Part shown: positions 1-64,000 of the stretch, in pieces
Layout: each line of letters opens with the position of its first letter
How positions within the stretch are numbered: the first letter of the stretch is position 1
DNA from: Bacteroidales bacterium
GTDB lineage: Bacteria; Bacteroidota; Bacteroidia; Bacteroidales; P3
Assembly: GCA_024400505.1 (NCBI GenBank)
Contig: JAKSMP010000001.1
Span: forward strand, 5,265 to 69,264
Reading direction: 5' to 3'
DNA: 64,000 nt
Translations under genes and position numbers: made by a program
Notes under the pieces: model-generated
Database searches by the model: none
What the model saw: the letters and a program-made list of their open reading frames with translations, nothing else
Told to the model about the DNA's origin: nothing

Positions 1-1340
1 TGACCCCTAAAGAGTTCGGTACACTTGGCATTGCCATGATATTTGTAGGTCTTTTCAATAAGTTTGTTGATTGCGGCTTCTCAAACTCGCTGATTCGCAA
101 AAAAGATATTGAGCAAATTGACTACAACACCGCATTTATCTTCAATGTGGCAGTTAGCGTGGTTATGTATCTTGCGTGCCTTGCACTGGCTCCGTTTATT
201 TCCAGTTTTTTTAATTTTCCCGATCTTACCATTGTGTTACGTTGGCTGAGTATTGTCGTGATTATTAATGCACTAGGGATTATTCAGAAGACTCGGTTGA
301 CTAGAAATATTGATTTTAAGACCCAGACCAAAGTGTCGATCTCTTCCTCAATCATTAGCGGAATAGTGGGTATATCTGCCGCATATTGGGGGTGTGGTGT
401 GATGAGTCTAGTGTATCAGCAAATTACTCGTCAGAGTTTAAACACCGTTCTACTCTGGATCTTTAATCGTTGGCATCCCCAGATGCAGTTCTCCATTGAT
501 AGTTTCCGTCAGCAATTCTCCTATGGTGTAAAGCTATTGTTTTCTGGGTTGATAGACTTTACTTTTAATGAGGCTGCTTCGATTGTAATCGGTAAGGTCT
601 ATTCCCCCGCTACGTTGGGGCAATATTCTCGAGCCAAACAGTTCAGTTCAATCTTTTCTTCTAACTTGAGTGTTATCATTGAGCGTGTGACATTCCCTGT
701 TTTAGCTAGTTTTCAGTATAATAAAGAATTACTAGTAGCTCAGTACAAAAAGATATGCAAAAGTCTAATGCTTGTCAGTGGCTTTTTTATGATTACCCTG
801 GCCTGCACGGCCGAGTCGGTGGTGTTAATTCTGGTTGGTGAAAAATGGGCCGAGGCAGTCCTGTATCTTCCTATTATTTGTTTTAATGACATGTTCTATC
901 CTGTCAAACAAGTCAATCTCAATGCCATTATGGTAACCGGTCGTTCCGATTTGGTGTTACGGGTCACAATTATCAAGCGTTTTATCCAAGTCATCCCCAT
1001 CTTATTAGGCTTTTATAGCATTTATATGTTGCTCTATGGATTTGTGGTGTCTAGTGTACTGGGAATGGTGCTTAATGCCTATTTTGCAAGCAAATGTATA
1101 CCCTATTCGGTAGTAAGCCAGTTGAAAGATCTTCTCAAGCCCCTAGGGGTTTGCCTTATAGCTGGTGTTGCTATGTATGCGATTACATTTTTGAATCTGA
1201 ACATTTACCTCCAGTTATTGGTTCAGCTTTTGGTGGGCGTCTCAGTCTTTCTGATCACTGTGCACTTGACAAAAATTGCGGAATATTACTTCTTGAAAGA
1301 TACGTTGCTTTCAGCCCTTTCTAAGTTTAAACGTCATTGA
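1..1340 (+). CDS. wzx: Wzx-type polysaccharide/O-antigen flippase (MOP superfamily), 5-prime end off-window
   Basis: Frame is open from the window edge (TPKEFGTLGIA precedes the ATG at 36). Multi-TM protein. GFSNSLIRKK motif and overall pattern are typical of Wzx/RfbX. Confidence 0.85.
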   Translation, partial: TPKEFGTLGIAMIFVGLFNKFVDCGFSNSLIRKKDIEQIDYNTAFIFNVAVSVVMYLACLALAPFISSFFNFPDLTIVLRWLSIVVIINALGIIQKTRLTRNIDFKTQTKVSISSSIISGIVGISAAYWGCGVMSLVYQQITRQSLNTVLLWIFNRWHPQMQFSIDSFRQQFSYGVKLLFSGLIDFTFNEAASIVIGKVYSPATLGQYSRAKQFSSIFSSNLSVIIERVTFPVLASFQYNKELLVAQYKKICKSLMLVSGFFMITLACTAESVVLILVGEKWAEAVLYLPIICFNDMFYPVKQVNLNAIMVTGRSDLVLRVTIIKRFIQVIPILLGFYSIYMLLYGFVVSSVLGMVLNAYFASKCIPYSVVSQLKDLLKPLGVCLIAGVAMYAITFLNLNIYLQLLVQLLVGVSVFLITVHLTKIAEYYFLKDTLLSALSKFKRH

Positions 1341-1354
1341 TTTTGAATATAAGT

Positions 1355-2445
1355 ATGAAAGATTCGAAATGTGTTTTTGGGGCATGGTGTGCACAGCGTA
1401 AATTTGGGCGATGATCTTTTCTTCACTGCCATACTAGCGAGATACCCTTCCACCCAATTCTATGTATATGCGCCAGTGGTCTATAAACAAATATTAGCTC
1501 CTTATCCTAATTGTAAGGTCTTGTGTGATTCAGATAAGAGATTGTGCTTCTTGGCAAGGTTTTGCAAATTGTTTCATTTGCCCAAATCTTTGGATATTAT
1601 ATATTATTTTAAATTTAATTCAAGTTTTTTTGATTGCTGGTGGAGCCTTGTTTATGGAGGGCAAAAGCAACCTGCCACAGTTGGTTCGTCGGCTTAACCT
1701 AATTCGCTTTTTCCACCGCCGCCTACAAATAGTCATAAACGGAACCAATTACGGGCCGTCGGTAACAGACACGTGGCAGCATACTGTGGCAAATACATTG
1801 CAGAAGGTGGACGACGTATGCTTTAGGGGCAAACCATCGTTTGAACTATTTCGTCAATTACCCAATGTAAGGTGTGCTAACGGTATTGTCATGCATATAG
1901 ATATGAGTGGAACTGTTCAGAAAAATAAGTCCATTAGTATTAATATCAGGAGTGTTGACAAATGGCCTTCACTGAAACCGTTGAAGCAACAATATCTTGA
2001 GAATACAAAGTCGATAATAGAACATTATCAACAAAAAGGATTTGCAGTAAATCTAGTCTCTTTCTGCAACACCTATGGTGACAACCAGATTACTGATGAG
2101 TTGTTTCAAATGCTGGATAATACTGAGTATGTTCACATACTTAATTATACGGGTAATATATCTGAATGCTTGGCAGCTATCAGTTCATCTGAATTCATAT
2201 TGGCGACTCGTTTTCACGCTATTGTTTTGGGATTGGTATTTGGGTTGCGGGTGTTGCCCATTTCGTACAGTATCAAAAGCGAAAATATGTTGAGGTCAAT
2301 GAACATCTGGTCGCCAATATATGATTATGCTGCATTTTGTGCTGCCCCTGTGGAAATGTTGTTGAATTCGACGATTGATAATTTTGTGATAGACAAGACT
2401 GTCAACAACCAGTTTGATTATCTAGACAAAATCTTAATAAAATAG
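1355..2445 (+). pseudogene. Polysaccharide pyruvyl transferase (CsaB/WcaK family), frame broken at homopolymer T runs
   Basis: N-terminal part (VNLGDDLFFTAILARYP) is in ORF 1371..1697. The remainder (IAGGALFMEG ... ATRFHAIVLGLVFG) is in ORF 1525..2445. The switch point is a T7 run at 1625-1631. A second possible shift lies at the T5 run 1374-1378, after the ATG at 1355. Confidence 0.65.
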
Positions 2446-2450
2446 CAATT

Positions 2451-3020
2451 ATGAAACCACAAGTTCTGATTCGTAAGGCGTTTAATTTTATTCCTTTCTT
2501 AGTTCACCATCTGCCATTCGTTTTTAAGTGGTGGTTGCTCAATATTGCTAGAAGGTCGCCATGGTGTCATATGTTTTTGACACTTCCCAACTTATGTTGG
2601 AAAATTTGCGGCGTGAAGATGGGTAAGAATGTTAGAATCGGGCAGGATGTGTATCTGGATGTCAATTATGCACGATATATTACTATCGAGGACGATGTGT
2701 GGATAGCCAGCCATGCAGCCGTTTTTGCTCACCGTCGCATTATGGATGATTATCATGTGGGTGACAGATACAAAAACTGCGAACAAAAGCCTAGGCCCGT
2801 CTTGATTAAAAAAGGTGCCTGTGTAGGTATTGGGTCCTTGGTTACCCCCGGTGTTACCATAGGAGAGGGCTCTGTGATTGGAGCTGGTGCTGTTGTTGTA
2901 AAAGACATCCCTGATTGGTGTCTGGCAGCAGGCTCACCTTGTAAGGTAATGCGAGAGTTACCTAAAAAAGGGTATCGATATAATAAGGAAACAAAACAAA
3001 ATGAACCGATATCGGAGTAA
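2451..3020 (+). CDS. Hexapeptide-repeat (LbH) O-acetyltransferase, WbbJ/maltose-acetyltransferase-like
   Basis: C-terminal LbH repeats: [38 protein letters not shown]. Paralog of 9813..10412. Confidence 0.8.
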   Translation: MKPQVLIRKAFNFIPFLVHHLPFVFKWWLLNIARRSPWCHMFLTLPNLCWKICGVKMGKNVRIGQDVYLDVNYARYITIEDDVWIASHAAVFAHRRIMDDYHVGDRYKNCEQKPRPVLIKKGACVGIGSLVTPGVTIGEGSVIGAGAVVVKDIPDWCLAAGSPCKVMRELPKKGYRYNKETKQNEPISE

Positions 3021-3032
3021 CGTTACAATAGT

Positions 3033-3878
3033 ATGCGTGGTTTAAGAATTATTGTCAATGCTGATGATTTAGGCTATAGCGTCGATGTCGATGCGCAAAT
3101 TGAACGTTGCATTCAGCATGGTATTGTCACTTCGAGTTCTTTGATGGCCAATGCTCCAGGCTTTGATGACGGTGTGCGTATAGCCAAAATGTATCCAAAC
3201 GTATCCATTGGTGCGCACCTCAACTTGGTTGAATTTGCCCCATTGACTAATTTGGATGTCTTTCAGCGATACGGAGTGGCAGATGCTTCGGGTAATTTTA
3301 TAGAAGGAGCTATCTTCTACACCGCCATTGATGATGTGCTGTCGCAGGCTGTTTTTGATGAATGGGATGCTCAATTGAACAAAATAAAACGGTCTGGCGT
3401 TGTGATAGACCATGTGGATAGTCATCAACACACACATGCACTGTTAGGTTTGCATGATACTCTGTGTAAGGTGATGGATAAACACCAGATTACACGTGTT
3501 CGTAGAAAAATAGTGCCGTCAATTCCCATTATGCTATTCGGCAAGAAAACTATAAAAGTGACCTTGGATAAGAGTAATGCTGTTGTTGGGAAGAAAAGAA
3601 ATGTTTTGGTTAGGCGGTTTCAATTATTATCTGTCATAGCATCTAGTATCAAATGGAACATGGTTATGTCAAGAAAATATCAATTGACTGATTCATTTTC
3701 CTCGTTTAGGGAGTTCTATATGAATCGATCTTTAATGATTTCGGGTGGTCGAAATGCTGTAATAGAGCTAATGTGTCACCCAGGTCAGCCCCCTTTTGAT
3801 TGTGAAACTCAGTTGTTAGCAAGTGATAGGAAATGGATAACTAGTCGTGATAAGTTAGTAAACTATAAGATTGTGTAG
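3033..3878 (+). CDS. ChbG/HpnK (YdjC-like) carbohydrate deacetylase
   Basis: N-terminus IIVNADDLGYSVDVDAQIERCIQHGIVTSSSLMANAP and the HVDSHQHTH metal-site motif. Confidence 0.75.
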   Translation: MRGLRIIVNADDLGYSVDVDAQIERCIQHGIVTSSSLMANAPGFDDGVRIAKMYPNVSIGAHLNLVEFAPLTNLDVFQRYGVADASGNFIEGAIFYTAIDDVLSQAVFDEWDAQLNKIKRSGVVIDHVDSHQHTHALLGLHDTLCKVMDKHQITRVRRKIVPSIPIMLFGKKTIKVTLDKSNAVVGKKRNVLVRRFQLLSVIASSIKWNMVMSRKYQLTDSFSSFREFYMNRSLMISGGRNAVIELMCHPGQPPFDCETQLLASDRKWITSRDKLVNYKIV

Positions 3879-3880
3879 CA

Positions 3881-4840
3881 ATGAAAATTTCGATCATTAT
3901 CCCAGTATTCAATAAGGCTGTTTTTTTAGAATCTTGCCTTCAGTCGGTTATTTGTCAGATAGCCGCCCAAGAGGATGCCTTTGAAATTGTGCTTGTTGAT
4001 GATGGGTCGACGGATGAGTCAGAAGATATTATTCAACGTTATGCCAGCCAGTTTCGATATATAGTGACTTTATCGCAACCGAATTCAGGTGTGTCTGTGG
4101 CACGCAATAACGCCATTAGGGCTGCTACGGGTGATTATGTGTTGTTTTTAGACTCAGATGATGAATTGCTACCTGGGTCACTTCATCAGGTTTATGGGTT
4201 TCTAATGGAACATAGCGAAGTAGATATGCTGGTGACTAGGCAGTTGAGATGCATTGGCGATCAAGAACGATTGGTAAGTGCGCCCAACTTGGAAGTGGGA
4301 AAGTCTTATTCGGGTGTAGAAGCGTATCACCATAAATACGTTCGAACCAATGCGGGTGGAGGAATATGTAGTACCGCTTTTTTGAGGAAGAATCAGCTTC
4401 AATTCCCCGTGGGTATTAGGAATGCTGAAGATACCATTTTCTTTGGTCTGGTTCAGGCTCTGGCAGGTTCGGTGGTTTATCTAGACATATTGCTGTATAA
4501 AATTAATATGCTAGAAGATAGTGCGTCTCGTACCGATGAAACTAAGTTGGCTCATCGGCATGCCGAAACGGTAAATGCTATGGCCGAGATTCGTAATCGT
4601 ATTAGTTGTACAGAAGAACAAAAAGGGATTCTTGAATATATCTTATATCAGTTGCTTAGTAATACGATAGGCCATTTTGTTCGCTCTAAGGAATTGAGGT
4701 ATCGCAATTTTTGTAAAGAAGTTCATCTTGGGCAAATTTTCCCTATTGTGACGCAGCATATGTGTAAGATGAGAAAAAAGGCCAAGATGATGAATTTTTC
4801 TGTTAGGCTGTTCTATATATTAAGTTGGCTAAAGAGGTAA
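3881..4840 (+). CDS. Family 2 glycosyltransferase
   Basis: ISIIIPVFNKAVFLESCLQSV ... VLVDDGSTDES ... FLDSDDEL (DXD) motifs. Confidence 0.85.
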   Translation: MKISIIIPVFNKAVFLESCLQSVICQIAAQEDAFEIVLVDDGSTDESEDIIQRYASQFRYIVTLSQPNSGVSVARNNAIRAATGDYVLFLDSDDELLPGSLHQVYGFLMEHSEVDMLVTRQLRCIGDQERLVSAPNLEVGKSYSGVEAYHHKYVRTNAGGGICSTAFLRKNQLQFPVGIRNAEDTIFFGLVQALAGSVVYLDILLYKINMLEDSASRTDETKLAHRHAETVNAMAEIRNRISCTEEQKGILEYILYQLLSNTIGHFVRSKELRYRNFCKEVHLGQIFPIVTQHMCKMRKKAKMMNFSVRLFYILSWLKR

Positions 4841-4855
4841 TCGTTAGAATACTCA

Positions 4856-5989
4856 TTGTATGAATATTATTTTTGCATTGATATGAAGGGAAAATTGTGC
4901 TATGTTGGTAAGACTGCCCCTCTATATCGTGAGGGTATTTTCACTATGATGGATAGTACCTTTGACATCGATTGGTATTTTGGTGAAACCAAATCCGATA
5001 TCAAGGAAATGGATATTTCGAAGTTGAAGCACACAAACTACTATTGGGTGTTGGGTGATTCTTCCAAAGTTAGTTGGAAAGTTGGTGTTATTTCATTGCT
5101 ATTCAAAAATAAGTATCAGTCGATAATGATGCATGTTGAGACAAGAGCAATCTCGGATTGGTTGTTTGTGCTCTTGAAAAGTTTGTTTTTCCCCAAGAAG
5201 AATTTATATACTTGGGCTCATGGATGGTATGGCAAGGAGTCCCGTTTTGAGGCAGCTGTCAAGTTGTGGATGTATCGTCGGTTGACCAAGATTTTTGTGT
5301 ATGGTCAATACGCCAAAGATTTGATAGTGCAACATGGAATATCCGAAGAAAAGGTGATAGTGATTCATAATTCATTGAACTACGATAAGCAAAAAGAAAT
5401 CCGCGATACGCTACAGCCTTCTGATATTTATAGGAATCATTTCGGTAACGAGCGGCCTACGTTAATCTTCATTGGTCGATTGACTAAAGTTAAAAAGTTG
5501 GATCAGGTATTGCAAGCTTTACTGCAACTTAATGCTAAAGGAGAAATATACAACCTAGTGTTGGTTGGTGGTGGAGAAGAAAAGGCATCATTAGAAAAAC
5601 TATCAGTTGAAATGGGTTTGGGTTCGCAAGTCTGGTTCCATGGTCCGTCGTATGACGAGCGAACAAATGCGGAACTATTGTTTAATGCAGATTTGTGTGT
5701 TTCGCCAGGTAATGTTGGTTTGACGGCTATGCATGCTATGGTATATGGTTGCCCAGTCGTTACACATGATTCTTTTCAATGGCAAATGCCAGAATTTGAG
5801 GCTGTTCATGAGGGTGTAACTGGAACTTTTTTTGAGATGGATAATGTGGATTCGTTGGGTGAATCAATTTCGATATGGATTAATAATTCATATGGGAAAA
5901 GGGAACAAATTAGGCAATCTTGCTTTACTGAAATCGATAGTAAGTGGAATCCCTATGTTCAGATTCAAATTTTAAAAACTAATATTTGA
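4856..5989 (+). CDS. Family 4 (GT-B) glycosyltransferase
   Basis: C-terminal GT-B signature: [14 protein letters not shown] ... [25 protein letters not shown]. The TTG at 4856 is the ORF-track start; the ATG at 4883 is an alternative. Confidence 0.8.
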
Positions 5990-6609
5990 CAATGAATCTA
6001 TCATATGTTTATGCGAAACTATTCAAAAAGTTACATGGGAAATGCGTTCTGAATAGTCAGGTCAATAAAGGGGCTGCAATCGGCACTGGTTGTAATGTGG
6101 TAAGAAGTACTCTGGGACGGTATTCATACATTGGGCATGATAGCCAATGTGTTAATACAGAAATCGGTTCATTTTGTAGTATAAGTGATCATGTTTTTAT
6201 TGGTGGCGCAGAGCATCCACTGGATTGGGTAAGTACTTCGCCCGCCTTTGAGAATGTGGGAGGCAGTTTAATTAATACACGATTTGCATTGCATGAAGTT
6301 CCTGATACGCCAAGAACCCACATTGGAAGTGATGTCTGGATTGGGCACTCGGTGATTATTAAAGCTGGAATTCATATTGGAGATGGTGCAGTTATTGGTG
6401 CTGGTGCCGTAGTGACGAAAGATGTTCCTTCATATGCAATTGTTGGAGGAGTCCCCGCTAGGGTAATAAAATATCGGTTTTCCGAAGAAACAATACAAAA
6501 ACTGCTTTCTCTCAAATGGTGGAATCTATCAGACTCCACTATTCAAAAAGTATCTACATATGCCACTGATGTAGAAAAATTTATTGTTGAATTGTCCAAG
6601 ATTGATTAA
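5986..6609 (+). CDS. Hexapeptide acetyltransferase (CatB/Vat-like)
   Basis: LbH repeats: [49 protein letters not shown]. The likely ATG is at 5992. Confidence 0.8.
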
Positions 6610-6612
6610 TGT

Positions 6613-6744
6613 ATGAAAGTATCTATAATAACAATCTGTTATAACAACGAAAAGGAAATTCGTGCCACCATTGAGTCTGTCTTGTGTCAGATGCATCCCG
6701 ATATTGGGTATATCGTGGTGGATGGTGCATCAGAGAATGCTTAA
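6613..6744 (+). pseudogene. Truncated 43-codon copy of the 5-prime end of the GT2 gene at 9046
   Basis: 6613-6732 aligns base-for-base, with about 10 mismatches, to 9046-9165 (MKVSIITICYNNEKEIRATIESVL...). It then diverges and stops at 6742-6744. Confidence 0.8.
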
Positions 6745-6801
6745 TTGTCGTTTGGAAGATCCTAAAATAGCTTGGTGACCTTGTATAATTACACTACAAT
6801 G

Positions 6802-6809
6802 TATGTTTG
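6802..6809 (+). promoter_or_regulatory. Candidate Bacteroides-type -7 box (TAtgTTTG) for the inserted cassette
   Basis: TATGTTTG matches the TAnnTTTG consensus, 76 nt upstream of the HNH gene ATG. Confidence 0.3.
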
Positions 6810-6884
6810 CAAATGTCTTGTTTGTAGATTCTTTATCGTTTTGGTCGGTTAGTTAGTTGTGTTTGATTTTTCAAAATTGTATCT

Positions 6885-7253
6885 ATGCTTTTATCAGACG
6901 AAACTATTATTCAAGTTTGGAATAAAGCTCGCAAGATTGATGGCTATAATCCTGATATTTTCCGCCAAGATGCGTGCGGGGCATGGATTGTATTTAATAA
7001 GTATGGTCTGCGGGACAATGACTATGGATGGGAAATAGATCATGTTTTCCCGTCTGCATTGGGTGGTGATGATGATATCAATAACCTACGAGCCCTTCAT
7101 TGGAAGAATAATGCCAGCAAAGGCGATGACTATCCTTCTTATATCGCTAGGGTTACTTCCGATGGGACTAAAAATGTTGGCTGTTACAAGTCATTTACAG
7201 TCAATGCCGTTCTGCGTACCTTTATTCAAAGAAAATATATAGATAAATTCTGA
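6885..7253 (+). CDS. Small HNH endonuclease
   Basis: HNH core: EIDHVFPSALGGDDDINNLRALHWKNNASKGD. Stop is 3 nt before the next ATG. Confidence 0.75.
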   Translation: MLLSDETIIQVWNKARKIDGYNPDIFRQDACGAWIVFNKYGLRDNDYGWEIDHVFPSALGGDDDINNLRALHWKNNASKGDDYPSYIARVTSDGTKNVGCYKSFTVNAVLRTFIQRKYIDKF

Positions 7254-7255
7254 TC

Positions 7256-8167
7256 ATGCTTAAGTCTGTTGTTGTTTCTAAACTATTCGGTTACTATGAC
7301 TATAATATCGACCTATCCGTTTCAGAAAGTGATAAGATTCGATTTATCACAGCTCCGAATGGATATGGCAAGACCACTATTTTACGTTTGATTAATGGTT
7401 TGTTCGGGCATCGGCTAGATGAGTTTTTCCTTGTTCCATTTGCGTCAGTTGAATTTATCGTTGACGATGCTGTGTTCTGCGCACGGCAGAATTCCTTACC
7501 CTCTGAACAGACTGATCAGGATGCTGACGATGAACGGATTGTTACTTTTGAATTTGGGTCTGTCGCAGGGACTCATGACTCAATACTATTGCGCTTAGTG
7601 GATTTGAAAAATCCAACCCCAGAGATTGAGCATGTATTGAATCAAATATATTTGTTTTTCTCATCTGAAACTTGTCGATATATTGACGATAAAAGACTGC
7701 TGCACGAAGCTACAGATTCATCTGAATTGCTTCGTCTGGCTGATTTGTTAAAAGATAAACAACTGCATCTCTCAGAGTCTATTACTAAGCAGTTGAATGT
7801 CTTGCAAAAAATTGTTGACAGATGTGATTTTGCAAATAAGATTTTTGAATTAAGTCCACGGTTTGGTTTCCGGTTTGTTGCGAAAGATGAGAACCAGACA
7901 AAGTTAACAATGTTTGATCTTTCTTCTGGCGAACAACATATCTTGTTACTTACACTATATATGCTTTTTGATGCTCCCGAGAAGGCTATAGTGCTTATAG
8001 ATGAGCCTGAAATGTCGCTTCATCTTTCCTGGCAGGGTGATTATCTGAAAAATCTACGTGAGATTGTGAATTTGCGCAATATTCAATGTGTCGTTGCCAC
8101 GCATTCACCATTTATCTTTGCCTCAGAGTACGATATTTCTGTTGATTTGTTTGAACTTACCCACTAG
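7256..8167 (+). CDS. Short ABC-type (SMC/OLD-like) ATPase, AriA/PtuA-like
   Basis: Walker A APNGYGKTT, signature LSSGEQ, Walker B VLIDEPEMSLH, H-loop VATHSP. Only 303 aa. Confidence 0.8.
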   Translation: MLKSVVVSKLFGYYDYNIDLSVSESDKIRFITAPNGYGKTTILRLINGLFGHRLDEFFLVPFASVEFIVDDAVFCARQNSLPSEQTDQDADDERIVTFEFGSVAGTHDSILLRLVDLKNPTPEIEHVLNQIYLFFSSETCRYIDDKRLLHEATDSSELLRLADLLKDKQLHLSESITKQLNVLQKIVDRCDFANKIFELSPRFGFRFVAKDENQTKLTMFDLSSGEQHILLLTLYMLFDAPEKAIVLIDEPEMSLHLSWQGDYLKNLREIVNLRNIQCVVATHSPFIFASEYDISVDLFELTH

Positions 8168-8176
8168 TATCAAGCC

Positions 8177-9049
8177 ATGGCACAACAATCTTTAAGGTTG
8201 GCAGCACAGTCGATGCAGCCACAGCCGGTTAAAGCTTATATTGGCCAGTGTATGAATTCACCAAAGCGCCAAATGGTGTTTTGTTTGGTTGAAGGCTCAT
8301 TTGACAAGCATATTTATGAAAGTCGTCTCAATCAGTCTGATATCGAAGTTCTAATAGCATTTGATGACAGTTTGCATCATAATCGCAATTCTGTCGAATT
8401 TTTGACTGGGGAACTTCGCGATAACTATCCGGCGGGTCGTTTCATTGGAATTAGGGACAAGGATTATCTACCATTTTTGGGGCAACAAGTCCCAGTAGGT
8501 GTGATTGTAACAGATCACCGAGATATTGAAATGACAATATTGTCATCCTCTGATACCGTTGCGGCGATTCCTGATTTAGCACTATGTTTGCCCGATGTGC
8601 TCCAGCATTGCTTTCATTTCGGTCATATACGAATTTTTGCTGAGTCACGGAACCTTCGGAATAAAGTAAATGAAAAACTGAAAATAGTAGCAATATACGA
8701 TCAGAAGGCTAAATTATATGTTAGTGATGTAATCGGTCATTTGCGTTCCAACTATTTCTCAAAGGTGGATAGCGAATCTAATTGTGCCGAACTAGATTCT
8801 TTTATCAATCTACATGAGTTGAATAAATGTTCGGTATATGATGTGTGCAGGGGTCACGATGTCGTTGGATTGTTGGAGTGGGTTTATGGGAATAATTTCT
8901 CTAGGACAGAGCTTGAGTCTCAGATGATCCAAAATTATCCTGCTGGAACTTTCTACCAAACAAATATGTTTCTGCAAATTGAATCTTATTGTAGTCAGTT
9001 TGGGATTGACGCAAAAATCATAAACGAAAATAATTTGAATAAAGCATGA
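8177..9049 (+). CDS. DUF4435/TOPRIM-like nuclease, AriB-like
   Basis: TOPRIM-style acidic motifs: FCLVEGSFDKHIY (Glu) and IGIRDKDYL (DxD). Stop TGA overlaps the ATG of the GT2 gene at 9046. Confidence 0.6.
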   Translation: MAQQSLRLAAQSMQPQPVKAYIGQCMNSPKRQMVFCLVEGSFDKHIYESRLNQSDIEVLIAFDDSLHHNRNSVEFLTGELRDNYPAGRFIGIRDKDYLPFLGQQVPVGVIVTDHRDIEMTILSSSDTVAAIPDLALCLPDVLQHCFHFGHIRIFAESRNLRNKVNEKLKIVAIYDQKAKLYVSDVIGHLRSNYFSKVDSESNCAELDSFINLHELNKCSVYDVCRGHDVVGLLEWVYGNNFSRTELESQMIQNYPAGTFYQTNMFLQIESYCSQFGIDAKIINENNLNKA

Positions 9050-9813
9050 AAGTATCAATAGTCACAATCTGCTATAACAACGAAAAGGAAATTCGTGCCA
9101 CCATTGAGTCTGTCTTGAGTCAGACGCATCCCGATATTGAGTACATCGTGGTGGATGGTGCATCAAAAGATAATTCGTTGTCGATAATAAATGAATATAA
9201 GGACAGGATTGCCGTTATCATCTCCGAACCCGACCATGGCATGTATGAGGCTTTGGACAAAGGCTTCCAACGCGCTACGGGTGACGTGATTGGCATGATT
9301 CATTCGGGTGATAGGTTGCATGACGAAAACGTGATAGCCGATATCGCCAAGTTCTATGAAACCCACGATGTGGATATGACTTATGGCCATAGTCGCATCG
9401 TTAATGCTCAAGATGTGGCTCAACGTATCAACAAAAGTCCTGAATACAGCATGGGGTTGATTCGCAGGGGCTGGATGCCTTCGCATCAGAGCATCTATTG
9501 CAAGAAAAAAGTGTTTGACCTTTGTGGCTATTATCGTAATGATTTAGGCGGAGGCGGCGATTATGAATGGTTTATCCGTTCGTTCTACAAGCATGGAAAG
9601 GAGCTGAAGATTGCCCGCGTGGATAGATTTGTGGTGAAATTTGCGTTGGGCGGTCAGAGCACTTATAACTATAGCCACAAGTTGTCGAAGAAACATTTTG
9701 ACTATGTGAAGAGATGTTGGCAGTTAAATGAGTTGAAGCCTCCCTGCGGCATCGTATACTGGATGTTCTCGCGCAAGGTTAAACAGTTTGTACTAGCAAA
9801 ATTATCCAAATAA
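9046..9813 (+). CDS. Family 2 glycosyltransferase (intact copy)
   Basis: VSIVTICYNNEKEI ... YIVVDGASKDNS ... GMIHSGDRL motifs. Confidence 0.85.
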   Translation: MKVSIVTICYNNEKEIRATIESVLSQTHPDIEYIVVDGASKDNSLSIINEYKDRIAVIISEPDHGMYEALDKGFQRATGDVIGMIHSGDRLHDENVIADIAKFYETHDVDMTYGHSRIVNAQDVAQRINKSPEYSMGLIRRGWMPSHQSIYCKKKVFDLCGYYRNDLGGGGDYEWFIRSFYKHGKELKIARVDRFVVKFALGGQSTYNYSHKLSKKHFDYVKRCWQLNELKPPCGIVYWMFSRKVKQFVLAKLSK

Positions 9814-10412
9814 TGGCTGATAATAATTCAAAGAAATTGAGTCTTACGTATAGGATGATGCGTAAGATTGGCATGAACTATTCTGAAGAGGAGTATGGTC
9901 AGGTTACGCTGTGGACTGTAATCAAGAGAGTGTATAAGACTTATAGGGATAGTTTTCTGCTGAAATATATGATGAATTCGTGGCTGCTATCTCCTCTGGG
10001 TCCAAGAAAACTGCGACCTTGGGTGTTGAAGAAGATCGGTTGCCACGTGGGTAAGGATGTGTTTGTGGGCGATTCAGTAAAGATTGATGCCGGGCATGCT
10101 GATTTGATATATATTGATGATCACGCCCATATTGCTGGTGGCACGAGACTTTTGTGTCATCAGCGCGATTTGAGCGACTATCATGTTGGGGATGACTATG
10201 CTAAACTCGGTTATAAGTTGAAGCCTATTCATCTGTGCAAGGGTTCACTTGTAGGTATGGAGAGCTTTGTGATGCCTGGAGTGACCATAGGAGAAGGTGC
10301 TATCGTAGGCGCTGGTTCTTTGGTGACAAAAGACGTACCAGCCTGGACTATAGCCACAGGTCGTCCGGCCAAAGTTGTAAAAACGATTACACCGAGAGAA
10401 ATTGAGCAATGA
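9813..10412 (+). CDS. Hexapeptide O-acetyltransferase (WbbJ-like)
   Basis: LCKGSLVGMESFVMPGVTIGEGAIVGAGSLVTKDVPAW. Paralog of 2451..3020. Confidence 0.8.
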   Translation: MADNNSKKLSLTYRMMRKIGMNYSEEEYGQVTLWTVIKRVYKTYRDSFLLKYMMNSWLLSPLGPRKLRPWVLKKIGCHVGKDVFVGDSVKIDAGHADLIYIDDHAHIAGGTRLLCHQRDLSDYHVGDDYAKLGYKLKPIHLCKGSLVGMESFVMPGVTIGEGAIVGAGSLVTKDVPAWTIATGRPAKVVKTITPREIEQ

Positions 10413-11284
10413 AAATATTGACTTTTGATATCGAGGAGTGGTTCCTGAATCAGGAATATTTTGGTAATGACCCAAACTTGGTTAAGCAATACGACAGTTA
10501 TCTGAACCAATTGTTGGATAAGCTAGACGAACGGGAACAGAATGCTACCTTTTTTTGTGTGGGTGGTATGGCCCGTGAGTTTCCGGATGTGGTGAAGTTA
10601 ATCGCCTCCAGAGGCCACGAAGTGGGCTGCCATTCCGATAAGCATGCATGGCTCAATACATTCACTAGAGATGAATTGATGGAGGACACTCGCCAAGCCG
10701 TAGATTCATTGGAGCAGTTGTTGGGTACCAAGGTGATAAGCTATCGTGCTCCAGCCTTTACAGTTGGTGACAAAAATAAGTATGCTCTAGAGGTTCTGGC
10801 AGCTTGTGGAATCCAGTATGACGCTTCTATTTTCCCGGCAGTGCATTCGTTGGGTGGATTTGCGGATTTCAAGTGCAAAACGCCCTGTATTATTCGCTTT
10901 GGCGGAATCGATATTAAGGAATTTCCGATATGTACAACCCAATTGCTAGGACATGAAGTGGCTTATTCCGGTGGTGGGTACTTCCGCTTCTTCCCTTTAT
11001 GGTTCGTGAAAAAGGAAATGCATAATAGCGACTATTCAATGACCTATTTCCATATCGGTGATCTGGTGAAAAGCGAGCCGATAAGTAAGGATATGTTTGC
11101 TGAATATTATAAGATGGATCCTACCCTAAAAAATAGAGCAGTTCGTTATCTGAAGTCAAATATTGGAAAGTCCGGTTCATTTAATAAGTTGATGGGTTTG
11201 TTGGACAAATTCAGGTTTTCGAATGTTAAGACTGTTGCCACTCAAATAGACTGGAGTACTATGCCCATTATCGACTTAAAGTAA
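10409..11284 (+). CDS. Polysaccharide deacetylase (NodB fold, DUF3473-type)
   Basis: MKILTFDIEEWF start, ATFFCVGGMAREFPDVV, HEVGCHSDKH metal motif. Confidence 0.75.
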   Translation: MKILTFDIEEWFLNQEYFGNDPNLVKQYDSYLNQLLDKLDEREQNATFFCVGGMAREFPDVVKLIASRGHEVGCHSDKHAWLNTFTRDELMEDTRQAVDSLEQLLGTKVISYRAPAFTVGDKNKYALEVLAACGIQYDASIFPAVHSLGGFADFKCKTPCIIRFGGIDIKEFPICTTQLLGHEVAYSGGGYFRFFPLWFVKKEMHNSDYSMTYFHIGDLVKSEPISKDMFAEYYKMDPTLKNRAVRYLKSNIGKSGSFNKLMGLLDKFRFSNVKTVATQIDWSTMPIIDLK

Positions 11285-11562
11285 GTTTCGGAAGGCTTTT
11301 GGTGCTCGTTTTGTCGTTATAATGGTGCCCCTTTGTGAGCATTGTTCCTTATTATGGTAATGACGATTGGGTCGAAGAATTGAGTTTGTCGTACATCAAG
11401 GTCTCATTCTATTGGCCAGTAATGGCAGTGAATGAAGGTGTACTTGTATATGTTTTCCTAATTTGATTACTCTATGAGTATGATGTTTTTATGAGACCAA
11501 AGTAAACTATATATTCATTAATTTCCGTTAAACTTATTCAATTTTCTAAGCATAGGTGTTTT

Positions 11563-12198
11563 ATGAAAACTTTTACACAATATCAGAAGCTATACATAGT
11601 GTTGGTAAAGCGTCCTATAGGATTTTTAGGTGCATTTATCGCATTGATTTTGTTGTCACCAGTATTTTTGTTTACAATAGTTCTGCTTCATTTCGCAAAT
11701 AAAGGGGCTGGGGTATTCTTTACACAGGATCGGCCGGGTAAAAATGAAAAGATATTTAAGGCTCTGAAATTTAAGACGATGACGGATGAACGTGATTCGG
11801 AGGGTAATCTTTTACCGGATGAAAAACGCCTCACTCCAGTCGGCAGGTTTATCCGATCAACTTCGATAGATGAGCTGCCACAATTGATAAATATTCTTAA
11901 AGGTGATATGGCTTTTATCGGTCCTCGCCCATTGTTAGTGAAATATCTTCCTTTGTATAGTCCTGAGCAACGTCACCGTCATGACGTTACCCCAGGTATG
12001 AGTGGGTGGGCACAAGTAAATGGGCGGAATAACATTCTATGGTCAAAGAAATTTGAACTGGATATATATTATGTTGAGCATATAGGATTAATGATGGATT
12101 TGAAAGTGTTTTTTACCACAATAAAAAATGTTTTTTTGAGAAAGGATATCAATTCGGCTACATCTGCAACGATGGAACCTTTTAATGGAAATAATTAG
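11563..12198 (+). CDS. Undecaprenyl-phosphate sugar phosphotransferase (PglC/WbaP C-terminal type)
   Basis: One N-terminal TM, then KFKTMTDERD ... DELPQLINILKGDMAFIGPRPL ... PGMSGWAQVNGRN. Confidence 0.85.
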   Translation: MKTFTQYQKLYIVLVKRPIGFLGAFIALILLSPVFLFTIVLLHFANKGAGVFFTQDRPGKNEKIFKALKFKTMTDERDSEGNLLPDEKRLTPVGRFIRSTSIDELPQLINILKGDMAFIGPRPLLVKYLPLYSPEQRHRHDVTPGMSGWAQVNGRNNILWSKKFELDIYYVEHIGLMMDLKVFFTTIKNVFLRKDINSATSATMEPFNGNN

Positions 12199-12850
12199 AC
12201 GTGTTACTATGAGAGATATTCTTATTTATGGCTTTGGTGGTCTTGGGAATGAGGTCGCTTGCATAATTAGGCATATAAATTGTGTGTCCCCAACCTGGAA
12301 TTTGTTAGGATATATTGATGATGGTGTTGCTGCTGGGACAGAATGCAAATATGGAAAAGTGTTGGGAAATTTGGAAACGCTGAATTCTTGGACGGCCCCT
12401 GTTTCAGTTGTGATTGCAATTGCAAATTCTCAGTACTTAGAAAAAATATCAAGCAGTATTAATAATCCTTTGATTGACTTTCCTAATATTATTGCCCCTA
12501 ATGTATTCTTTTTTGATCAAGAGAGTGTTCAATTTGGGAAGGGTAATATCATTACTTTTAATTGTCGGTTAAGTTGCAATATCAGAATTGGCAATTTTAA
12601 CGTTCTGAATGGGAATGTTTCATTAGGACATGATGATGTTGTAGGCGATTTTAATGTTTTGTTCCCAGAAACAAGAATTAGTGGTCAGACATCAATCGGA
12701 AATCGGAATTTTTTTGGCGCAAGAACTTTTGTAGCTCAGTGTCTGCGTATTGGTAATGATTGTAGGTTCGGTGCTGGAGCTTTTGTATTAAGAAAAACTA
12801 AGGATGGATGCCTTTATATGGGCAATCCTGCTAAAATAGTTGTAATTTAA
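12185..12850 (+). CDS. NeuD/PglB-family amino-sugar acetyltransferase
   Basis: Rossmann-like N-terminus ILIYGFGGLGNEV plus C-terminal LbH repeats. The likely ATG is at 12209 (MRDILIYG). Confidence 0.75.
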   Translation: MEIIRRVTMRDILIYGFGGLGNEVACIIRHINCVSPTWNLLGYIDDGVAAGTECKYGKVLGNLETLNSWTAPVSVVIAIANSQYLEKISSSINNPLIDFPNIIAPNVFFFDQESVQFGKGNIITFNCRLSCNIRIGNFNVLNGNVSLGHDDVVGDFNVLFPETRISGQTSIGNRNFFGARTFVAQCLRIGNDCRFGAGAFVLRKTKDGCLYMGNPAKIVVI

Positions 12851-13090
12851 ATGTTAAAAGATATGAATATTCAAGATTTTATCGAAAAATTTGCTGAAGC
12901 AATAGAAATTGAAGCTAGTGGTCTCACTTCTGATACTGAGTTTAGAACTTTGGATGATTGGGATTCTTTGGCATACATTTCCGTCATCGCAATGTTGGAT
13001 GAAGAGTATGATACTCAGATTGAGATGGCCCAGTTCAAACAATTGAAAACTTTAGGCGCAATTGCTGAGTACATTGAGAATAATAAGTAG
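12851..13090 (+). CDS. Acyl carrier protein
   Basis: 79 aa, acidic, with the LDDWDSLAYISVI phosphopantetheine Ser motif. Confidence 0.8.
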   Translation: MLKDMNIQDFIEKFAEAIEIEASGLTSDTEFRTLDDWDSLAYISVIAMLDEEYDTQIEMAQFKQLKTLGAIAEYIENNK

Positions 13091-13104
13091 ATCTCGTATT
13101 AGAT

Positions 13105-14256
13105 ATGGCCTTTTTAAGATATAAAGGAATCGGTATCACTGCTATGGCAGCAGCATTGCCTAAGCAGGTTATCCATAATTTAGAATATACGGATTTTTTC
13201 CCAGAAGACCAAGTAAAGGAGGTTGTGGAAAAAGTTGGAGTCTTTGAGCGTCGTTTTGCTGATAGTCTGACCTGCTCTTCTGACTTGTGCTTTGCTGCTG
13301 CCCAGAAATTGTTTCTGGATAATGATATTAACCGAGACGAGATTGATCTTCTTGTATTCATTAGTCAGACTCCAGATTATCGTATGCCCGCTACCAGCAT
13401 TACGCTTCAGCATCGTTTGGGGTTGAATAATTCTTGTATAGCTTTTGATATCAATTTAGGATGCTCTGCTTTTATTTATGGCATGAGTGTCGTCTATGGT
13501 ATGATGCAGTCAGGAATGATTCGAAAGGCTTTGATTCTTGATGGCGAAACTCGTAGCAAGGTATATGGCCCCCGTGATCGAAGGAGTGCTTTCATTTTTG
13601 GAGATGCAGGTGTTGCAGCATTGGTCGAGCGTGATGATAAGTTTGGGGAGACTACATTCTCTCTCAATTCTGATGGGTCTCGAGCAGATCTCATCATGAT
13701 TAAGGCGGGCGGTTATCGTCATCCGTCTACTCCCGAGACTCTAAAGGAACGTGTTGTTGACGAGTATGGAAACATGCGTTCGGAAGAGCAGGGTTATATG
13801 AAGGGTGGCGATGTGTTTAACTTCGTGATTCGTGAGATTCCTCGTGATATCAAGAAAACAATTACAGAGGCTGGAATGACCGTTGATGACATTGACTACT
13901 TCTGCTTTCATCAGGCCAATAACTTTATCAATGCATATATAGCTAAAAAAATGAAGTTGAATGGGGCTCGTATACCCCATACTATTGAAAAGTACGGAAA
14001 TACCTCTAGCGTTTCAGTTCCTCTGACTATTGTAAGTGAGTTGAAGGATAAGCTTGACGGGTCAAATACACTCATGATGAGTGCTTTTGGAGTGGGGATG
14101 ACGTGGGCTACAGGCATAGTCTCTTTTGTTGATACAAGAATATCTGATATTGTAGAGGTTGTGGCTGGTCAACCTTGCGATGAAGTTCTCTGTCGTGAAT
14201 ATACCCCTATCGAAGGCGCGTCGGAAGAATCTGAAACCCATCCAAAAAGAGACTAA
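13105..14256 (+). CDS. 3-oxoacyl-ACP synthase III (FabH-like KAS III)
   Basis: INLGCSAF active-site Cys, FCFHQANNF His, GNTSSVSVPL Asn motifs. Confidence 0.85.
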   Translation: MAFLRYKGIGITAMAAALPKQVIHNLEYTDFFPEDQVKEVVEKVGVFERRFADSLTCSSDLCFAAAQKLFLDNDINRDEIDLLVFISQTPDYRMPATSITLQHRLGLNNSCIAFDINLGCSAFIYGMSVVYGMMQSGMIRKALILDGETRSKVYGPRDRRSAFIFGDAGVAALVERDDKFGETTFSLNSDGSRADLIMIKAGGYRHPSTPETLKERVVDEYGNMRSEEQGYMKGGDVFNFVIREIPRDIKKTITEAGMTVDDIDYFCFHQANNFINAYIAKKMKLNGARIPHTIEKYGNTSSVSVPLTIVSELKDKLDGSNTLMMSAFGVGMTWATGIVSFVDTRISDIVEVVAGQPCDEVLCREYTPIEGASEESETHPKRD

Positions 14257-15026
14257 TGAGTTATAATCCGTTTAGTTTACAAAATAAAGTTATCATTGTC
14301 ACTGGGGCTTCGTCTGGTATTGGTGCCCAATGTGCCATTGATTGTTCCAAGATGGGGGCAAAAATAGTGCTGGTTGGGCGTAATCAAGAACGACTCAATG
14401 GTACATTGTCTCTTTGTGAAGACTCGTCAAAACATACGGTGCTTCCATTGGATCTGACCAATGGCGCAGCCCTCAAAGATTCAATTAAGTCTGTTGTGGA
14501 AACAATGGGAAGAATCTCTGGTGTGTTGAATTGCGCTGGAATGTCTTCTGTTACTCCGCTAAAGTTGGTCAATGATGAATTGATGGACAATTTCTTTAGC
14601 ACAAATGTGTACTCGGCGATTAATTTAACTAAGGAGGTCTCCCGGGTCGGCATTTTTGATAAAGAAAAGGGGTGTAGTGTTGTTTTCTTCTCTAGCATTA
14701 TGGGACTCTGTGGTGAAAAAGGGAAAACATTATATAGTGCCACCAAAGGTGCACTGATAGCTGCTGCTCGCTCTATGGCTTGCGAATTGGCAAAAAATAG
14801 AATCCGTGTAAATGTTGTGAGCCCGGGTGCTATAGAAACGCCTATCAATGCAAATCAACCTTATATGAATGATCCTGACTTGAGGAAACATCTAGAGGAT
14901 AAGCATCTTTTGGGCATAGGAACCTGCGCTGATATTTCAAATGCGTGTATCTATTTACTAAGTGATGCGTCTAAATGGGTCACGGGTCAGAATCTAATTG
15001 TTGATGGAGGCTATACGGCGAAGTGA
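14256..15026 (+). CDS. SDR oxidoreductase (FabG-like ketoreductase)
   Basis: VTGASSGIG cofactor motif and YSATKGAL catalytic motif. Confidence 0.85.
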   Translation: MSYNPFSLQNKVIIVTGASSGIGAQCAIDCSKMGAKIVLVGRNQERLNGTLSLCEDSSKHTVLPLDLTNGAALKDSIKSVVETMGRISGVLNCAGMSSVTPLKLVNDELMDNFFSTNVYSAINLTKEVSRVGIFDKEKGCSVVFFSSIMGLCGEKGKTLYSATKGALIAAARSMACELAKNRIRVNVVSPGAIETPINANQPYMNDPDLRKHLEDKHLLGIGTCADISNACIYLLSDASKWVTGQNLIVDGGYTAK

Positions 15027-15051
15027 AAATAATTATCAATATTAATTCAAG

Positions 15052-16173
15052 GTGTTAAATATCATGCCAAATACAAAACATATAATAAAGTCAGTTTTGA
15101 CCAACCATCGGATGAAACGAGCTGCAAAAATGTCAAAATCACAGCGTATCATGTTCCCTCCTCTGACAAAGAATGAGTGGAATGAGGTGAAGAAAATCTG
15201 GGGGGGGGTAAAAATGGACAGTTCTACACTCAAAATCTTTCCTAAAGGATATCAGATTTACAAAGGGCTTGAAGGATTTGATCCCCAATATTGTCCAAGT
15301 ACAATCTTCGAACCCTATATTTTGCGTGGTTTGAATTTACCTGTTCATGTTATGGGAATGGAACATAAAGCTATTTTGGACATGATATTCCCAGGAATTA
15401 AGCAGCCTATTACTGTGATTAAACGTATTAATGGCACTTTCTTTGATAAGGAGAGAAATATTCTTGATATTCAAGCTGCCTACAAGTATGTTTCAAGCCA
15501 GGATGCTTTATGTATCAAGCCGACTGCTTTTTCTGCTGGCGGCAATTCCGTGAAGAAAATCGTAGGGAGTGCATTAGACTTTCGTCAATTTGAGGAGATT
15601 GTTCTTGAATATGGTGAGAATTTTATTGTGCAAGAGATCCTTCATCAATCACCCAAAATGTCAAGGCTTTCAGCTACATCATTGAACACATTTAGGGTCT
15701 CATCGTTGTTCATCAATGGTAAGTGCTCAATTTGCACTATTATATGCAGAATTGGTCGAGGTGATTCATTCGTTGACAATGGTGCCAAGGGAAACTATAT
15801 TGTAGGTGTGGATTTTGACGGTCAATTCCGCGAGTACGCATACGATTTTGCTTATGATCGATTTTCTCAGACAGATACAGGAATAAAGTTTGGCGATATC
15901 AAAATTAATGAGATAGCTGAACTTGTTAAACTTGTTGAAACTTTTCACCCTAAGTACATTCCTAATTGTGGATTTTGTGGCTGGGATTTTGCACTCGATG
16001 AAAATAACAGTTGGAATCTTATTGAGGTGAATTTGTATGCACCTGGTATCGAGTTCGAACAAATTTGTCCTGGGAAGTCGTTATTTGGTGAAAGAACTGG
16101 TGAAGTAATAGAATATGTTAATCACCATCAGCCGTCTTTACTTGCAATTATGACTAGTCTAGGTTATGCATAA
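15052..16173 (+). CDS. Sugar-transfer-associated ATP-grasp ligase (ATPgrasp_ST-like)
   Basis: IKPTAFSAGGNSV ... FIVQEILHQSPKMSRLSATSLNTFRVSSL ... WDFALDENNSWNLIEVNL. Paralog of the next gene. Confidence 0.6.
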   Translation: MLNIMPNTKHIIKSVLTNHRMKRAAKMSKSQRIMFPPLTKNEWNEVKKIWGGVKMDSSTLKIFPKGYQIYKGLEGFDPQYCPSTIFEPYILRGLNLPVHVMGMEHKAILDMIFPGIKQPITVIKRINGTFFDKERNILDIQAAYKYVSSQDALCIKPTAFSAGGNSVKKIVGSALDFRQFEEIVLEYGENFIVQEILHQSPKMSRLSATSLNTFRVSSLFINGKCSICTIICRIGRGDSFVDNGAKGNYIVGVDFDGQFREYAYDFAYDRFSQTDTGIKFGDIKINEIAELVKLVETFHPKYIPNCGFCGWDFALDENNSWNLIEVNLYAPGIEFEQICPGKSLFGERTGEVIEYVNHHQPSLLAIMTSLGYA

Positions 16174-17281
16174 TTTAATTACATATGATATTATGAAAAA
16201 TTCATTTAGGCACTTTTATTTTACTCATATTGATCCTAGAAGAATTGTTAGTAGGATTAATGACGGAAAACGTGATTTGAATAGTGCAATTGCTAGAGGT
16301 ACACCAATTTTAGAGGATCAAAGAAATGTAATTCTTGATTTTTGGAAGCCTTATACAAGAACATTTATTGAGAAAAAATCGTTTGATATTCGTTGGTTTG
16401 ATGTATACAACAAGACAAACCTTTTCGGGAATGATTTGAAATTATATATACCGGATGGCTATTACTATAGTGTAATTGACACTTTTTTTAATGACCCATT
16501 GCGTTGTAAATATATGGATGATAAGAATCTATATGATCTTTATTTCCATGATGTCAATCAGGCCAAGATGATCTGTCGAAAAGAAAAGGGTCTATTTCTT
16601 GATGGTGAGTATAGGGTGATTACAATGCAAGATGCCGTTAACCTATGTAGTAAGTGTGGTCAAGTAATTATCAAACCATCTGTTGAATCTTGGGCAGGGG
16701 CAGGGATCAAAAAGTGGAATGCTGAGAATGACAATATTTCTGTATTGGTTGACGCATTGAGCACTCCTGGGTCATTTGTGATTCAAGAAATCATCAAACA
16801 ACATTCTTGTTTATCACAATTCAATGCTACTTGTGTGAATACCATGAGGCTTGTGACCTTGTTCTTTGAAGGTGAGGTTCATGTGGTAACGGCAGTTGCA
16901 ATTATGGGTGGAAAAGGTGCTTTTACAAATCATCTGCATAGAGGAGGCTTAATTTGTGGTATACACTCGGATGGGAGCCTGTTCCATACTGCTTTTGATG
17001 GAAATTTAAATATGTACAAACAGCATCCGAATGGGCCTATCTTTTCTGATTGTAAGATTCTAAATTTTAATAAATGTGTTGATCTGGTTAAGTCATTATC
17101 ACCAAGATTATTTGGAATGTCTAAACTTACTGCGTGGGATATTACCATTGATGAGACCGGAGAGCCTTTATTAATTGAGGCAAATTTCGAGTATGGGGGA
17201 ATTGTTCAAAAGGCAGGTGGCCCAATTTTTGGAGAGATGACAGAGTCAATATTAAAGACTGTTCATAAGGGTAAGGTTTAA
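16166..17281 (+). CDS. Sugar-transfer-associated ATP-grasp ligase, second paralog
   Basis: IIKPSVESWAGAGI ... FVIQEIIKQHSCLSQFNATCVNTMRLVT ... HPNGPIF ... AWDITIDETGEPLLIEAN. Confidence 0.6.
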   Translation: MHNLITYDIMKNSFRHFYFTHIDPRRIVSRINDGKRDLNSAIARGTPILEDQRNVILDFWKPYTRTFIEKKSFDIRWFDVYNKTNLFGNDLKLYIPDGYYYSVIDTFFNDPLRCKYMDDKNLYDLYFHDVNQAKMICRKEKGLFLDGEYRVITMQDAVNLCSKCGQVIIKPSVESWAGAGIKKWNAENDNISVLVDALSTPGSFVIQEIIKQHSCLSQFNATCVNTMRLVTLFFEGEVHVVTAVAIMGGKGAFTNHLHRGGLICGIHSDGSLFHTAFDGNLNMYKQHPNGPIFSDCKILNFNKCVDLVKSLSPRLFGMSKLTAWDITIDETGEPLLIEANFEYGGIVQKAGGPIFGEMTESILKTVHKGKV

Positions 17282-17673
17282 GTTGTAACTGTAATCTTTT
17301 AAGTACAGGGCAATTATTGATGACATTAAATTGAATGATGGAAAGCGTGTTGACTATATCATTTTGCTATCAGAAATAATCCGTATTGTACGAAGGTTTT
17401 ACCCGTCCAGTCGTCCTTCAAAATAACTAAATGGTTTCATAGTATATAATATGGGTGCACCACCGATACCTCAATACATCCCAAAGAAGGATGTCTTCTA
17501 AACTGAGAGTGGGCTCTCGTTTCTTACCAAATGTCTTTGCTGAATTTCTTCAATTCTGCTTCAGTTTTTGGGTGTTACTTAACTTTCTTTAAAACCTTGC
17601 ACCTTATTGTATTAATTGTTGCATGTATTATTTGAATTTAAGCTGTTATGGGCTGTTGTAAATTGGTTTTTCT

Positions 17674-18486
17674 ATGATGAAGTTTATACTCAATTTTTTC
17701 AAATATATCAAATGGTGTAAGTCTGGTGGCTATGCTCAGTCTAATATTTCGTTGATAAACTGCCCGGATGTCCTTAAAGGGAAAAAGGTCTTAGTGACAG
17801 GAGGCAGCGATGGTATAGGTTTGGCGATTGCTAAGAAGTTTATTTCATCGGGAGCATCTGTTGTGATTACGGGACGGAGCATAGAGAAATTGGCTAGGGC
17901 TTCAGCTGAAATTGATTCGGATAATTTGCACGTTTTACAGTGGGATATTTGTAATATCAATCTCATCAAGTCCAACATAAACCGCATTCAGGACCTATTG
18001 GGTGGGATTGATATCGTTGTTAATAATGCGGCGTTTGTCCCTAGTCGTTTTGAAGATCCATTTACCTACGATAAAACAATGGATACAAATGCGAAATCAG
18101 TGTATTGGATCTGTTATTATTTTGCTGAATATATGAAATCCACAAATGGTTTGGCTGGAGGTAAAATAATAAATATATCTTCCTTGAATGCTTTTGAACA
18201 TGGTATGAGTCCTTATTTTATCTCCAAAAGAGCGGTCAATGCAATAACGGAAGGTTTCGCTAAAAAATATTCTCCTTATAATATTATTGTTAATGGGATT
18301 GCCCCAGGATTTTGTAATAGTAATATTAATAAAACCACACAAGGTAATGATTATTGTGAACGGTCAGCAAATGGTTGTATAGTATATCCCTCACAGATTG
18401 CCGAATTGGCATGTTTCTTGGCCTCTGGTGCTTCAAATGGAATTATTGGTCAAACGATTGTATGTGATAATGGCGCATTACTATGA
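17674..18486 (+). CDS. SDR family oxidoreductase
   Basis: VTGGSDGIGLAIA and YFISKRAV motifs. Confidence 0.8.
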   Translation: MMKFILNFFKYIKWCKSGGYAQSNISLINCPDVLKGKKVLVTGGSDGIGLAIAKKFISSGASVVITGRSIEKLARASAEIDSDNLHVLQWDICNINLIKSNINRIQDLLGGIDIVVNNAAFVPSRFEDPFTYDKTMDTNAKSVYWICYYFAEYMKSTNGLAGGKIINISSLNAFEHGMSPYFISKRAVNAITEGFAKKYSPYNIIVNGIAPGFCNSNINKTTQGNDYCERSANGCIVYPSQIAELACFLASGASNGIIGQTIVCDNGALL

Positions 18487-19343
18487 TAATGAATGATAAC
18501 CAAGAGAGAAGAAATGCATTTCCTCCAATTGGGATAGGTACTTATTCCTTAAAAAATGAGGAGTTACAACATATTCTTGAATCAAGCGTGAATCTAGGAT
18601 ATCAATTAATTGATACTGCATATAAGTATCGTAATGAATTTGCAATTGGCCAAGTGTTGCGTGATATTCAGATAGAAAGAAGTAGGGTGTGGCTGGAAAC
18701 AAAGGCCGGTCCAGAACTTATTCTGGGTCGGAAAAGGTTTCTGAGGTTAGATAAGAAGTCTGTTGGGAAGGTGTTAAATGAGGCATGTCATAGGCTTTGT
18801 ACAGATTATATTGATGTATTCCTACTCCATTGTGTTTTTGCTGGATACAAGGACTCTTTTTGCGAGTTGCTAGAATATAAAAAAATGGGACAAGTCCGTT
18901 TTGTTGGTGTGTGCAATATTTCACTTGAACAATTGGAGAACTTATATGAAGATGTTGGAATTTACCCGGATGTGGTTCAGGTTGAAATCCATCCGTATTA
19001 TACTAATTTGAGACTGCGAAAGTATTGTCAAGAACATGGGATAATGGTAGAAGCTCGTTCTCCATTTGCGCATGGTGATGCATGGGAATCATGGTTGCGA
19101 GAACCTGTTTTAGTCAAATTAAAAGAGAAATATCAGGTGTCGATTCCCCAACTTATTCTGCGATGGTTATCTCAAAATAATATTATCGCTTTGCCTAGGA
19201 CAGTTAATTACGGTCATTTAAAAGAAAATTTAAGATCATTAGAATTCAATATTTCAGAAGAGGATATGAGTCTAATAGAATCGCTAAATAGAAATCAATC
19301 TTATGGCTTTATATCTTCTAAAAATCGTAAGAGATGTAAATAA
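18483..19343 (+). CDS. Aldo/keto reductase
   Basis: GIGTYSL ... LIDTAYKYRNE ... IHPYY ... AKR pattern. Confidence 0.85.
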   Translation: MIMNDNQERRNAFPPIGIGTYSLKNEELQHILESSVNLGYQLIDTAYKYRNEFAIGQVLRDIQIERSRVWLETKAGPELILGRKRFLRLDKKSVGKVLNEACHRLCTDYIDVFLLHCVFAGYKDSFCELLEYKKMGQVRFVGVCNISLEQLENLYEDVGIYPDVVQVEIHPYYTNLRLRKYCQEHGIMVEARSPFAHGDAWESWLREPVLVKLKEKYQVSIPQLILRWLSQNNIIALPRTVNYGHLKENLRSLEFNISEEDMSLIESLNRNQSYGFISSKNRKRCK

Positions 19344-19380
19344 TGTGTACGGTGAGAATGAATGTGGATGTCAGGCTGAT

Positions 19381-19983
19381 ATTGATGTTTGCGATGTTCA
19401 TTCCAGCCTTGGCCGGGAGATGGGGACGTATATCTTGCTCTCTGCTCACCGTTGAGAGAAAAATAGCGATACCGAGAAGAACTTCCTGTCACTCTTTACT
19501 GCAATCAATAAGATGGCAGTGAAGTACGACATGCCAATCCTGTATAGCTGCCACCCTCGCAGTCGTAAGAGACTGGAGGCTACTGGCTTCAAACTGGATG
19601 AGCGTGTGATTATGCATGAGCCTCTAGGTTTCCATGATTACAATTGCCTTCAGATGAATGCCTTTGCTGTGGTGTCTGATTCGGGTACTTTGCCCGAGGA
19701 AAGTTCTTTCTTTACCTCTGTAGGCCATCCATTCCCCGCAGTGTGCATCCGTACTTCTACTGAGCGTCCAGAGTCGTTAGATAAAGCTGGTTTTATCCTT
19801 TCGGGCATTGATGAGAAAGGCCTGCTCCAGGCCGTGGATACTGCAGTAGAACTGGTTCGTGATGGCGATTACGGTCTGCCTGTCCCCAATTACGTTGACG
19901 AGAATGTCTCAACTAAGGTGGTGAAGATTATCCAGTCCTATGTCGGTGTCGTCAACAAGATGGTTTGGCGGAAGACCGAATAA
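19381..19983 (+). pseudogene. UDP-GlcNAc 2-epimerase (WecB) remnant: lacks the N-terminal half and carries an in-frame TGA
   Basis: The frame reads ...GTYILLSAHR*EKNSDTEKNF...MPILYSCHPRSRKRL...VVSDSGTLPEES. The TGA at 19453-19455 sits where the HREEN motif is expected. There is no N-terminal Rossmann half. Confidence 0.7.
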
Positions 19984-19997
19984 CGAAACTATGGTGG

Positions 19998-20052
19998 CCA
20001 CGAATAACGCGAATCGGACGAATTGGTATTCGTGATATTCGAGCGATTCGTG
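19998..20052. repeat. 55-nt imperfect-palindrome ACGAAT element, copy 1
   Basis: CCACGAATAACGCGAATCGGACGAATTGGTATTCGTGATATTCGAGCGATTCGTG. The arms pair around TGGT. Confidence 0.8.
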
Positions 20053-20129
20053 ATCAATGAATAAATACAGATATCAGAGGCATATGCAGATATCGTAATC
20101 TGTTAGCATAGCTTGATGATTTGAGTTGA

Positions 20130-20184
20130 CCACGAATAACGCGGATCGGACGAATTGGCATTCGTGATATTTGAGCGATTCGTG
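20130..20184. repeat. 55-nt imperfect-palindrome ACGAAT element, copy 2
   Basis: Same sequence with 3 mismatches, 132 nt downstream of copy 1. Confidence 0.8.
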
Positions 20185-20202
20185 TTCTCATATTAGCATT
20201 CT

Positions 20203-21282
20203 ATGGAGTCTGCAATAGAGACCCTTTTTGATTTGATTCGTGTTGCCCTTGGCAATGCCGAGTGGAGTTCCATCAGAAAGCCTGATGATTGGAAGTCTGT
20301 TTATAATCTTTCAAAACGGCAGGGGGTGTTGGCGTTGGTTTGTAGTGAGGATTTTATATCTCACGCTCAGGAGCTAGGCCTTGATTGGATGCTTCTATAT
20401 GAGTGGATCGGACAAAGAACTGTTGTCGAAGACACAAATCGTGCAAAGCTGTCAGCAGCCAACAAGTTGGCGAATCTTTGGGTAGAATCAGGCTTGCGAC
20501 CAGTCGCTCTGAAGGGTTTTTCTTATGCCCAATATTATCCTGAGCCGTTGCATCGTGTTTGTTCTGATTTAGACAGCTATTTATTTGATCGTTGGGAAGA
20601 TGGTAATAGATTGGTCGAACAACAGGGCATTGAGGTCTCTCGAAGCTATTATAAGAATTCTTCGTTCGATTTCCATGGTCTGTTTGTAGAAAACCATCGC
20701 TTTTGTTCGCCAATCCGTGGGGGAAAACATCGGAAATCATACGAAGGCTTTTTGCAATCTTTGTTGTCTTCGCAGCCGTGTTCCGTAATTGCAGGAATAC
20801 CATTTTTATCCCCGTCGCCATTGTTCAATTGCTTGTTCTTTATCTCCCATGCCCAAAACCATTTCTTAAATGAAGGTGGCATCCAGTTACGTCATGTGTG
20901 CGACTGGGGTGTGTTGATGAAGACATATCAAGAGGATTCAAAACTATGGGAGCAATTCCTAGATAATTGTGGCCAATTCGGATTTTTGAAGTTCGCCTAC
21001 TCAATTTCTCAGGTCTCATGTCGGGTGTGTAGCGTGAAAATCCCATTCGATTGTCCATCCAATGATGAATCAGATTTTGCGCTGCTCAAAGAAATTGTGA
21101 ACCCCACATGTGTGCAAGTCGAATTTTCGAAAGGTTGGCAGACTCGATGGCTTTTGGTAAAATCCATGTGGGGATCTAGATGGAAATATAAACTATACTC
21201 AGAGCAAAATATCCTAACCACATTCTTACAGATGGTTGGTGCATTTGTTCTTGAAAGACATCCCTCATTAGATGATCATTAA
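20203..21282 (+). CDS. Uncharacterised nucleotidyltransferase (NTP_transf_5-like), common in Bacteroidales CPS loci
   Basis: N-terminus LFDLIRVALGN...W..VYNLSKRQGVLALV matches my recollection of this family. Confidence 0.6.
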   Translation: MESAIETLFDLIRVALGNAEWSSIRKPDDWKSVYNLSKRQGVLALVCSEDFISHAQELGLDWMLLYEWIGQRTVVEDTNRAKLSAANKLANLWVESGLRPVALKGFSYAQYYPEPLHRVCSDLDSYLFDRWEDGNRLVEQQGIEVSRSYYKNSSFDFHGLFVENHRFCSPIRGGKHRKSYEGFLQSLLSSQPCSVIAGIPFLSPSPLFNCLFFISHAQNHFLNEGGIQLRHVCDWGVLMKTYQEDSKLWEQFLDNCGQFGFLKFAYSISQVSCRVCSVKIPFDCPSNDESDFALLKEIVNPTCVQVEFSKGWQTRWLLVKSMWGSRWKYKLYSEQNILTTFLQMVGAFVLERHPSLDDH

Positions 21283-21667
21283 TACTCAATTATTAGATTC
21301 TTTGACCGAACAGGCCAAAGCTAATCCCCGCCTGCGTCAAGCCTATGACTTGCGCACTACCCCCGACGACAACAGCCAACGTATCCTCAATGCGATGGAA
21401 CCGGGAACGGTACTTCCGATTCATCGGCATCGTGGCTCGACGGAAACCATCACAGTGCTGCGTGGTAAGGTTGTCCAACATCTTTACGACGCCGAAGGCC
21501 GTCTGCAAGAAAGCATCGTGATGGCACCAGCCAGTGCAGTCGTAGCCATGTCTGTAGAAGTGGGGCAGTGGCACAAGGCCGAAAGCCTCGAATCCGGCAC
21601 CGTCATCCTAGAATGCAAAGACGGCAAATACACCCCATTGACAGAAGAGGATATCTTGCATGAATAG
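21272..21667 (+). CDS. wbuC: WbuC-family cupin
   Basis: 131 aa with RILNAMEPGTVLPIHRH ... ETITVLRGK ... GQWHKAESLESGTVILECKDGKY. Confidence 0.75.
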   Translation: MIINTQLLDSLTEQAKANPRLRQAYDLRTTPDDNSQRILNAMEPGTVLPIHRHRGSTETITVLRGKVVQHLYDAEGRLQESIVMAPASAVVAMSVEVGQWHKAESLESGTVILECKDGKYTPLTEEDILHE

Positions 21668-22034
21668 TGAGGAATGGTTAGTACGTAATGTGTGATTCCG
21701 AGGTTCTTTGATCGTTTGACCTCAGATCAAGGCACGTCTCAAGATAACTTGAATGTCTATTTTTCGGATTGAAGTATTATTTGTCAATCAATTGGATTGC
21801 AAGTTGCGGATGAGACAGGAATGAATATTCGGAACTTATAGCATTCACAAGCAATCTAAGGAATAAATGAGCGTTTCTGTACTTATGGGTACAGGCGATC
21901 ACTCATGACTAAGATTTGGAATATAATCCGTAAGTTTATCTGCCAGACATTGTTCCGAATTGTGTCCTTGCTCCGGTTTGTAAGGTAATTATCGTCTATG
22001 TGTATTCAAGATCGGTAAGGGAGGCTTCATAGGC

Positions 22035-22318
22035 ATGAAATGCTACTTTGATGACTTGTGTGTAGAGAATATCATAATAGGTGACAATGTAATTATTAGC
22101 TATGGCGTTTATTTTGTATGACATGGCAAGAACCAATCGCACAATAAAAAATTATCAAGGACAGAGCCGATATCAGAATGCGTGCGAATATTACTGCAAG
22201 GTATGTTATCGTTATTGGCGAAAGCGCAGTTGTAGGAGCGAGCACCTTGGTCAATAAATCAGTTCCCGATGGTGCGACCTGTGTGGGTGTGCCTGGAAGG
22301 ATTTTGGAGAAGAAATAA
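22035..22318 (+). pseudogene. Decayed hexapeptide acetyltransferase remnant
   Basis: Fragments MKCYFDDLCVENIIIGDNVIISYGVYFV* and ...ANITARYVIVIGESAVVGASTLVNKSVPDGATCVGVPGRILEKK* lie in different frames. Confidence 0.55.
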
Positions 22319-22364
22319 AGCCCCTTGCAGAATCTGGCTCATCCGTCAAAGACTGCAAGGGGCT
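22319..22364 (+). terminator. 12-bp stem hairpin after the acetyltransferase remnant
   Basis: AGCCCCTTGCAG (22319-22330) pairs with CTGCAAGGGGCT (22353-22364). The loop is 22 nt and there is no clear T tail. Confidence 0.35.
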
Positions 22365-22499
22365 TGATGTCAAAAGCCGGCGAGTGTCGCGATGCGACTC
22401 ACGCTGGCTTAATCTGAGACATAACATATTCACCTGCACAAGTGACCGATTGGTTCCGTGCGATATGGGCAGGTGGGACAATATATACAATCAAAGATT

Positions 22500-23084
22500 A
22501 TGGATGAGAACATCAAATCTATCTACATAGAAATAGAAGAACGTTATGTAAAGATTGCTTGGACTCATAAGATTCAAGAAATTCAGGCCGGTTTATACTT
22601 AAAGAAAAGTAATTGTAATAAGTGGTGTATGGCAATATTTAATGGCGTTACAACTACTACTGCTTTTGTTACAGTTGTTACAAGTTTATTAGAAAGTATA
22701 GATGCAGACTGGGTCATGCCAGTACTTACATCTGTACTAGCTGTTATCTCTACCATTCTTACATTGAGATATAAGGATAGTGTATTAGATGAGAGTGCAT
22801 CGGCCTGTAAACAATATGCTGCTAAATGTCGCAATCTTCGGAACAAATACGAGGCTCTTCTGACGGATATTATGACTGGAAGATTTGTAAATGTTGAGGT
22901 GATTAGTTCCAAACGTGATTTGATGACGGAAGTGGAAAATGAACTGTTTGCAGGAGATATAGCCCCACATACAACAGAAAAAGCTGTTGCAATTGCAAAA
23001 AAAGCTTTGTTAGAAAATGGAGATTCGTTGACAACAGAATCGGAAATAAAAGCTATTGTACCTCAACATTTGCAAGTGTTATAA
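22500..23084 (+). CDS. SLATT-like 2TM effector protein
   Basis: Two adjacent TM helices (WCMAIFNGVTTTTAFVTVVTSLL and WVMPVLTSVLAVISTILTL) followed by a helical tail. Sits 15 nt upstream of the SMODS gene. ATG at 22500. Confidence 0.6.
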   Translation: MDENIKSIYIEIEERYVKIAWTHKIQEIQAGLYLKKSNCNKWCMAIFNGVTTTTAFVTVVTSLLESIDADWVMPVLTSVLAVISTILTLRYKDSVLDESASACKQYAAKCRNLRNKYEALLTDIMTGRFVNVEVISSKRDLMTEVENELFAGDIAPHTTEKAVAIAKKALLENGDSLTTESEIKAIVPQHLQVL

Positions 23085-23099
23085 ATAACTACAGAGTAT

Positions 23100-23906
23100 A
23101 TGTACACAGTTACCAAAAGAGGCGAAGTTATAAGCAGGGTGCAACGCAGTTTAATCTCTTTAAGGTATCGAAAAATAACAAAAGCTATAAACACAGAGTT
23201 CTGGGGGTCCACGAGTGAAACTGAGCATAGTTTTTATGTGGGCTCTTATGGACGAGGTACAGCTATTGACACAAGTGATATTGATATATTGGTAGAATTG
23301 CCAAAAGATGTATTTCAACGTTTCGATGCTCACAAAGGGAATGGCCAATCAAGATTGCTTCAAGCAGTAAAAGCTGCTATTGAAAGCACCTATTCAAGAA
23401 GCATGGTGCGCGCAGACGGACAGGTGATAGTCGTTACCTTTTCTGATGGAATAAAGTTCGAAATCTTACCTGCTTTTAGACATATTGTTTTTGGGTATTG
23501 GGATGGTACCTATGAATATCCAGACTCAAATATGGGTGGTCGATGGCTGACAACAAATCCAAAAGCAGAACAAGATGCAATGAAATCTCGAAATGAGTAC
23601 AGTAATGGGCTTTTATATGATACGTGTAAACACATGAGGTACATCCGTGATAATTATTTTAGTGGCTACCATCTTCCGGGTATTGTAATTGATAGTTTTG
23701 CTTATCATTATATAAAAGATTGGCATTGGTTAAGTGAAGGTGAATCACCTTCGGATAAACCAACTGGCACTTACGAGAAAGGTCTATACCAAACATGTCC
23801 ATCATGCAGTTTTAATCTGAATGCTCCTGGAAGTGAAATGAAGGTCGACACTTCCAGGTGTATTGATGTGCTGAATAAAGTTTTGAATTTTATGTCCAAA
23901 GATTAA
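23100..23906 (+). CDS. SMODS/CD-NTase-type nucleotidyltransferase
   Basis: Pol-beta NTase core: YVGSYGRGTAIDTSDIDILVELP, plus the downstream acidic strand ADGQVIVVTF. Confidence 0.7.
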   Translation: MYTVTKRGEVISRVQRSLISLRYRKITKAINTEFWGSTSETEHSFYVGSYGRGTAIDTSDIDILVELPKDVFQRFDAHKGNGQSRLLQAVKAAIESTYSRSMVRADGQVIVVTFSDGIKFEILPAFRHIVFGYWDGTYEYPDSNMGGRWLTTNPKAEQDAMKSRNEYSNGLLYDTCKHMRYIRDNYFSGYHLPGIVIDSFAYHYIKDWHWLSEGESPSDKPTGTYEKGLYQTCPSCSFNLNAPGSEMKVDTSRCIDVLNKVLNFMSKD

Positions 23907-23957
23907 TTGTTAAATCCACACTCGCTAAGCGGATGTGGGCTTAAGATAGAGATGTCT

Positions 23958-24233
23958 TACTTCTTTCTCAAATCAAGGATGACTTGATGTCTGTTCTTTG
24001 ACTTGTACTTACGACAACTCACATGAATCCAGTAGTCACAACCGTTTGGTGCCTCCATGACCAACAGATCAAAGTCGATGTAGCGCTCGAGGAAGTCGAA
24101 CCAATTCTTGGCAATGTCTATATCAGTGTGCTGACGGTTGTATTCCCATGAGGTGTAGGGATCGAGAGGGATGTGGTTAGTATCGCCCTGATAGTAGGAG
24201 GCTTCTTCGTTTCTCCTCTGGGTGTGATTTATG
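23958..24233 (-). pseudogene. Start-less open frame, unidentified gene remnant
   Basis: The minus frame reads ...YYQGDTNHIPLDPYTSWEYNRQHTDIDIAKNWFDFLERYIDFDLLVMEAPNGCDYWIHVSCRKYKSKNRHQVILDLRKK*. There is a stop upstream and no initiator codon. Confidence 0.3.
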
Positions 24234-24399
24234 GCTCCGTCCTAACTGCTGTAGGTCTCCTGCTGCTGTTTAGCGTGATCGAGAAGATACCCGAAGCCAT
24301 AAAAGGCTGGGAAATCAGTCAAGATCAGCAAAGAAGACTTTTCCGCAGAAGTCGGTACTGAAACTAAAGAAAGTTACCCGAACTTACCCTATGACAAGC

Positions 24400-24439
24400 C
24401 CTTTCCGTACATTCGCTCGTGCGGGCGAATGTACGGAAA
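24400..24439. repeat. Perfect 16-bp stem hairpin
   Basis: CTTTCCGTACATTCGC, 8-nt loop, GCGAATGTACGGAAAG. Confidence 0.85.
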
Positions 24440-24562
24440 GTGTGATGCCGTACCGTCTGCGAGTGTCGAGCAAAGCGCATCTCTCGCCGGCTTTCCAGCT
24501 TATGGAAGCTTGAACCGGATCGTTACCGGTTGCTGGAGCTAATAATAAAACAGCATTCTTAT

Positions 24563-27500
24563 ATGGCTAAGATTTATAATCCCAAAAGTAAACCAGTCTA
24601 TCATATAGTTCAACAGTTTTTGAATGCTCGTTTTGATAATAAAGAGTGTTCAAGAGTTGCTGCAAATTTGAAGTATGACGTGACAGGCAGAGTAATAGGT
24701 CAATCCTTAAATGACTTATTCCGCGTTTCTCCTCGTTATAAGGAATTGCTATGGGGTAATCAATTTCCTCGGTCAATTAATGACTTGGGTGAGGGGAATA
24801 GTTATTTTTTCAAATCAAATTCAATTTTCGCTGACATTGATTGGCTATACGTTCAAATTAGTAAGTATCATTCAGAAATATCAAAATTTGTAACGATACG
24901 AGATAAAGTAGAACAGTCAATTTTATTAGGACATTACGATACTGCCCATGCTTTATTGAAGGATATTCATAATGAGTTCGGAGAAAGCATTTGGTATTAC
25001 GAGATGAAAATGTTAGTCTATAGCTATTCTGGAAATGAAAGGCTAGCTCTTGAAATGCTAAGTGAGGTGAACAGGCATAAGGAAAACTCCAAATACGGTT
25101 TTGTTCCTTTCTTACTTTCTTATTTATTCAAGAGATGTTCAAAGTCGTACTCTGCCTATGCATATGACTCAGAGTTAGAGGGACGATTTAAATTAAATAG
25201 AACTGATTTTCAAAAGGATAGGTATGTTTATTATCTATTTAGACTTAATCTATATAAATCAAATGTTGTAGACGATTTGTCTCCTGTTCTAATCATGGAA
25301 GCGACAAATTCGTTGATCGATAGATATCAGTCTGTTATCAATATTTTGCGTCTGTCTTTTGCTTACTCAGATAATAATGCTATTAAAACATTATATGCTT
25401 TATATGCTTCAAAATTCTATAGGAAGACGAATGATAGACTATTGACTCCTATGGTTGCATATAGAAATATGAATAATCTACATTCAGATTATTACAATCT
25501 AAGATTGATTAATCTCTTAGATGATTATTATCGTGGTAATTATACATCCTGTATAGATAAGTGCAAGTCTTATGTGGTTGAAGACGTCCCAAACTTTGAC
25601 ATAATAAAAATATATTGTCGATCATTAATAGCATTGAAAGAAAAATATTCACAGATATGCACGAATGCTGAGTCAATATTAAATCAAATAGCGTATTATT
25701 CCTTCAAAATTATGTCAGAGACTGAGTACGAAGATAATATACATCGTTTGTATCAGTTGAATAAAAACATTTATGGGCTCTCTTTCGCCTCTGGACTAAG
25801 TTGTTTTATTGAATCAGAGTCCAATCACAAATCAAATAGTATTCATTCTGCTATTTCTTTGTGTTGTTATGATCCTTTGTTCTGTAATTATTTGGATGAA
25901 GATGATGCAAAACATAGATATGTACAGTTGGGCAAGGAACAGTTCGGCTCAATTGGAATTCTAGATTATGTAACTGATAGAATTAATAAAACTGTTTCAA
26001 CAAATACATACGTAACCAAGTATATACGAGATATTGATGCTGCGGTAAACTCTTTTAATGAGGGTCTATATGAGGATGCGCTTGATAAATGGAAAGTCAT
26101 ATTAGAAGATAATAAGGAAACACTTCCTATTGTTCAATCTGCTATAGAGTACATTTATCGGTGCTATGAAGAGCTAGATAAGAAACAAGAAGCAATTAGT
26201 CTATATGTAAAACACTATTTAAAAGGGAAATCATATGTTTCACATATTGATACTAAATTATTGACGACGCAATTATATAAAGACAAGTATAAGAAAGGTG
26301 TTAAAAACGGATTAGATCTTCAGTTGTTTGTCTTCATAAATGAAAACGAGGAAGAACGGAAAAGTGCAGTATTGGAAAGATTCTGTTTGTACCATGACGT
26401 TAATAAAGTCTCTGATTTGATTCCTGAGATTGAGTCAACAGAAAAGCGAGATAAGTTAGAGTTGTATTTGTATCTATTGGCATCTGATGATATTCTTCGA
26501 CACATGCCTTATGTGACAAGTACAAAAAAAATGTTGGACGAGCAGCAAATCCTAGCACAATATCTTTCTTCTCTAAGTGATTCAAAACATCTAAAACAGT
26601 ATGTAGAATTACAACAGGAGATAATTGAAACTATGATTGTATATCAGAACGTTAGAAAGATTGACGAAAGTAAGATATTTGTCAATCAAGGCGCTCTGTT
26701 TAGGTATGAATATAAAGAATATGAAAGTCTATATCAGCAGTTTAAAAATCAACTGGCGTTATCTGGAGAGACAAATCAGTACTATATTGTAAACACGCTC
26801 TCTTCAAGTGAATATCAAACAACAGACCCGACTCTCATTCATGCTCCAGTTCGTTTTACAAGCAAAAGTTTTATAGATTCTGCCTGTCAAGTTTTTTCGG
26901 TGCTAAGAGAGAAATTCCTTTTTAGCAAATTCGGATTAAAGACATATTTAAGTACGAGAATACGTCACGGTGTATTCGAAGGTGTTCTTCGTTCTGGATT
27001 TGACAGCTTACATCTTTTGTTGCTAACCGAGAATAATAGATATGTTCCCATTAGTTATTGGGGTGATAGATATGGCTTATTAAGTACTGAGCAAAGTGAA
27101 TTAATGAGAATACTTGGAAAGTTTTCTTCTGGCGTCAATTATACAATCGACCAATTCAAGGAAGATGTTTTACAGGTAAAAGTCTCTGACAATGAGCCTG
27201 GGTTATTTGATTTCAGACTTTCCCCTGACGACATGTGTTATGCAACTGTATCTGCAGAAACCAGATCCAATAGTTTTGAAGAGTTCTGTTATTTAATAAT
27301 GGAATATTTGCTTAATATGACGAATAAAAATCTCATAAATGTGCGTAATAAAATAGAAGAAGATCTGAAGAATTCATTTATGAGGTTAGTTGACAATCTT
27401 GAACAGGATGTTCAACAATTCTCAAAACTGCATTTTTATAGTGATTTAAAATTAGCCGTAATTAGTGCGCGTTCTGAGGTGAATCAAAAGATTGCTCAAG

Positions 27501-28009
27501 TAGAAAAATGGTTTTATCTGCAAGATGCAAAATTCGATGATTTTTCACTTCTTAGACAAATGAGAGTTGTTTGGAAAGTGACATCAAAAATGTATCCTAA
27601 TGATAGTTCCTCAATACGCATTGAAGGCGATGAGTTTGATGTTAAGATTAAGGCAGCTTATTTGATACATATATCAGACATCTTGACTATTTTCTATAAT
27701 AATATGTTGAGTTATAGTAAGTCATCGGATATGAGCTCTTTTTTCGTTAGCCTTAGCCAAGAAAATAACATTATTAATCTTCACTTCGAAAATGAGATTA
27801 AAGAAGATGAAGATCAACTAAATGCTAAATTTGAGGATATGTTAAAATCAGATTCTAGACTACAAGTAGAAGGAAGAAGTGGACTGGTTAAAGTAAGGAA
27901 AATCATAAAATATGATTTAGGTTGTGAGCAAAATGAACTCTCAATAAAGGCATTAGATGGAAAATGTATAGCAGAAGTTTTCGTTGATAAAAAAGAAATT
28001 TGCGTATGA
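24563..28009 (+). CDS. dtcA: Detocs DtcA-like sensor: large helical-repeat N-terminal region plus C-terminal GHKL/HATPase_c
   Basis: 1148 aa from the ATG at 24563. The C-terminus has an N-box-like ILTIFYNNMLSYS and a G-box-like EGRSGLVKVRKI. The long helical region looks TPR-like. Stop overlaps the next ATG (ATGA). Confidence 0.65.
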   Translation: MAKIYNPKSKPVYHIVQQFLNARFDNKECSRVAANLKYDVTGRVIGQSLNDLFRVSPRYKELLWGNQFPRSINDLGEGNSYFFKSNSIFADIDWLYVQISKYHSEISKFVTIRDKVEQSILLGHYDTAHALLKDIHNEFGESIWYYEMKMLVYSYSGNERLALEMLSEVNRHKENSKYGFVPFLLSYLFKRCSKSYSAYAYDSELEGRFKLNRTDFQKDRYVYYLFRLNLYKSNVVDDLSPVLIMEATNSLIDRYQSVINILRLSFAYSDNNAIKTLYALYASKFYRKTNDRLLTPMVAYRNMNNLHSDYYNLRLINLLDDYYRGNYTSCIDKCKSYVVEDVPNFDIIKIYCRSLIALKEKYSQICTNAESILNQIAYYSFKIMSETEYEDNIHRLYQLNKNIYGLSFASGLSCFIESESNHKSNSIHSAISLCCYDPLFCNYLDEDDAKHRYVQLGKEQFGSIGILDYVTDRINKTVSTNTYVTKYIRDIDAAVNSFNEGLYEDALDKWKVILEDNKETLPIVQSAIEYIYRCYEELDKKQEAISLYVKHYLKGKSYVSHIDTKLLTTQLYKDKYKKGVKNGLDLQLFVFINENEEERKSAVLERFCLYHDVNKVSDLIPEIESTEKRDKLELYLYLLASDDILRHMPYVTSTKKMLDEQQILAQYLSSLSDSKHLKQYVELQQEIIETMIVYQNVRKIDESKIFVNQGALFRYEYKEYESLYQQFKNQLALSGETNQYYIVNTLSSSEYQTTDPTLIHAPVRFTSKSFIDSACQVFSVLREKFLFSKFGLKTYLSTRIRHGVFEGVLRSGFDSLHLLLLTENNRYVPISYWGDRYGLLSTEQSELMRILGKFSSGVNYTIDQFKEDVLQVKVSDNEPGLFDFRLSPDDMCYATVSAETRSNSFEEFCYLIMEYLLNMTNKNLINVRNKIEEDLKNSFMRLVDNLEQDVQQFSKLHFYSDLKLAVISARSEVNQKIAQVEKWFYLQDAKFDDFSLLRQMRVVWKVTSKMYPNDSSSIRIEGDEFDVKIKAAYLIHISDILTIFYNNMLSYSKSSDMSSFFVSLSQENNIINLHFENEIKEDEDQLNAKFEDMLKSDSRLQVEGRSGLVKVRKIIKYDLGCEQNELSIKALDGKCIAEVFVDKKEICV

Positions 28010-28455
28010 ATAGAATTTTGATCGTTGAAGATTTGCCAGAAAAGGCAGACGAAATAAAGGTGGTAATTGCAAAAGCATTTCCAAATATTGAAATTGAAGA
28101 GAGGACTTCTTATCATTCTGCAATTGAGGAGATTTACCAAAATCATCCTCGGTATAAGCTAATTCTCCTTGATATTTCAATGTCTACATTTGATGTTAAT
28201 GTAGAAGAAAATGGAGGTCTGCCAGAATCCTTAGCTGGGAAAAGAATACTTCAGGGAATGTATTTGCGGGACATCCCAACCAAAGTAAAAGTGGTAACCA
28301 TGTATGAAAGCTTTGATGGTAAAAGTATCAAGGAACTTGATAGAGAACTAAAAGAAGATAATCCAGATAGCTATGATGGATTCATTTTCTTCTCTTTCAA
28401 AAAGAGTGAATGGAAAAAGCAGTTAGTTGAATATTTAAACACAGTCATATGTTAA
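28006..28455 (+). CDS. dtcB: Detocs DtcB-like stand-alone receiver (REC) protein
   Basis: ILIVEDLPEKADEI ... YKLILLDISM (acceptor Asp) ... KVKVVTMYES. No output domain. Confidence 0.7.
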   Translation: MNRILIVEDLPEKADEIKVVIAKAFPNIEIEERTSYHSAIEEIYQNHPRYKLILLDISMSTFDVNVEENGGLPESLAGKRILQGMYLRDIPTKVKVVTMYESFDGKSIKELDRELKEDNPDSYDGFIFFSFKKSEWKKQLVEYLNTVIC

Positions 28456-29705
28456 GGGTTTTATTACTAGATGATTCTGAAAAGAAGATTGCTGATGTGA
28501 AAAAAGTTTTGCTAGACGTTTGTGGTTTGCAAGATCAAGAAATTGATATTGCAAAGAGTGTTTCTTCTGGAAGAAGAAGTGTTGCCAAAGAGTACTATGA
28601 TATTGTTCTTTTGGATTTGGTTTTACCCATGTATGATGGTGAAAATCCGATAGAAGATGGAGGTCTTAGTTTTATCCGCCAAATTTCATCAGCAGGTGAG
28701 ACTGTGAAAATGCCGACGCAGATTATTGGTCTCACAGAAAAAGAAGATGCATATGAAAAGGAAAAAAAGGAATTTGAAGAATTACTCTTCAGTGTGATTA
28801 CTTGTAAACAGAAAGATACATCATGGATATCACAATTGGCTCAGGTTGTCAATTTTGCAAATAGAAGCAAGAATTCGATTTTAAAAAGTTTAACGATAAG
28901 AACAAAATACGATGTCGGAATAGTATGCGCTCTGCCGGAAGAATATAAGCAATTAATAGCTGCTTTTGGCGGAGAAGAGAAGTGGTCAAAGATTACTGTA
29001 GAAGAGGACGTGCCATTTATATTCCGAGAAACAATCCTCACAACAGCCAACAATAATGATGTCAGAATTGTATCTACTATGGCTGGTCGACCAGGAGTAA
29101 TACCAACAAGCGTTGTTACAACATTATTGTATTCAATGTTTCATGTTGATACTGTATTTATGACGGGATTTTCTGCTGGTTTTCCATCAAAGAATTTAAA
29201 ACTAGGTGATATCCTGATAGCATCATCAATAGAGGATTATGCATCTGGGAAATTGGTAGATGCAGGAGGGTCAATAAAACTCTTAAAAGAAATGCATCAA
29301 ATTGAAACTTCGACATCTTTATCTTTGAAAATGCAAGAAATGATTGAGGATGATGTAACTCAATCTATTATGATGAGTAAACTAAAGAAGTCGAATTTGG
29401 TAGTAGAAGAGAGAGACTCTTATCAGCTGCATATGTCCGCAACTTGCTGCGGTCCTTTTGTGGTTACGTCTACCGAAGCTGTTGATGAACTAAAGAAAAC
29501 AGATCGTAAACTTGAAGGACTTGACATGGAGGGCTTTGGATTGTATTTGACCTCTAAAATATTGACAGGAAACAAACAAAAAGGAGCAATGTGGATAAAA
29601 GGCGTTGGTGATTTTGCTAATCCTGAAAAATCCGACGGTTATCATAAAACATGTTCTTTTGGTAGTGCCACAATTCTATACCGCTTCATTAAGGAAATGA
29701 TGTAA
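28449..29705 (+). CDS. dtcC: Detocs DtcC-like response regulator with PNP/nucleosidase (PNP_UDP_1-like) effector domain
   Basis: N-terminal REC (VLLLDDSEKK ... YDIVLLDLVLPM). C-terminal phosphorylase-fold motifs: KYDVGIVCALPEEYKQL, FMTGFSAG, GLDMEGFGL. Confidence 0.7.
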   Translation: MLRVLLLDDSEKKIADVKKVLLDVCGLQDQEIDIAKSVSSGRRSVAKEYYDIVLLDLVLPMYDGENPIEDGGLSFIRQISSAGETVKMPTQIIGLTEKEDAYEKEKKEFEELLFSVITCKQKDTSWISQLAQVVNFANRSKNSILKSLTIRTKYDVGIVCALPEEYKQLIAAFGGEEKWSKITVEEDVPFIFRETILTTANNNDVRIVSTMAGRPGVIPTSVVTTLLYSMFHVDTVFMTGFSAGFPSKNLKLGDILIASSIEDYASGKLVDAGGSIKLLKEMHQIETSTSLSLKMQEMIEDDVTQSIMMSKLKKSNLVVEERDSYQLHMSATCCGPFVVTSTEAVDELKKTDRKLEGLDMEGFGLYLTSKILTGNKQKGAMWIKGVGDFANPEKSDGYHKTCSFGSATILYRFIKEMM

Positions 29706-29709
29706 TAGT

Positions 29710-30000
29710 ATGGACATAATCTTCTTTGTACTAATCCGTGTCGCCATCGGTGCGCAAGAGAGCCTCTCTCGCTTGCCATAGGCACACGAGTGAGGCGAGT
29801 TATATGAGCTGGCGCAAAAGCAGTCGCTGGTAGGTGTCTGCTTCGCTGCCCTTCAGCGGCTTGGCTTTGATTCGGATGTGGGCTTTGCCCGAATCGGCAT
29901 GAGCGAGATGTTGTATCTAACTTGGGTGGGTATGGCTGCAACGATTCAGCAGAAGGATGAAGTGGTGATAAATACTATTATGAGCACTATGGTTTTGTAA
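29710..30000 (+). pseudogene. NTP_transf_5 N-terminal remnant with two in-frame stops
   Basis: MDIIFFVLIRVAIGAQESLSRLP*AHE*GELYELAQKQSLVGVCFAALQ... parallels the N-terminus of 20203..21282. TAG at 29779, TGA at 29791. Truncated after about 95 codons. Confidence 0.6.
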
Positions 30001-30091
30001 GGGATATTCAGATCTGTCTTTAACGATGTGTAACAATCGTCATCTTCGATGGTGTACAGATTGCTATGTAATGCGATTTGCAGAAATCTAT

Positions 30092-30273
30092 TTTACGACA
30101 CCGAAGGCCGTCTGCAAGAAAGCATCGTGATGGCACCAAGTAGTGAGGTCGTAGCCATGTCTGTAGAAGTGGGGCAGTGGCACAAGGCCGAAAGCCTCGA
30201 ATCTGGCACCGTCATCCTCGAATGCAAAGACGGCAAATACACCCCATTGACTGAAGAAGAGGTCATGGGTTGA
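30092..30273 (+). pseudogene. Duplicate 3-prime fragment of wbuC
   Basis: 30092-30260 aligns to 21483-21650 at roughly 93 percent identity (YDTEGRLQESIVMAPSSEVVAMSVEVGQWHKAESLESGTVILECKDGKYTPL). Confidence 0.8.
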
Positions 30274-30314
30274 GAACGGTATTGTAATAAGACTGACTGG
30301 CAAATACTAAAACA

Positions 30315-31187
30315 ATGGCAAAGAAAGAAAAAAATATAATAGTTCTTATTGTTATCGGATCTTTGATTCTGGCTCTATTAATAAATCTATTGCTCTCGTC
30401 TAAATGGGGCTTTATCCCTACATGTTTTTCTTCTAAGGATTGGCTTGGCTTTTGGGCTACTTACGCCACTGGTATTTTTGCTGTTATTATCGGCTATTAC
30501 GCTATTGTTGCGTCAAACAGGAATAGTCGGCAGGCTATTGTACAGCAAAGCGAAATTCTTATCCGACAAAAAAGTGATGAGATATTTCATGAAATCTATA
30601 CTGAAGTAAAGCATCAGGTTCGTCTAACGAACCTGGTTAGATTCACCTCAACTTTATCTACCATAAATGAGGATTGTATTCCTCAACTGAAGCAAGATGT
30701 TTTGGAAAAAAGTTCCTCTATCTCAGAACGTCACCTCCAATGGGTTTTAATAAAAAGTTTATACCTGAATTCTGAATATGTTTTGCAGATTGCAGAAGAA
30801 TACAATAAGGTGTGGAATGCGGTTTCTCAAAAAATGTCGGAATGTTTAAATCTGGAAATAAAGTTGTTTGATTATTTGGAAGAAATAAAGTCTGTGGATC
30901 AGCATATATCAATTCTCTCCAAGTTATTGGACGTGCAGAAATCAATGACTATTAACGAATGTAGGGAACTTGAGATTTCTGAATACGAGAAACAAAAGGA
31001 AGATGTAATAACGAAAAAGGGCCGGTTGATTCGGCAATACGAAGAGTTAGTTCCTCGGTTGAATCAAAGTTTATCGAGTATGCAAAATATTCAAGATGAG
31101 TTATTGACCGCTTCGGTGAAGTTCCTCGGTCAACTAAGTGGTTTTACGTTTATCCCCTCTTCAGATTCGAGAACTATTCGACATTAG
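30315..31187 (+). CDS. Hypothetical 2TM + coiled-coil protein
   Basis: Two N-terminal TM helices (IIVLIVIGSLILALLINLLL and ATGIFAVIIGYYAIVA), then about 220 aa of helical, heptad-rich sequence. No family recognised. Confidence 0.55.
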   Translation: MAKKEKNIIVLIVIGSLILALLINLLLSSKWGFIPTCFSSKDWLGFWATYATGIFAVIIGYYAIVASNRNSRQAIVQQSEILIRQKSDEIFHEIYTEVKHQVRLTNLVRFTSTLSTINEDCIPQLKQDVLEKSSSISERHLQWVLIKSLYLNSEYVLQIAEEYNKVWNAVSQKMSECLNLEIKLFDYLEEIKSVDQHISILSKLLDVQKSMTINECRELEISEYEKQKEDVITKKGRLIRQYEELVPRLNQSLSSMQNIQDELLTASVKFLGQLSGFTFIPSSDSRTIRH

Positions 31188-31281
31188 ACTCTTGGGGATA
31201 CCCGTATCGAGAAAAAGCGATATATAAACCTAGACTTGGTCAACATCCTAATTCTACCTGGTAATACGTAGTCAATTAAAT

Positions 31282-31575
31282 ATGCTTGTACAACCAATAG
31301 AGCGATTTTCGAATGATGGGAAGACCCCAACAACAATTCCAGTCTTAAAACGTAGTTGTTATTGGGTGGATCATTCAATGTCTGTTTCGGGTGATGCCCC
31401 CAAAGAACTAATCCATATTTACAGATATACACAAGATAATAAGTTTCACAAGAAAAATCGGAAACATTGGCCGCTGTTTATTGCAAAGACGGGGCACGTG
31501 TATTCGTTACGTAAAGAAATGATAATAAAATGCCTTGAATATCGTTATTATAAAATAAAAAGTTTAATGCAATGA
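31282..31575 (+). CDS. Hypothetical protein, translationally coupled to the next gene
   Basis: 97 aa. Stop overlaps the ATG of 31572 (ATGA). No family recognised. Confidence 0.4.
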   Translation: MLVQPIERFSNDGKTPTTIPVLKRSCYWVDHSMSVSGDAPKELIHIYRYTQDNKFHKKNRKHWPLFIAKTGHVYSLRKEMIIKCLEYRYYKIKSLMQ

Positions 31576-31955
31576 GCATAATGAATAAACTTAAAATGTT
31601 ATGGCATGATAGCGAACAGACTAATGTCGGTGCAATCAATGGCAAGTATGGTCGTTTTGACCTTATGAAGGATGACTTGTTGATTGGAGTGTTGGAATAT
31701 GCAAATGATTCTTGGACATTCAAATATTCTCCTGACTTTATCAAACAAACTGAATTCGCCCCACTGGTAAATTTCCCCGATTGTCAAAAACTTTATACGA
31801 CTGGAACTGATCAGTTGTGGCCTTTCTTTTCATCTCGTATCCCAGGCATGGCGCAACTGAGATATGCAAATGATGATCAGAAGGATATTCTTACGCTTTT
31901 GCAAAAATATGGTCGTCATGTGATTGCAAATCCGTATGTACTGATTCCTGTCTAA
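31572..31955 (+). CDS. HipA N-terminal-domain-like (HipS-like) protein without a kinase partner
   Basis: 127 aa. LIGVLEYANDSWTFKYSPDF ... LWPFFSSRIPG resembles the HipA N-subdomain pattern (VG.L...F.Y ... FF.NLLPEG). Confidence 0.45.
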   Translation: MSIMNKLKMLWHDSEQTNVGAINGKYGRFDLMKDDLLIGVLEYANDSWTFKYSPDFIKQTEFAPLVNFPDCQKLYTTGTDQLWPFFSSRIPGMAQLRYANDDQKDILTLLQKYGRHVIANPYVLIPV

Positions 31956-32031
31956 TTTGAGTTGACTTTATCATTTTTATATAGCAGCTGGGCTCCATTA
32001 AGGAGTCCAGCTGCTTGCGTTTTAGGCTAAG

Positions 32032-32328
32032 TCAAACACCTGGAGATGGGGGACAATGCTTCTCATGCAGCTTGTCCACTATGGGGCATTGGAGTCGGTG
32101 CTTGCAGGTGTTGATGGCCTCGATGGCGGTGCGGAGACGCCGCACTTCTTCTTTTAACGGCTCGTAGATGTTGTGTTTGAATTCGTCGATGTATTGGACG
32201 GAGAGGTTCAGCTCCTCTCGGCGGGTCTCTGTTTGGCTTTTGCGAAGCTCTTGCTGGAACTTCTTCTGTCGCATCAGCCAGCCGTTGTCGGCAAGGGCCT
32301 GGATAATGGTTTTAAATGGTTCTTTCAT
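32032..32328 (-). CDS. Hypothetical small helical protein
   Basis: 98 aa, charged and coiled-coil-like. A heptamer array starts 19 nt upstream of its ATG. Confidence 0.45.
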   Translation of the reverse strand: MKEPFKTIIQALADNGWLMRQKKFQQELRKSQTETRREELNLSVQYIDEFKHNIYEPLKEEVRRLRTAIEAINTCKHRLQCPIVDKLHEKHCPPSPGV

Positions 32329-32346
32329 GTTTGATTTGTTCTTTTT

Positions 32347-32515
32347 TAGGTAGGAGGTGTGAATAGGTAGGAGGTGGGAATAGGTAGTAGGTAGTAGGTA
32401 GCAGGTGGGAGGTAGTAGGTAGCAGGTAGCAGGTAGTAGGTAGCAGGTAGGAGGTAGCAGGTGGGGCGGGGACCGGTGGGGGGCAGGTAGTAGGTGGGGG
32501 CGGGGGCCGGTGGGA
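32347..32515 (+). repeat. Heptamer tandem array (NAGGTAG)n plus GGGGCGGGGACCGGTGGGG motifs
   Basis: Read directly: ...TAGGTAGTAGGTAGTAGGTAGCAGGTGGGAGGTAGTAGGTAGCAGGTAG... Confidence 0.95.
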
Positions 32516-32580
32516 TGGGGTGCAGAGTGGATTGTACAGAGTTTAGGGTGGAGAGGGCTGGCGCAGGTGGGCTGGATGGG

Positions 32581-32698
32581 GAACCGCGAAAGACGCGAAA
32601 GGCACGAAATTTTTTCTTTAAGCTGCTAACGTGTTGGGCTTGCTGGAGCAAGCTAAGGACACGAAAATTTTTAGCGTTATTTAGCGTTTTTATCGGTT
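32581..32698 (+). repeat. CGAAA-hairpin core element, copy 1 (MITE-like)
   Basis: GAACCGCGAAAGACGCGAAAGGCACGAAA ... GCTTGCTGGAGCAAGC ... TTTAGCGTTATTTAGCGTTTTTATCGGTT. The arms are imperfect inverted repeats. Confidence 0.9.
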
Positions 32699-32758
32699 GT
32701 ATTTTTTTAGCGGTTGTGATTGGTGATTTGTGGTGAGAATTAGGTCTCCCCCTAAAAA

Positions 32759-32807
32759 CCTACTACCTGCTACCTACTACCTGATTTACCTACTACCTGA
32801 TCTACCT
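32759..32807 (-). repeat. Inverted short heptamer array (CTACCTN)n
   Basis: CCTACTACCTGCTACCTACTACCTGATTTACCTACTACCTGATCTACCT. Reverse complement of the array at 32347. Confidence 0.9.
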
Positions 32808-32820
32808 TGCTCTCGTTCAA

Positions 32821-33612
32821 TTACTCTTCTTCGTCGCTGCCATTCGTGGTTCCGCCGCCGCCACTATTGGCTGTGAAGATGGCGGTGAGGGCCATGTCGC
32901 TATTGACTACAATACTGCGTGAGGCTTGGGTGTTGCCATCGCTCCAACGGGTGAAGGTGAAGCCGCTGGCCGCCGTGGCTGCTATCGCCGCTGTGGCTCC
33001 ACTCTCGTATTGTCCGCCACCTGTCACTGTACCACCATTGGCTGGCGATGCGCTAAGGGTTAACGTCTTTCTTCCAGTAGGCGTGGGTGTCGGAGCCGGG
33101 TCGTCAGGATTTTCTTCCACCGGTCGTGACCCTGCTGCCCGCTTGGCCGCAGCCAATGTCTCGGCGGTGGATCCTTTGGTGAGTACTTCGTGGAATGTGG
33201 CATCTTTGCGCAGGTCGGCAAACTTGCTGCCTTTGCTCCACACTACGTTCACTTTCTTGATGTTGATGGAACTGAATTCGTCCATGTATTCAGCCCCCAT
33301 ACTCACCAACGAGAGACGGAAGCTGCCGAGGTCGCCCAACTCCACTGATTTGCCGGCTAGGAGCTGCTCTCGCAAGCAACTGACGGCTTTCTTGAGGATG
33401 GCTTGCACATCGGCTGCATCGTATGAACAGCCATGGTCGGCGATGTGGTTGGAGAAGGACTCGAGGTCCATGGTTTCAATGCTCTGGGCGTTGCCGTAGT
33501 AACGGAATATGGCACCAGGGAATGTTTCGACCTTCAGGTCGGGATTTGCTTTTTTGGCCACTTGGAACTCTGCGATGTTCGTGAGTCGTGGCGCTACACT
33601 GTAAAGAATCAT
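32821..33612 (-). CDS. Bacteroidales HU-related DNA-binding protein with C-terminal Listeria/Bacteroides repeat
   Basis: HU-like core LLAGKSVELGDLGSFRLSL, a Pro/Thr linker, then GGTVTGGGQYESGATAAIAATAASGFTFTRWSDG. Confidence 0.7.
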   Translation of the reverse strand: MILYSVAPRLTNIAEFQVAKKANPDLKVETFPGAIFRYYGNAQSIETMDLESFSNHIADHGCSYDAADVQAILKKAVSCLREQLLAGKSVELGDLGSFRLSLVSMGAEYMDEFSSINIKKVNVVWSKGSKFADLRKDATFHEVLTKGSTAETLAAAKRAAGSRPVEENPDDPAPTPTPTGRKTLTLSASPANGGTVTGGGQYESGATAAIAATAASGFTFTRWSDGNTQASRSIVVNSDMALTAIFTANSGGGGTTNGSDEEE

Positions 33613-33649
33613 GTTGTTTTAAAATTTTAAAAATTGTTATTGTTTTTTT

Positions 33650-33724
33650 AGGTAGGAGGTAGCAGGTAGGAGGTAGTAGGTAGCAGGTAGTAGGTAGTAG
33701 GAGGGCGGGAGCCGGTGGGGGAGG
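33650..33724 (+). repeat. Heptamer array plus GGGCGGGAGCCGGTGGG
   Basis: Read directly. Starts 38 nt upstream of the minus-strand HU-like start. Confidence 0.95.
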
Positions 33725-33838
33725 GAACCGCGAAAGACGCGAAAGGCACGAAAATTTTTCAGGTCGCTAACGTGTTGTGCTTGCTGGAGCAAGCTAAGGC
33801 GCGAAAATTTTTAGCGTTATTTAGCGTTTTTAGCGGTT
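33725..33838 (+). repeat. CGAAA-hairpin core element, copy 2
   Basis: Same consensus as copy 1. Confidence 0.9.
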
Positions 33839-33845
33839 GGGGAAA

Positions 33846-33970
33846 TAGGTAGTAGGTGTGAATAGGTAGTAGGTAGCAGGTAGAAGGTAGTAGGTGGGGG
33901 CGGGAGCCGGGATTTTTTTAGGTAGGAGGTAGTAGGTAGGAGGTAGTAGGTGGGCGGGAGCCGGTGGGGG
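33846..33970 (+). repeat. Heptamer array, two blocks each ending in GGGCGGGAGCCGG
   Basis: Read directly. Confidence 0.95.
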
Positions 33971-33975
33971 AAAGG

Positions 33976-34092
33976 GAACCGCGAAAGACGCGAAAGGCAC
34001 GAAATTTTTTTCAAGTTGCAAACGTGTTGGGCTTGCTGAAGCAAGCGAAGGTTACGAAATTTTTTTAACATTGTTTTGCGTTTTTAGCGGTT
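33976..34092 (+). repeat. CGAAA-hairpin core element, copy 3
   Basis: Same consensus with a degenerate right arm. Confidence 0.85.
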
Positions 34093-34099
34093 AGAAAAT

Positions 34100-34282
34100 T
34101 AGGTGGTAGGTGTGAATGGGTAGGAGGTAGCAGGTAGGAGGTAGTAGGTAGTAGGAGGGCGGGGGCAGGTAGTAGGTAGCAGGTAGAAGGTAGTAGGTGG
34201 GGGCGGGAGCCGGTGGGAGGGGGGCAGGTAGTAGGTAGCAGGTAGGAGGGAGTAGGGGGGGGCGGGGCCGGGAGTGGGGGGT
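34100..34282 (+). repeat. Heptamer array with three G-rich motifs
   Basis: Read directly. Confidence 0.95.
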
Positions 34283-34462
34283 GGTCTGTGTTGTGTCTTC
34301 ATTTGTTTACTTTTCATTTTAACTGCGTGTAGGATTAATTGGTACTTTTTTGTTTTGTTTTGCAAAGATACGACTTTTAACATTCGCTGGTCGTGCGTTA
34401 TGATGCGATTGGGTGCTGTGGTATGAGATAAAGTGAGATTACTTTGATCCTTCCTGCCTAAA

Positions 34463-34699
34463 TCAGGGGCTGCCGAGGTAGGAGACGATGAGGGCGACTT
34501 CTTTGGAGGTGTAGTATTTGCTGTATTTGTTGTACCCGATATCGTCCAGTGCTTTGCTAAGCGGGGCACAGCGTTTGATCCAGAGCGTGAGCCGGTTGAC
34601 TGCTGAGCGTGAGTCCGCCAGGGGAAAGTAGCAATGTGCAAGTGCTTGTTTGCTGTAGGTCCTGATAGGGAACGGTGGTGTGGTGAAGTTGTCTTCCAT
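34463..34699 (-). CDS. DUF4248 domain protein
   Basis: 78 aa from the ATG at 34699: YSKQALAHCYFP ... AVNRLTLWIKRC ... GYNKYSKYYTSKEVALIVSYLGSP. Confidence 0.7.
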   Translation of the reverse strand: MEDNFTTPPFPIRTYSKQALAHCYFPLADSRSAVNRLTLWIKRCAPLSKALDDIGYNKYSKYYTSKEVALIVSYLGSP

Positions 34700-34782
34700 G
34701 TGTATTTCTGTTTTTTGTTCATTATAGGTTAGGTGGACTGAGGGGTCAGGTCGTCTCGCCGTACTTGTTAGGTCGTATCGGT

Positions 34783-35829
34783 CTAGGCGTCCATGGTGTT
34801 TGAAGTTTTTGACTCTAGGAGTAGTTCTACCAAGTCGATCTTGCGCTCTTTCTGGTCGGGAGTGGATAGGCGTTCGAGTATGTCGGAGGTGTAGATGGCT
34901 AGTCCTGTCTTGCTGCTGATTTCTGCCGCATGCTTCCGCCAAAGGGCGTAGGCTTTCCCTTCGGGATCGGTGTCGGGGAAGAGTATGATTCGATAGCCGC
35001 TGCCTTGGAAGGGGGTGAAGAGTTCTGCATGGAGGTTGTTCATCCCGCCCGTGGCCATCCAGATGGCCCGGGGGATCAACAGCGAACAGATGACGGCCGT
35101 CTTCTCACTCTCTACTATGGCTATCGGCTGGCCGTCTTCGTGTCTCGCATGCTTTGAGATGAGGTGCAGGCCGAAGAGGCAGCGGGTGGCATGGTGGCTC
35201 TTGGGTAGTTGTCCGCGCCGTTTCAATACCGAAGTGATGGTGTAGGGGGCATGGCTCTGGCTCCGGTGACCATCGGGTCGATACTGCATCACCTTGCCTT
35301 CATGCACCTGTTGCTGCTCGTCCACCTGCCAGAAGATGACTCCCCCATCATGCGTGGCTCCAAGATGGTATCTGGCTACCGCCTCTTCCATCTGGTCGGC
35401 GGTGAGGATGCCCGATTGTACCATGGACCAGCAGAACGTGTTTCTGCCCGACTGACACCGCGACAGGTACAAGGCCGGGAGGTAGTCGTTTGTTGGCTGC
35501 GCTTTCGGCAGCGATGGGGTGGTGCGTGGCTTCGGCATGGGTTTGATCTGTTTTGTCAGGCTTATGTCTTCTTCGATATTGAATTGCTCGGAGAGCCATC
35601 GGCAGGCTTCGATGAAACCGAGGTTTTCTTTGGCCATCACGAGGTTGATGGTGCTGCCTCCTTTGCCACAAGAAAAGCAGTACCAGAGGTTCTCGCTGAC
35701 GTTGAAGGTGAGGCTTGGGTGTTTGTATTCGTGAAGAAAACAATTGCATTTGTGGTGTCGGACTTCTATTCCGAGTGCATTCGCCACTTCTTCGATGGGG
35801 ATGGTGCGTATTTTGTCTAGATTGAACAT
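34783..35829 (-). CDS. CHC2 zinc-finger / Toprim DNA primase-like protein
   Basis: From the ATG at 35829. CHC2 finger: CFLHEYKHPSLTFNVSENLWYCFSCGKGG. Toprim: VESEKTA and LFPDTDPEG. The longer ORF-track version runs into repeat sequence. Confidence 0.75.
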   Translation of the reverse strand: MFNLDKIRTIPIEEVANALGIEVRHHKCNCFLHEYKHPSLTFNVSENLWYCFSCGKGGSTINLVMAKENLGFIEACRWLSEQFNIEEDISLTKQIKPMPKPRTTPSLPKAQPTNDYLPALYLSRCQSGRNTFCWSMVQSGILTADQMEEAVARYHLGATHDGGVIFWQVDEQQQVHEGKVMQYRPDGHRSQSHAPYTITSVLKRRGQLPKSHHATRCLFGLHLISKHARHEDGQPIAIVESEKTAVICSLLIPRAIWMATGGMNNLHAELFTPFQGSGYRIILFPDTDPEGKAYALWRKHAAEISSKTGLAIYTSDILERLSTPDQKERKIDLVELLLESKTSNTMDA

Positions 35830-35844
35830 GGGGTAAGGGGGTGT

Positions 35845-35972
35845 TAGGTAGTAGGTGTGAATAGGTAGTAGGTAGTAGGTGGGGCGGGAGCCGGTGGGAG
35901 GAGGGTGGAGGTAGTAGGTAGTAGGTAGTAGGTAGCAGGTAGTAGGTGGGGCGGGAGCCGGTGGGAGGGAGG
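35845..35972 (+). repeat. Heptamer array plus G-rich motifs
   Basis: Starts 16 nt upstream of the minus-strand primase ATG. Confidence 0.95.
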
Positions 35973-36089
35973 GAACCGCGAAAGACGCGAAAGGCACGAA
36001 ATTTTTTCTTTAAGCTGCTAACGTGTTGGGCTTGCTGAAGCAAGCGAAGGCACGAAAATTTTTAGCGTTATTTAGCGTTTTTAGCGGTT
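35973..36089 (+). repeat. CGAAA-hairpin core element, copy 4
   Basis: Same consensus. Confidence 0.9.
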
Positions 36090-36096
36090 GAAAAAT

Positions 36097-36193
36097 TAGG
36101 TGGTGGGTAGCAGGTAGCAGGTGGGGCGGGAGCCGGTGGGAGGAGGGTGGAGGTAGTAGGTAGCAGGTGGGGCGGGAGCCGGTGGGAGGGAGG
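36097..36193 (+). repeat. Heptamer array plus G-rich motifs
   Basis: Read directly. Confidence 0.95.
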
Positions 36194-36299
36194 GAACCGC
36201 GAAAGACGCGAAAGGCACGAAATTTTTTCTTTAAGCTGCTAACGTGTTGGGCTTGCTGAAGCAAGCAAATGTTACGGAAATTTTTAGAGTTTTTGCGGT
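36194..36299 (+). repeat. CGAAA-hairpin core element, copy 5
   Basis: Same consensus with a degenerate right arm. Confidence 0.85.
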
Positions 36300-36378
36300 A
36301 TGGATTGGTGGTTTGTGATGTGGGGTTCGGGGATGTGATTGGTGTTTGTGATGAGAGTTAGGTTTTCCCAATAAAATA

Positions 36379-36404
36379 CCTACTACCTGCTACCTACTAC
36401 CTGA
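36379..36404 (-). repeat. Inverted heptamer block
   Basis: CCTACTACCTGCTACCTACTACCTGA, preceded by GTGATTGGTGTTTGTGATGAGAGTTAGGTTTTCCCAATAAAATA. Confidence 0.9.
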
Positions 36405-36460
36405 TTCTTTTGCGGTTGTGATTGGTGTTTGTGGTGAGAGTTAGGTTTTCCCAATAAAAT

Positions 36461-36496
36461 ACCTGCTACCTACTACCTGATATACCTACTCCCTGA
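36461..36496 (-). repeat. Inverted heptamer block, second copy of the about 95-bp right-end module
   Basis: ACCTGCTACCTACTACCTGATATACCTACTCCCTGA, preceded by the same GTGATTGGTGTTTGTGGTGAGAGTTAGG module. Confidence 0.9.
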
Positions 36497-36568
36497 TTCA
36501 TTGCCTGAGTCCTTCTACTTTTTCGCTCGGCTTTCCCTACTTCCCCCGGTATCCCCTAGAGGGGATAC

Positions 36569-37714
36569 CTAGGGGGCAGGCTGGCCGCCTGCTTCGGAGG
36601 CGGGGTCCCTTAGCCTGGGTCCCCGCTTGTAGTACACGCAGTCTTCGCTCTTGACAATTTTCTCGATAATGAGGTCTTGTAGGGCCTTGTAGCGGACTCT
36701 GCCATACCAGTTGAGGTTCTCGATATTTGTGAGTTCTTGGAATTTCTGCTCCAGTTCGTATGCTCGTAGTTGGGTGGTGTCGTCTGGTAGCAGGGTGGAG
36801 AACACTTTCACGGCATTCACTTCTCCTCCAATCATATATTCTCTGTTGATGGGTAGGTGGGCGGTAGCCTTCTTTTTGGAGAGTGCTGATGGTGGAATAT
36901 TGGTTAGTTCGGGCAGACCTTGATCGTTGACGGTGAAACGGAGGGTGTCGAGGATGTCGTATTTGCGGGTCATCACCTGTTTCCAAGAAAAGATACGGTC
37001 GGCGTCTTTCTCGCACTCATATACCTCGAACGACTTGTAGGTCAGCTCTGTGCCAATCCATCCGCGGAGGTTTTTGTCTTCCGAAGCTTTGTTTTGGTGC
37101 AGCACACACACGATGCAGCATCCCTGTTCTGAAGCAAGGTGCATGAGCCGTTCGATGACCTCTTGCGACAGCACGCCGTCGTTGATGTCGTTCACCAGGT
37201 CTCGTATGCCGTCCAAGATTACCAAGTCGGGTTTGTCGTGCCGGATGGCTACCTCTAGCAGCGGCATACGATCCTGCCAGAATTCTGCTCGCACGTTGTA
37301 CACATCGCATCGTTCCGCAAGGAATGAGTCTATGGCACTGCTATCTTGGCACATGCGTAGTACTCGGTCGCGTAGGATTTCTTGTGTGGACTCCTCACTC
37401 TGCTCGGTGTCGAACCACAGCAGGTGAAGCGGGTCGGCCTCGATACGCCGGACTGAGAGCGACTCTTCGCAAAGGCAGAGGCTCATGAGGATGGAGGTGA
37501 GAAATGTCTTGCCCGACTTGGCTCGGCCAGTCACCGCCACCAGTTCGCCTCGTGGGAAACAGGGTTTGTCGAACAGGCGGAAGAGGAACCGCCGTTGTGG
37601 GATCACGGTGGTGGGGGTGATGCGTCGTCGTTCAAGCCGCCTGATCCGTTCTTGGATCTCGGGATCGGTCCCTGCGAGGGCTATCTCGTCTTGAATTAGT
37701 TGTTGCAGGTCCAT
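36569..37714 (-). CDS. AAA_25/RepA-DnaB-like ATPase (putative replicative helicase or loader)
   Basis: Walker A VTGRAKSGKTF, Walker B DLVILDGIRDL, and VCVLHQNK. Confidence 0.7.
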   Translation of the reverse strand: MDLQQLIQDEIALAGTDPEIQERIRRLERRRITPTTVIPQRRFLFRLFDKPCFPRGELVAVTGRAKSGKTFLTSILMSLCLCEESLSVRRIEADPLHLLWFDTEQSEESTQEILRDRVLRMCQDSSAIDSFLAERCDVYNVRAEFWQDRMPLLEVAIRHDKPDLVILDGIRDLVNDINDGVLSQEVIERLMHLASEQGCCIVCVLHQNKASEDKNLRGWIGTELTYKSFEVYECEKDADRIFSWKQVMTRKYDILDTLRFTVNDQGLPELTNIPPSALSKKKATAHLPINREYMIGGEVNAVKVFSTLLPDDTTQLRAYELEQKFQELTNIENLNWYGRVRYKALQDLIIEKIVKSEDCVYYKRGPRLRDPASEAGGQPAP

Positions 37715-37822
37715 TGATATACTTTTTTCTTCAAAAATTGTTTATTTTGCAAAAGTACATACGCTGCCTGACATAAGAGGCCATATATGACCCTGCTAGG
37801 CATCGAGGAAAAATGATAAACT

Positions 37823-38337
37823 ATGAAGAAAGAATCTTGTATTCAACTTCCCTCGTTCGGGATTGCGCTGCAAAAGGTATGCGACTCGTTGGGCATCCAT
37901 GCAGCAATGGTGAAGGACTATGGCTTGTCGCTATCTACCTTCAAGAGAATGAAAAAAGGGCACCTGTCCGTACCGATCACCTGGCTTTGATGTTGCGCAT
38001 CATCCGTGATAGTTGCTTGGAAACGGAGTTTCCGTTGATTGCCATGGAACTGGTGGCGGGGCTGGTGGGGACGGATGCGAGTTTTGGCGAGAAAAATACA
38101 ATCCTAGCCTCGGCAGGTGGGGCAGGATTGGTGTCTAAAGGGGATTATGCTGAGCAAAAATTCCCTCATTGTGCCCGCTCTACGGCGCTCAAGAAGCTGG
38201 CAAATACTATTCGGTCGAATCCGCGGTTGGCATCGGCGCTGCGTGACGCAGGCTACAGCCCAAACTCCCATACGCTCACGCTGAGGCAGGTGAGGGTAAT
38301 TGAGGAGGGTTGGAGGGAGGTGGCAGGTAGTAGGTAG
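37823..38337 (+). pseudogene. HTH/DUF4248-like gene, apparently frameshifted in a poly-A run
   Basis: The ATG at 37823 gives MKKESCIQLPSFGIALQKVCDSLGIHAAMVKDYGLSLSTFKRMKKGHLSVPITWL*. The remainder (...RDAGYSPNSHTLTLRQVRVIEE) continues in the frame of ORF 37813..38337. The switch is plausible at the A-run near 37951. Confidence 0.4.
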
Positions 38338-38855
38338 TAGGTAGCAGGTAGTAGGTAGTAGGTGGGAGGTAGTAGGTAGCAGGTAGGAGGTGGGGCGGGA
38401 GCCGGTGGGATGGGGGCCGGTTGTTAGGTAGCAGGTAGGAGGTGGGAGGTAGCAGGTGGGAGGTAGCAGGTAGCAGGTAGTAGGTAGTAGGTGGGCGGGA
38501 GCCGGTGGGAGGTGGTAGGTGGGAGGTGGTAGGTAGTAGGTGGGGCGGGGGCCGGGATTTTTTTAGGTAGGAGGTAGCAGGTAGTAGGTAGTAGGTGGGC
38601 GGGGGCCGGTGGGGGAGGTAGCAGGTTGTTAGGTAGCAGGTAGGAGGTAGCAGGTAGTAGGTGGGCGGGAGCCGGTGGGGGGCGGGTTGTTAGGTAGCAG
38701 GTAGGAGGTAGCAGGTAGTAGGTGGGGCGGGAGCCGGTGGGAGGGGCGGGAGCCGGTGGGGGGGGGGGGGGGGGGGGTGGGGGGGGGGGGGGTGGGGGGT
38801 AGCGGGTGGGGGGGGGGGGGGGGGCCGGGGGGGGGGGCGGGAGCCGGTGGGATGG
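38323..38855 (+). repeat. Longest heptamer array (about 530 bp) with many GGGCGGGAGCCGGTGGG motifs and an internal poly-G block
   Basis: Read directly. Its first TAG (38335-38337) is the stop of the upstream ORF. Confidence 0.95.
38758..38837 (+). repeat. Poly-G block: G20, G14, G6, G17 and G11 runs
   Basis: Counted directly from lines 38701-38821. Confidence 0.9.
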
Positions 38856-38928
38856 GGTGCAGAGTGGATTGTACAGAGTTTAGGGTGGAGAGGGTTGGGC
38901 ACAGGTGGGTTGGATGGGGAACCGCGAA

Positions 38929-39032
38929 AGACACGAAAGACACGAAATTTTTCAAGTCGCTAACGTGTTGTGCTTGCTGGAGCAAGCGAAGGCGCGAAAT
39001 TTATATAGCGTCATTTGGCGTTTTTAGCGGTT
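38929..39032 (+). repeat. CGAAA-hairpin core element, copy 6
   Basis: Same consensus. Confidence 0.9.
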
Positions 39033-39039
39033 AGAAAAT

Positions 39040-39256
39040 TAGGTGGTAGGTGTGAATAGGTAGTAGGTGTGAATAGGTAGTAGGTAGTAGGTAGTAGGTA
39101 GTAGGTAGTAGGTGGGCGGGAGCCGGTGGAGGAGGGTGGAGGTAGGAGGTAGCAGGTAGCAGGTAGTAGGTGGGCGGGAGCCGGTAGCAGGTAGGAGGTA
39201 GCAGGTAGGAGGTAGCAGGTAGCAGGTAGTAGGTGGGGCGGGAGCCGGTGGGGGGA
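39040..39256 (+). repeat. Heptamer array plus G-rich motifs
   Basis: Read directly. Confidence 0.95.
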
Positions 39257-39361
39257 TTTGCTAGCGAAAGAGTATCAGGTTTTAGGAGGCTTTTGAGGGG
39301 ATTGTGTTGTTGTGTCAAGGTTGGGATGGTGACACATCGCTTATATTTCGAAAAAAAAACG

Positions 39362-39369
39362 TATATTTG
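39362..39369 (+). promoter_or_regulatory. Candidate -7 box TAtaTTTG
   Basis: Matches Bacteroides TAnnTTTG. It lies 59 nt upstream of the ATG at 39428 in an AT-rich leader. Confidence 0.35.
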
Positions 39370-39427
39370 CAATTTACTTTATTTAGTATAAATATTATAA
39401 TAAAATATTAATCAAATATTTGCAGTT

Positions 39428-40705
39428 ATGGCAGAACGTAATATGATTTATCTGTGTCTGGCTCACATGAGCGAGAACACGATGGAAGAGAAGTATGTAC
39501 AAGAAGCTTTTGACACCAATTGGGTAGTGCCTATGGGTCCTAATGTTAATGCTTTTGAGCAGGATCTAGCTACTTTTGTGAATGGCAATGCCGATGGTTC
39601 TAATCTCGACCGCAAGGTAGTATGTCTTTCCGCTGGTACCGCAGCCATCCACCTGGCTTTGATCGCTTGTGGCGTAAAGGCTGGCGATGAGGTGTGTGTT
39701 CAATCTTTCACGTTCTGTGCATCATCACACCCCATCACCTATCTCGGTGCCAAACCTGTGTTTATCGGTTCGGAGAAGGATACTTGGAACATGGATCCAG
39801 AGTTGCTCGAAAAGGCTATCCTCGACCGTAAGGCTAAAACTGGCCATTATCCCAAGGCCATCATTCCAGTGGCTCTCTATGGTATGCCTTACCAGATTGA
39901 CAAAATTATGGCCATCGCCAACAAATATGGTATTCCCGTAATTGAAGATGCTGCCGAAGGCATGGGCTCTCGCTTTGATGGCAGAGTGCTTGGCTCCTAC
40001 GGCAAATATGGTATCCTCTCTTTCAATGGCAATAAGATGATCACCACCTCTGGCGGTGGTGCTATGATTTGTCAGAGCCCCGAAGAGGCCAACGAGATTA
40101 TGTGGTATGCTACACAGGCTCGCGACGCTTATCCTTACTATGAACATACCGCTATCGGATATAACTATCGTATGAGCAATGTGTGCGCCGGCATCGGTCG
40201 CGGCCAGATGACGGTATTGGACGAACATATCGCCCATCACAAGCATGTACAAGCTCTTTATGAAGATTTGTTGAAGGATGTTCCTGGTATCCACATGCAC
40301 TGCCAGCCAGCAGATCCTCGTTATGATGCCAATTTCTGGCTCTGCGCAGCCACCATTGACCCTGACGTGCATGTCCAAGGCCAAGAGAATGCGTATAAAG
40401 AGGTAATCAAGACAGCCGTGGGCGGTGCCGCCGGCGTCATCCATGCCGTGGATTCTGCCACTACCGACTGCCAGCCCAACGAGAACGTGGAGGCACTTCG
40501 TGTGTTTATGCTGGACAAGAAAGTAGAGTGTCGTCCCCTTTGGAAACCCATGCACAAACAGCCTGTTTATGCCTCTGCAGATGTATATACCAACAACATA
40601 GAGGAGGACCTCTTCAAAATCGGTTTCTGCCTTCCCGCAGGTCCCATGGTCACCGATGACGACGTGAAGTACATCGTTGAATGCATAAAAGAAGCAATCA
40701 GTTAA
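39428..40705 (+). CDS. DegT/DnrJ/EryC1/StrS-family PLP aminotransferase
   Basis: FEQDLATFV, VCVQSFTFCASSHPI, IEDAAEGMGS and SFNGNKMITTSGGG (Lys) motifs. Confidence 0.85.
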   Translation: MAERNMIYLCLAHMSENTMEEKYVQEAFDTNWVVPMGPNVNAFEQDLATFVNGNADGSNLDRKVVCLSAGTAAIHLALIACGVKAGDEVCVQSFTFCASSHPITYLGAKPVFIGSEKDTWNMDPELLEKAILDRKAKTGHYPKAIIPVALYGMPYQIDKIMAIANKYGIPVIEDAAEGMGSRFDGRVLGSYGKYGILSFNGNKMITTSGGGAMICQSPEEANEIMWYATQARDAYPYYEHTAIGYNYRMSNVCAGIGRGQMTVLDEHIAHHKHVQALYEDLLKDVPGIHMHCQPADPRYDANFWLCAATIDPDVHVQGQENAYKEVIKTAVGGAAGVIHAVDSATTDCQPNENVEALRVFMLDKKVECRPLWKPMHKQPVYASADVYTNNIEEDLFKIGFCLPAGPMVTDDDVKYIVECIKEAIS

Positions 40706-40733
40706 TAGTTGCAATTGGCTTATGAATAATATT

Positions 40734-40883
40734 GAACCGCAAAAAACGCAAAAGACACGAAATTTTTCAAGTCGCTAACGTGGAGGCTTGCTAGAGCAAG
40801 CAAAATCACGAAAGAATGTAGGTCACAGAATCCTACTCTTTGGAACAAAGAGAATTTTGCGTTTTTTAGCGTTTTTCGCGGTT
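40734..40883 (+). repeat. CGAAA-hairpin core element, copy 7 (long variant with CTCTTTGGAACAAAGAG insert)
   Basis: Same arms plus an internal palindrome. Confidence 0.85.
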
Positions 40884-40972
40884 AAAAACAAAAAACAGGT
40901 TGCTATGATTGTTCCACAGAGAAATAGCACCGTTGTGAGATGATTATTTAAGTGTTTACGGTATCAAGAGCT

Positions 40973-41365
40973 ATGAGCAATGGAATTCTTTATCCCAAAG
41001 AATCGTATGAAATAGTAGCTGCAATTATAGAAGTTCACAAGCAATTGGGCTGTGGTTTTTTGGAAATGGTATATCAAGATGCGCTAGAGGTTGAGTTCAA
41101 TCTGAGAAATATTCCATTTGAACGTGAAAAGAAACTGGCAGTGCAATATAAGGGAAATGTGTTAAAATCTTATTATGTGGCAGATTTTATATGTTTTGGC
41201 CATATCATTGTTGAATTAAAGGCGGTGGATGAAATATCAAATATTCATGTTGCTCAGGTTCTAAATTATCTAAAGGTTACAGGTTTTAAACTTGGATTGC
41301 TTGTGAATTTTAATGAAGTTTTTGTCCAACCGAGAAGGATCGTATTGTCTCAAAGTTCAAGATAG
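40973..41365 (+). CDS. GxxExxY protein (PD-(D/E)XK-like)
   Basis: ESYEIVAAIIEVHKQLGCGFLEMVYQDAL ... YVADFICFGHIIVELKAV ... LNYLKVTGFKLGLLVNF. Confidence 0.8.
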   Translation: MSNGILYPKESYEIVAAIIEVHKQLGCGFLEMVYQDALEVEFNLRNIPFEREKKLAVQYKGNVLKSYYVADFICFGHIIVELKAVDEISNIHVAQVLNYLKVTGFKLGLLVNFNEVFVQPRRIVLSQSSR

Positions 41366-41473
41366 ATTTATATCTAGAGGCTAGTACTTTGATTCTTGAT
41401 TTTGGCACCTGATTAACTGAATTCGAAAATGGTATGTTGATTTTATTGAATTCCAAAACAAGAAATTTATAAA

Positions 41474-42787
41474 ATGAATGAAAAACACCTATTAGAACGA
41501 AAGAACGGATTGACATTCATCCTCATCACCAGCCTTTTTGCGCTGTGGGGATTTGCCAATGATATCACGAATCCGATGGTGGCTGCGTTCCAGACACTGA
41601 TGGAACTGAGCACTGCAAAGGCGTCACTGATCCAGTTCGCCTTCTATGGCGGTTATGCCACCATGGCGATTCCAGCCGCTTTGTTTATCCGCCGATTCTC
41701 CTATAAGAAGGGAATTCTGTTGGGTTTGGCTTTATATGCCATAGGGGCATTCCTCTTTATCCCTGCAGCAGCACAGCAGAGCTTTATGTTTTTCTGCTTC
41801 TCATTGTACATCCTGACGTTCGGCTTGGCATTTCTTGAAACCACAGCTAGTCCGTATATCATGTCATTGGGTGATAAGGAGAATGCCACCCGCAGATTGA
41901 ACTTGTCACAGGCGTTCAATCCGATGGGGTCGCTCTTGGGTATGGCTACGGCTTCGATGATTGTGCTACCCAACCTGCTCTCCGACCGCCGCGACGAGAT
42001 GGGCAATATCTTATTTTCCACCCTAGGTGAGCCTGAAAAGGCAAGCATCCGGCTGCATGACCTGGCCGTGATACGCAACCCTTACGTGGCTCTTGGTGTG
42101 GTGGTACTCGTCATGTTAATCGTAATTGCACTTTTGGTGAAAAACGAAAAGACACAGATTGGTCAGCAGCCAGCAATCAACAGCGTGTCTGCTACATTGA
42201 AACGCTTGTGGAGGAATAAGTTATATCGCGAAGGGGTGGTGGCTCAGGTGTTCTATGTGGCTGCTCAGATTATGGTGTGGACTTTTATCATCCAGTATGC
42301 CGACAACTTGGGCATCGACAAGGCCACGGCTCAGAACTATAATATTTTGGCCATGGTGCTGTTCTTGTGCGGACGCTTTGTATCTACTTTCTTGATGAGA
42401 TGGGTGAATGGCCGCAAACTCTTGGTGACCTTCGGCGTTGGAGCTGCCCTTTGTGCGCTGGGTGCCATACTCATCGTGGGTATGCCGGGACTGTATTGTT
42501 TGATAGGCATCAGTTTGTTTATGAGTTTGATGTTCCCCACCATCTATGGCACAGCTTTGGAGGATGTGTCGTTAGAAGATGCAACTCTGGGGGCCGCATT
42601 CTTGGTGATGGCGATTGTGGGCGGTGCGTTGATGCCTCCGTTGCAAGGCATGATTATTGACTGTGGCACCATCCTAGGCCATCCCGCTGTGAACGTGAGC
42701 TACTGCTTACCGTTCCTCTGCTTCGTTGTGGTGACATGGTATGGGGTAAAAGGTGTTAAGCAGTTAGAGCATAGATCAAAATTATAA
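41474..42787 (+). CDS. fucP: L-fucose:H+ symporter family MFS permease
   Basis: 12 TM. WGFANDITNPMV ... SLIQFAFYGGY ... FLETTASPYI ... RLNLSQAFNPMGS aligns with my recollection of E. coli FucP. Confidence 0.8.
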   Translation: MNEKHLLERKNGLTFILITSLFALWGFANDITNPMVAAFQTLMELSTAKASLIQFAFYGGYATMAIPAALFIRRFSYKKGILLGLALYAIGAFLFIPAAAQQSFMFFCFSLYILTFGLAFLETTASPYIMSLGDKENATRRLNLSQAFNPMGSLLGMATASMIVLPNLLSDRRDEMGNILFSTLGEPEKASIRLHDLAVIRNPYVALGVVVLVMLIVIALLVKNEKTQIGQQPAINSVSATLKRLWRNKLYREGVVAQVFYVAAQIMVWTFIIQYADNLGIDKATAQNYNILAMVLFLCGRFVSTFLMRWVNGRKLLVTFGVGAALCALGAILIVGMPGLYCLIGISLFMSLMFPTIYGTALEDVSLEDATLGAAFLVMAIVGGALMPPLQGMIIDCGTILGHPAVNVSYCLPFLCFVVVTWYGVKGVKQLEHRSKL

Positions 42788-42844
42788 AAATTTTTATTTT
42801 ATTATAATAATTATATGTAATGAGCGTTATTTAATTAATTTTTC

Positions 42845-44833
42845 ATGACAAATTCATGGGAAATGAAGGTTATGATAAGAATATTGCGCAAAATATCAAA
42901 CTGGTACTTTTCTAAAGGTGCTCTGCCTTATTGGATTATCTTGGTTATCGACCTCGTGATTGTGATGGCTTCGGCTTATGTGGGAGCTTATTTCGTTTGG
43001 GGCGGCGGCGGCGTGACCAATCGTTTTTGGTCGCTGTTCAGAGGTATGTTTGTGGCAGAGGTTTTCTATTTGCTGATTTTCCGTTACCTGCATACTTATA
43101 CGGGCGTTATCCGTTTTTCTACTTTGAAGGATATTGCCGTGGTGTTGCTATCCAATCTCTTGGGCGCTGCCGTCACTTACTTGTTGGGTCGTATCTTCCA
43201 TGCTTTGGGGTGGCATTATGTGCAGCTTCTTTCATTGAAAGGCTGTGTGGCTTTGTTCTTCTTCTGTTCCATCGCCATGTCCTGTTTGCGTGTGGTAGTG
43301 AAGCTGGTTTATGATGGCTATATTCGCGACGATAAGGCTCGCCGTGTGTTCATTTATGGTGTGAAAGATGGCGGAGCCGCCATTGCTAGCAGCCTAATGA
43401 ATGAACATCCCCAGCGTTTTTGTGTGTCGGGATTTGTGAGTCCCGATGGCTCTTATGAAAGCAAATGGTTGATGGGTGTTCAGGTGCGTCGTGTGGGTCC
43501 CAATCTGGTGAAGCACATGCGTGATGAACATGCCAATATCTTGGTCGTGTCGCCCAATCGTGAGGATGAATTCCGCGCCAATGCCGAACTGGTGGATACG
43601 ATGATCCAGTCAGGAATCAAGATTATGATGTTCACCGGCGTGTCGGATTGGGATGAAAACTCCCAGCTGAACAACCCAGTTTTGCGTGAGGTGGATATTG
43701 AAGAGTTGTTGCCTCGTGAGAAAATTGAGGTGGATTTGGATACCATCGGACAGATGCTCAAGAATAAGTGCATCATGATTACGGGTGCGGCTGGCTCTAT
43801 CGGATCTGAGATTGTGCGTCAGGTGGCTACTTTTGGACCTTCAAAACTCGTTTTGGTGGATCAGGCCGAGACACCTATGCACGACATTCTGCTGATGATG
43901 AATAATCAATTCAGCTATCTGAATAGTGTGGTAATGGTTACCAGCATCACCAACAAGACTCACATGGAACAGCTTTTCCGCCAGCATCGTCCAGAATATG
44001 TGTTCCATGCTGCTGCCTACAAGCATGTGCCAATGATGGAGGATAACCCCGCTGTGGCTGTGCAAAATAATGTGTATGGCACCCGTGTGGTTGCCGACTT
44101 GGCTGTGAAGTATGGCGCAAAGAAGTTTGTGATGGTGTCCACCGATAAAGCTGTGAATCCTACCAACGTGATGGGCTGTTCCAAGCGTATCTGCGAGATC
44201 TATTGTCAGTCTCTCAACAAAGCTATCGTGGAAGGACAATGCCCCATTGAGTTGGCAGAAGGTTTGGATAAGCCTTGTACGCAGTTTGTGACCACCCGTT
44301 TTGGCAATGTATTGGGTAGCAACGGTTCTGTGATTCCCATCTTTAAAGAACAGATTAAGAAGGGCGGTCCTGTCACGGTGACTCATCCCGATATCATTCG
44401 TTTCTTTATGCTCATTCCCGAAGCTTGCCGACTGGTGTTGGAAGCTGGCACAATGGGCATGGGGGGCGAGATTTTTGTCTTTGACATGGGCGAGCCTGTC
44501 AGAATTGCCGACCTGGCCAAGCGCATGATCAAGCTCTCTGGTGCACAGAATATTGAGATTAAGTTCACCGGCCTCCGCCATGGTGAGAAACTCTACGAGG
44601 AGGTGCTTAACGAGAAGGAGCAGACCAAAGAGACCCACCATCCGAAGATCAGAATCGCCAACGTGCGCGAATACGAATATGCTGAAGCTCTCCGCAACGA
44701 GGAACGCCTGCTGGCTGAATCTTTTACTCATGACGATATGGCTATCGTGAAGATAATGAAGGAAATCGTGCCGGAGTATAAGAGCCAGTCCTCGAAGTAT
44801 GAGGTGCTGGACGGGAAGACGGAGGACAGGTAG
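42845..44833 (+). CDS. CapD/WbpM/PglF-like membrane-anchored nucleotide-sugar 4,6-dehydratase
   Basis: N-terminal TM helices, then ITGAAGSIGSE, YKHVPMME, STDKAVNPTNVMGCSKR. The stop TAG lies inside a heptamer array. Confidence 0.85.
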   Translation: MTNSWEMKVMIRILRKISNWYFSKGALPYWIILVIDLVIVMASAYVGAYFVWGGGGVTNRFWSLFRGMFVAEVFYLLIFRYLHTYTGVIRFSTLKDIAVVLLSNLLGAAVTYLLGRIFHALGWHYVQLLSLKGCVALFFFCSIAMSCLRVVVKLVYDGYIRDDKARRVFIYGVKDGGAAIASSLMNEHPQRFCVSGFVSPDGSYESKWLMGVQVRRVGPNLVKHMRDEHANILVVSPNREDEFRANAELVDTMIQSGIKIMMFTGVSDWDENSQLNNPVLREVDIEELLPREKIEVDLDTIGQMLKNKCIMITGAAGSIGSEIVRQVATFGPSKLVLVDQAETPMHDILLMMNNQFSYLNSVVMVTSITNKTHMEQLFRQHRPEYVFHAAAYKHVPMMEDNPAVAVQNNVYGTRVVADLAVKYGAKKFVMVSTDKAVNPTNVMGCSKRICEIYCQSLNKAIVEGQCPIELAEGLDKPCTQFVTTRFGNVLGSNGSVIPIFKEQIKKGGPVTVTHPDIIRFFMLIPEACRLVLEAGTMGMGGEIFVFDMGEPVRIADLAKRMIKLSGAQNIEIKFTGLRHGEKLYEEVLNEKEQTKETHHPKIRIANVREYEYAEALRNEERLLAESFTHDDMAIVKIMKEIVPEYKSQSSKYEVLDGKTEDR

Positions 44834-45015
44834 CAGTTTTTTTAGGTAGCAGGTTTTTAGGTAGCAGGTAGCAGGTAGTAGGTAGCAGGTTATTAGGTAG
44901 TAGGTGGTAGGTTTTTAGGTATGGGTAGTAGGTTATTAGGTAGTGGGTTATTAGGTAGTAGGTAGCAGGTAGTAGGTAGTAGGTAGTAGGTTTTTAGGTA
45001 GTAGGTGGTAGGAGT
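44828..45015 (+). repeat. Degenerate heptamer array (TTTTTAGGTAG / TTATTAGGTAG variants)
   Basis: Read directly. Confidence 0.9.
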
Positions 45016-45075
45016 GGGATTATTATTGGATGAATGATATTGGTGCTGACTCTGTCAGCGGTATTCTTGTCTGTC

Positions 45076-45229
45076 AACCGCGAAATACGCGAAAGGCACG
45101 AAATTTTTTCTGGATGATAACGTGAAGGCTTGCTGGAGCAAGTAAAGAACACGAAAAATTGAAGCTGACTTTGGCTGACTCTTTGGAACAAAGAGTTATT
45201 TTTAGCGTTATTTAGCGTTTTTCGCGGTT
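45076..45229 (+). repeat. CGAAA-hairpin core element, copy 8 (long variant)
   Basis: Same consensus with the GACTCTTTGGAACAAAGAGT insert. Confidence 0.9.
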
Positions 45230-45441
45230 AAGATATAGTAATGGTAACGTATAAAAATTGTTTCTCTAGCCGAGCAAGCTCGGCCAGAAGGACTGAAAGA
45301 AATTATCAGAAATGTTCCAGAAATTATTAATAATTAGTGATTTCTGATAATAATGATTCTCGAAAGGTTCAGTTTGACAGTTTCGCTTGCACTACTGAAA
45401 TTATCCAATTAATAGTGGTTGTCTAATGCAGTAGGCAGGTG

Positions 45442-45595
45442 GAACCGCGAAATACGCGAAAGGCGCAAAATTTTTCAGGACGCTAACATGAGGGCTTGCT
45501 GGAGCAAGCAAAGAACACGAAAAATTGCAGCTGACTTTGGCTGACTCTTTGGAACAAAGAGTTCTTTTTAGCGTTATTTAGCTTTTTTCGCGGTT
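45442..45595 (+). repeat. CGAAA-hairpin core element, copy 9
   Basis: Near-identical to copy 8. Confidence 0.9.
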
Positions 45596-45808
45596 AAGAT
45601 ATAATAATAGCAACGTATAAAAATTGTTTTCTAGCCGAGCAAGCTCGGCCAGAAGGACTGAAAGAAATTATCATAAATGTTCCAGAAATTATTAATAATT
45701 AGTTATTTCGGATAATAATGACTTTCTCGAAAGGTTCAGTTTGTCAGTTTCTCTTGCGATACTGACATTATCCAATTAATAGTGGTTGTCTAATGCAGTA
45801 GGCAGGTG

Positions 45809-45927
45809 GAACCGCGAAAGACGCGAAAGGCGCAAAATTTTTTCAGGACGCTAACATGAGGGCTTGCTGGGGCTAGAAAAAATGCGAAAACGAACTTGGT
45901 ATGGTCGTTTTCGCGTTTTTTTGCGTT
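45809..45927 (+). repeat. CGAAA-hairpin core element, copy 10 (right half degenerate)
   Basis: The left arm is identical; the right arm diverges after GCTTGCTGG. Confidence 0.75.
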
Positions 45928-45961
45928 ATACTTGCAGTTGGGAAATTGGATTCTCGATGGG

Positions 45962-46444
45962 CTAATCGATTGTTCTTTTGGCGGCTTGTTTGGCTTTGAT
46001 GCGGGCAACGGCGCCGGCTTCGTTGGTGGCCCATTGGTCTTCGGGAATGGCAAGGGCACCTTCCATGATCTCAGGGTTGGTTGGACGGGGCCGCTTCTTC
46101 CAGCATTCATTCTCATATTCTGCGATGGCAGTAGGGTATTGGGCTTTCAGAACCTGGAATTGTCTGAACAATTTCCGTTCATAGTCATTGTCGTGGTTGT
46201 AAATATCTTGGAGGAAGTTGTTCCAAATGCTGCGGATATTGAATCGGACAAGCATCCACCATATCGTGCCTACCGACCAGATGACAGCAATGGCCATATA
46301 TGACATTCGCAATCCAAGCGAGCGGCGGCGGAATGCCGTGCCATAGTAGAAAAGAATAGCACCTAAGCCAATGATGATGATGGCTGCTGCAATGATCATC
46401 AACAGTTTTGCAAGATTACTTTTAAGGAAAGGAGTACGTGACAT
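45962..46444 (-). CDS. Hypothetical membrane protein
   Basis: 160 aa from the ATG at 46444, with two TM helices (LLMIIAAAIIIIGLGAILFYY and MAIAVIWSVGTIWWMLV). The longer ORF-track version overlaps rhaM and is unlikely. Confidence 0.5.
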   Translation of the reverse strand: MSRTPFLKSNLAKLLMIIAAAIIIIGLGAILFYYGTAFRRRSLGLRMSYMAIAVIWSVGTIWWMLVRFNIRSIWNNFLQDIYNHDNDYERKLFRQFQVLKAQYPTAIAEYENECWKKRPRPTNPEIMEGALAIPEDQWATNEAGAVARIKAKQAAKRTID

Positions 46445-46455
46445 AGTATTATTAG

Positions 46456-46788
46456 TTATTTTAGTTGGTATATTTTTTCCATCAAATGCCATTTGTCGGT
46501 AGAGGGGGCGTTGGGATCGCATCCTTGGTATTCGGCCACAAAAGCCTCCCATTCTGCCTGTCGTGGGAGTTGGGCGAGGCGGTCCATGTCTTTCTCCCAG
46601 TCGAAATCGTCCACGGTATCGCAAATCATAAACACCTGGTTGCCGAAGCGGTAGATCTGCATATCCAGGATGCCCACTTCGTGCTGGCCTTGCATAACCT
46701 CGGGCCATACTTGCGCATGCACCTCTACATATTTTTTTATCAATTCTTCGTCGTCTCGCAGAGACAACGTCTGGCAATATCGTTTCAT
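46456..46788 (-). CDS. rhaM: L-rhamnose mutarotase family protein
   Basis: 110 aa. MKRYCQTLSLRDDEELIKKYVEVHAQVWPEV ... WEAFVAEYQ is typical of the RhaM/DUF718 fold. Confidence 0.75.
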   Translation of the reverse strand: MKRYCQTLSLRDDEELIKKYVEVHAQVWPEVMQGQHEVGILDMQIYRFGNQVFMICDTVDDFDWEKDMDRLAQLPRQAEWEAFVAEYQGCDPNAPSTDKWHLMEKIYQLK

Positions 46789-46916
46789 TCTCTCTTCGTT
46801 TTCAAAAATAACGTATGCTACTTATTTTTATTGTATAATTCGTTGGCGGAAGTCGGAGAGTTATTAAGCATGTGCATAAGGATTTCTGATTTCCATCGGG
46901 TGGTACCTAGATAATA

Positions 46917-49775
46917 TTAACTGGCAGGGGTGTCTGCCAAAAAATGTTTCATGATTTCTATGGGGTGGACGGCCTTGATGCCGGTGCCATCGAGGATTTG
47001 CTGACGGCAGGAGGTGCCGGGAGCGGCCACCAGGGTTGGCGTTTCGGTGGGCTCTTTAAGGGCTCGGCGTAGGGTGGGGAAGAGGAGCATCTCGCCAATC
47101 TCGATGGAGGTCTTGTAATGCTCTTTCTCATAGCCAAAAGAACCGGCCATGCCGCAGCAACTGCTGGGAATCACATGGAGTTTGCATCCGGCGAGTAAGC
47201 GCAGCATGGCGGCAGTCTTCTCAATGCCGACCAATGATTTCTGATGGCAATGGCCGTGCAGCCAGATCTCCACTGCATCGGATTTGAACTGCTTTGCTGT
47301 GATGTTGCCCCGAGCCACTTCGCGCATGATAAACTCATCGTAGAGGAGGCAGTTCCTGCCCAGCGCTTCGGCATCTTGGCGCATAGAGGCTGGCACTAGG
47401 TCGGGGTATTCGTCGCGGAAAGAGAGGATACAGCTGGGTTCGATACCCACCAATGGGGTGTCCTCGGTGATCTTGTTGCGGAGCAGCCGTACATTCTTGG
47501 TGGCATATTTGGCGGCCAAGTGGAGGCAGCCTTTGGAAATGGCGGCTCGACCGCTTTCCACGGTGCGGGGAATAATCACCTTATAGCCCAAAGCTGTGAG
47601 TAGCGAGGCAAAGGTGTGGCCCAACTCAGCTTCTTGATGGTTGGTAAATTCGTCAGCGAAAAGATAAACGGTTCTCTGCGTTTGTGCATTTTGTCTCCGG
47701 ATGGTGCGATCATGTTTCACCAATTGGCGGATGGCGCGATCATGTTTCACCAATTGGCGGATGGTGCGGGGCGAGAGGGCGGGAATGGCGCGCTCTGGTG
47801 CAAAAGCAACGAGCCGTTTGATGATGGATGATGACCAATTCCAGCGGGCCATAGCGTTGTAGATGGGATATACGATATGCCCTAGTTGCTCGATGGCGGC
47901 CATGCGGGCCACCATCCAACTGCGGAAGGGGGTGCCGTGCTGGCTGTACAACTGTTGCAGCACCCGAGCACGGATGCGGGTCATGTCAACATTGGAAGGA
48001 CATTCGCCTTTGCAACCCTTGCATGCCAAGCAGCTGTAGAGCATCTCTTCAAGTGCCTTGCGGTCGTCGGTGTCGGATCCAATGCCGCGGGTGAGCACCT
48101 CGCGCAGTACATTGGCTCTGGCACGGGTGGTCATCAATTCATCGCGAGAGACTTTGAAGGCGGGGCACATCGTGCCACCGATGGTGTTGCTTTTGCGGCA
48201 ATCGCCAGCCCCGTTGCATTGCTCAATGAGGCACATGAGGTCGTGGTCGGCGCAAAGGTATTGCTGGTTGACATCGTAGCGCAGCGATTCGTCCATGCGT
48301 GGGGCATCCACGATTTTGTTCATATTGAAGACCCCGTCGGGATCCCAGCATTGCTTCACCTGTCGCATGAGCTGATACACCTCTTGGCCGTACATGATGG
48401 GGATGAACTCGGCGCGGAGCCGTCCGTCGCCATGCTCGCCACTGAGGCTGCCATGATGTTTTTTTACCAGTTGTGCGCTCTCCAAGGCCACTTGGTGGAA
48501 TCGTTCGCGGTCGTGGGCATCCTTGATATTGAGGATGGGACGGAGATGAAGTTCGCCGGTGCTGATATGCCCGTAATAAACGCAACTCATCTCCATGCGC
48601 TGCATCAGCTGTTCAAATTCTTCGAGGTATTGCGGGAGGCGTTCGGGTGCCACGGCGGTATCTTCGATGACACCGATGGGTTTGTTGTCGCCTTTGACAC
48701 CGGTGAGCACACCGAGGCCAGCTTTGCGGAGTGCCCATACTCGGCTGATGTCCTTGCCATAAACTCGGCTGCAGTGGTAGGCAAGTCCTTCGTTGAGGAG
48801 ATCTTGCTCCATGGCGTTGGCTTGCTCGTCCATGGTGGTGCCGTTGAATTCGGCGATAATCAATGCGGCGGGTTCGCCTTCGATAAAGAATCGGTTGCGA
48901 TCTTGGGTGTGGTTGTTGCGGCACAGCTCCAGTATCTTTCCGTCCATGAGCTCCACGGCCACAGGCTGGTGGCGCAGTGCCACGAGGTTGGCCAGATAAC
49001 TCTTGGGCAGCGAGTCGCAATGGGCGCAAAGCACCATCTGCTCCTGAGGAGGCAGTGGGTCGAGGGAGAGTTTGATGGCGGTGATGAAGCACAGCGTGCC
49101 TTCGCTACCTGTGATAATCTTGGTGAGGTCGATATCGCCTTCGATGGCTTCGTCGATGGCGTAGCCGCAACTGCGCCGCTGCAGCGACTTGTCGGGGAAG
49201 TTGTCTGCAATCAGTTGTCTGATTTCAGGGTCGTTCTTCCATTGTTCCAGCTGGGCATAAATCTGTTGCAGGAGCGGACTCCCTTCGCGTTTGGCGGTAG
49301 AGAAATGCGAACCGTCGCTGAGGACGCCTTGCAGTTCAAGCACATGGTGGCGGGTGCTGCCATAGACCAGCGAATGGGTGCCGCATGAGTTGTTGCCCAC
49401 CATGCCGCCGATGCAGCATCGGTTGGAGGTGGAAGTCTCGGGGCTAAAGAAAAGACCGTGCGGTTTGAGGAAGATATTCAGTTCGTCGCGCACCACGCCG
49501 GGTTCCACCCATACGGTACGTTGCCCCTTGTCGAACTTGAGTATGTGATTGAAATGTTTGCTGATATCCACCACGATGCCATTGCCCACCACTTGGCCGG
49601 CGATGCTGGTGCCTCCGGCACGAGGGATAAGGTGGGTATGCAGGCGGCGTGCCTCGTTGAGCAATTCTACAATTTCTGCTTCGTTCTTGGGATAAGCCAC
49701 CCCCATGGGCATCTCGCGATAGGCAGATGCGTCGGTGGCATAGGCGATGCGGTGGAGGATATCGGTGTGAATCAT
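46917..49775 (-). CDS. Fused FAD-linked oxidase (GlcD-like) / Fe-S cluster-binding (GlcF-like) oxidoreductase
   Basis: N-terminal FAD PCMH domain (PRAGGTSIAGQVVG), central CxxCxxCxxxCP clusters (CLACKGCKGECP), C-terminal CCG domains. Confidence 0.85.
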   Translation of the reverse strand: MIHTDILHRIAYATDASAYREMPMGVAYPKNEAEIVELLNEARRLHTHLIPRAGGTSIAGQVVGNGIVVDISKHFNHILKFDKGQRTVWVEPGVVRDELNIFLKPHGLFFSPETSTSNRCCIGGMVGNNSCGTHSLVYGSTRHHVLELQGVLSDGSHFSTAKREGSPLLQQIYAQLEQWKNDPEIRQLIADNFPDKSLQRRSCGYAIDEAIEGDIDLTKIITGSEGTLCFITAIKLSLDPLPPQEQMVLCAHCDSLPKSYLANLVALRHQPVAVELMDGKILELCRNNHTQDRNRFFIEGEPAALIIAEFNGTTMDEQANAMEQDLLNEGLAYHCSRVYGKDISRVWALRKAGLGVLTGVKGDNKPIGVIEDTAVAPERLPQYLEEFEQLMQRMEMSCVYYGHISTGELHLRPILNIKDAHDRERFHQVALESAQLVKKHHGSLSGEHGDGRLRAEFIPIMYGQEVYQLMRQVKQCWDPDGVFNMNKIVDAPRMDESLRYDVNQQYLCADHDLMCLIEQCNGAGDCRKSNTIGGTMCPAFKVSRDELMTTRARANVLREVLTRGIGSDTDDRKALEEMLYSCLACKGCKGECPSNVDMTRIRARVLQQLYSQHGTPFRSWMVARMAAIEQLGHIVYPIYNAMARWNWSSSIIKRLVAFAPERAIPALSPRTIRQLVKHDRAIRQLVKHDRTIRRQNAQTQRTVYLFADEFTNHQEAELGHTFASLLTALGYKVIIPRTVESGRAAISKGCLHLAAKYATKNVRLLRNKITEDTPLVGIEPSCILSFRDEYPDLVPASMRQDAEALGRNCLLYDEFIMREVARGNITAKQFKSDAVEIWLHGHCHQKSLVGIEKTAAMLRLLAGCKLHVIPSSCCGMAGSFGYEKEHYKTSIEIGEMLLFPTLRRALKEPTETPTLVAAPGTSCRQQILDGTGIKAVHPIEIMKHFLADTPAS
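47701..47768. repeat. 30-bp in-frame tandem duplication inside the oxidase gene
   Basis: ATGGTGCGATCATGTTTCACCAATTGGCGG then ATGGCGCGATCATGTTTCACCAATTGGCGG then ATGGTGCG. Encodes IRQLVKHDRA/IRQLVKHDRT. Confidence 0.9.
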
Positions 49776-49851
49776 GATTGACGTTGGATTCGATGTTAAC
49801 GTTGTTGTTGACGTTAACTTTATAATTCGAAACTCATTTGATAGATCAGAA

Positions 49852-50976
49852 CTAAGAATTCTTAATGATTGTCTCTAAGATTTTTTCAGCGGCGTGGGCG
49901 TCGCCAAAGAGGTGGGGGAATCGCACGGGATGGTCAATAAGGGTGTGGTAGCCATCGATGATTCGCTGGTAGTCGGCATCGGCGATGAAGCCGGCACCAT
50001 GGTTGACAATCTCTACCCATTCGGTCTCGGGACGGAGGATGACGCATGGTTTCTCGAAGAAGAAAGCCTCTTTCTGTACCCCACCGCTATCGGTCATCAC
50101 TATCTTGGCGTGCTGTTCCAGCATATTGATGTCGAAGAATGATGCTGGTGGGATGATGCGGATATGGTGGGTGAGCTGCGTTGAATGGTGTTGCTCCAGA
50201 ATCTTTTTAGTGCGGGGATGAAGTGGTAGCACCACGGTGATGTGTTCTTGTTCGGCAATATCGGAGAGTGCGTGGAAGATGGCCTGCAGCCGTTCGGGGT
50301 TGTCGGTGTTGTTGTCGCGATGGACGGTGGCAAGAATATAATTGTTGGGTTGGATGTCGAGGTCTTGCAGGATGGTGCTGTGCTGCTGGGCAAGGGAGGC
50401 AAAGTAGATAGAGTTGTCGTACATGACATCGCCGCAGTTGCACACCAGGCGGTGGCGGCCATCGGCAAAGGTGGCTTGAGAATCGAAAAATCCTTCGTGA
50501 CGGAGATTCTCTACAGCTGTCTGGGTGGGGGCGAAGCAGATGCTGGACAGTTGGTCGCACACGATGCGGTTGACCTCCTCGGGCATGGCCATGTTGAATG
50601 AACGGAGTCCGGCCTCGATGTGATAGACAGGGATATGCAGCTTGGATGCGGCCACGGCACCAGCCAGGGTAGAGTTGGTGTCGCCGTAGAGGATGATGCC
50701 GTCAAAATGCCCCTGAAGTAATACCTCCTCGATGCCGCTGATCATCTTGGCAGTTTGAACCCCATGAGCGCCCGAACCCACACCCAGGTTGAAGTGGGGC
50801 TGGGGGATGCCCAGTTGGTCAAAGAAGACCTGTGACATATTGGCATCATAATGCTGGCCCGTGTGCAGTATCGACTCCTGAATGGTGGAGGAAAAGGCAT
50901 TGCTGATGGCGCGGGAGATGGCGGCGGCTTTGATGATTTGCGGACGAGCGCCGATGACGGTGAGGAGTTTCAACAT
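49852..50976 (-). CDS. wecB: UDP-N-acetylglucosamine (or UDP-GlcNAc3NAcA) 2-epimerase, non-hydrolysing
   Basis: MLKLLTVIGARPQIIKAAAI ... HTGQHYD ... GDTNSTLAGA ... HIEAGLRS ... TDSGGVQKEA. Confidence 0.9.
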   Translation of the reverse strand: MLKLLTVIGARPQIIKAAAISRAISNAFSSTIQESILHTGQHYDANMSQVFFDQLGIPQPHFNLGVGSGAHGVQTAKMISGIEEVLLQGHFDGIILYGDTNSTLAGAVAASKLHIPVYHIEAGLRSFNMAMPEEVNRIVCDQLSSICFAPTQTAVENLRHEGFFDSQATFADGRHRLVCNCGDVMYDNSIYFASLAQQHSTILQDLDIQPNNYILATVHRDNNTDNPERLQAIFHALSDIAEQEHITVVLPLHPRTKKILEQHHSTQLTHHIRIIPPASFFDINMLEQHAKIVMTDSGGVQKEAFFFEKPCVILRPETEWVEIVNHGAGFIADADYQRIIDGYHTLIDHPVRFPHLFGDAHAAEKILETIIKNS

Positions 50977-50987
50977 ATAATAATGTA

Positions 50988-52238
50988 TTATTTATTGCTT
51001 TGGATAAATTGGATAAACTGGCTGGCCAGGGTGGCGTAGTTGAGATGGGTGAGGGCATAGGAGCGGCCGAGGTTTCCCATCTCTTGGCGTTGGGCAGGGG
51101 AGAGGTCGGCCAGGCGAACAATGGCTGCTGCCACCTGAGCGATATTCTCAGCCTCCACTTGCAAGCCACAACCTACACGCTCGACAAGGCTGCCGGGTTC
51201 GTCCACCGAAAAAATGATGGGGCGGGCAGCCACCATATAGTCGGTCACCTTGTTGAAAGAGGTACCATATTGATGCAAGATGCTGTGCACACCACCAGCA
51301 TAGCAGATGTCGAATGACTGGATGATAAGTGGAATGACGCGTTTCTCGACAGGGGGTAAGAAGTAAAAATGCTGAAGGTCATATTGTTTGGCCAAAGCGA
51401 TGAGTTCGTCCTTTTGTGGCCCTTGACCAACCAAGACAAAGGCAATATCGTGGCGGCTGCGCAATGAGTTGGCGGCATGGACAAGCACCTCCATGGCGGT
51501 GGATTGTGTGTGACCACCGGCGAAGCCGATGATGGTTTTTCCCTGCTGGCGAAGTTGGAGGAAGAGCTGCTGATGCTGTTGTGGGATTTGGACAGTGGTG
51601 TCAATCTGCTCCCATTCTTCAAGAAGAAATCCGTTGGGCACGCAGGCAAACTTGTATTCGGGCAAGCCGTGGCGGCGCATGTGGGGATAAGTCTTGTCGG
51701 GGATGGAGATGACATGGTCGCAATGCTTGTAGGCATAGTTCTCGGCCCATTGCAACACTTGGATGAAAGGATGCCAAGGCTTGTAACCGCCGATAATCAT
51801 GGGGGAGAGGGGCCATAGGTCATGCACCTCTAGCACCAATTGAGCATGTGCCTTGCGGGCAAGCGCATGGCAGGCGTAGATGTCGAGATTGTGGACCGAT
51901 GAAGCAATCACCACGTCGGGTTGACATGCCAGCAATTCCTGTTGGTGTTGACGCACACCGTGTGAAAATTCAAACATGGTGAGCACTCTGCGGATGCCGT
52001 TGCCCTCGTACTGCTGGGTGGAAAGCCAGATGTACTGAATGCCGTCAATTACCTCGTGGGAGGTTTGAGGCTGTTGTTTGCGCAGATGGGAGAACGAAGC
52101 TCCCACGATGGTGACTTTGTGCCCTTGGCGAACCCATTCGCGCCCCATATAATAAGAGCGGAACTCCATGCCATACTGGGGTGCGCCAGCATAGTGGCTG
52201 ATCATGAGTATGGAAAGCGGGCGTGACGTGGAGGGCAT
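50988..52238 (-). CDS. Family 4 glycosyltransferase (WbuB-like)
   Basis: GT-B fold with the N-terminal ILMISHYAGAPQYGMEFRSYYMGREW motif typical of WbuB-like enzymes. Confidence 0.8.
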   Translation of the reverse strand: MPSTSRPLSILMISHYAGAPQYGMEFRSYYMGREWVRQGHKVTIVGASFSHLRKQQPQTSHEVIDGIQYIWLSTQQYEGNGIRRVLTMFEFSHGVRQHQQELLACQPDVVIASSVHNLDIYACHALARKAHAQLVLEVHDLWPLSPMIIGGYKPWHPFIQVLQWAENYAYKHCDHVISIPDKTYPHMRRHGLPEYKFACVPNGFLLEEWEQIDTTVQIPQQHQQLFLQLRQQGKTIIGFAGGHTQSTAMEVLVHAANSLRSRHDIAFVLVGQGPQKDELIALAKQYDLQHFYFLPPVEKRVIPLIIQSFDICYAGGVHSILHQYGTSFNKVTDYMVAARPIIFSVDEPGSLVERVGCGLQVEAENIAQVAAAIVRLADLSPAQRQEMGNLGRSYALTHLNYATLASQFIQFIQSNK

Positions 52239-52241
52239 GGA

Positions 52242-53435
52242 CTAGAGCACGTTAATAAGATTCTCAGCCACAGAACGGATTTCCTCGCGGGAGATGTAAG
52301 GATGCATGGGGAGTGCGAGGACGCTGTTGGAGAGACGTTCTGCAACAGGGGTGAGTGCAAAAGAGTGTACCTCCTTGAAGGCGGTCTGTTTGCTCATGGG
52401 GGTGGGATAATATACCATAGTGGGGATGCCTTTGGCCTTGAGTTTGGCCTGAAGGGCAGCCCGGTTGAAAGATCCGTTGCCAGAAGGAACGCTCAGTTGG
52501 ATGGTGTACTGCGCCCAGCTGCTGCCATAATTCTCTGGGATATATGGGGTGGTAATTTGGATTTCTTTCTTGATGAACTTGGTCATGCCGTTGAGCAATT
52601 GGGTGTAATACTCGGCGGCTTTGTTAACGGCGGTGAGTTCTTGCTCACGGAAAGCCTTGAATTTCACCCGCAAAATGGCAGCCTGGAGGGTGTCGAGGCG
52701 GGAATTGAGACCGATGCGGACATTGTCGTATTTGAAGCTGCCTTTGCCATGCACACGGTAAGATTCAATGAGCGAAGCCCATTCGTCGTTGTCGGTGAAC
52801 ACAGCACCGCCATCGCCATAGCAACCCAGGGGCTTGGCGGGGAAGAAAGAGGTGGTGGAGATGTCGCCGAAAGAGCAGGCTCGGTGGAGCTGGAAACCAT
52901 CGCCCTCGGCATTGGGCAGACGGATGCTGCCGCCAAATCCTTGGGCACCATCCTCGATGACAAACATCCCTTCGCGTTTGGCGATGGTGCGGATTTCGGG
53001 GAAGTTGGCTGGCAGACCGAAGAGGTCAACAGCAATCACAGCCTTGGGACGAAGGGTCATGTGGTCGTGTACAGAGCGGATGGCATCTTCGAGACTCTTG
53101 GGGTCGATATTGAAAGTGCGGGGATCGACATCCACGAACACGGGGGTGGCACCTTCGAGCGATACAACCTCGGCTGAAGAGAAGAAAGTGAAGTCGGGCA
53201 CAAAAACGGCATCGCCTTTGCCAACCCCCAGGGCTTTGAGTGCTAGGGTGAGGGCGTCGGTGCCATTGGCGCAGGAGAGGCAATGCTTGACGCCTACATA
53301 CTCGGCAAGTTCTTGCTCCAATTCTCTTACAGGATTGCCCATGATGAAAGCACCAGATGCTGCTACGTCGAGCATGGCTTGGTCGATATCGGTTTTGAGT
53401 ACTTGATACTGCTTCTTGAGGTCTCTAAATTCCAT
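52242..53435 (-). CDS. wbpE: DegT-family aminotransferase, WbpE-like
   Basis: CLSCANGTDAL, IEDGAQGFGG, TSFFPAKPLGCYGDGGAVFT and NSRLDTLQAAIL closely follow my recollection of the P. aeruginosa WbpE sequence. Confidence 0.8.
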   Translation of the reverse strand: MEFRDLKKQYQVLKTDIDQAMLDVAASGAFIMGNPVRELEQELAEYVGVKHCLSCANGTDALTLALKALGVGKGDAVFVPDFTFFSSAEVVSLEGATPVFVDVDPRTFNIDPKSLEDAIRSVHDHMTLRPKAVIAVDLFGLPANFPEIRTIAKREGMFVIEDGAQGFGGSIRLPNAEGDGFQLHRACSFGDISTTSFFPAKPLGCYGDGGAVFTDNDEWASLIESYRVHGKGSFKYDNVRIGLNSRLDTLQAAILRVKFKAFREQELTAVNKAAEYYTQLLNGMTKFIKKEIQITTPYIPENYGSSWAQYTIQLSVPSGNGSFNRAALQAKLKAKGIPTMVYYPTPMSKQTAFKEVHSFALTPVAERLSNSVLALPMHPYISREEIRSVAENLINVL

Positions 53436-53468
53436 AATTGAAAGATGATATTTGATATGTTGAGATTG

Positions 53469-54584
53469 TTATTTTTCTATTGTTGAGAGGGTGTCGTAGA
53501 GGTTGAAAAGTACTTGCTCCTGGGTGGCCCAGTTGTATTTCTCTTTCACCGCTTTGCGACCGTTTTCGCCCATTTGCTGGGCCAATTGGGGATGGGAGAT
53601 GAGGTGGTTGATGGCATCGGCTATGCGTTGGGGGTCGTGGGGATCGATGCAGATGCCGCATTGGTTGCCCTCGATAATCTCGCGCCAGAGTTCGAAATCG
53701 GTGGCGATGACAGGAATGCTCGCCATCATGTATTCAAACATTTTCAGCACTCCCAAGGTGCCTTTGCGATAGCCCACATTGGGGGAATAGTCCAACAGCA
53801 CCAATCCGATATCGGCTCGCTGATAGATGCTGCCCACCTCCTCGGGTGGCAAAACGCCCAGATACTCCACCCGTTGCCACATTTCCAACGATTGGAGTCG
53901 TTGGAAATAGTCCTGAATGAACACTCTGCCAGCCAACAAGTAGCGGGCGGGTGTGTGGGCCAGGCTGCGGATAATCTGCTCATGCATGTAGCGTTCGGCT
54001 ATCTCACCGGCAAAGCATACCGTAGGCTCTTTGCTGGCGAGGGGGGTATGGGTGGGTAGATTATTGAAGTTTGGGTAATTGGTGACCATCACGCTGCGGG
54101 GATTGATGCGCTGGAGTCGTTGCAAGATGGTGGGGGTGACTGTTACCAAGGCATCATAGCGGGATAAGAGCCGGCGCTCGCGGGCGGCATAAAGATGCGA
54201 GAGTATGGGGCGAGACCATCGGGGGAGGTATTCCTTGGTGAGTAGCTGCATGGGCACATCCTCGTGGGAGTCGAAGATGACGCGTTTCCCACGACGCTGC
54301 ACTTGGAGTCCGACGGAGATGAGTTCGGGGTCGTGGAAATGGTAGATGTCGGCATCGGCTTGGAGGGCTCGTTTCAGCACACGACGGAGATAAAACTGCC
54401 GTTTCAGTCGGCTGACGGGCAGGCTAACCCCCATGCGGCGAACGCCATCCACGATGTCGTCGGGGATATTAGGGGCGATGAGCACTACCTCAAAACGTTT
54501 CGCCAACGACTTGCACTCCTTGTGGAAGATGCGCACGTCGTTGGCGGGGTGGACGCTGGTGACATGACAAACTCTCATGGCCAT
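53469..54584 (-). CDS. Family 4 glycosyltransferase
   Basis: GT-B C-terminal E-x7-E region: ADIGLVLLDYSPNVGYRKGTLGVLKMFEYMMASIPVIATD. Confidence 0.8.
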   Translation of the reverse strand: MAMRVCHVTSVHPANDVRIFHKECKSLAKRFEVVLIAPNIPDDIVDGVRRMGVSLPVSRLKRQFYLRRVLKRALQADADIYHFHDPELISVGLQVQRRGKRVIFDSHEDVPMQLLTKEYLPRWSRPILSHLYAARERRLLSRYDALVTVTPTILQRLQRINPRSVMVTNYPNFNNLPTHTPLASKEPTVCFAGEIAERYMHEQIIRSLAHTPARYLLAGRVFIQDYFQRLQSLEMWQRVEYLGVLPPEEVGSIYQRADIGLVLLDYSPNVGYRKGTLGVLKMFEYMMASIPVIATDFELWREIIEGNQCGICIDPHDPQRIADAINHLISHPQLAQQMGENGRKAVKEKYNWATQEQVLFNLYDTLSTIEK

Positions 54585-54594
54585 GTATAGCGGG

Positions 54595-55590
54595 TTAGTA
54601 TTTCATATCAGACCATCCAAAGGGGTGATCCGAAAGGGGCATCTTGGCCAGGGGATGGTAGTCGCCGGTGAGTCCGATGGGAGTGGAGTGTCGGATGTCG
54701 CTCACAATCTGGATGCAATTGCGTGCTTCGCTGATGCGGAATCCGTTGCCAGCCAGAATTTCTTTATAGCTGGTGGTGTGCAGCTCGGTGAATCCCTGGC
54801 TGAATTCAAATTCGTCGCCGTCGATCATGATGGTACGATAGGTGCGTTTCTCACCTTGTACAGCATTTTCGGGCAGGCAGTCGGCATTGATGCTAAGGAA
54901 ATAACGGACACGTGCCTGGGCAAATTCGAGGTAGCCAGCCACGCGGTCGTGCGACATCACATGGACGATATTCTGCTGCACGGGTCCGAAGATCCACTGG
55001 AGCATATCGTAGAAATGCACGCCGATGTTGGTGGCGATGCCGCCGCTCTTGTGCACATCGCCCTTCCACGAAGAATAGTACCACTTGCCGCGGGAGGTGA
55101 TGTAGGTGAGGTCCACATCGTACTTCTTGTCCTTGGGACCTTCTTCAACCTTTTTCTTGAGGGCCACGATGGACTCGTGCAAGCGGAGTTGGAGGATGGT
55201 GTAGGCTTGGTGGCCAGTTTCCTTCTCCAGATCCACGAGGTTGTCGATATTGTAGGGGTTCAGCACCAGGGGTTTCTCGCAGATGACGTTGCAGCCGAGG
55301 CGCAAGCCGTAGCGGATGAAAGCGTCATGGGTGTAGTTGGGGGTGCAGATAGAAAGCCAGTTGAGGGGATTGTTGGTGTGCTGCTGCTTGGAGCAGAAGC
55401 GGTCGAACTGTTCCTGCTCGGTGAAGAAGGAGCAGTTGGGGAAAAAACTATCGAGGCGACCCACGCTGTCGAATCTGTCATAGGCAGCGATGAGATCGTT
55501 CTGTGTGTCGGCGATGGCTTTGAGGTGGCGGGGAGCGATGTAGCCTGCTGCTCCGATTAATGCGAAATTTGCCATAGTTGTTTTGTTCAA
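54595..55590 (-). CDS. wbpB: Gfo/Idh/MocA oxidoreductase, WbpB-like UDP-GlcNAcA 3-dehydrogenase
   Basis: NFALIGAAGYIAPRHLKAI ... ICTPNYTHD ... CEKPLV ... DLTYITSRGKWYYSSWKGD ... ATNIGVHFYDML matches my recollection of WbpB almost motif for motif. Confidence 0.85.
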   Translation of the reverse strand: MNKTTMANFALIGAAGYIAPRHLKAIADTQNDLIAAYDRFDSVGRLDSFFPNCSFFTEQEQFDRFCSKQQHTNNPLNWLSICTPNYTHDAFIRYGLRLGCNVICEKPLVLNPYNIDNLVDLEKETGHQAYTILQLRLHESIVALKKKVEEGPKDKKYDVDLTYITSRGKWYYSSWKGDVHKSGGIATNIGVHFYDMLQWIFGPVQQNIVHVMSHDRVAGYLEFAQARVRYFLSINADCLPENAVQGEKRTYRTIMIDGDEFEFSQGFTELHTTSYKEILAGNGFRISEARNCIQIVSDIRHSTPIGLTGDYHPLAKMPLSDHPFGWSDMKY

Positions 55591-55599
55591 TTAGCGTTG

Positions 55600-56874
55600 T
55601 TATAATCTACCATCGACCAACTCGCGTGGCATGATGGCTTTTACATCGTAGATGACGTGGTTGGGTTCCAGGAGCTGGTTGAAATCAATCTCCATCTCGC
55701 GGAATTGGCGGTGGGCCACAGCCACGATGGCGGCAGCATAGCGGTCGTGAGGAAGTTCGTTGACGATATCGATGCCGTATTCGTGCTTCACGCGCTCAGG
55801 CGAAGCCCAGGGGTCGAAGACGGTGATGTCGGCATTGTATTCTTGCAAGGCACGGTAGATGTCGATGACGCGGGTGTTGCGCACATCGGGGCAGTTCTCC
55901 TTGAAGGTGAATCCCATGATGATGATTTTGGAACCGAGCACCTGGATGCCCTTCTTGAGCATGAGTTTGATGGTTTGGTCGGCCACGTAGGCACCCATGC
56001 CATCGTTCATGCGGCGGCCAGCGAGGATGATTTCGGGATTATAGCCCATGCGCTGGGCGCACTGAGCCAAGTAGTAGGGGTCCACCGAGATGCAATGTCC
56101 GCCCACCAGGCCGGGATTCATCTTGATGAAATTCCACTTGGTGCCGGCTGCCTCCAGCACATCGTTGGTGTCGATGCCCATGAGGGTGAAAATTTTGGAG
56201 AGCTCGTTGACAAATGCGATGTTGATGTCGCGCTGACTGTTCTCGATTACCTTGGCAGCTTCGGCCACCTTGATGCTGGCTGCGCGGTGGGTGCCGGCAG
56301 TGAGCACGGAGTCATACACGCGGTCGATAATCTCGGCAACTTCGGGGGTGGAGCCAGAGGTGATTTTCTTGATTTTCTCGACGGTATGAACCTTGTCGCC
56401 GGGGTTGATGCGCTCGGGACTATAGCCAGCGAAGAAATCGACATTGAATTCAAGACCGGAAACACGTTCCACCACGGGAAGGCATTCGTCTTCGGTGACA
56501 CCGGGATAAACGGTGGACTCATACACCACGATATCGCCTTTGCTGATCACCTTGCCCACAGCCTCGCTAGCACCATAGAGAGGGGAGAGGTCGGGGGTGT
56601 TGTTGCGGTCCACGGGGGTGGGAACAGCGACAACATAAAAGTTGCATTTGCGAATCTCTTCGAGGTTGGAGGTGCATACAAAGCCATGGTTGTTGATGGC
56701 ATCTTGCAGCAATTCGTCGGAGACCTCCAATGTAGAGTCGTGGCCAGCCATTAAGGCTTCAACGCGAGCCTTGTTCATGTCGTAGCCAACAGTAGTGTAC
56801 TTGGTGGAGAAAAGTCGGGCTAAAGGCAGTCCCACATACCCCAAACCGATGACAGCGATCTTGATGTCTTGCAT
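55600..56874 (-). CDS. wbpA: UDP-N-acetyl-hexosamine 6-dehydrogenase (WbpA/WecC/TviB family)
   Basis: IAVIGLGYVGLPLA, STVYPGVTE, GYSPERINPGD and GGHCISVDP motifs. Confidence 0.85.
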   Translation of the reverse strand: MQDIKIAVIGLGYVGLPLARLFSTKYTTVGYDMNKARVEALMAGHDSTLEVSDELLQDAINNHGFVCTSNLEEIRKCNFYVVAVPTPVDRNNTPDLSPLYGASEAVGKVISKGDIVVYESTVYPGVTEDECLPVVERVSGLEFNVDFFAGYSPERINPGDKVHTVEKIKKITSGSTPEVAEIIDRVYDSVLTAGTHRAASIKVAEAAKVIENSQRDINIAFVNELSKIFTLMGIDTNDVLEAAGTKWNFIKMNPGLVGGHCISVDPYYLAQCAQRMGYNPEIILAGRRMNDGMGAYVADQTIKLMLKKGIQVLGSKIIIMGFTFKENCPDVRNTRVIDIYRALQEYNADITVFDPWASPERVKHEYGIDIVNELPHDRYAAAIVAVAHRQFREMEIDFNQLLEPNHVIYDVKAIMPRELVDGRL

Positions 56875-56962
56875 ATTACAATTAATATATATAATTATTA
56901 TTTACTTGTTTTTTAATAAAATGCAATGATTGTGATGCAATGAAAAACAATCTTTGCATCTG

Positions 56963-56970
56963 CAAAGATA
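56963..56970 (-). promoter_or_regulatory. Candidate -7 box TAtcTTTG for the minus-strand glycan operon, inside an 8-bp inverted repeat
   Basis: The minus strand reads TATCTTTG. TCTTTGCA-tc-TGCAAAGA spans 56951-56968. About 90 nt upstream of the ATG at 56874. Confidence 0.35.
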
Positions 56971-57019
56971 CATTTTTTTTGTGTATTGACAATATTTTTT
57001 AGTAATTCACTACAACAAT

Positions 57020-58294
57020 TTAATGCCCGGCCGATGGCTGATAAACCTCCGATTTGGCAGGCAGCAGCCACAAGCCATACCACCAACAGATAAAGAGTAG
57101 TCCCATTTGGCGGGCAAGCGATACCTCGAAAAAGAGGCTGCCAGCATATACGATGGTGAACAGCAGCATGGACAAGTTTCGGGGGTGGCGGAAAGCCAGC
57201 ACAGCAGGGAGCAACACGATGGCGAGCAAGGTGATGAGTCCCACGAGTCCGGTGGCGAGGGTTGTTTCAAGGTATTGGTTGTGGGTGTTGTATTCCTCAT
57301 GCAAGAACCCTTCGGCAAAATTGTGGTTGACATAGCTCTGATGCAGCTGTTGCCAATAGCCATCGCAGCCTAGGCCCAGGACTTCGTGACCATTCAGCAC
57401 TTCTAGTCCGCAAGCCCATAGCGTCTGTCGCGAATCGCCTTTGTTGCCAGCTGCCATCTGCTGGGCTGAATAAACAATGCGCCAGTAGAGTCGGGGTGCA
57501 GCCAAATAGGTGATACCTACGAAAATAAACAGCGCAGCTGCCAACAAAAGAGTGGCGCGCCATTGGTGGCGCACAAAAGCCAAATGGAGGATGCACACCA
57601 AGCACAAAGCCGCTTCAATCAAGAGACCCGAGCGAGACCCCATGATGACCATATAGAGCGAAAACACCACCATGTCAGCCACGGCAATCCAGCGCAGCGT
57701 GTGCCATTGGCTGCGGTGCCAGTTGCGCACTACGATGGGATAGAGAAAAGCAACGGCCGAGATGAGGTAAAGGGCAAGATAATTGTGGTGGAGCGGGTCG
57801 AAATGGAAATCGATGAGATCGGCCAAAGGGATTCCTTGAGCTGCGCGGATGGCAGCACGGATGGCCATGAAAAAGAATCGGATGGTGAGGGTGGCTGCCA
57901 AGAGATACACCATCAGATGGCGGCGATGGGGCGTGAGATAATGGAGGTTGCTGGCAAGGAAAATGGCAGGCAGCAACAGCAATGGCAGCATGGTGACCAT
58001 GGTTGTGGACCAAGCTTCGCCGGGGTTGGCGCTATAAAGTGTGCTGATGGCATAGATGGCATACAGCACCATCATCAGAATGAGGCCGATACGCTGAGGG
58101 CGGTGGAAGCAGGGGTTGCCCACTTGATGGGTGGCTATTGTCTTGACAATGGTGTTGATGGTCAAGGCCATGAAACCCCATAGACCAAGATGCCAGTCGA
58201 TGGCAATGGCAACGGTGAGGAATAGAAAGAGCGAGTATTCAATCTGCTCAAAGCGGCTCAAGCCCGAAAATGGTGAGGTGATGAAGTGCTTCAT
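57020..58294 (-). CDS. O-antigen ligase/polymerase family membrane protein (Wzy_C-like)
   Basis: About 11 TM helices, with a periplasmic loop containing HNQYLETTLATG. ATG at 58294 (the ORF track starts at the TTG at 58321). Confidence 0.7.
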   Translation of the reverse strand: MKHFITSPFSGLSRFEQIEYSLFLFLTVAIAIDWHLGLWGFMALTINTIVKTIATHQVGNPCFHRPQRIGLILMMVLYAIYAISTLYSANPGEAWSTTMVTMLPLLLLPAIFLASNLHYLTPHRRHLMVYLLAATLTIRFFFMAIRAAIRAAQGIPLADLIDFHFDPLHHNYLALYLISAVAFLYPIVVRNWHRSQWHTLRWIAVADMVVFSLYMVIMGSRSGLLIEAALCLVCILHLAFVRHQWRATLLLAAALFIFVGITYLAAPRLYWRIVYSAQQMAAGNKGDSRQTLWACGLEVLNGHEVLGLGCDGYWQQLHQSYVNHNFAEGFLHEEYNTHNQYLETTLATGLVGLITLLAIVLLPAVLAFRHPRNLSMLLFTIVYAGSLFFEVSLARQMGLLFICWWYGLWLLPAKSEVYQPSAGH

Positions 58295-58357
58295 GAAAAA
58301 GGGTTCAAAATATTTTTGCAAAGGTACAAAAAAAAACGCAAACCGCCATTTTTTTAG

Positions 58358-58365
58358 TATCTTTG
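58358..58365 (+). promoter_or_regulatory. Candidate -7 box TAtcTTTG
   Basis: TATCTTTGCAA lies 52 nt upstream of the ATG at 58417. Confidence 0.35.
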
Positions 58366-58416
58366 CAAGCCAATTGTTGAAGAATAAGTGAAATACAAAA
58401 TATTATAAATCAATAT

Positions 58417-59367
58417 ATGCTGATATCAATTTTGGTGCTGTTGGCGGTGGAGTTTCTCTATTTTGCTGTTGCCAAACATTTCCATATTGTGGACAAGCCC
58501 AACGAGCGTAGTTCGCATAGCAAGCCGGTGCTGTTGGGGGCGGGGGTGATCTTTTATTTTGCCGTGCTCATCTATTCGGCCTTTCATCAATGGGCGTATC
58601 TTAGTTTCTTGATTGGTGCCAGTATTTTGGCTGTGGTGAGTTATGTTGACGACCTCCGTCCGCTCCCCAGTTGGCTTCGCCTGATAGCCCAGTTGGGGGC
58701 TGTGTTCATTGCATTCCACACCCCTATATCCACCCTGCAGATTTGGCAGATGATATTGATGGTGGTGTTTTTTGCTGGCGTGCTGAATGTGTATAATTTC
58801 ATGGATGGCATCAACGGTATGCTGGCCGCATTTTCGTTGGTGGTGGTGTCCACTTTTGGCTATATTGCTTTGTTTCAGCATCCCTTTGTGAGTTTGGAGT
58901 TTGTGATGCTGGTGCTTGCCGCCATATTGATATTTGGCTTTTTCAATTTCAGAAAGAATGCACGCTGTTTCTCGGGCGATGTGGGCAGTATAGTGATGGG
59001 TTTGATTGTGCTTTTTCTGTTGGTGCAATATGACATAGCCATGCCCGACATGGGCGAGAACGTGAGCTATCTATGTTTTATCATCGTGTTTCTGGCCGAT
59101 GGTTTGCTGACCATTGCCAAGCGATTTCTCAACGGCAAGAATGTGCTTGAAGCGCATCGCGAACACTTATACGAAACGTTGGTCAACGACCTCCATGTTC
59201 CGCATCTAAGGGTGTCGGCCTCGTATGCGTTGCTGCAATTGGCGATAAATGTAGGCTATTTCTGCGTGAACGACAAGAACCTTTATACTTTTTTGGTGGC
59301 CTTTGTGCTGGTGCTCGCCTACGGATTGTTTTTCAATTATTACCGCAGGAAAGCAGGGGACAGGTAG
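58417..59367 (+). CDS. MraY/WecA-family polyprenyl-phosphate HexNAc-1-phosphate transferase
   Basis: Multi-TM. HIVDKPNERSSH, YVDDLRPL and NVYNFMDGINGM motifs. The stop TAG lies inside a heptamer array. Confidence 0.85.
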   Translation: MLISILVLLAVEFLYFAVAKHFHIVDKPNERSSHSKPVLLGAGVIFYFAVLIYSAFHQWAYLSFLIGASILAVVSYVDDLRPLPSWLRLIAQLGAVFIAFHTPISTLQIWQMILMVVFFAGVLNVYNFMDGINGMLAAFSLVVVSTFGYIALFQHPFVSLEFVMLVLAAILIFGFFNFRKNARCFSGDVGSIVMGLIVLFLLVQYDIAMPDMGENVSYLCFIIVFLADGLLTIAKRFLNGKNVLEAHREHLYETLVNDLHVPHLRVSASYALLQLAINVGYFCVNDKNLYTFLVAFVLVLAYGLFFNYYRRKAGDR

Positions 59368-59550
59368 TAGGTAGCAGGTAGTAGGTAGAAGGGAGTAGGT
59401 AGTAGGTAGTAGGTAGCAGGTAGTAGGTAGCAGGTAGTAGGTAGTAGGTAGAAGGGAGTAGGTAGTAGGTAGTAGGTAGAAGGGAGTAGGTGGGCGGGAG
59501 CCGGTGGTAGGTAGCAGGTAGCAGGTAGCAGGTGGTAGGTTGTAGGTGGC
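59361..59550 (+). repeat. Heptamer array filling the convergent intergenic gap
   Basis: Read directly. Contains a thrice-repeated higher-order block GTAGGTAGAAGGGAGTAGGTAG and one GGGCGGGAGCCGGTGG. Confidence 0.95.
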
Positions 59551-60194
59551 TAGTTCAATAGGGGGGTGAGGTGTTGGCGAAGGTCGTCGCAACCGCGGAA
59601 AACGATGCCTTGCATGCCTAGCGAGATGGCGGCTTGGACATTGTTGGGGTTGTCGTCAATAAACAGGCACTCCTCCGCTTTGAGGTTGAATCGTTGCATC
59701 AGCAGCTCAAAGATTTTGGGGTTGGGCTTGATCAGTTTCACATCGCCAGACACGATATAGTTGTCAATCAGTTGCAAGATTTCAAATCGTTCGCGGGACT
59801 GAGGGAAGGTCTCCATCGACCAGTTCGTCAGTCCGTAGATGTGTGTGTGCGGCTGTGCTTTTAGTTGGGCAACAAGGTCTCTCATGCCTGGCACTTCGCC
59901 GGGCAATCCTGCCTCCCAGTTGTCAAAATACATGGCCAAAGGTTTTGCATATTGAGGATGCCTTGCCTGATATTCGGCAATCACCTCACGCTGCGGTTCG
60001 CCCGCGTCAATGCGGTTGCGCAAGTCGGCATCGCAGATATGCTCCCAAAAGTAGGAAAAGGCTTTGTGGTCGCAGCCAAAGTAGGGGAGGAACGATCGCA
60101 CGGGTTCCCACCGCACCAACACGTTTCCAAAGTCGAAAATGATGTTCACTAGTGTAGATTGTAGCGTTTGAGGTTGGCCATTATCGATTGGCAT
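59550..60194 (-). CDS. HAD-superfamily hydrolase (subfamily IA)
   Basis: Motif I IIFDFGNVL, motif II GLTNWS, motif IV FIDDNPNN. Confidence 0.8.
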   Translation of the reverse strand: MPIDNGQPQTLQSTLVNIIFDFGNVLVRWEPVRSFLPYFGCDHKAFSYFWEHICDADLRNRIDAGEPQREVIAEYQARHPQYAKPLAMYFDNWEAGLPGEVPGMRDLVAQLKAQPHTHIYGLTNWSMETFPQSRERFEILQLIDNYIVSGDVKLIKPNPKIFELLMQRFNLKAEECLFIDDNPNNVQAAISLGMQGIVFRGCDDLRQHLTPLLN

Positions 60195-61314
60195 ACATGT
60201 CTTCGTAGTACTTCATATAGTCGCCCGAAGTGACGTTGTCCATCCATTCCTGGTTGTCGAGATACCACTTGACGGTCAGCTCTATGCCCTCTTCGAATTG
60301 CAGGCTTGGCTCCCAGCCCAGCTCGCGTTGGAGTTTGGTGCTGTCGATGGCGTAGCGCATGTCGTGTCCGGCGCGGTCGGTCACATAAGTGATGAGGTCC
60401 ATGTCCTCGCCCTCTTTGCGGCCCAGCAGGCGGTCAACGGTGTTGATGAGCACGTGGATGATATCGATATTCTTCCACTCGTTGAAACCTCCGATGTTAT
60501 AAGTCTCGGCCACCTTGCCTTGATGGAAGATGGTGTCGATGGCGCGGGCGTGGTCCACCACATAGAGCCAGTCGCGCACATTCTCGCCCTTGCCATAAAC
60601 GGGCAATGGTTTGCGATGACGGATATTGTTGATGAAGAGGGGGATGAGTTTCTCGGGGAATTGGTAGGGGCCGTAGTTGTTGGAGCAGTTGGTGACGATG
60701 GTGGGCATGCCATAGGTGTCGTGGAATGCGCGCACGAAGTGGTCGCTGCTGGCCTTGGCTGCGCTATAGGGGCTGTGGGGCTGATATTTCAGGTCTTCGG
60801 TGAAGAATTTCTCGCCATAGGCCAAGTGCTGGTCGCTGGAAGCCTTGGTGGAGAAGGGGGGCTTCACACCCTCGGGGTGGGTGAGCTCCAGAGCGCCGTA
60901 AACCTCATCGGTGCTGATATGGTAGAATCGTTTGCCTTCCCATTTCTCGGGCAGGCTCTCCCAGTAGAGCTTGGCAGCTTGCAGCATCGAGAGGGTGCCC
61001 ATCACGTTGGTCTGTGCAAAAGTGAATGGGTCCTTGATGGAGCGGTCCACATGGCTTTCGGCGGCCAGGTGGATGATGCCATCCACATGATTGTCCTGCA
61101 TCAGTTTCAGCACACCTTCAAAGTCGCAGATGTCCATCTTCACAAATTTATAGTTGGGCTTGTCCTCGATATCCTTCAAGTTGGCCAAATTGCCGGCATA
61201 GGTGAGCTTGTCGAGGTTGATGATATTATATTCGGGATATTTGTTCACAAAAAGGCGCACCACATGACTTCCAATAAAGCCTGCGCCGCCCGTGATGATG
61301 ATATTTCGTTTCAT
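60181..61314 (-). CDS. rfbB: dTDP-glucose 4,6-dehydratase
   Basis: ITGGAGFIGSH, HLAAESHVDRS, YSAAKASSDH and CSNNYGPYQFPEKLIP. Confidence 0.9.
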   Translation of the reverse strand: MKRNIIITGGAGFIGSHVVRLFVNKYPEYNIINLDKLTYAGNLANLKDIEDKPNYKFVKMDICDFEGVLKLMQDNHVDGIIHLAAESHVDRSIKDPFTFAQTNVMGTLSMLQAAKLYWESLPEKWEGKRFYHISTDEVYGALELTHPEGVKPPFSTKASSDQHLAYGEKFFTEDLKYQPHSPYSAAKASSDHFVRAFHDTYGMPTIVTNCSNNYGPYQFPEKLIPLFINNIRHRKPLPVYGKGENVRDWLYVVDHARAIDTIFHQGKVAETYNIGGFNEWKNIDIIHVLINTVDRLLGRKEGEDMDLITYVTDRAGHDMRYAIDSTKLQRELGWEPSLQFEEGIELTVKWYLDNQEWMDNVTSGDYMKYYEDMYANR

Positions 61315-61473
61315 ATCAGTAATATATGTTGTTCTTAAATGGAATAACTGTTTTGCAAATATACAAATTATTTATCAAACACTTGCCTGTTGGGATTGTT
61401 TATGACAAAAAAAGTGAGCCGTGTGTTGCGGCTCACTCTTTGTATTTTTTTTTATACAGCAAGTGTCAAGGAA

Positions 61474-63378
61474 TTATCCAATCATGCTGACGCTGCGCTT
61501 GACGAACTCGGTGAGGGCTTCGCCTTTGAGCAGACCGTTGGCCAGCAGGGCGAGGTCGGTGAGCTGGTGGACGAGCTGTTTTTGCTTGTCGGCATCGGCT
61601 TCGTTGAGCACCTGTTCCACGAGTGGGTGGTTGACGTTCACCACCAGGTTGTAGCTCTCGGGCATGTCGCCATAGAAATTCATGCCGCCGTTGCTGGTGG
61701 CTGCCATCTCTTTGTAGCGGCGCATCCACTCGCTCTGGGTGATGAGCATGGGTTGGTCGTCGCTTTCGAGGCTTTCCATCTGCACGGTGAAACGCTGTTT
61801 GTCAAGTTCGTTTTCGATGATGGGTTTGAGCTTGTCTTGGTCTTCCTGGCTCATCTTGGTGGGGATGGCATCGTCGTGGGGGATGAGTTTCTCCACGGTG
61901 TCGGCATCCACGCGCACAAAGCGGCTCTTCTCCTTCTTCTGCTCCAGCATGTTCACAAAATGGGGGGTGAGGAAGCTGTCCATGATCAGCACATCGTATC
62001 CCTTGGCTTTGGCCTTGGCAATGTAGGCGTGCTGCTCTTCGGCGTCGTTGGCATAGAGGTAGCACACGTTCTTGTCCTTGTCGGTCTGCAGGGGGGCGAT
62101 CTTCTCGCGGTAGTCGTCAAGGCTGAAGAACTGGCCTTCGGTGTTCTTGAGGAGGGTGAACTTCATGGCGCGGTCGCAGAACTTCTCCTCGGTGAGCATG
62201 CCGTACTCCACAAATATCTTGATGTCGTCCCATTTGTTCTCAAAGTCTTTGCGGTCGTTCTTGAACATCTCCTCCAGTTTGTCGGCCACCTTCTTGCTGA
62301 TGTGGGAAGAAATCTTCTTCACATTGCTGTCGCTCTGCAGATAGCTGCGGCTGACGTTGAGGGGGATATCGGGCGAGTCGAGCACGCCGTGGAGGAGCAT
62401 CAGATAGTCGGGCACCACACCTTCCACGCTGTCGGTGACAAACACCTGGTTGCAGTAGAGCTGAATCTTGTTGCGGGTGGGGTCGATGGTTTTCTTCACC
62501 TTGGGGAAATAGAGGATGCCGGTGAGGTTGAAGGGGTAATCGACATTCAGATGAATTTGGAAGAGAGGGTCTTCGAAATTCATGGGATACAGTTCGTGGT
62601 AGAACTTGTTGTATTCCTCGTCGGTGAGGTTGGCTGGGCTTTTGCGCCAAGCGGGGTCGGTGTTGTTGATGATGCGGGGCTGCTTTCTCTCCACGCGTTT
62701 GGGGCGCTTGGTTTTGCCGCCGTTGCCGTCATCCACCTCGTCAAATTCGGTCTCGCTGTCCACCCAGTTGCTCTCTTCGCCAAAACGGATGGCCACAGGC
62801 ATGAAACGACAGTATTTCTTCAGGAGCGAGAGAATCTGATGCTCTTCGAGAAATTCTTTGCAGTCGTCGGCTATGTGGAGCACGATGTTGGTGCCGCGGT
62901 CGGTGTGCTTGGGGTCTTCCACCATCTCGTAGGTGGGGCTGCCGTCGCAGGACCAGTGCACAGCGGGGGCATCCTTATAGCTCTTGGTGTAGATCTCCAC
63001 CTTGTCGGCCACCATAAAAGCGGAGTAGAAACCCAAGCCAAAATGGCCGATGAGGTTCTCCTGCACGTCTTTGTATTTGTCAAGGAAGTCGGTGGCACCG
63101 CTGAACGCAATCTGATTGATGTATTTCTCCACCTCTTCGGCGGTCATGCCTATGCCGCGGTCCTTGATGGTGAGGGTTTTCTTGTCCAGCACCACCTCCA
63201 CAGTGAGGTCGCCCATCTCGCCTTTCACCTCGCCGCGAGACGAGAGCGCTTTCAGTTTCTGCGTGGCATCGATGGCGTTGGACACCAGTTCGCGCAGGAA
63301 TATTTCGTGATCGGAATAGAGGAATTTCTTGATGACCGGGAAAATGTTTTCGGTCTGTACGTTCAAATTGCCGTTCAT
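61474..63378 (-). CDS. htpG: Hsp90-family chaperone HtpG
   Basis: ENIFPVIKKFLYSDHEIFLRELVSNAIDA ... GHFGLGFYSAFMVA. Confidence 0.9.
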   Translation of the reverse strand: MNGNLNVQTENIFPVIKKFLYSDHEIFLRELVSNAIDATQKLKALSSRGEVKGEMGDLTVEVVLDKKTLTIKDRGIGMTAEEVEKYINQIAFSGATDFLDKYKDVQENLIGHFGLGFYSAFMVADKVEIYTKSYKDAPAVHWSCDGSPTYEMVEDPKHTDRGTNIVLHIADDCKEFLEEHQILSLLKKYCRFMPVAIRFGEESNWVDSETEFDEVDDGNGGKTKRPKRVERKQPRIINNTDPAWRKSPANLTDEEYNKFYHELYPMNFEDPLFQIHLNVDYPFNLTGILYFPKVKKTIDPTRNKIQLYCNQVFVTDSVEGVVPDYLMLLHGVLDSPDIPLNVSRSYLQSDSNVKKISSHISKKVADKLEEMFKNDRKDFENKWDDIKIFVEYGMLTEEKFCDRAMKFTLLKNTEGQFFSLDDYREKIAPLQTDKDKNVCYLYANDAEEQHAYIAKAKAKGYDVLIMDSFLTPHFVNMLEQKKEKSRFVRVDADTVEKLIPHDDAIPTKMSQEDQDKLKPIIENELDKQRFTVQMESLESDDQPMLITQSEWMRRYKEMAATSNGGMNFYGDMPESYNLVVNVNHPLVEQVLNEADADKQKQLVHQLTDLALLANGLLKGEALTEFVKRSVSMIG

Positions 63379-63738
63379 AGTTATCTTAATTATTTTGTTT
63401 TTATATCGATGTTGAAAAAAATAGAGTCCTCGGAGCGAGAGAGAACCGTATCAAGTGCCATTGCAACTTTTGTGCCACACTGCAGGCGGTGACAAAATGG
63501 CAGAAAACAAGTCGTGAGTGTAGATCCTTGCCGTTCTCGGTAGGCGATATATGGTATCTGATGAGCAAGCGTCAGGCCTCCGTCTCCAACCAAAAAATCA
63601 GAAATAATCTTAGTGCAGCCCTGCCCAGGTGAGTGCCAAGAGGAAATAAAAAGTGGTGGGTGGGCAATAAGAACGCCATATCCGCGTTACATACCTACAT
63701 AAAAAGCGCACTCGTTAAACTCTAATACCCTGCAAGCA

Positions 63739-64000
63739 GTGATCATCAACAATCAGATTCTAAACGGCAAAACACTTGCCGCCACTATCAAAAACGAACT
63801 CGCCGAAGAACTGAAACATTATCTCGCCCGGGGCTATCGTCCGCCCCGCATGGTGGTGGTGTTGGTGGGCGAGGATGCTCCCAGCATGACCTATGTGGCC
63901 AGCAAAGAGAAATCCAGCATCGAAATAGGATTCACCTCCTCGGTGCTTCGTCTGCCCGAAGACATCACCGAGGACGAACTGCTGAAAGTGGTGGATGCGC
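63739..64000 (+). CDS. folD: Bifunctional methylene-THF dehydrogenase/cyclohydrolase FolD, 3-prime end off-window
   Basis: The frame reads (V/M)IINNQILNGKTLAATIKNELAEE...PRMVVVLVGEDAPSMTYVASKEKS. The GTG at 63739 is the first plausible start after the TAA at 63715. Confidence 0.7.
   Translation, partial: MIINNQILNGKTLAATIKNELAEELKHYLARGYRPPRMVVVLVGEDAPSMTYVASKEKSSIEIGFTSSVLRLPEDITEDELLKVVDA

Follow-up and report, generated by a model that had tools for sequence, protein, structure and literature searches.

The window analysed, a 64,000-nt stretch of DNA from the metagenome-derived assembly of an uncultured gut Bacteroidales bacterium, carries a capsule locus in which the start of a GT2 glycosyltransferase gene occurs twice. 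A hexapeptide-repeat acetyltransferase gene (AT; 5986..6609; Pfam Hexapep) forms the 5' neighbour and is followed by a truncated GT2 start, or stub (6613..6744), a non-coding spacer of 140 nt (6745..6884), three ORFs (6885-7253, 7256-8167 and 8177-9049) and an intact GT2 gene (9046..9813), all on the forward strand. The three ORFs between the two GT2 starts, hereafter the cassette, encode an HNH nuclease, a compact ABC-type ATPase and a DUF4435-family Toprim-like protein. The intact GT2 protein (255 aa; Pfam Glycos_transf_2, 94 bits) was present in exact form in one assembly only. Just beyond the capsule locus lie a SLATT_4 gene and a PNP_UDP_1 gene.

The repeat search returned a single family of direct repeats, 6602..6750 and 9035..9183 (forward strand, 149 nt, 88% identical, spacing 2433), the left copy covering about -11 to +137, counted from the GT2 start. 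The runner-up in the 5-kb region was just 24 nt long at 75%, which places the 149-nt repeat far beyond chance. The aligned copies were clearly homologous from the GT2 ATG on (6613 and 9046), with 8 differences in the first 120 nt (93% identity) and a decay in identity from there until about +137; similarity upstream was patchy and is read as homology beginning about 11-13 nt 5' of the ATG. There were 18 mismatches among the 149 positions, which excludes a plain copy-paste of one copy from the other; a stretch of 45 nt was identical in both. With singleton changes excluded, a single fixed left-versus-right difference remained in the first 120 nt, so the copies were either nearly identical at origin or homogenised later. 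The left copy reads as 43 codons followed by TAA, matches positions 1-38 of the 168 in the Glycos_transf_2 profile (E 1.2e-7) and shows non-synonymous singleton changes, specific to the stub, at +80 and +95. The right copy opens the complete gene, whose start overlaps the stop of the third cassette ORF as ATGA. The initial annotation had described direct repeats of about 90% identity starting at the GT2 ATG, a left copy reduced to a dead 43-codon stub and an intact right copy overlapping the stop of the Toprim gene, and had proposed that the duplication preserved the operon; all of this was borne out, the GT2 reading frame being intact.

Read depth from the source run, taken from independent Logan unitigs, was even across the locus (16 at 4800-6669, 14.8 at 6655-9102 and 15.5 at 9088-11400) and doubled on the 45-nt unitig common to both repeat copies (33). 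In other samples, single unitigs crossed the left junction (6312-6812, from a horse metagenome) and the right junction (7933-9587, L098, from another study). The same stub-cassette-GT2 arrangement occurred in at least three other metagenome studies; its carriers include study P2, run X10 and horse-gut runs. An assembly duplication, which had been named as one of the findings that would overturn the initial reading, is not what these depths and spanning unitigs display.

The HNH nuclease (6885..7253; 122 aa; Pfam HNH, HNH_4 and HNH_5) was the best conserved of the three proteins, with 65-71% identity to six homologues and 47-56% to two others, compared with about 53-56% for the two other proteins of the cassette. 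Its residues D52-H53, N67 and N75 were invariant across the eight homologues. Its profile matched only the HNH domains of Cas9 and Cas8f in the PDB, and none of the eight homologues matched any PtuB model, Cas9 HNH domains being the only matches.

The ATPase (7256..8167; 303 aa) scored 68.3 bits against Pfam AAA_21 and 59.4 bits against AAA_15, and its Walker A, LSSGEQ, Walker B and H-loop motifs were invariant in the family alignment. Among PADLOC models, PtuA (2.6e-24) and AriA (8.8e-24) scored alike, while the PDB profile search placed AriA first (8ux9/8v45, E 1e-20) and PtuA second (8ee4, 8e-11). The PADLOC PtuA alignment ran nearly end to end (3-290 vs 4-294 of 404), and the NCBIfam PtuA score was 47 bits against a cut-off of 500. 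The alignment with AriA was confined to the C-terminal lobe (residues 154-293 vs 290-430), so that the insertion and coiled-coil parts of AriA are absent or different in this protein, which is about 160 residues shorter (303 aa vs 464 aa).

The third protein (8177..9049; 290 aa) is distantly AriB-like. It matched the PADLOC AriB model at 21.8 bits (E 4e-5) and no Pfam model at E <= 0.1, DUF4435 included; within the family, 17 of 21 members matched AriB and 16 of 21 matched Pfam DUF4435 (best 6.9e-10). Five acidic residues (E39, D43, D94, D96 and E118) were invariant in the 21 sequences, the first four spaced as in AriB, where the acidic residues are E26, D30, D88, E90 and E122 (PMC11464382). 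An AlphaFold2 model reached a pLDDT of 90. In a Foldseek search against the PDB it had no match at E <= 0.001 and none that was AriB-like, and the weak matches (E > 0.001) included the Toprim-containing proteins gyrase B, topoisomerase I and 2i5r; the sequence profile gave noise only against the PDB. The junction DNA at 9020..9046 (forward strand) encodes a 9-residue C-terminal tail, INENNLNKA, that was missing from every homologue in the alignment and poorly modelled (pLDDT < 50 at residues 285-290), and part of this DNA resembles the sequence 5' of the GT2 start in other copies. The Pfam, PADLOC and PDB profile matches taken together uphold the initial description of nuclease and ATPase genes of defence type.

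The cassette holds three genes only. Pfam and PADLOC profile searches found no integrase or transposase among its ORFs, as first reported, the repeat search found no inverted terminal repeats of note, and neither a recombinase gene nor conserved terminal sites occurred in or next to it. Its GC content was not distinct from that of its flanks. The spacer bears a Bacteroides -7-like motif (TATGTTTG, 6802-6809), which is a candidate promoter only, because the window contains TAnnTTTG about as often as chance predicts (59 sites vs 48.6 expected); promoter and terminator scans were likewise at chance level. The cassette had been credited with three genes and a candidate promoter of its own: the genes stand on their ORFs and profiles, and the promoter stays a candidate. 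The 140-nt leader matched the same lineages only (97% to the P2 lineage).

The HNH-ATPase-DUF4435 trio was recovered from about 60 non-redundant metagenomic loci (62 clusters), down to about 25% identity, and in that gene order in almost every locus holding enough upstream DNA. Judged from this sequence conservation, the three genes are one unit. In the closest clade, all ten readable loci (the window, L081, L082, L085, L088, L092, L095, L100, L101 and L102) adjoined or sat inside polysaccharide gene clusters, most trios running in the same direction as the biosynthetic genes on either side and separated from them by narrow gaps, and the flanking genes varied. Nesting in a capsule operon, initially considered unusual, is not so for this family, since the nine other close-clade loci are placed likewise; sitting in polysaccharide operons characterises the clade as such and does not reflect chance in one genome. 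Distant trios were located in defence islands, next to Mrr_cat-nSTAND3, ThsA_Macro, HipA, PIN, other AAA_15/21 ATPases and a Septu-like pair. Cassettes of different loci were 65-75% identical at the nucleotide level, their homology stopping at the three ORFs, and no conserved cassette ends, att-like sites or flanking target sequence were found across the compared loci. None of the nine other close-clade loci had flanking repeats; some distant-clade trios were flanked by direct repeats that are multi-copy intergenic elements, not gene starts. PADLOC and literature searches found no named defence system with an HNH+AAA+DUF4435 three-gene layout, which suggests that, as far as these searches reach, the trio was previously unnamed. 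The literature search also found no paper that connects capsule loci with DUF4435, PARIS or defence systems.

Comparison with a cassette-free locus supported, at the level of gene order, an insertion of the cassette into the acetyltransferase-GT2 junction. In another species (locus L001), GT4, AT, GT2, AT, deacetylase and Bac_transf genes were collinear with those of the window at 46-72% protein identity, and the AT (9379-10005; 58% identical to the window protein) abutted the GT2 (257 aa; 72% identical over 255 aa) with neither stub nor cassette. None of the 80 loci with GT2 homologues (1.18 Mb) carried the trio. Searches of sequencing runs with the cassette, the left flank and the right flank gave cassette-bearing forms only for the same lineage, so that the insertion is deduced from a different species. 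The empty site that the initial annotation proposed to look for, with the acetyltransferase gene directly followed by GT2, was found in L001, in another species, and not in the same lineage. A joint of 6272 to 9046 (X3 and X4) was rejected as an empty site, 1.2 kb of other sequence preceding the stub there, namely a diverged acetyltransferase 3' end and a second acetyltransferase. Another joint, 6727 to 9225 in X7, had too little support to be read either way (depth 3.7, 20 letters on the shorter side). A search for RNA runs containing the region returned none.

Divergence between the two lineages sharing the arrangement was mosaic: 0.9% at 6640-7698, 14% at 7699-7855, 2% at 7856-8697 and about 10% from 8698 onward, including about 9% in the 3' third of the cassette (8698-9035). 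Synonymous divergence (dS) was 0.013 in HNH, 0.36 in GT4 and 0.56 in the body of the GT2 gene. The shifts were sharp inside both copies of the duplicated GT2 start: the left copies had five differences in the first 27 nt and four in the next 110, while the right copies were identical over their first 47 nt and about 11% diverged afterwards. Sequence 5' of the stub was unrelated between lineages from about -13, the AT gene lying directly upstream in the window and an AT-AT2-105-nt spacer context in the P2 lineage. This pattern supports homologous recombination having acted at the locus. The proposal of insertion or exchange by recombination with the operon kept intact is supported in its insertion part (L001) and its recombination part (the mosaic); a foreign origin of the gene-start copy that the cassette would have brought along finds no support, given the one fixed difference between the repeat copies in their first 120 nt.

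These observations are rather probably explained by a PARIS-like defence cassette with an extra HNH gene, which entered the locus in a single insertion with target duplication and was reshuffled by later recombination. From homology and neighbourhood, the trio would most likely be an abortive-infection system of the PARIS / OLD-class-4 type, directed against phages or mobile elements. In such a system an ATPase oligomer would keep the nuclease or nucleases inactive until an invader-derived trigger frees or activates them, here with two nuclease partners (HNH and Toprim) in place of one. The module, we infer, entered the tight acetyltransferase-GT2 junction of a capsule/O-antigen operon and duplicated about 150 bp of its target (about -13 to +137 of GT2), which would have left the dead 43-codon stub on the left and the complete GT2 on the right, the latter presumably coupled in translation to the third ORF of the cassette. 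Co-transcription of the cassette with the capsule operon is probable, and the candidate promoter in the 140-nt leader possibly aids its transcription. The arrangement would be old and inherited; later homologous recombination among diverged forms of the locus would have shuffled both the block and the DNA on either side of it.

A possible, considerably less probable alternative is that the repeats make the cassette a mobile unit in its own right, a reading near to the one proposed in the initial annotation. Recombination between them would excise a 2.43-kb circle (cassette plus one hybrid repeat), and, once transferred, the circle would by a single Campbell-type crossover into any sufficiently similar GT2 start recreate stub, cassette and intact GT2 without a recombinase, which the cassette indeed does not encode. 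The 45 nt identical in both repeat copies, the direct repeats bracketing some distant-clade trios and the wholly different upstream context from about -13 would agree with such a cycle, as would the limits of the low-divergence block, which starts in the left copy after about +27 and gives way to the diverged GT2 body in the right copy after about +47, a span of about one cassette plus one repeat. Double crossovers between two cassette-bearing loci give the same pattern, however, and the diverged 3' third together with the 14% internal patch means that the block is not one clean unit, which weakens its reading as a transferred cassette plus one repeat. Moreover, the nine other close-clade loci lack flanking repeats, and the contig sets, from which rare variants are lost, showed neither a circle nor an empty-site junction.

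It is improbable that the trio is a stabilising or homing module instead of an immune system, acting either as a toxin-antitoxin-like addiction element that makes it costly to lose or replace the capsule locus around it, or through an HNH nuclease that cuts cassette-free alleles so that the cassette is copied in via repair. The strict tie of the close clade to highly exchangeable polysaccharide loci, the Pfam annotation of AAA_21 as a putative AbiEii toxin domain and the superior conservation of HNH would suit a selfish module, and repair could have left the target duplication as a scar. Against this, the homology between cassettes ends at the ORFs with no conserved flanking target, the neighbouring genes vary between loci so that no common homing site is visible, distant members are located in ordinary defence islands, and the divergence between cassettes indicates long residence and not recent spread. 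Mis-joined contigs of a metagenome-assembled genome producing both repeat and nested cassette are extremely improbable: the assembly is metagenome-derived and the de Bruijn graph of the source run is formally ambiguous around the exact 45-nt repeat, but this reading is already contradicted by the even and doubled depths, the junction-crossing unitigs and the differences between the repeat copies.

If the trio is a defence cassette as favoured above, it would be a compact, conserved relative of PARIS and Septu in which a single small ABC ATPase is joined by two nucleases, HNH and Toprim, and would widen the range of immune systems powered by ABC ATPases. Stub and duplication would form a dated, readable case of a non-autonomous cassette entering an operon without breaking it. 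Which phages adsorb to gut Bacteroidales is decided by the capsule, and the capsule loci of well-studied species are phase-variable and frequently exchanged. A further, speculative and on balance unlikely reading is capsule-linked immunity, in which a trio clade resident in Bacteroidales capsule/O-antigen operons is co-transcribed with them and moved by recombination, receptor and defence forming one unit. Transcription with the capsule operon would mean that the trio is expressed only when its capsule, often phase-variable, is ON. Biosynthetic gene starts that are conserved or duplicated would let homologous recombination ferry the trio between capsule loci, and each receptor type would be passed on, swapped and switched along with the defence that matches it. 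Defence inside capsule operons would in this way couple two layers of phage resistance, the choice of receptor and immunity inside the cell, both in their expression and in their inheritance.

Distant trios resemble other defence-island genes in their company, and the window shares something of this in the SLATT_4 and PNP_UDP_1 genes beyond its capsule locus, whereas the close clade lies next to or inside polysaccharide operons. The insertion itself recalls Campbell-type single crossover and homology-facilitated illegitimate recombination, which are mechanisms of laboratory and transformation genetics, in that an insert lies between target duplications without a recombinase and one copy is truncated while the other is functional; here the event would be ancient and overprinted by later recombination, and the sequences showed neither a circular intermediate nor one-sided homology. 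Septu (PtuA/PtuB, also the retron-associated PtuAB) shares the pairing of an ABC ATPase with an HNH protein, and the PtuA model was the best PADLOC match. However, PtuB lies 3' of PtuA, whereas the HNH of the trio lies 5' of the ATPase, is only 122 aa long and has no PtuB match among its homologues; a DUF4435 gene is always present, and AriA outscored PtuA for the ATPase in the PDB search. PARIS (OLD-family class 4) detection relies on an ATPase matching AAA_15 at >=32 bits or AAA_21 at >=27 bits (Rousset et al. 2022, PMC9122126), with an adjacent protein matching Pfam DUF4435 (PF14491) at >=27 bits. The cassette ATPase (AAA_21 68.3 bits, AAA_15 59.4 bits) scored above both ATPase values, and the third protein of the window fell below the DUF4435 value. 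PARIS is often phage- or satellite-borne (PMC9122126, PMC11464382), whereas no relatives of the trio were found in IMG/VR viral contigs. PARIS is activated by an anti-restriction protein and acts through tRNA cleavage and growth arrest. AriA is a protein of about 55 kDa with insertion and coiled-coil elements (464 aa, against 303 aa in the trio), and PARIS is two-gene or fused, whereas three conserved genes, headed by HNH, make up the trio. The likeness to PARIS lies in an AAA_15/AAA_21 ATPase encoded directly 5' of a DUF4435-family protein, in AriA as the nearest solved relative and in the AriB-type metal-binding acidic pattern of the third protein (E-x3-D ... D-x-D ... E; E39, D43, D94, D96 and E118).

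A single long direct repeat was present between 5.5 and 10.5 kb (6602-6750 versus 9035-9183, 149 nt, 88% identical, 2433 nt apart), the runner-up in the same repeat search reaching only 24 nt at 75%. Clear homology began in the alignment at both ATGs (6613 and 9046), with 93% identity across the first 120 nt and fading by about +137, and the patchy similarity 5' of the ATGs was read as homology starting about 11-13 nt before them. The left copy formed a stub ORF of 43 codons (6613-6744), whose match to the Pfam GT2 domain was confined to profile positions 1-38. A complete 255-aa glycosyltransferase (GT2, 9046-9813) started with the right copy, and its ATG overlapped the stop of the preceding ORF (8177-9049) as ATGA. 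The interval between the copies comprised a non-coding leader of 140 nt and three closely spaced ORFs (the cassette), among which the ORF list and Pfam and PADLOC profile searches displayed no integrase or transposase. On all these points (repeats at the GT2 ATG, short left stub, intact right gene, no integrase or transposase), the initial annotation was borne out. The protein encoded by the third ORF ended in a 9-residue tail, modeled with low confidence by AlphaFold2 and absent from every homologue, which was encoded by the junction DNA immediately 5' of the GT2 start.

The window came from a gut-metagenome assembly, with unclassified Bacteroidales MAGs as nearest named relatives (73-79% identity in a conserved protein of 952 aa), and the initial annotation had named an assembly duplication as one of the findings that would overturn its reading. 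In independently built unitigs of the source run, depth was even from the left flank into the stub (16), over the cassette (14.8) and from the GT2 onward (15.5), while a 45-nt unitig identical in both copies reached a depth of 33, as fits two copies. The left junction (6312-6812) was crossed by a single unitig from a horse gut sample and the right junction (7933-9587) by a single unitig, L098, from another sample. Even depth, doubled depth on the 45-mer and single unitigs across the junctions elsewhere ruled out an assembly duplication, and the structure is real. A second study (five runs), two horse-gut runs and one further run also contained stub, cassette and GT2 together.

The best GT2 homologue among species-representative genomes belonged to a Bacteroidaceae MAG from yak omasum (L001), in a locus sharing six collinear genes with the window (protein identities of 46% for GT4, 58% for the first acetyltransferase, 72% for GT2, 70% for the second acetyltransferase, 51% for the deacetylase and 57% for Bac_transf). 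In this locus the first acetyltransferase overlapped the GT2 start, with neither stub nor cassette. The acetyltransferase stop was 3 nt from the stub ATG in the window, therefore the stub holds the original position of the gene start, and the interposed DNA consists of the cassette and another copy of the segment from about -13 to +137. The cassette was inserted with duplication of about 150 bp of the target, and the operon was preserved. The empty site anticipated by the initial annotation, an acetyltransferase directly before the GT2, was displayed by a different species, but none was found in the window's own lineage when sequencing runs were searched with the cassette and its flanks.

A second lineage sharing the arrangement (P2) was recovered as three unitigs, covering the left flank (L096), the cassette (L097) and the right junction (L098). 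Its stub-to-cassette and cassette-to-GT2 junctions were the same as in the window. Its sequence 5' of the stub (L096 10001-11380, versus window 5986-6612) comprised the diverged 3' end of an acetyltransferase gene, an additional hexapeptide acetyltransferase of 217 aa and a spacer of 105 nt, and similarity to the window resumed only about 13 nt before the stub ATG. Further 5', beyond window position 2450, the P2 locus encoded different genes (LicD, ATP-grasp, PGA_cap). These flank differences show modular mosaicism of the capsule loci.

When the four repeat copies were compared with L001 as outgroup, one site only in the first 120 nt showed a fixed difference between left and right copies; seven more clustered at +121 to +132, beside the junction, and the remaining differences were singletons. 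Either the duplication thus produced nearly identical copies, or later homogenisation made them so. Singletons of the functional right copy of P2 all fell at third codon positions (5/5), and two of those in the window stub were non-synonymous.

Divergence between the window and P2 was distributed as a mosaic. It amounted to 5/27 in the first 27 nt of the left copy, 0.9% over 6640-7698, 14% (pS 0.28, pN 0.10) in a 159-nt patch at about 7697-7855 (ATPase codons 148-200), 2% over 7856-8697 and about 10% from 8698 onward, with right copies identical for their first 47 nt. The dS was 0.013 for the HNH gene, 0.36 for GT4 and 0.56 for the GT2 body. Outside the patch the ATPase genes were about 1% apart. 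The patch falls within the variable middle part of the protein and indicates that a more distant allele of this cassette was its source. The locus, with its cassette, has thus undergone repeated reshuffling by homologous recombination. The insertion is old. Exchange through the duplicated segment, as proposed in the initial annotation, fits both the mosaic and the sharp shifts of divergence within the two GT2-start copies. The mosaic is compatible with single-crossover integration of a circle carrying the cassette and one repeat, as well as with ordinary double crossovers between cassette-bearing loci. The first duplication, and with it the entry of the cassette, may have come about by Campbell-type integration or by homology-facilitated illegitimate recombination.

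The first cassette gene (6885-7253) encoded a 122-aa HNH nuclease (Pfam HNH, HNH_4, HNH_5) with D52-H53, N67 and N75 invariant in 8 homologues; its profile matched only the HNH domains of Cas9 and Cas8f among solved structures. The second (7256-8167) encoded a 303-aa ABC-type ATPase (AAA_21 68 bits, AAA_15 59 bits) with intact Walker A, LSSGEQ signature, Walker B and H-loop. This ATPase matched the PADLOC models of PtuA, the Septu ATPase, nearly end to end (2.6e-24) and of AriA, the PARIS ATPase (8.8e-24). Against solved structures its family profile retrieved AriA first (E 1e-20) and PtuA next (8e-11), in an alignment of the C-terminal lobe only.

The third gene (8177-9049) encoded a 290-aa protein, distantly like AriB, the DUF4435/Toprim nuclease of PARIS (PADLOC AriB 4e-5), and without Pfam match of its own; among its relatives, DUF4435 was matched by 16/21 and the AriB model by 17/21. 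Five acidic residues invariant in the family alignment (E39, D43, D94, D96, E118) reproduced the Toprim constellation reported for AriB (E26, D30, D88, E90, E122; PMC11464382). A Foldseek search of the AlphaFold2 model (pLDDT 90) against the PDB gave nothing significant and only weak matches, Toprim-containing proteins among them, so that the relation to AriB is remote. The family was small, with 39 matches in a word-indexed search (nearest 55% identity) and 98 at E <= 1e-30 in a profile search of 1.84 billion representatives.

Contexts were retrieved for eight homologues and 80 metagenomic loci. Nearly all loci with sufficient DNA upstream kept the order HNH-ATPase-DUF4435, in a total of 62 clusters formed at 90% identity and including members only about 25% identical, and the trio is a conserved unit. 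The initial annotation had considered nesting in a capsule operon unusual, which did not hold for this family: among close-clade loci (third protein at least 38% identical to that of the window), all 10 with readable flanks adjoined or sat inside a polysaccharide gene cluster (window, L081, L082, L085, L088, L092, L095, L100, L101, L102; downstream flank only for L100 and L101). The trio was mostly nested co-directionally among biosynthetic genes, and at the cluster edge in L088. Next to or inside Bacteroidales polysaccharide operons is the home of the closest clade. Immediate neighbors varied from locus to locus (upstream/downstream: EpsG/GT2, 152-aa gene/DegT, Wzt/LicD, TupA ATP-grasp/GT2, hexapeptide transferase/DegT; downstream only: Polysacc_synt_2). 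Homology between cassettes was 65-75% at the nucleotide level and ended at the three ORFs, so that the cassettes have long resided separately in these loci and did not spread in a single recent event. The trio was found in none of 80 loci picked solely for a GT2 homologue (1.18 Mb, 80 species), and no relatives were found on viral contigs.

Of two members roughly 30% identical, one (L099) lay at a polysaccharide cluster's 5' edge, and the other (L128) had an Mrr_cat-nSTAND3 protein and an additional AAA_21 ATPase next to it. Neighbors in the distant clade (about 25-28%) were mixed, of defence type (other AAA_15/21 ATPases, ThsA_Macro, HipA_C, PDDEXK_9, PIN, a Septu-like ATPase+HNH pair) or typical of capsule edges (epimerases, Polysacc_synt_2, WecA-like genes, Bac_transf).

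Several loci displayed further peculiarities. The trio-bearing capsule locus of L081 harbored a second defence-like pair between deacetylase and Bac_transf (14546-16236; a 395-aa protein with weak AAA_21 and faint AAA_15 Pfam matches, and a 167-aa ORF), and two or more inserts of this kind may accumulate in a polysaccharide operon. A 152-aa ORF without Pfam match directly preceded the trio in L082 (6176-6634), L092 (4209-4667) and L094 (79-537), and DegT followed it in L082 and L092, the downstream gene of the short L094 contig being cut and not annotated; a five-gene block may travel together in L082 and L092, otherwise different capsule loci. In the near-identical sister-sample contigs L082 (3766-4892) and L083 (3777-4892), the upstream DegT was split into two ORFs in L082, and the DegT 3' of the trio was not called in L083 (8862-9983), where small reverse ORFs were called instead; frameshifts in the flanking sugar-pathway genes, or their pseudogenisation, may be the cause. 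Three distant-clade trios were flanked on both sides by intergenic repeat elements particular to each locus and look like a cassette array: L145 (3488-3652, 4285-4449, 7107-7289, each opening with the short hairpin ACTCGCGCAGCGAGT), L166 (3722-3872, 6902-7079) and L151 (956-990, 3928-3962), with GGTTAAT/GGTTAAG-type tandem tracts nearby in L166 and L151. Defence-type neighbors there were a Septu-like pair and a PIN gene (L166), and DUF3990 and DUF4062 (L145).

The window's capsule locus extended from 1 to about 21.3 kb and was directly followed by a defence-like island (22458-31187) encoding a SLATT_4 2TM effector (22458-23084), a 268-aa ORF (23100-23906), a 1159-aa ORF without Pfam match (24530-28009), a PNP_UDP_1 phosphorylase-superfamily protein (28449-29705) and a 290-aa ORF without match (30315-31187). 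Genes typical of a mobile element lay on the minus strand at 34783-37714 (a primase-like protein with DUF6371 and CHC2 zinc ribbon, 34783-35997, and an AAA_25 ATPase, 36569-37714), and more polysaccharide genes came after them (DegT, 39428-40705; Polysacc_synt_2, 42845-44833).

The cassette was co-directional with the operon, with gaps of 2 nt (HNH-ATPase), 9 nt (ATPase-third gene) and -4 nt (third gene-GT2); gaps to flanking genes in other close-clade loci were mostly about 20-190 nt. No terminator-like site exceeded chance in the scan, no RNA run was found to contain the region, and by default the cassette would be read through with the operon. The promoter of its own proposed for the cassette keeps its motif, TATGTTTG at 6802-6809 in the leader, matching the Bacteroides -7 consensus, but the window contains such motifs at a frequency no higher than that of shuffled sequence (59 versus 48.6), and an internal promoter is an unproven candidate.

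Given the defence-island company of its distant members and its affinities to AriA, PtuA and AriB, the trio is predicted to be a defence system of the abortive-infection type. A description of it, or of defence systems nested in capsule operons, was not found in the searchable literature, a weak negative, and the cargo is a conserved, apparently unnamed PARIS/Septu-like trio. Septu (PtuA ATPase and PtuB HNH) is resembled by its ATPase+HNH half; however, the HNH protein has no match to any PtuB model and is encoded upstream of the ATPase. Unlike PARIS and Septu, the trio has three genes, not two. In contrast to PARIS, the window's third protein falls below the DUF4435 threshold used for PARIS detection, and the ATPase, about 160 residues shorter than AriA, lacks most of its middle region. 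By these defining tests, the trio is a member of neither system. By analogy, it would work most like PARIS (OLD-family class 4), with its split ABC ATPase and DUF4435 Toprim protein.

Follow-up and report, generated by a model that had tools for sequence, protein, structure and literature searches.

A conserved HNH–ATPase–TOPRIM gene triad related to PARIS, inserted as a cassette in a Bacteroidales polysaccharide operon

Introduction

PARIS is among the better-understood ABC-ATPase immune systems. In this system AriA sequesters AriB until a trigger frees AriB, which then cuts tRNA-Lys (PMC11464382; PMC12409363). AriA carries the IS1/IS2 (coiled coil) insertions and forms the hexamer that sequesters AriB, its middle region includes insertions proposed to bind the triggers, and these triggers are phage anti-restriction proteins (PMC11464382). 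PARIS loci have been delimited by the rule of Rousset 2022, under which an ATPase scores at least 32 bits against AAA_15 or at least 27 bits against AAA_21 and an adjacent partner scores at least 27 bits against DUF4435 (PMC9122126). Published PARIS systems fall into 11 clades. An ATPase/DUF4435 pair is also nested inside a BREX locus of Salmonella, a precedent for nesting within an operon (PMC9009780).

Other described systems resemble PARIS in part. In Septu, the C-terminal domain of PtuA holds the nuclease PtuB (PMC12065111), and the PtuB HNH of Retron-Eco7 degrades tRNA-Tyr (PMC12673091; PMC12409363). The three-gene system Menshen consists of NsnA (ParB-DUF262/ParBDB), NsnB (ABC ATPase and DUF3696) and NsnC (inPIN and BECR-type effectors) (PMC12065111).

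Here, we describe a locus of a Bacteroidales bacterium in which a small HNH gene precedes an AriA-like ATPase gene and an AriB-like gene. The original prediction had read it as a PARIS-like pair carrying an extra Septu-like nuclease, possibly a hybrid of the two systems.

Results

The locus consists of three tightly packed genes

The window, that is, the whole 64,000-nt stretch that was analysed, contains three co-directional ORFs on the + strand at 6885-7253 (122 aa), 7256-8167 (303 aa) and 8177-9049 (290 aa, hereafter gene 3). The ORF list bore out the predicted packing, with gaps of 2 nt between the HNH and ATPase genes and 9 nt between the ATPase gene and gene 3, and with the stop of gene 3 sharing letters (ATGA) with the next gene's ATG at 9046. 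The motifs quoted in the prediction were also present in the translations: APNGYGKTT, LSSGEQ, VLIDEPE and ATHSP in the ATPase, LVEGSFD and IRDKDY in gene 3, and DHVFPS...NNLRALHWKNNASKGD in the HNH protein. Pfam matches for the HNH protein and the ATPase, together with many homologs for all three proteins, indicate that the ORFs are real genes and not chance reading frames. No tRNA or Rfam family was found within the window.

The first gene encodes a predicted small HNH nuclease

The product of the first gene (6885-7253, + strand) was classified by Pfam, family alignment and AF2 modelling. It matched Pfam HNH (25.7 bits) and HNH_4 (25.3 bits), both above the cut-off. The predicted catalytic residues D52-H53, N67 and N75 form a Cas9-type 'HNN' pattern and are conserved in the family alignment, supplying the D-H general base, structural Asn and metal-binding Asn/His of the beta-beta-alpha-metal HNH superfamily. 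The D-H...N...N motif was intact in 44/45 triads, and the catalytic His is lost in a rare branch (P0153; L092, in which Leu takes its place). The core of the AF2 model (pLDDT 94) superposed on the Cas9 HNH with an rmsd of ~1 Å over 33-43 residues, at a Foldseek E of only ~0.4, and the similarity is confined to this generic core. At ~120 aa, the protein has no separate DNA-binding domain, and among the three triad proteins it varies least.

No PADLOC PtuB model matched the window HNH protein or 26 family members, the family profile retrieved no PtuB chain from the PDB at E ≤ 10, and Foldseek with the HNH model returned only the Cas9 HNH core and no PtuB structure. Relatives of this HNH protein were present in at least 571 species genomes. 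The family is common alone in viral contigs and mobile elements: the ATPase/gene 3 pair was lacking at 25/80 genome loci (the 80 best species-level matches) and at 39/40 viral loci, suggesting that the HNH protein can act alone and need not be a subunit. The HNH-only loci shared no common alternative partner and formed small groups only.

The second gene encodes a minimal AriA-like ATPase

The second gene (7256-8167, + strand) encodes a predicted minimal ABC/SMC-type ATPase, called AriA-like from Pfam, PADLOC and PDB profile matches. It scored 68.3 bits against AAA_21 (1.6e-18) and 59.4 bits against AAA_15 (6e-16), and 23.1 bits against ABC_tran, which is under the 25-bit cut-off. PADLOC matched it to PtuA (2.6e-24) and AriA (8.8e-24), and the closest solved relative was AriA (PDB 8UX9, 9e-14), with PtuA (8EE4) behind at 3e-7. 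The HMM searches thus place it in the AAA_15/AAA_21 defence-ATPase clade, as had been anticipated. Walker A (33-41, with K39), the signature LSSGEQ (222-227), Walker B (246-252, with E250) and the H-loop (281-285) are invariant in the family alignment.

Residues 6-74 aligned to AriA 10-74 and residues 155-296 to AriA 298-437, so that residues 75-154 occupy the place of AriA 75-297 and ~140 residues of the middle region are missing. The PtuA profile match covered positions 4-294 of 404; the C-terminal ~110 positions, i.e. the region of the PtuB-holding domain, are absent from the ATPase, which terminates 18 residues past the H-loop. Triad ATPases range from ~300 to 455 aa.

Gene 3 is assigned to the DUF4435/TOPRIM group through its relatives

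Gene 3 (8177-9049, + strand) encodes a putative AriB-like TOPRIM nuclease of the DUF4435 family, named from its relatives' profiles and its invariant residues. The window protein itself had no Pfam match even at E ≤ 1 and matched the PADLOC AriB model PDLC02983 at 4.1e-5. Among its 22 relatives, DUF4435 was matched by 17 at E ≤ 0.01 (best 2.4e-14) and PADLOC AriB by 18 (best 5e-16). The gene 3 family profile also aligned to the effector of a two-gene PARIS-like cassette of a P2-like phage (hhalign 96.7%, E 4e-10); this more distant two-gene cassette took the place of canonical E. coli ariA, which an AriA fragment used as query did not retrieve from the phage collection. In an alignment of 47 gene 3 sequences, the TOPRIM-type E/DxD/TDxxDxE/GHD residues were invariant or nearly so (E39, D43, D94xD96, T112-D113, D116, E118 and G226-(H227)-D228).

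In the Rossmann-like TOPRIM fold, a conserved Glu and DxD take the positions seen in topoisomerases, primases and RNase M5. The AF2 model of gene 3 (pLDDT 90.5) retrieved nothing significant from PDB and BFVD folds, AriB included; Topo I, GyrB, small TOPRIM proteins and RloB were all non-significant in Foldseek (E 0.07-2.4), and the best viral fold match, an RloB-like protein, was likewise non-significant. Family profiles of 22 and 47 sequences did not find E. coli AriB in the PDB and gave spurious S17 matches. RNase M5 was a weak profile match to the family (E 2.4), and neither gene 3 nor its relatives matched RloB or Toprim_Old in Pfam. Membership in the DUF4435/TOPRIM group is therefore supported by transitive and profile evidence only: the predicted assignment holds through the relatives, PADLOC AriB and hhalign, but not through a Pfam match of the window protein itself.

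The three genes are conserved as a unit

A total of 112 triads were recovered, 95 of them non-identical. Carriers include Muribaculaceae Isolate-036 (contig RIAY01000008.1, L038) and Prevotella sp. tf2-5 (NZ_FOWK01000013.1, L092). The HNH gene was present in 53/54 gene-3-selected metagenome loci with sufficient upstream sequence, and the triad was found in 45/80 of the best species-level HNH matches, in every gene 3 homolog context examined and also in contexts of distant HNH homologs. The expected synteny of the HNH gene with the pair was thus seen in essentially all relatives. Gene order was constant, spacing was near-zero or overlapping, and pairwise distances of the three proteins correlated with r 0.72-0.84, compared with at most 0.11 in permutations. 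Such mirror-tree correlation is expected too for genes that are merely co-inherited. No description of the three-gene form was found in PADLOC v2 or the searchable literature, in agreement with the claim that no known system has this make-up, and the HNH, ATPase and TOPRIM/DUF4435 genes together represent a conserved and apparently undescribed three-gene relative of PARIS.

The cassette is an insertion into a polysaccharide operon

A direct repeat of 149 nt brackets the cassette, with a left copy at 6602-6750 and a right copy at 9035-9183 (both + strand; 88% identity, spacing 2433), as determined by repeat search and alignment. The left copy contains the last 8 nt of an acetyltransferase gene, the gene junction and a truncated 5′ fragment of a GT2 gene (ATG at 6613, 43 codons, stop 6742-6744; translation KVSIITICYNNEKEIRATIESV...). 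The right copy spans the junction and the 5′ end of the GT2 gene, which is intact here (9046-9813, Pfam Glycos_transf_2). The related loci L216-L219 are empty sites, having like flanking genes and no cassette, and homology to L216 and L218 stops at about 6750. These results demonstrate that the 2.3-kb cassette is an insertion into a polysaccharide operon between the acetyltransferase and GT2 genes. As the insertion duplicated the gene junction, both neighbour genes were left intact. Gene 3 takes its last five codons (9035-9049) from the duplicated copy of the junction, and the stop/ATG overlap at 9046-9049 is thus a by-product of the insertion; gene 3 relatives have ~279 aa, compared with 290 aa in the window.

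Duplications bracketed 11/71 triads, compared with 3/195 displaced controls (Fisher p = 5e-5) and with 1/40 HNH-only genes. The 11 bracketed loci shared no terminal motif and their repeats were unrelated from locus to locus, so that an att-like site is lacking. No recognisable recombinase was found in the cassette.

The 5′ leader of the cassette (6751-6884, + strand, 134 nt), read directly from the sequence, has no homology to the empty site and holds a TAnnTTTG-like motif (TATGTTTG, 6802-6809). Leaders of close relatives did not align with it, so that no conserved promoter is demonstrable. A scan for sigma-70 promoters and terminators gave no excess over shuffles, and the Bacteroides-type TTTG...TAnnTTTG pattern was not enriched.

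The cassette is co-oriented with the surrounding capsule-type polysaccharide operon. Triads showed a ~6-fold enrichment beside polysaccharide genes; ~40% of well-flanked triads had no polysaccharide gene nearby, and some lay in PUL or defence-island contexts. Neighbours of triads in relatives included TIR, DarT, HEPN, Eco57I, AbiC-like and YobI/KAP ATPase genes. The triad was rare in viral contigs (1/40), and no DNA match to the cassette was found among PLSDB plasmids. Neither the insertion nor the polysaccharide-operon setting had been part of the original prediction.

Discussion

A possible mode of action and its alternatives

We consider it reasonably likely that the triad is a self-contained, abortive-infection-type anti-phage cassette related to PARIS. 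The minimal AriA-like ATPase would act as sensor and scaffold, keeping the AriB-like TOPRIM nuclease, and probably the small HNH protein too, inactive in a complex. The nucleases would then be released or activated by a phage-derived trigger or through ATP-dependent remodelling, and would cut nucleic acid and so arrest the growth of the infected cell. Their most likely target would be tRNA, as judged from AriB and the PtuB HNH of Retron-Eco7. The HNH protein may be a near-obligate third subunit, serving as second effector or adaptor, and the mobile cassette is probably transcribed with the polysaccharide operon. As the ATPase is without the AriA middle region, sensing may differ from that in PARIS or sit in another subunit.

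A fuller reading is tentative and, taken as a whole, somewhat unlikely: a recombinase-less cassette inserts at gene junctions, preferentially in Bacteroidales capsule/O-antigen-type operons, with target duplications of tens to ~200 nt that leave both neighbours intact, and the HNH protein is a true third subunit. If so, the triad would be a dual-nuclease PARIS-like system under control of a host operon, possibly a phase-variable capsule operon. The HNH protein could then be a second effector, making the system harder to defeat by a single phage rescue tRNA, or alternatively the nuclease that creates the insertion.

Mobility may also be all that the HNH protein provides, the pair being an ordinary two-component PARIS-type system and the HNH a selfish, homing-endonuclease-like nuclease that travels along and promotes insertion. 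We regard this as unlikely. It would fit an inserted cassette without a recognisable recombinase, an HNH family often found alone in viral contigs and mobile elements, and the strongest conservation falling on the HNH gene, as expected of a fixed-substrate enzyme. However, HNH-only genes are hardly ever bracketed by duplications, the protein is small and devoid of a separate DNA-binding domain, and the unrelated sequences of the insertion targets argue against a site-specific nuclease. Homing endonuclease genes tend to have a patchy distribution in closely related genomes, whereas this HNH gene is almost never missing beside gene 3, and the tight or overlapping spacing and the co-divergence of the three genes point the same way. 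Alternatively, the triad could be mainly an addiction (toxin–antitoxin-like) module stabilising itself and the polysaccharide locus, with defence at most a side effect; PDB entries call AriA an 'antitoxin', PARIS has been counted among TA systems (PMC13139388), and the cassette acts like a selfish insertion, with an enrichment in polysaccharide loci, which are highly exchangeable. This seems improbable given that bona fide defence genes often adjoin triads and that the characterised relatives sharing the ATPase clade are all anti-phage systems (PMC11464382), although addiction and defence are compatible and the two readings differ in part only by emphasis.

Participation in making or exporting the polysaccharide, for instance as the ABC transporter ATPase of the locus, would explain a cassette that lies co-oriented inside the operon with its stop overlapping the next gene, and the enrichment of triads near polysaccharide genes. 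It was rejected, being effectively refuted by the empty sites L216-L219, where the same flanking genes occur without the cassette. Many triads have no such genes nearby, a membrane partner is lacking, the ATPase belongs to AAA_21/AAA_15 with an ABC_tran score below the cut-off, and both of its partners are predicted nucleases.

Together with the preference of triads for polysaccharide loci, the scars left by insertion and the empty sites suggest that the capsule loci of gut and rumen Bacteroidales also serve as landing pads for defence cassettes such as the anti-phage triad proposed here. Capsules govern phage susceptibility in Bacteroides, and intracellular defence could, if the landing-pad idea is true, be coupled to capsule expression.

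Comparison with known systems

Menshen resembles the triad in having three genes, with an ABC ATPase proposed as transducer between sensor and nuclease effector (PMC12065111). It was rejected as a match because neither ParB-DUF262, DUF3696 nor inPIN/effector domains were found in any of the three triad proteins by Pfam and PADLOC. AbiL (AbiLi ATPase and AbiLii RloB/TOPRIM) and OLD/Gabija likewise combine an ABC ATPase with a TOPRIM-type nuclease (PMC11464382); OLD and GajA are fused proteins, whereas the triad proteins are separate and the HNH gene is extra.

Septu and Retron-Eco7 share with the triad the same broad ABC ATPase clade, as the PADLOC PtuA match shows, and an HNH nuclease. However, PtuB is encoded downstream of PtuA, whereas the triad HNH gene lies upstream, and the triad additionally has a TOPRIM partner. 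Septu membership was rejected on the reversed gene order, the lack of PtuB similarity in the HNH protein and the lack of the PtuA C-terminal domain in the ATPase. As the HNH protein is not PtuB-like, the Septu-hybrid part of the original prediction fails.

The likeness to PARIS is closest: an ATPase of the AAA_15/AAA_21 clade, well above both thresholds of the Rousset 2022 rule, is followed after 9 nt by a DUF4435/TOPRIM partner with AriB-type homology (PADLOC, hhalign) and the catalytic Glu (E39) and DxD (D94xD96), although the window gene 3 does not reach 27 bits against DUF4435. The predicted PARIS-like pair thus stands on its AriA/AriB-type relatives, and the extra nuclease, although syntenic with the pair, is not of the Septu type. 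The triad differs in that PARIS has two genes or a fused single gene, whereas here an HNH gene is added upstream in 112/112 triads, a gene that the PARIS papers PMC9122126 and PMC11464382 do not mention. AriA has 464 aa (~53-55 kDa, with IS1/IS2), compared with 303 aa for the ATPase here, and PARIS is often phage- or satellite-borne, whereas viral contigs seldom carry the triad. A widespread PARIS-like branch, with at least 95 distinct triads, thus combines a near-obligate extra HNH with a pared-down ATPase, so that the two-gene detection rules now in use would mis-annotate or miss its loci. Set beside PARIS, this branch is a natural experiment on ATPase sensing without the AriA insertion domains and on the contribution of a second nuclease.

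Organization and conservation of the three genes

The three open reading frames of the original prediction were confirmed on the plus strand, namely an HNH gene (6885-7253, 122 aa), an ABC ATPase gene (7256-8167, 303 aa) and a third gene (gene 3; 8177-9049, 290 aa). They are separated by 2 nt and 9 nt, and gene 3 shares an ATGA with the gene that starts at 9046. Every motif quoted in that prediction was found in the translations. The order HNH (120 aa), AAA_21 ATPase (approximately 305-350 aa) and gene 3 (approximately 280 aa) was seen in every gene-3 homolog context examined (32-54% identity), as the proposed synteny of the HNH gene upstream of the other two had implied, and the same order was found around distant HNH homologs, where the ATPases are up to 436 aa. 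Among the best 80 species-level HNH matches, 45 had the full triad, 25 were without both partners, nine lay on contigs that were too short and one was without an HNH ORF. A gene-3 scan of metagenome contigs showed full triads at 48 of the 54 loci with enough upstream sequence; at five loci the HNH gene was present and the ATPase was missed by the distance criterion, and at one no HNH was detectable. Under relaxed criteria the triads totalled 112, of which 95 are non-identical.

Pairwise distances were correlated for HNH and ATPase (r = 0.79), HNH and gene 3 (0.72) and ATPase and gene 3 (0.84), compared with a maximum of 0.11 in 500 label permutations. As judged from sequence divergence, the correlated distances show co-inheritance of the three genes as a unit, which falls short of proof of physical interaction. 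HNH is the most conserved component across triads (mean pairwise identity 48%, with 31% and 26% for the others). Among the species-level HNH matches, carriers of the triad type were mostly gut or rumen Bacteroidales, with sporadic Treponema, Fibrobacter, Elusimicrobia and Firmicutes MAGs; on viral contigs, one of 40 HNH relatives lay within a triad. At locus L057, a Paludibacteraceae MAG has two distinct triads (9977-12420 and 15208-~17900) separated by about 5 kb, with ATPases of 386 aa and 430 aa.

The ATPase and gene 3

The ATPase matched AAA_21 (1.6e-18) and AAA_15 (6e-16), the Pfam placement that had been anticipated. In PADLOC, the PtuA (Septu) and AriA (PARIS) models scored about equally (2.6e-24 and 8.8e-24). 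The nearest solved relative is AriA (8UX9, 9e-14), with a weaker match to PtuA (8EE4, 3e-7). Since residues 6-74 align with AriA 10-74 and residues 155-296 with AriA 298-437, about 140 residues of the AriA middle region, which contains the insertions IS1 and IS2 (PMC11464382), are missing. The C-terminus is only 18 residues past the H-loop, and the PtuA profile is matched only up to position 294 of its 404, indicating that the PtuA C-terminal domain, the part clamping PtuB (PMC12065111), is absent.

Gene 3 had been assigned to the DUF4435/TOPRIM type. The window protein was left unannotated by Pfam and NCBIfam, PHROG gave nothing significant, and its sole match, to PADLOC AriB (4.1e-5), is weak and nearly full length. 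The assignment was recovered through its relatives: DUF4435 was matched by 17 of the 22 members of the gene-3 alignment (best 2.4e-14), and PADLOC AriB by 18 of the 22 (best 5e-16). Homologs form only 39 clusters within a set of 5.8 billion proteins, several with precomputed PF14491, the Pfam entry for DUF4435. Across 47 diverse family members, E39, D43, D94, D96, T112, D113, D116, E118, G226 and D228 are invariant and H227 nearly so, a pattern that is, by its motifs, a TOPRIM-type Glu and DxD signature plus extra acidic residues. Profile-profile comparison matched gene 3 to the second protein (283 aa) of a two-gene ATPase cassette (96.7% probability, E 4e-10), with the motifs aligned; this comparison cassette has no HNH gene and occupies a hotspot of a P2-like coliphage, the setting typical of PARIS. 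Neither gene-3 family profile (22 and 47 sequences) retrieved the solved AriB of E. coli from the PDB. Searches of PDB and BFVD with a confident AF2 model of gene 3 (pLDDT 90.5) yielded weak TOPRIM/RloB matches and none that was significant. Because family and profile matches are present and the PDB profile and structure searches did not retrieve AriB, gene 3 is, by sequence, a DUF4435-family member distantly related to characterised AriB.

The HNH protein and its homologs without the pair

Both Pfam matches of the window HNH exceed the cut-offs (HNH, 25.7 bits; HNH_4, 25.3 bits). The protein belongs to a well-defined family of stand-alone proteins of about 120 aa. At E<=1e-10 the family has 1184 clusters (50% identity) in a set of 1.84 billion representatives, and species-representative genomes gave at least 571 matches. 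Its AF2 model was very confident (pLDDT 94), and the solved structures that the predicted fold resembles, Cas9 and Cas8f-HNH domains, share only the beta-beta-alpha-metal core. The Septu-like label given to this nuclease was not upheld, as no PtuB similarity was found with PADLOC models for the window protein and 26 relatives or among PDB chains. The catalytic pattern D52-H53 ... N67 ... N75 is the Cas9-type 'HNN' arrangement and is unbroken in 44 of 45 triads.

In a rare triad branch (protein P0153, loci L013/L014, 6001-6369; L092, 9977-10351) the catalytic His is replaced, with DY or DL for DH, and some nearby conserved residues are gone too, while the TOPRIM partner retains all catalytic residues; these substitutions hint at a non-catalytic role of the HNH protein in this branch. 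Searched with the HNH profile, the representative library gave as its best match P0160 (306 aa), which has four matched stretches and is possibly a tandem multi-HNH fusion.

No common partner was found among the HNH-only homologs. Their neighbours are ThsB-TIR and SLATT, SIR2, GHKL ATPase, ParB-methylase or integrases, and these neighbourhoods are defence-island or mobile-element contexts. Examples directly upstream of such genes are L045 (10382-11664; ThsB-TIR and SLATT), L084 (10220-11953; SIR2), L055 (10375-13885; an unknown 306-aa protein and a GHKL ATPase, in Segatella copri) and L104 (3129-4454; ParB-methylase). Several systems may draw on the small HNH as a common module.

Insertion into polysaccharide loci

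The cassette is flanked by a polysaccharide operon (within 36-21282), with flippase, pyruvyl transferase, acetyltransferase, YdjC, GT2 and GT1 genes upstream, and GT2, acetyltransferase, deacetylase, Bac_transf, PglD-like, ACP/KAS III/SDR and ATP-grasp genes downstream. The ACP, KAS III-type synthase and SDR reductase genes (12851-15026) and the two sugar-transfer ATP-grasp genes behind them (15052-17281) suggest an acylated or amino-acid-decorated sugar. A second polysaccharide-type gene group lies on the minus strand at ~50988-61314 (seed matches 50988-53435, 55600-56874 and 60181-61314). No tRNA genes or Rfam families were found within the 64-kb window.

The window's closest triad clade also lies inside polysaccharide operons, and the flanking genes change from one operon to the next. 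Of the 55 triads (from loci L001-L214) flanked by 3 kb or more on either side, 35 had one or more polysaccharide-type genes within 6 kb; 15% of all flank genes are of this type. With seed loci removed by hand, such genes made up 58/540 flank genes (11%; 30/50 triad loci), compared with 4/241 (1.7%; 2/19 loci) for HNH-only loci (Fisher p = 2e-6), an approximately 6-fold enrichment that is only approximate, given incomplete seeds and controls drawn without taxonomic matching. Pfam scans of the immediate triad neighbours point the same way, with epimerases, DegT, Bac_transf, GT4 and UpxY-type NusG, intermixed with TIR, DarT, HEPN, Eco57I and PRTase-CE. A precedent for nesting is the ATPase/DUF4435 pair inside a Salmonella BREX locus (PMC9009780).

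The 275 nt preceding the HNH gene are 'intergenic' in name only. They contain a 149-nt direct repeat (6602-6750; 88% identity) of 9035-9183, where the intact GT2 gene begins, and thus a truncated GT2 start that opens with ATG at 6613 and runs for 43 codons to a stop at 6742-6744. Closely related GT2 genes (79% and 75% identity) sit in loci with the same block of GT1, Hexapep, GT2, Hexapep and deacetylase; these loci are cassette-free, and in them the acetyltransferase directly abuts GT2 (L216, 4347-5771; L218, 4369-5771). A four-way alignment showed that homology to the empty sites stops at ~6750 and restarts at ~9035, indicating that the cassette comprises 6751-9034 (2284 nt). Gene 3 is read on for five codons within the duplicated junction; both its excess length and its ATGA overlap with the next gene follow from this.

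Direct repeats bracketed 11 of 71 testable triads, compared with 3 of 195 control pseudo-cassettes shifted to other positions in those loci (Fisher p = 5e-5), although three of the 11 (L037, L066 and L146) look low-complexity or tandem and are to be discounted; bracketed triads outside the window lie at L017, L024, L041, L059, L061, L179 and L199, with repeats of 27-194 nt. HNH-only genes were bracketed in 1 of 40. The repeats are locus-specific (24-194 nt); one copy directly follows the upstream gene, and the other immediately precedes the downstream gene or covers its start. No shared repeat sequence, cassette-end motif or recombinase was found among the bracketed loci. Because repeats from different loci are unlike one another and no motif recurs at the cassette ends, the brackets are target duplications rather than att sites. 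One option for the origin of a target duplication of tens to about 200 nt without a recombinase is that a cassette in circular form, carrying a junction copy, integrated by Campbell-type single crossover; another is widely staggered nicks.

Proposed function and relation to known systems

The best-supported reading, by analogy, is that the triad would be a PARIS-like abortive-infection system, in which the ATPase would sense infection and control the TOPRIM nuclease, and the HNH protein would be an additional near-obligate subunit. The candidate target is tRNA, by analogy with AriB, which nicks tRNA-Lys and related tRNAs (PMC12409363), and with the Retron-Eco7 PtuB HNH, which degrades tRNA-Tyr (PMC12673091). 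That the HNH protein is instead a hitchhiking or mobility nuclease is unlikely, that the triad is an addiction module somewhat more so, and a polysaccharide function of the triad is highly improbable.

The original prediction of a PARIS-like pair with a Septu-like nuclease thus stands in its first part, with an AriA-nearest ATPase and a DUF4435-family gene 3, and falls in its Septu-like, hybrid part. A Septu hybrid was rejected on the HNH protein and on the ATPase C-terminus alike, and PARIS membership as operationally defined was rejected on the missing Pfam match of gene 3 and the extra HNH gene. Menshen is a different three-gene system (PMC12065111). No model in PADLOC-DB v2 takes the HNH protein or any of its 26 relatives as a system component, and in the PARIS papers the 11 clades consist of two-gene or fused systems, with an HNH partner unmentioned (PMC9122126, PMC11464382). 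A description of DUF4435 or AriB together with HNH was not found in a literature whose coverage is incomplete, the newest catalogues lying outside it.

The cassette thus appears to be a PARIS-like variant whose three-gene form was not found described. It is widespread and cleanly delimited, and combines an unexplained extra nuclease, a pared-down putative sensor ATPase, insertion scars and a bias to capsule-type loci. ABC ATPases paired with interchangeable nucleases are a well-known design space, within which the triad falls. Whereas PARIS is two-gene or fused, the triad adds a near-obligate HNH; its ATPase differs from AriA in the middle region containing IS1 and IS2, where ~140 residues are lacking, and from Septu PtuA at the C-terminus, where the PtuB-clamping domain is lacking.

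Follow-up and report, generated by a model that had tools for sequence, protein, structure and literature searches.

Three co-directional, contiguous and overlapping genes at positions 24563-29705 of the window (the whole 64,000-nt stretch analysed here, from the metagenome-assembled genome of an uncultured Bacteroidales bacterium of gut type) raise the question of whether they form a genuine Detocs defence system or only resemble one. By analogy with the characterized systems, we consider it very probable that dtcA-dtcB-dtcC are the genes of a Detocs defensive two-component system whose PNP effector is an ATP nucleosidase. Judged by its sequence, the operon is an intact, ordinary Detocs copy, a true member of the family rather than merely Detocs-like.

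The operon and its assignment to Detocs

In the ORF listing, dtcA (24563..28009, forward strand) encodes 1148 aa from an ATG in a frame open from 24530, dtcB (28006..28455, forward) 149 aa from an ATG in a frame open from 28000, and dtcC (28449..29705, forward) 418 aa; M1 of DtcA, at 24563, is conserved across homologues. The overlaps described in the original prediction were confirmed by direct reading: the dtcA/dtcB junction (TGC GTA TGA / ATG AAT) is a 4-nt ATGA overlap and the dtcB/dtcC junction (ATA TGT TAA / ATG TTA AGG) a 7-nt ATGTTAA overlap. With such stop/start junctions, translation of the Dtc proteins could be coupled. The motifs listed in the same prediction were all located, STRIRHG (aa 797-803), FYNNMLSYS (1044-1052) and GRSGLVKV (1104-1111) in DtcA, LLDISM (aa 54) in DtcB, and LLDLVLPM (aa 54), GIVCALPEEY (157) and GLDMEGFG (357) in DtcC. 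A sigma-70 promoter scan, with a model unsuited to Bacteroidota, performed at chance (39 vs 36.6 expected), and a terminator scan was close to it (7 vs 5.0 expected); neither a promoter nor a terminator is put forward. Apart from the NCBI MAG record, exact-sequence look-ups returned nothing but a 5.4-kb Logan contig, and so no further context. The NCBI annotation for DtcA of this MAG reads 'hypothetical protein'.

Detocs confers phage resistance through phosphotransfer-dependent depletion of ATP and dATP, and is recognized by a MacSyFinder rule that requires dtcA, dtcB and dtcC homologues to be adjacent and tolerates no more than a single foreign gene in between (Rousset et al. 2023, doi 10.1101/2023.01.24.525353). 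Judged with the PADLOC PDC-M60 models, such a run of three adjacent homologues occupies 24563-29705. The Detocs-like architecture originally proposed was thus borne out by PADLOC: DtcA matches PDC-M60A (8.9e-62, aa 85-1116), DtcB PDC-M60B (2.7e-30) and DtcC PDC-M60C (1.4e-72), all three strongly. PDC-M60 is a computational label, found here to coincide with Detocs, because validated proteins taken from Table S1 of Rousset et al. 2023 (doi 10.1101/2023.01.24.525353) match the same models, those of Vibrio alginolyticus (VaDtcB 1e-17, VaDtcC 1.4e-64) as well as those of Enterobacter cloacae (EclDtcB 5.8e-28, EclDtcC 8.7e-19, EclDtcA N-terminus 1.4e-10). The genes stand in the same A-B-C order in essentially all of the 80 related loci that were scanned for with the pattern YLS[TA]RIRHG.

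Each protein also has the expected composition. Published DtcA carries N-terminal TPR repeats and a C-terminal histidine kinase with a conserved phospho-His, H645 in VaDtcA; DtcB is a stand-alone receiver with an acceptor Asp; and DtcC joins a receiver (acceptor Asp D58 in Vibrio) to a toxic effector, which in 80% of systems is a PNP domain whose catalytic Asp is D353 in Vibrio (Rousset et al. 2023, doi 10.1101/2023.01.24.525353). In the Bacteroidales operon, DtcA has a helical-repeat solenoid (TPR profile matches are weak, 1e-3), a histidine-kinase-type core and an invariant H802; the 149-aa DtcB has an invariant D56 and profile matches to receiver structures; and in DtcC, D56 is the aligned counterpart of D58 and D388 that of D353, with PNP_UDP_1 above threshold.

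The V. alginolyticus UCD-32C system (doi 10.1101/2023.01.24.525353) has the same kinase, stand-alone receiver, receiver-PNP order and has kept the H-box (Y-L-x-x-R-I-R-H-G), the catalytic Asp of the PNP domain and the acceptor Asps of both receivers, but its DtcC is only 21% identical to the Bacteroidales protein. Proteobacterial DtcA is alignable with the present DtcA over the kinase core only (E 1e-6, Klebsiella pasteurii orthologue). The Vibrio host is a proteobacterium, whereas the host of the present copy belongs to the Bacteroidota. Much closer are the operons of Bacteroides graminisolvens DSM 19988 (DtcA 49% identical over aa 12-1146) and B. gallinarum DSM 18171 (35% over the full length), both listed as Detocs/PNP in Table S5 of Rousset et al. 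2023 (doi 10.1101/2023.01.24.525353). They belong to the same clade and agree with the present operon in sizes and in PNP effector, although the flanking genes differ.

Receivers and predicted nucleosidase effector

The receiver domains originally assigned to genes 2 and 3 do not reach the Pfam gathering threshold, as the Response_reg (PF00072) matches of DtcB and DtcC score 20.6 and 18.2 vs 30.2 bits; the assignment is nevertheless upheld by the residues and by the DtcB family profile, which matches 67 REC structures in the PDB, Spo0F at 1e-7. DtcB has in common with the phosphorelay receiver Spo0F a CheY-like fold, an acidic pocket (E8/D9, with T98 as a further receiver residue) and the acceptor Asp, D56 (28171-28173, forward). 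D9, K13 and D56 are invariant in 82/82 DtcBs, and the protein is 28% identical to the validated E. cloacae DtcB (E 1e-17). The DtcC receiver, aa 1 to ~135 (28449..28853, forward), is outlined by its weak Response_reg match and the aligned D56 (28614-28616, forward), the counterpart of VaDtcC D58; D9, K13, D56 and P60 are invariant here (47/47). Mutation of VaDtcC D58 abolishes defence, and mutant phenotypes have been published for Vibrio D353A and a DtcB Asp mutant too (Rousset et al. 2023, doi 10.1101/2023.01.24.525353).

The second half of DtcC, aa ~153-418 (28905..29705, forward), is a predicted nucleosidase domain of the PNP/MTAN fold, in agreement with the fusion first suggested: PNP_UDP_1 is matched at 4.3e-10, with 39.8 bits vs a Pfam gathering threshold of 25.1. 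The phosphorylase catalytic residues, whose presence in gene 3 was also checked, are all conserved (47/47), namely E165 (28941-28943, forward), M360/E361 (29526-29531, forward) and the catalytic D388 (29610-29612, forward), which aligns with VaDtcC D353. The best matches of DtcC are the Detocs and CBASS PNP effector models and Cap17, whereas a housekeeping MTAN reaches 38 bits vs a cutoff of 169 (NCBIfam). Cap17, a CBASS ATP-nucleosidase of the immune PNP clade, shares the PNP/MTAN-fold effector domain with DtcC; it is triggered via a cyclic-nucleotide sensor domain, whereas DtcC would be activated by receiver phosphorylation.

The same effector is the subject of the alternative that survives best, albeit as an unlikely one: Detocs signalling would be as described, yet in this divergent Bacteroidales clade the PNP effector would cleave another substrate, such as a different nucleotide, NAD+ or MTA-like nucleosides. 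PNP-fold specificity is unpredictable at the distance that separates DtcC from VaDtcC (21% identity), and the best named NCBIfam relative, although far under its cutoff, is an MTA/SAH nucleosidase. However, the catalytic triad-like residues and the basic residues R353, K354, K384 and K394 are invariant in 47/47 DtcCs, VaDtcC included, which suggests a shared phosphate-rich substrate. The PNP domain also matches the PADLOC model for CBASS PN-superfamily (Cap17-type) effectors at 5.9e-15 and the Cap17 PNP domain itself with 28% identity over 116 aa (E 1e-6).

Genomic surroundings

Directly upstream of Detocs, and separate from it, lies a type I CBASS (22458..23906, forward) consisting of a 2TM effector, SLATT_4 (22458-23084, forward; Pfam SLATT_4 1.4e-29, PADLOC 2TM effector 2.5e-32), and a SMODS/CD-NTase cyclase (23100-23906, forward; Pfam SMODS 2.4e-41, PADLOC cyclase 4.4e-123). 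Both systems are contained in an 8.6-kb block bracketed by a 176-nt direct repeat. A repeat search placed the left copy (21483..21658, forward) at the 3' end of an intact DUF6016/cupin gene (21272-21667; Pfam DUF6016); by pairwise alignment, the right copy (30092..30267, forward) is 93% identical and belongs to a 5'-truncated cupin fragment (ORF 30049-30273). Neither the adjacent CBASS nor the bracketing repeat had been mentioned in the original prediction, which had placed the system in an island flanking capsule genes; capsule-biosynthesis regions are indeed present on both sides of the block. The block is low in GC (0.365 vs 0.512 downstream). No tRNA genes or Rfam families were found in it, and no integrase was recognizable among the ORFs inspected. 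What is documented here is thus a compact CBASS and Detocs cassette, bracketed by direct repeats and lying between capsule gene regions. Neither flanking genes nor intergenic DNA recur beside Detocs in the 80 related loci; context is therefore no help in defining the system.

The region around Detocs is a mosaic that carries, besides the truncated cupin, an epimerase fragment and an acetyltransferase-like remnant. Such surroundings, together with the origin of the sequence from an uncultured MAG, could be taken to mean that the operon is itself a decaying, non-functional relic. This is very unlikely: none of the three ORFs is shortened relative to its homologues or frameshifted, every family-invariant residue is kept and the overlapping junctions are intact, and the relic reading was rejected on these grounds.

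We similarly rejected, as highly improbable, an ordinary phosphorelay serving nucleoside salvage or capsule expression and not anti-phage defence. The location between two capsule-biosynthesis regions would suit such a role, as would the fact that the closest structural relative of the DtcB profile is Spo0F. In classical histidine kinase/response regulator pairs, however, the output is a DNA-binding domain; the present operon lacks one and has a nucleosidase instead, and its proteins match defence-system models rather than housekeeping ones. Sister loci carry a DpnII-MboI restriction-endonuclease-type (REase) domain in place of this effector, an exchange that suits a toxic effector better than metabolism. 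The CBASS neighbour, the low-GC insertion and the unconserved neighbours in related loci likewise argue against a regulatory two-component system and for Detocs.

The DtcA kinase and the family it represents

The N-terminal part of DtcA, ~aa 1-700, is modelled by AF2 as an alpha-helical, TPR-like sensor solenoid, with weak TPR profile matches at aa 486-556. The suggestion that this sensor is unusually large does not hold within the clade, since 1148 aa is typical of 74 relatives (966-1192 aa, median 1155). The Bacteroidales DtcA exceeds the Vibrio founder by only ~170 aa, which lie in its N-terminal sensor (H802 vs H645). A search retrieved 47 full-length homologues, and a precomputed Pfam label, PF27260, is attached to all DtcA homologues.

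The H-box, G791-G803 (FGLKTYLSTRIRHG; 26933..26971, forward), was delineated by its positions invariant in 74/74 DtcAs (G791, Y795, L796, R799, R801, H802 and G803) and by alignment to enterobacterial DtcAs. Its H802 (codon 26966-26968, forward), the predicted phospho-acceptor, is the only invariant His among the 74 proteins. Plasmid-borne enterobacterial orthologues stood in for VaDtcA in this alignment: H802 aligns with H646 of K. pasteurii DtcA and H629 of K. pneumoniae DtcA, and the former is the counterpart, with a one-residue offset, of VaDtcA H645, so that the equivalence runs via an orthologue. The H645A mutation abolishes defence in the Vibrio system (Rousset et al. 2023, doi 10.1101/2023.01.24.525353). 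STRIRHG had been put forward as a weak His-box candidate; the site was correct, but far from weak, since no other element of the family is as conserved. It does precede the N-box, at a measured distance of 245 aa and not the ~260 aa first estimated, and this spacing is 228-251 aa in 74/74 DtcAs. HisKA kinases have roughly 100-120 aa between H-box and N-box. The DtcA H-box is now pinned down as G-x3-Y-L-S-T-R-I-R-H-G, together with an atypical kinase-core spacing.

The GHKL ATPase proposed for gene 1 was recovered as a fold and not as a profile. Searches for HisKA (PF00512) and HATPase_c (PF02518) gave nothing: no Pfam family matches DtcA at E<=1 (in a Pfam set without PF27260), NCBIfam likewise has none, and phmmer against the PDB yielded nothing usable; profile matches to the CA domains of VanS, YycG and AgrC are weak (E 0.07-0.4). 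By secondary structure and Foldseek, however, aa 996-1148 (27548..28006, forward) form a catalytic ATP-binding (CA) domain of the Bergerat fold. The AF2 models have pLDDT 85-86 (85.4 for DtcA); in that of DtcA a helical H-box region precedes the CA domain, whose alpha/beta sandwich matches that of histidine kinases. Foldseek with aa 745-1148 gave 270 PDB matches at E<=1e-3, and the best 50 of these 270 are all histidine kinases, CheA or PDHK kinases, with probability 1.00 to HK853, ZraS, AgrC, CheA P3P4, a bacteriophytochrome histidine kinase and PDHK1-4. The ThkA CA domain superposes with TMt 0.70 and rmsd 4.2 A, whereas global TM-scores of two-domain matches are only 0.3-0.5. The predicted model thus has the Bergerat-fold core of the histidine-kinase/PDHK superfamily. 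The N-box N1047 (27701-27703, forward; 74/74), the CA-domain residue N1077 (27791-27793, forward) and a G2-like EGxSG motif (E1103/S1106/G1107/K1110; G1107 and K1110 74/74) are present, next to a CA lid (aa 1098-1105) modelled with low confidence. The DxGxG G1 box is absent, its Asp being replaced, by Asn in 72/74 DtcAs.

In the model, the invariant His lies at a helix-kink-helix (RIR-HG), followed ~100 residues later by a long helical hairpin adjoining the CA domain. Judging solely by secondary structure and alignment lengths, we place H802 outside this DHp-like hairpin, which directly precedes the CA domain. That placement, the PDHK structures among the top Foldseek matches, and the absence of HisKA/HATPase_c matches and of the DxGxG box could all suggest that DtcA is a PDHK-like Ser/Thr kinase or a non-kinase GHKL ATPase whose receivers are regulated otherwise, but this is scarcely credible and was rejected, given the sole invariant His within the most conserved family motif, two partner receivers with invariant acceptor Asps, the effect of H645A and the equally good matches to bona fide histidine kinases (HK853, ZraS, AgrC, CheA P3P4, bacteriophytochrome).

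DtcA is accordingly treated as a histidine kinase. With classical class I pairs, such as HK853-RR468, it shares a Bergerat-fold CA domain after long helices, but unlike them it has a wider H-box/N-box gap, no DxGxG and no Pfam HisKA/HATPase_c match. Because the His is upstream of the hairpin, the spacing is 228-251 aa, the G1 Asp is replaced and the core is as PDHK-like as it is class I, we put forward tentatively, as possible though not the likelier case, that DtcA kinases across the whole Detocs family form a structurally distinct histidine kinase class. If so, phosphotransfer geometry would resemble that of a DHp-embedded His less closely than a tethered HPt/CheA-like or PDHK-like arrangement; the distinction would belong to Detocs as a family and not to the Bacteroidales locus.

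The mechanism proposed here is transferred in full from the homologous V. alginolyticus system, whose DtcC is the 21%-identical one. The kinase core of DtcA would bind ATP (N1047, E1103-S-G1107-x-x-K1110 lid) and autophosphorylate H802. This chemistry is assumed, because the core without a DxGxG G1 box and with its His 245 aa before the N-box is unlike textbook kinases. [quoted passage not shown] DtcB, through its own D56, would act as a phosphate sink that competes for the phosphoryl group, buffers a leaky kinase and prevents autoimmunity.

The Bacteroidales operon adds one unannotated member to a known system and leaves Detocs biology unchanged, because it is a copy that standard defence-finder tools would pick up automatically. 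The Bacteroidota Detocs clade, common in gut and rumen Bacteroidales, keeps every residue essential in the Vibrio system, and it would be a sensible choice if Detocs were to be tested functionally in Bacteroidales for the first time.

Identity of the operon

The Detocs operon of the window lies on the + strand (24563–29705) and consists of dtcA (24563–28009; 1148 aa counted from the ATG), dtcB (28006–28455; 149 aa) and dtcC (28449–29705; 418 aa). An in-frame TTG at 24530, upstream of the dtcA ATG, is unlikely to be used as the start, because M1 of DtcA is conserved in homologues. Direct reading of both junctions, GTATGAAT for dtcA/dtcB and ATATGTTAAGG for dtcB/dtcC, bears out the ATGA and ATGTTAA overlaps of the original prediction, and all the motifs it quoted were located at their places. 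The G+C content is 33.4% in the operon, lower than the 45% of the window and the 51% of its downstream half.

A Pfam scan matched no family in DtcA, a sub-threshold receiver in DtcB, and PNP_UDP_1 (above threshold) with a sub-threshold receiver in DtcC. NCBIfam contributed weak MTA/SAH-nucleosidase and response-regulator similarities and nothing more, and DtcA is labelled ‘hypothetical protein’ in the NCBI MAG record of this Bacteroidales bacterium. Strong full-length matches were obtained with the PADLOC library: PDC-M60A for DtcA (8.9e-62), PDC-M60B for DtcB (2.7e-30) and PDC-M60C for DtcC (1.4e-72), the last protein also matching the CBASS ‘PN-superfamily’ effector (5.9e-15). The meaning of PDC-M60 was checked by scanning the validated Detocs sequences (Rousset et al. 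2023, doi 10.1101/2023.01.24.525353, Table S1) against the same library. PDC-M60B was matched by the DtcB proteins of Vibrio alginolyticus (VaDtcB, E 1e-17) and E. cloacae (E 5.8e-28), PDC-M60C by VaDtcC (E 1.4e-64) and the receiver part of E. cloacae DtcC (E 8.7e-19), and PDC-M60A by the first 399 aa of E. cloacae DtcA (E 1.4e-10). Judged by these profile matches, the PADLOC candidate system PDC-M60 is Detocs; the window proteins score better on its models than the founding Vibrio proteins do. The Detocs assignment is supported by the matching of PDC-M60A/B/C by both window and validated proteins, and the operon is a genuine, intact Detocs of the Bacteroidota clade, one more copy of a known system.

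DtcA shares 49% identity across aa 12–1146 with its relative in Bacteroides graminisolvens DSM 19988, 35% with that of B. gallinarum DSM 18171, 33% with that of Parabacteroides gordonii MS-1 and 30% with that of Flavobacterium rivuli. Detocs with a PNP effector is recorded for the two Bacteroides strains in Table S5 of Rousset et al. (doi 10.1101/2023.01.24.525353), and Table S4 gives a Detocs context for all four. When the DtcA alignment was used to scan GTDB genomes, one for each species, 139 loci were obtained. In the 80 loci retrieved, DtcA is followed, almost without exception, first by a DtcB-like ORF (~150 aa) and next by an ORF for a receiver-effector protein. The effector is a PNP domain in 43 DtcCs and of another kind in 30; one scanned non-PNP DtcC (locus L032) carries a DpnII-MboI restriction-endonuclease-type (REase) domain. 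The Detocs effector is modular, and an REase-type domain has already been reported for it (Rousset et al., doi 10.1101/2023.01.24.525353). The sensor, once thought unusually large, proved ordinary, with 1148 aa against a median of 1155 aa in 74 relatives; the PADLOC models span 1161–1165 positions, and the Vibrio/Klebsiella clade alone is shorter (966–983 aa).

Four of the related loci encode a DtcC made of a receiver and a C-terminal domain of ~200–250 aa without Pfam match (L062:9778–10833, L067:7606–8700, L079:8309–9523 and L009:9910–10926); these domains may be uncharacterised Detocs effectors. Elsewhere, a 507-aa ORF resembles a DtcB–DtcC fusion (L073:9471–10994), and ~1.5 kb of inserted DNA splits dtcA (L019:5971–11002). 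One full Detocs locus (L074) comes from a contig that binning assigned, perhaps wrongly, to Candidatus Nanoarchaeia.

Genomic island and its surroundings

Directly 5' of the Detocs operon lies a complete two-gene type I CBASS (22458–23906), composed of a SLATT_4 two-transmembrane (2TM) effector (22458–23084; Pfam, 1.4e-29) and a SMODS/CD-NTase cyclase (23100–23906; PADLOC, 4.4e-123). Both systems are contained in a low-GC block of 8.6 kb bracketed by two direct copies of a 176-nt repeat (21483–21658 and 30092–30267) that are 93% identical and have a spacing of 8609 nt. On the left, the repeat forms the 3' end of an intact DUF6016/cupin gene; on the right, it is a duplicate of that end, truncated on the 5' side (ORF 30049–30273). 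No integrase was recognisable among the inspected ORFs of the block, which yielded no tRNA gene or Rfam element either. Capsule and glycan genes on both sides agree with its earlier description as a ‘CPS-flanking island’; none of the flanking genes is common to the other Detocs loci compared.

Several gene remnants and repeats were seen around the block. A 156-aa ORF at 19513–19983 corresponds to the C-terminal third of a UDP-GlcNAc 2-epimerase, a full copy of which is present at 49852–50976, and a 46-aa ORF at 22178–22318 looks by eye like the C-terminus of a hexapeptide acetyltransferase. A 61-nt direct repeat (19995–20055 and 20127–20187, 92%) is also found near the island. Just past the right 176-nt copy, a 290-aa ORF (30315–31187) is hydrophobic at its N-terminus and ends in a long Glu/Lys/Gln/Leu-rich tail suggesting helices; it matched no Pfam family and, in PADLOC, a weak CARF-related model alone (1e-4). 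A 127-aa ORF at 31572–31955 matches only the HipA N-terminal ‘Couple_hipA’ domain (3e-4) and PADLOC PDC-M03B (6e-9). It is preceded and overlapped by a 97-aa ORF, and the region (31282–31955) could represent a HipA-like toxin module in truncated form. Further downstream (32347–39234), the heptamer AGGTAG[C/T/G] forms tandem arrays with periods of 7, 14 and 21, for example at 32347–32514, 33649–33951, 34119–34271, 36106–36194, 38318–38851 and 39040–39234. These arrays recur, in either orientation, at numerous sites between genes near HU-HIG, primase-like (DUF6371/CHC2) and AAA_25 genes; G-rich GGGGCGGGAGCCGGTGGG units are joined to them, as is a poly-G tract (38758–38841). The stretch 33662–34217 consists of 2.2 copies of a 254-nt unit.

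Predicted phospho-acceptor histidine, receivers and effector

In an alignment of 74 DtcA sequences, two of them enterobacterial and plasmid-borne, G791, Y795, L796, R799, R801, H802 and G803 are invariant, and H802 is the sole invariant histidine. In the plasmid system of K. pasteurii, DtcC shares 63% identity with VaDtcC, and DtcA 43.5% with the 399 available N-terminal residues of VaDtcA. This DtcA bears the same H-box motif, SYLGRRIRHG, with its His at 646, offset by one residue from the published H645, whose replacement by alanine in VaDtcA abolishes defence (Rousset et al., doi 10.1101/2023.01.24.525353). H802 pairs with K. pasteurii H646 both in BLASTP (DtcA 790–1114 versus 634–945, E 1e-6) and in the multiple alignment. 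On these sequence grounds, together with its invariance, the candidate STRIRHG is the predicted phospho-acceptor motif of the DtcA family. The original prediction was right to propose it, but not to call it weak: YLS[TA]RIRHG is the most conserved stretch of DtcA and was picked automatically by the locus scan.

DtcB has conserved E8, D9, K13, D56 and T98, with D56 present in 82/82 aligned sequences; its family profile matches Spo0F (1e-7) and 67 receiver structures, and E. cloacae DtcB is 28% identical to it. Receiver D56 and effector D388 of DtcC align with D58 and catalytic D353 of VaDtcC, respectively. Invariant in 47/47 DtcC sequences are E165 (ALPEE), M360/E361 (DMEG), R353, K354, K384 and K394. 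We take E165, M360/E361 and D388 to be the counterparts of E. coli MtnN E12, M173/E174 and D197, and the four basic residues, likewise invariant, are plausible ligands of the triphosphate.

Every mechanistic step for the window operon is transferred from the Vibrio system. By this analogy, DtcA would act in sensing, autophosphorylate at H802 and pass the phosphoryl group to D56 of DtcC; this would switch on an ATP/dATP N-glycosidase activity leading to growth arrest, with DtcB serving as a phosphate sink.

Fold and layout of the kinase core

Confident AlphaFold2 models of DtcA were obtained, the mean pLDDT being 85.4 at full length and 85.7 for aa 745–1148. A TPR-like alpha-solenoid of about 35 helices extends to ~aa 700; the description ‘TPRs’ is consistent with the TPR-rich SKI complex matched in Foldseek and with weak TPR profile matches at aa 486–556. 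H802 is placed at the break of a helix-kink-helix (792–801 and 804–815), followed by four long helices (841–868, 888–901, 905–953 and 959–981) and an alpha/beta sandwich (aa 996–1148). The elements of the sandwich are ordered as in a kinase CA domain: the N1047 helix, two strands to N1077, a helix, a disordered lid (1098–1105) and a helix from G1107.

The HATPase/GHKL domain proposed originally, although missed by Pfam, is supported by fold, because the top Foldseek matches in the PDB belong exclusively to the histidine-kinase superfamily. HK853, ZraS, AgrC, CheA P3P4, a bacteriophytochrome kinase and PDHK1-4 all reached probability 1.00, the ThkA CA domain gave TMt 0.70 at 4.2 A, and the aa 745–1148 fragment had 270 PDB matches at E<=1e-3. 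PDHK structures rank level with bacterial histidine kinases in these searches (DtcA aa 791–1148 correspond to window 26933–28006).

The H-box and N-box are 228–251 aa apart in 74/74 DtcAs; this spacing is about 100–120 aa in HisKA kinases. The DxGxG box is absent from the 74 sequences, 72 of which have Asn at the corresponding position, and their CA-adjacent hairpin contains no conserved His. Since the literature searched contained no subsequent mechanistic or structural study of Detocs, this predicted atypical layout of the kinase core, a trait of the whole DtcA family, is perhaps undescribed.
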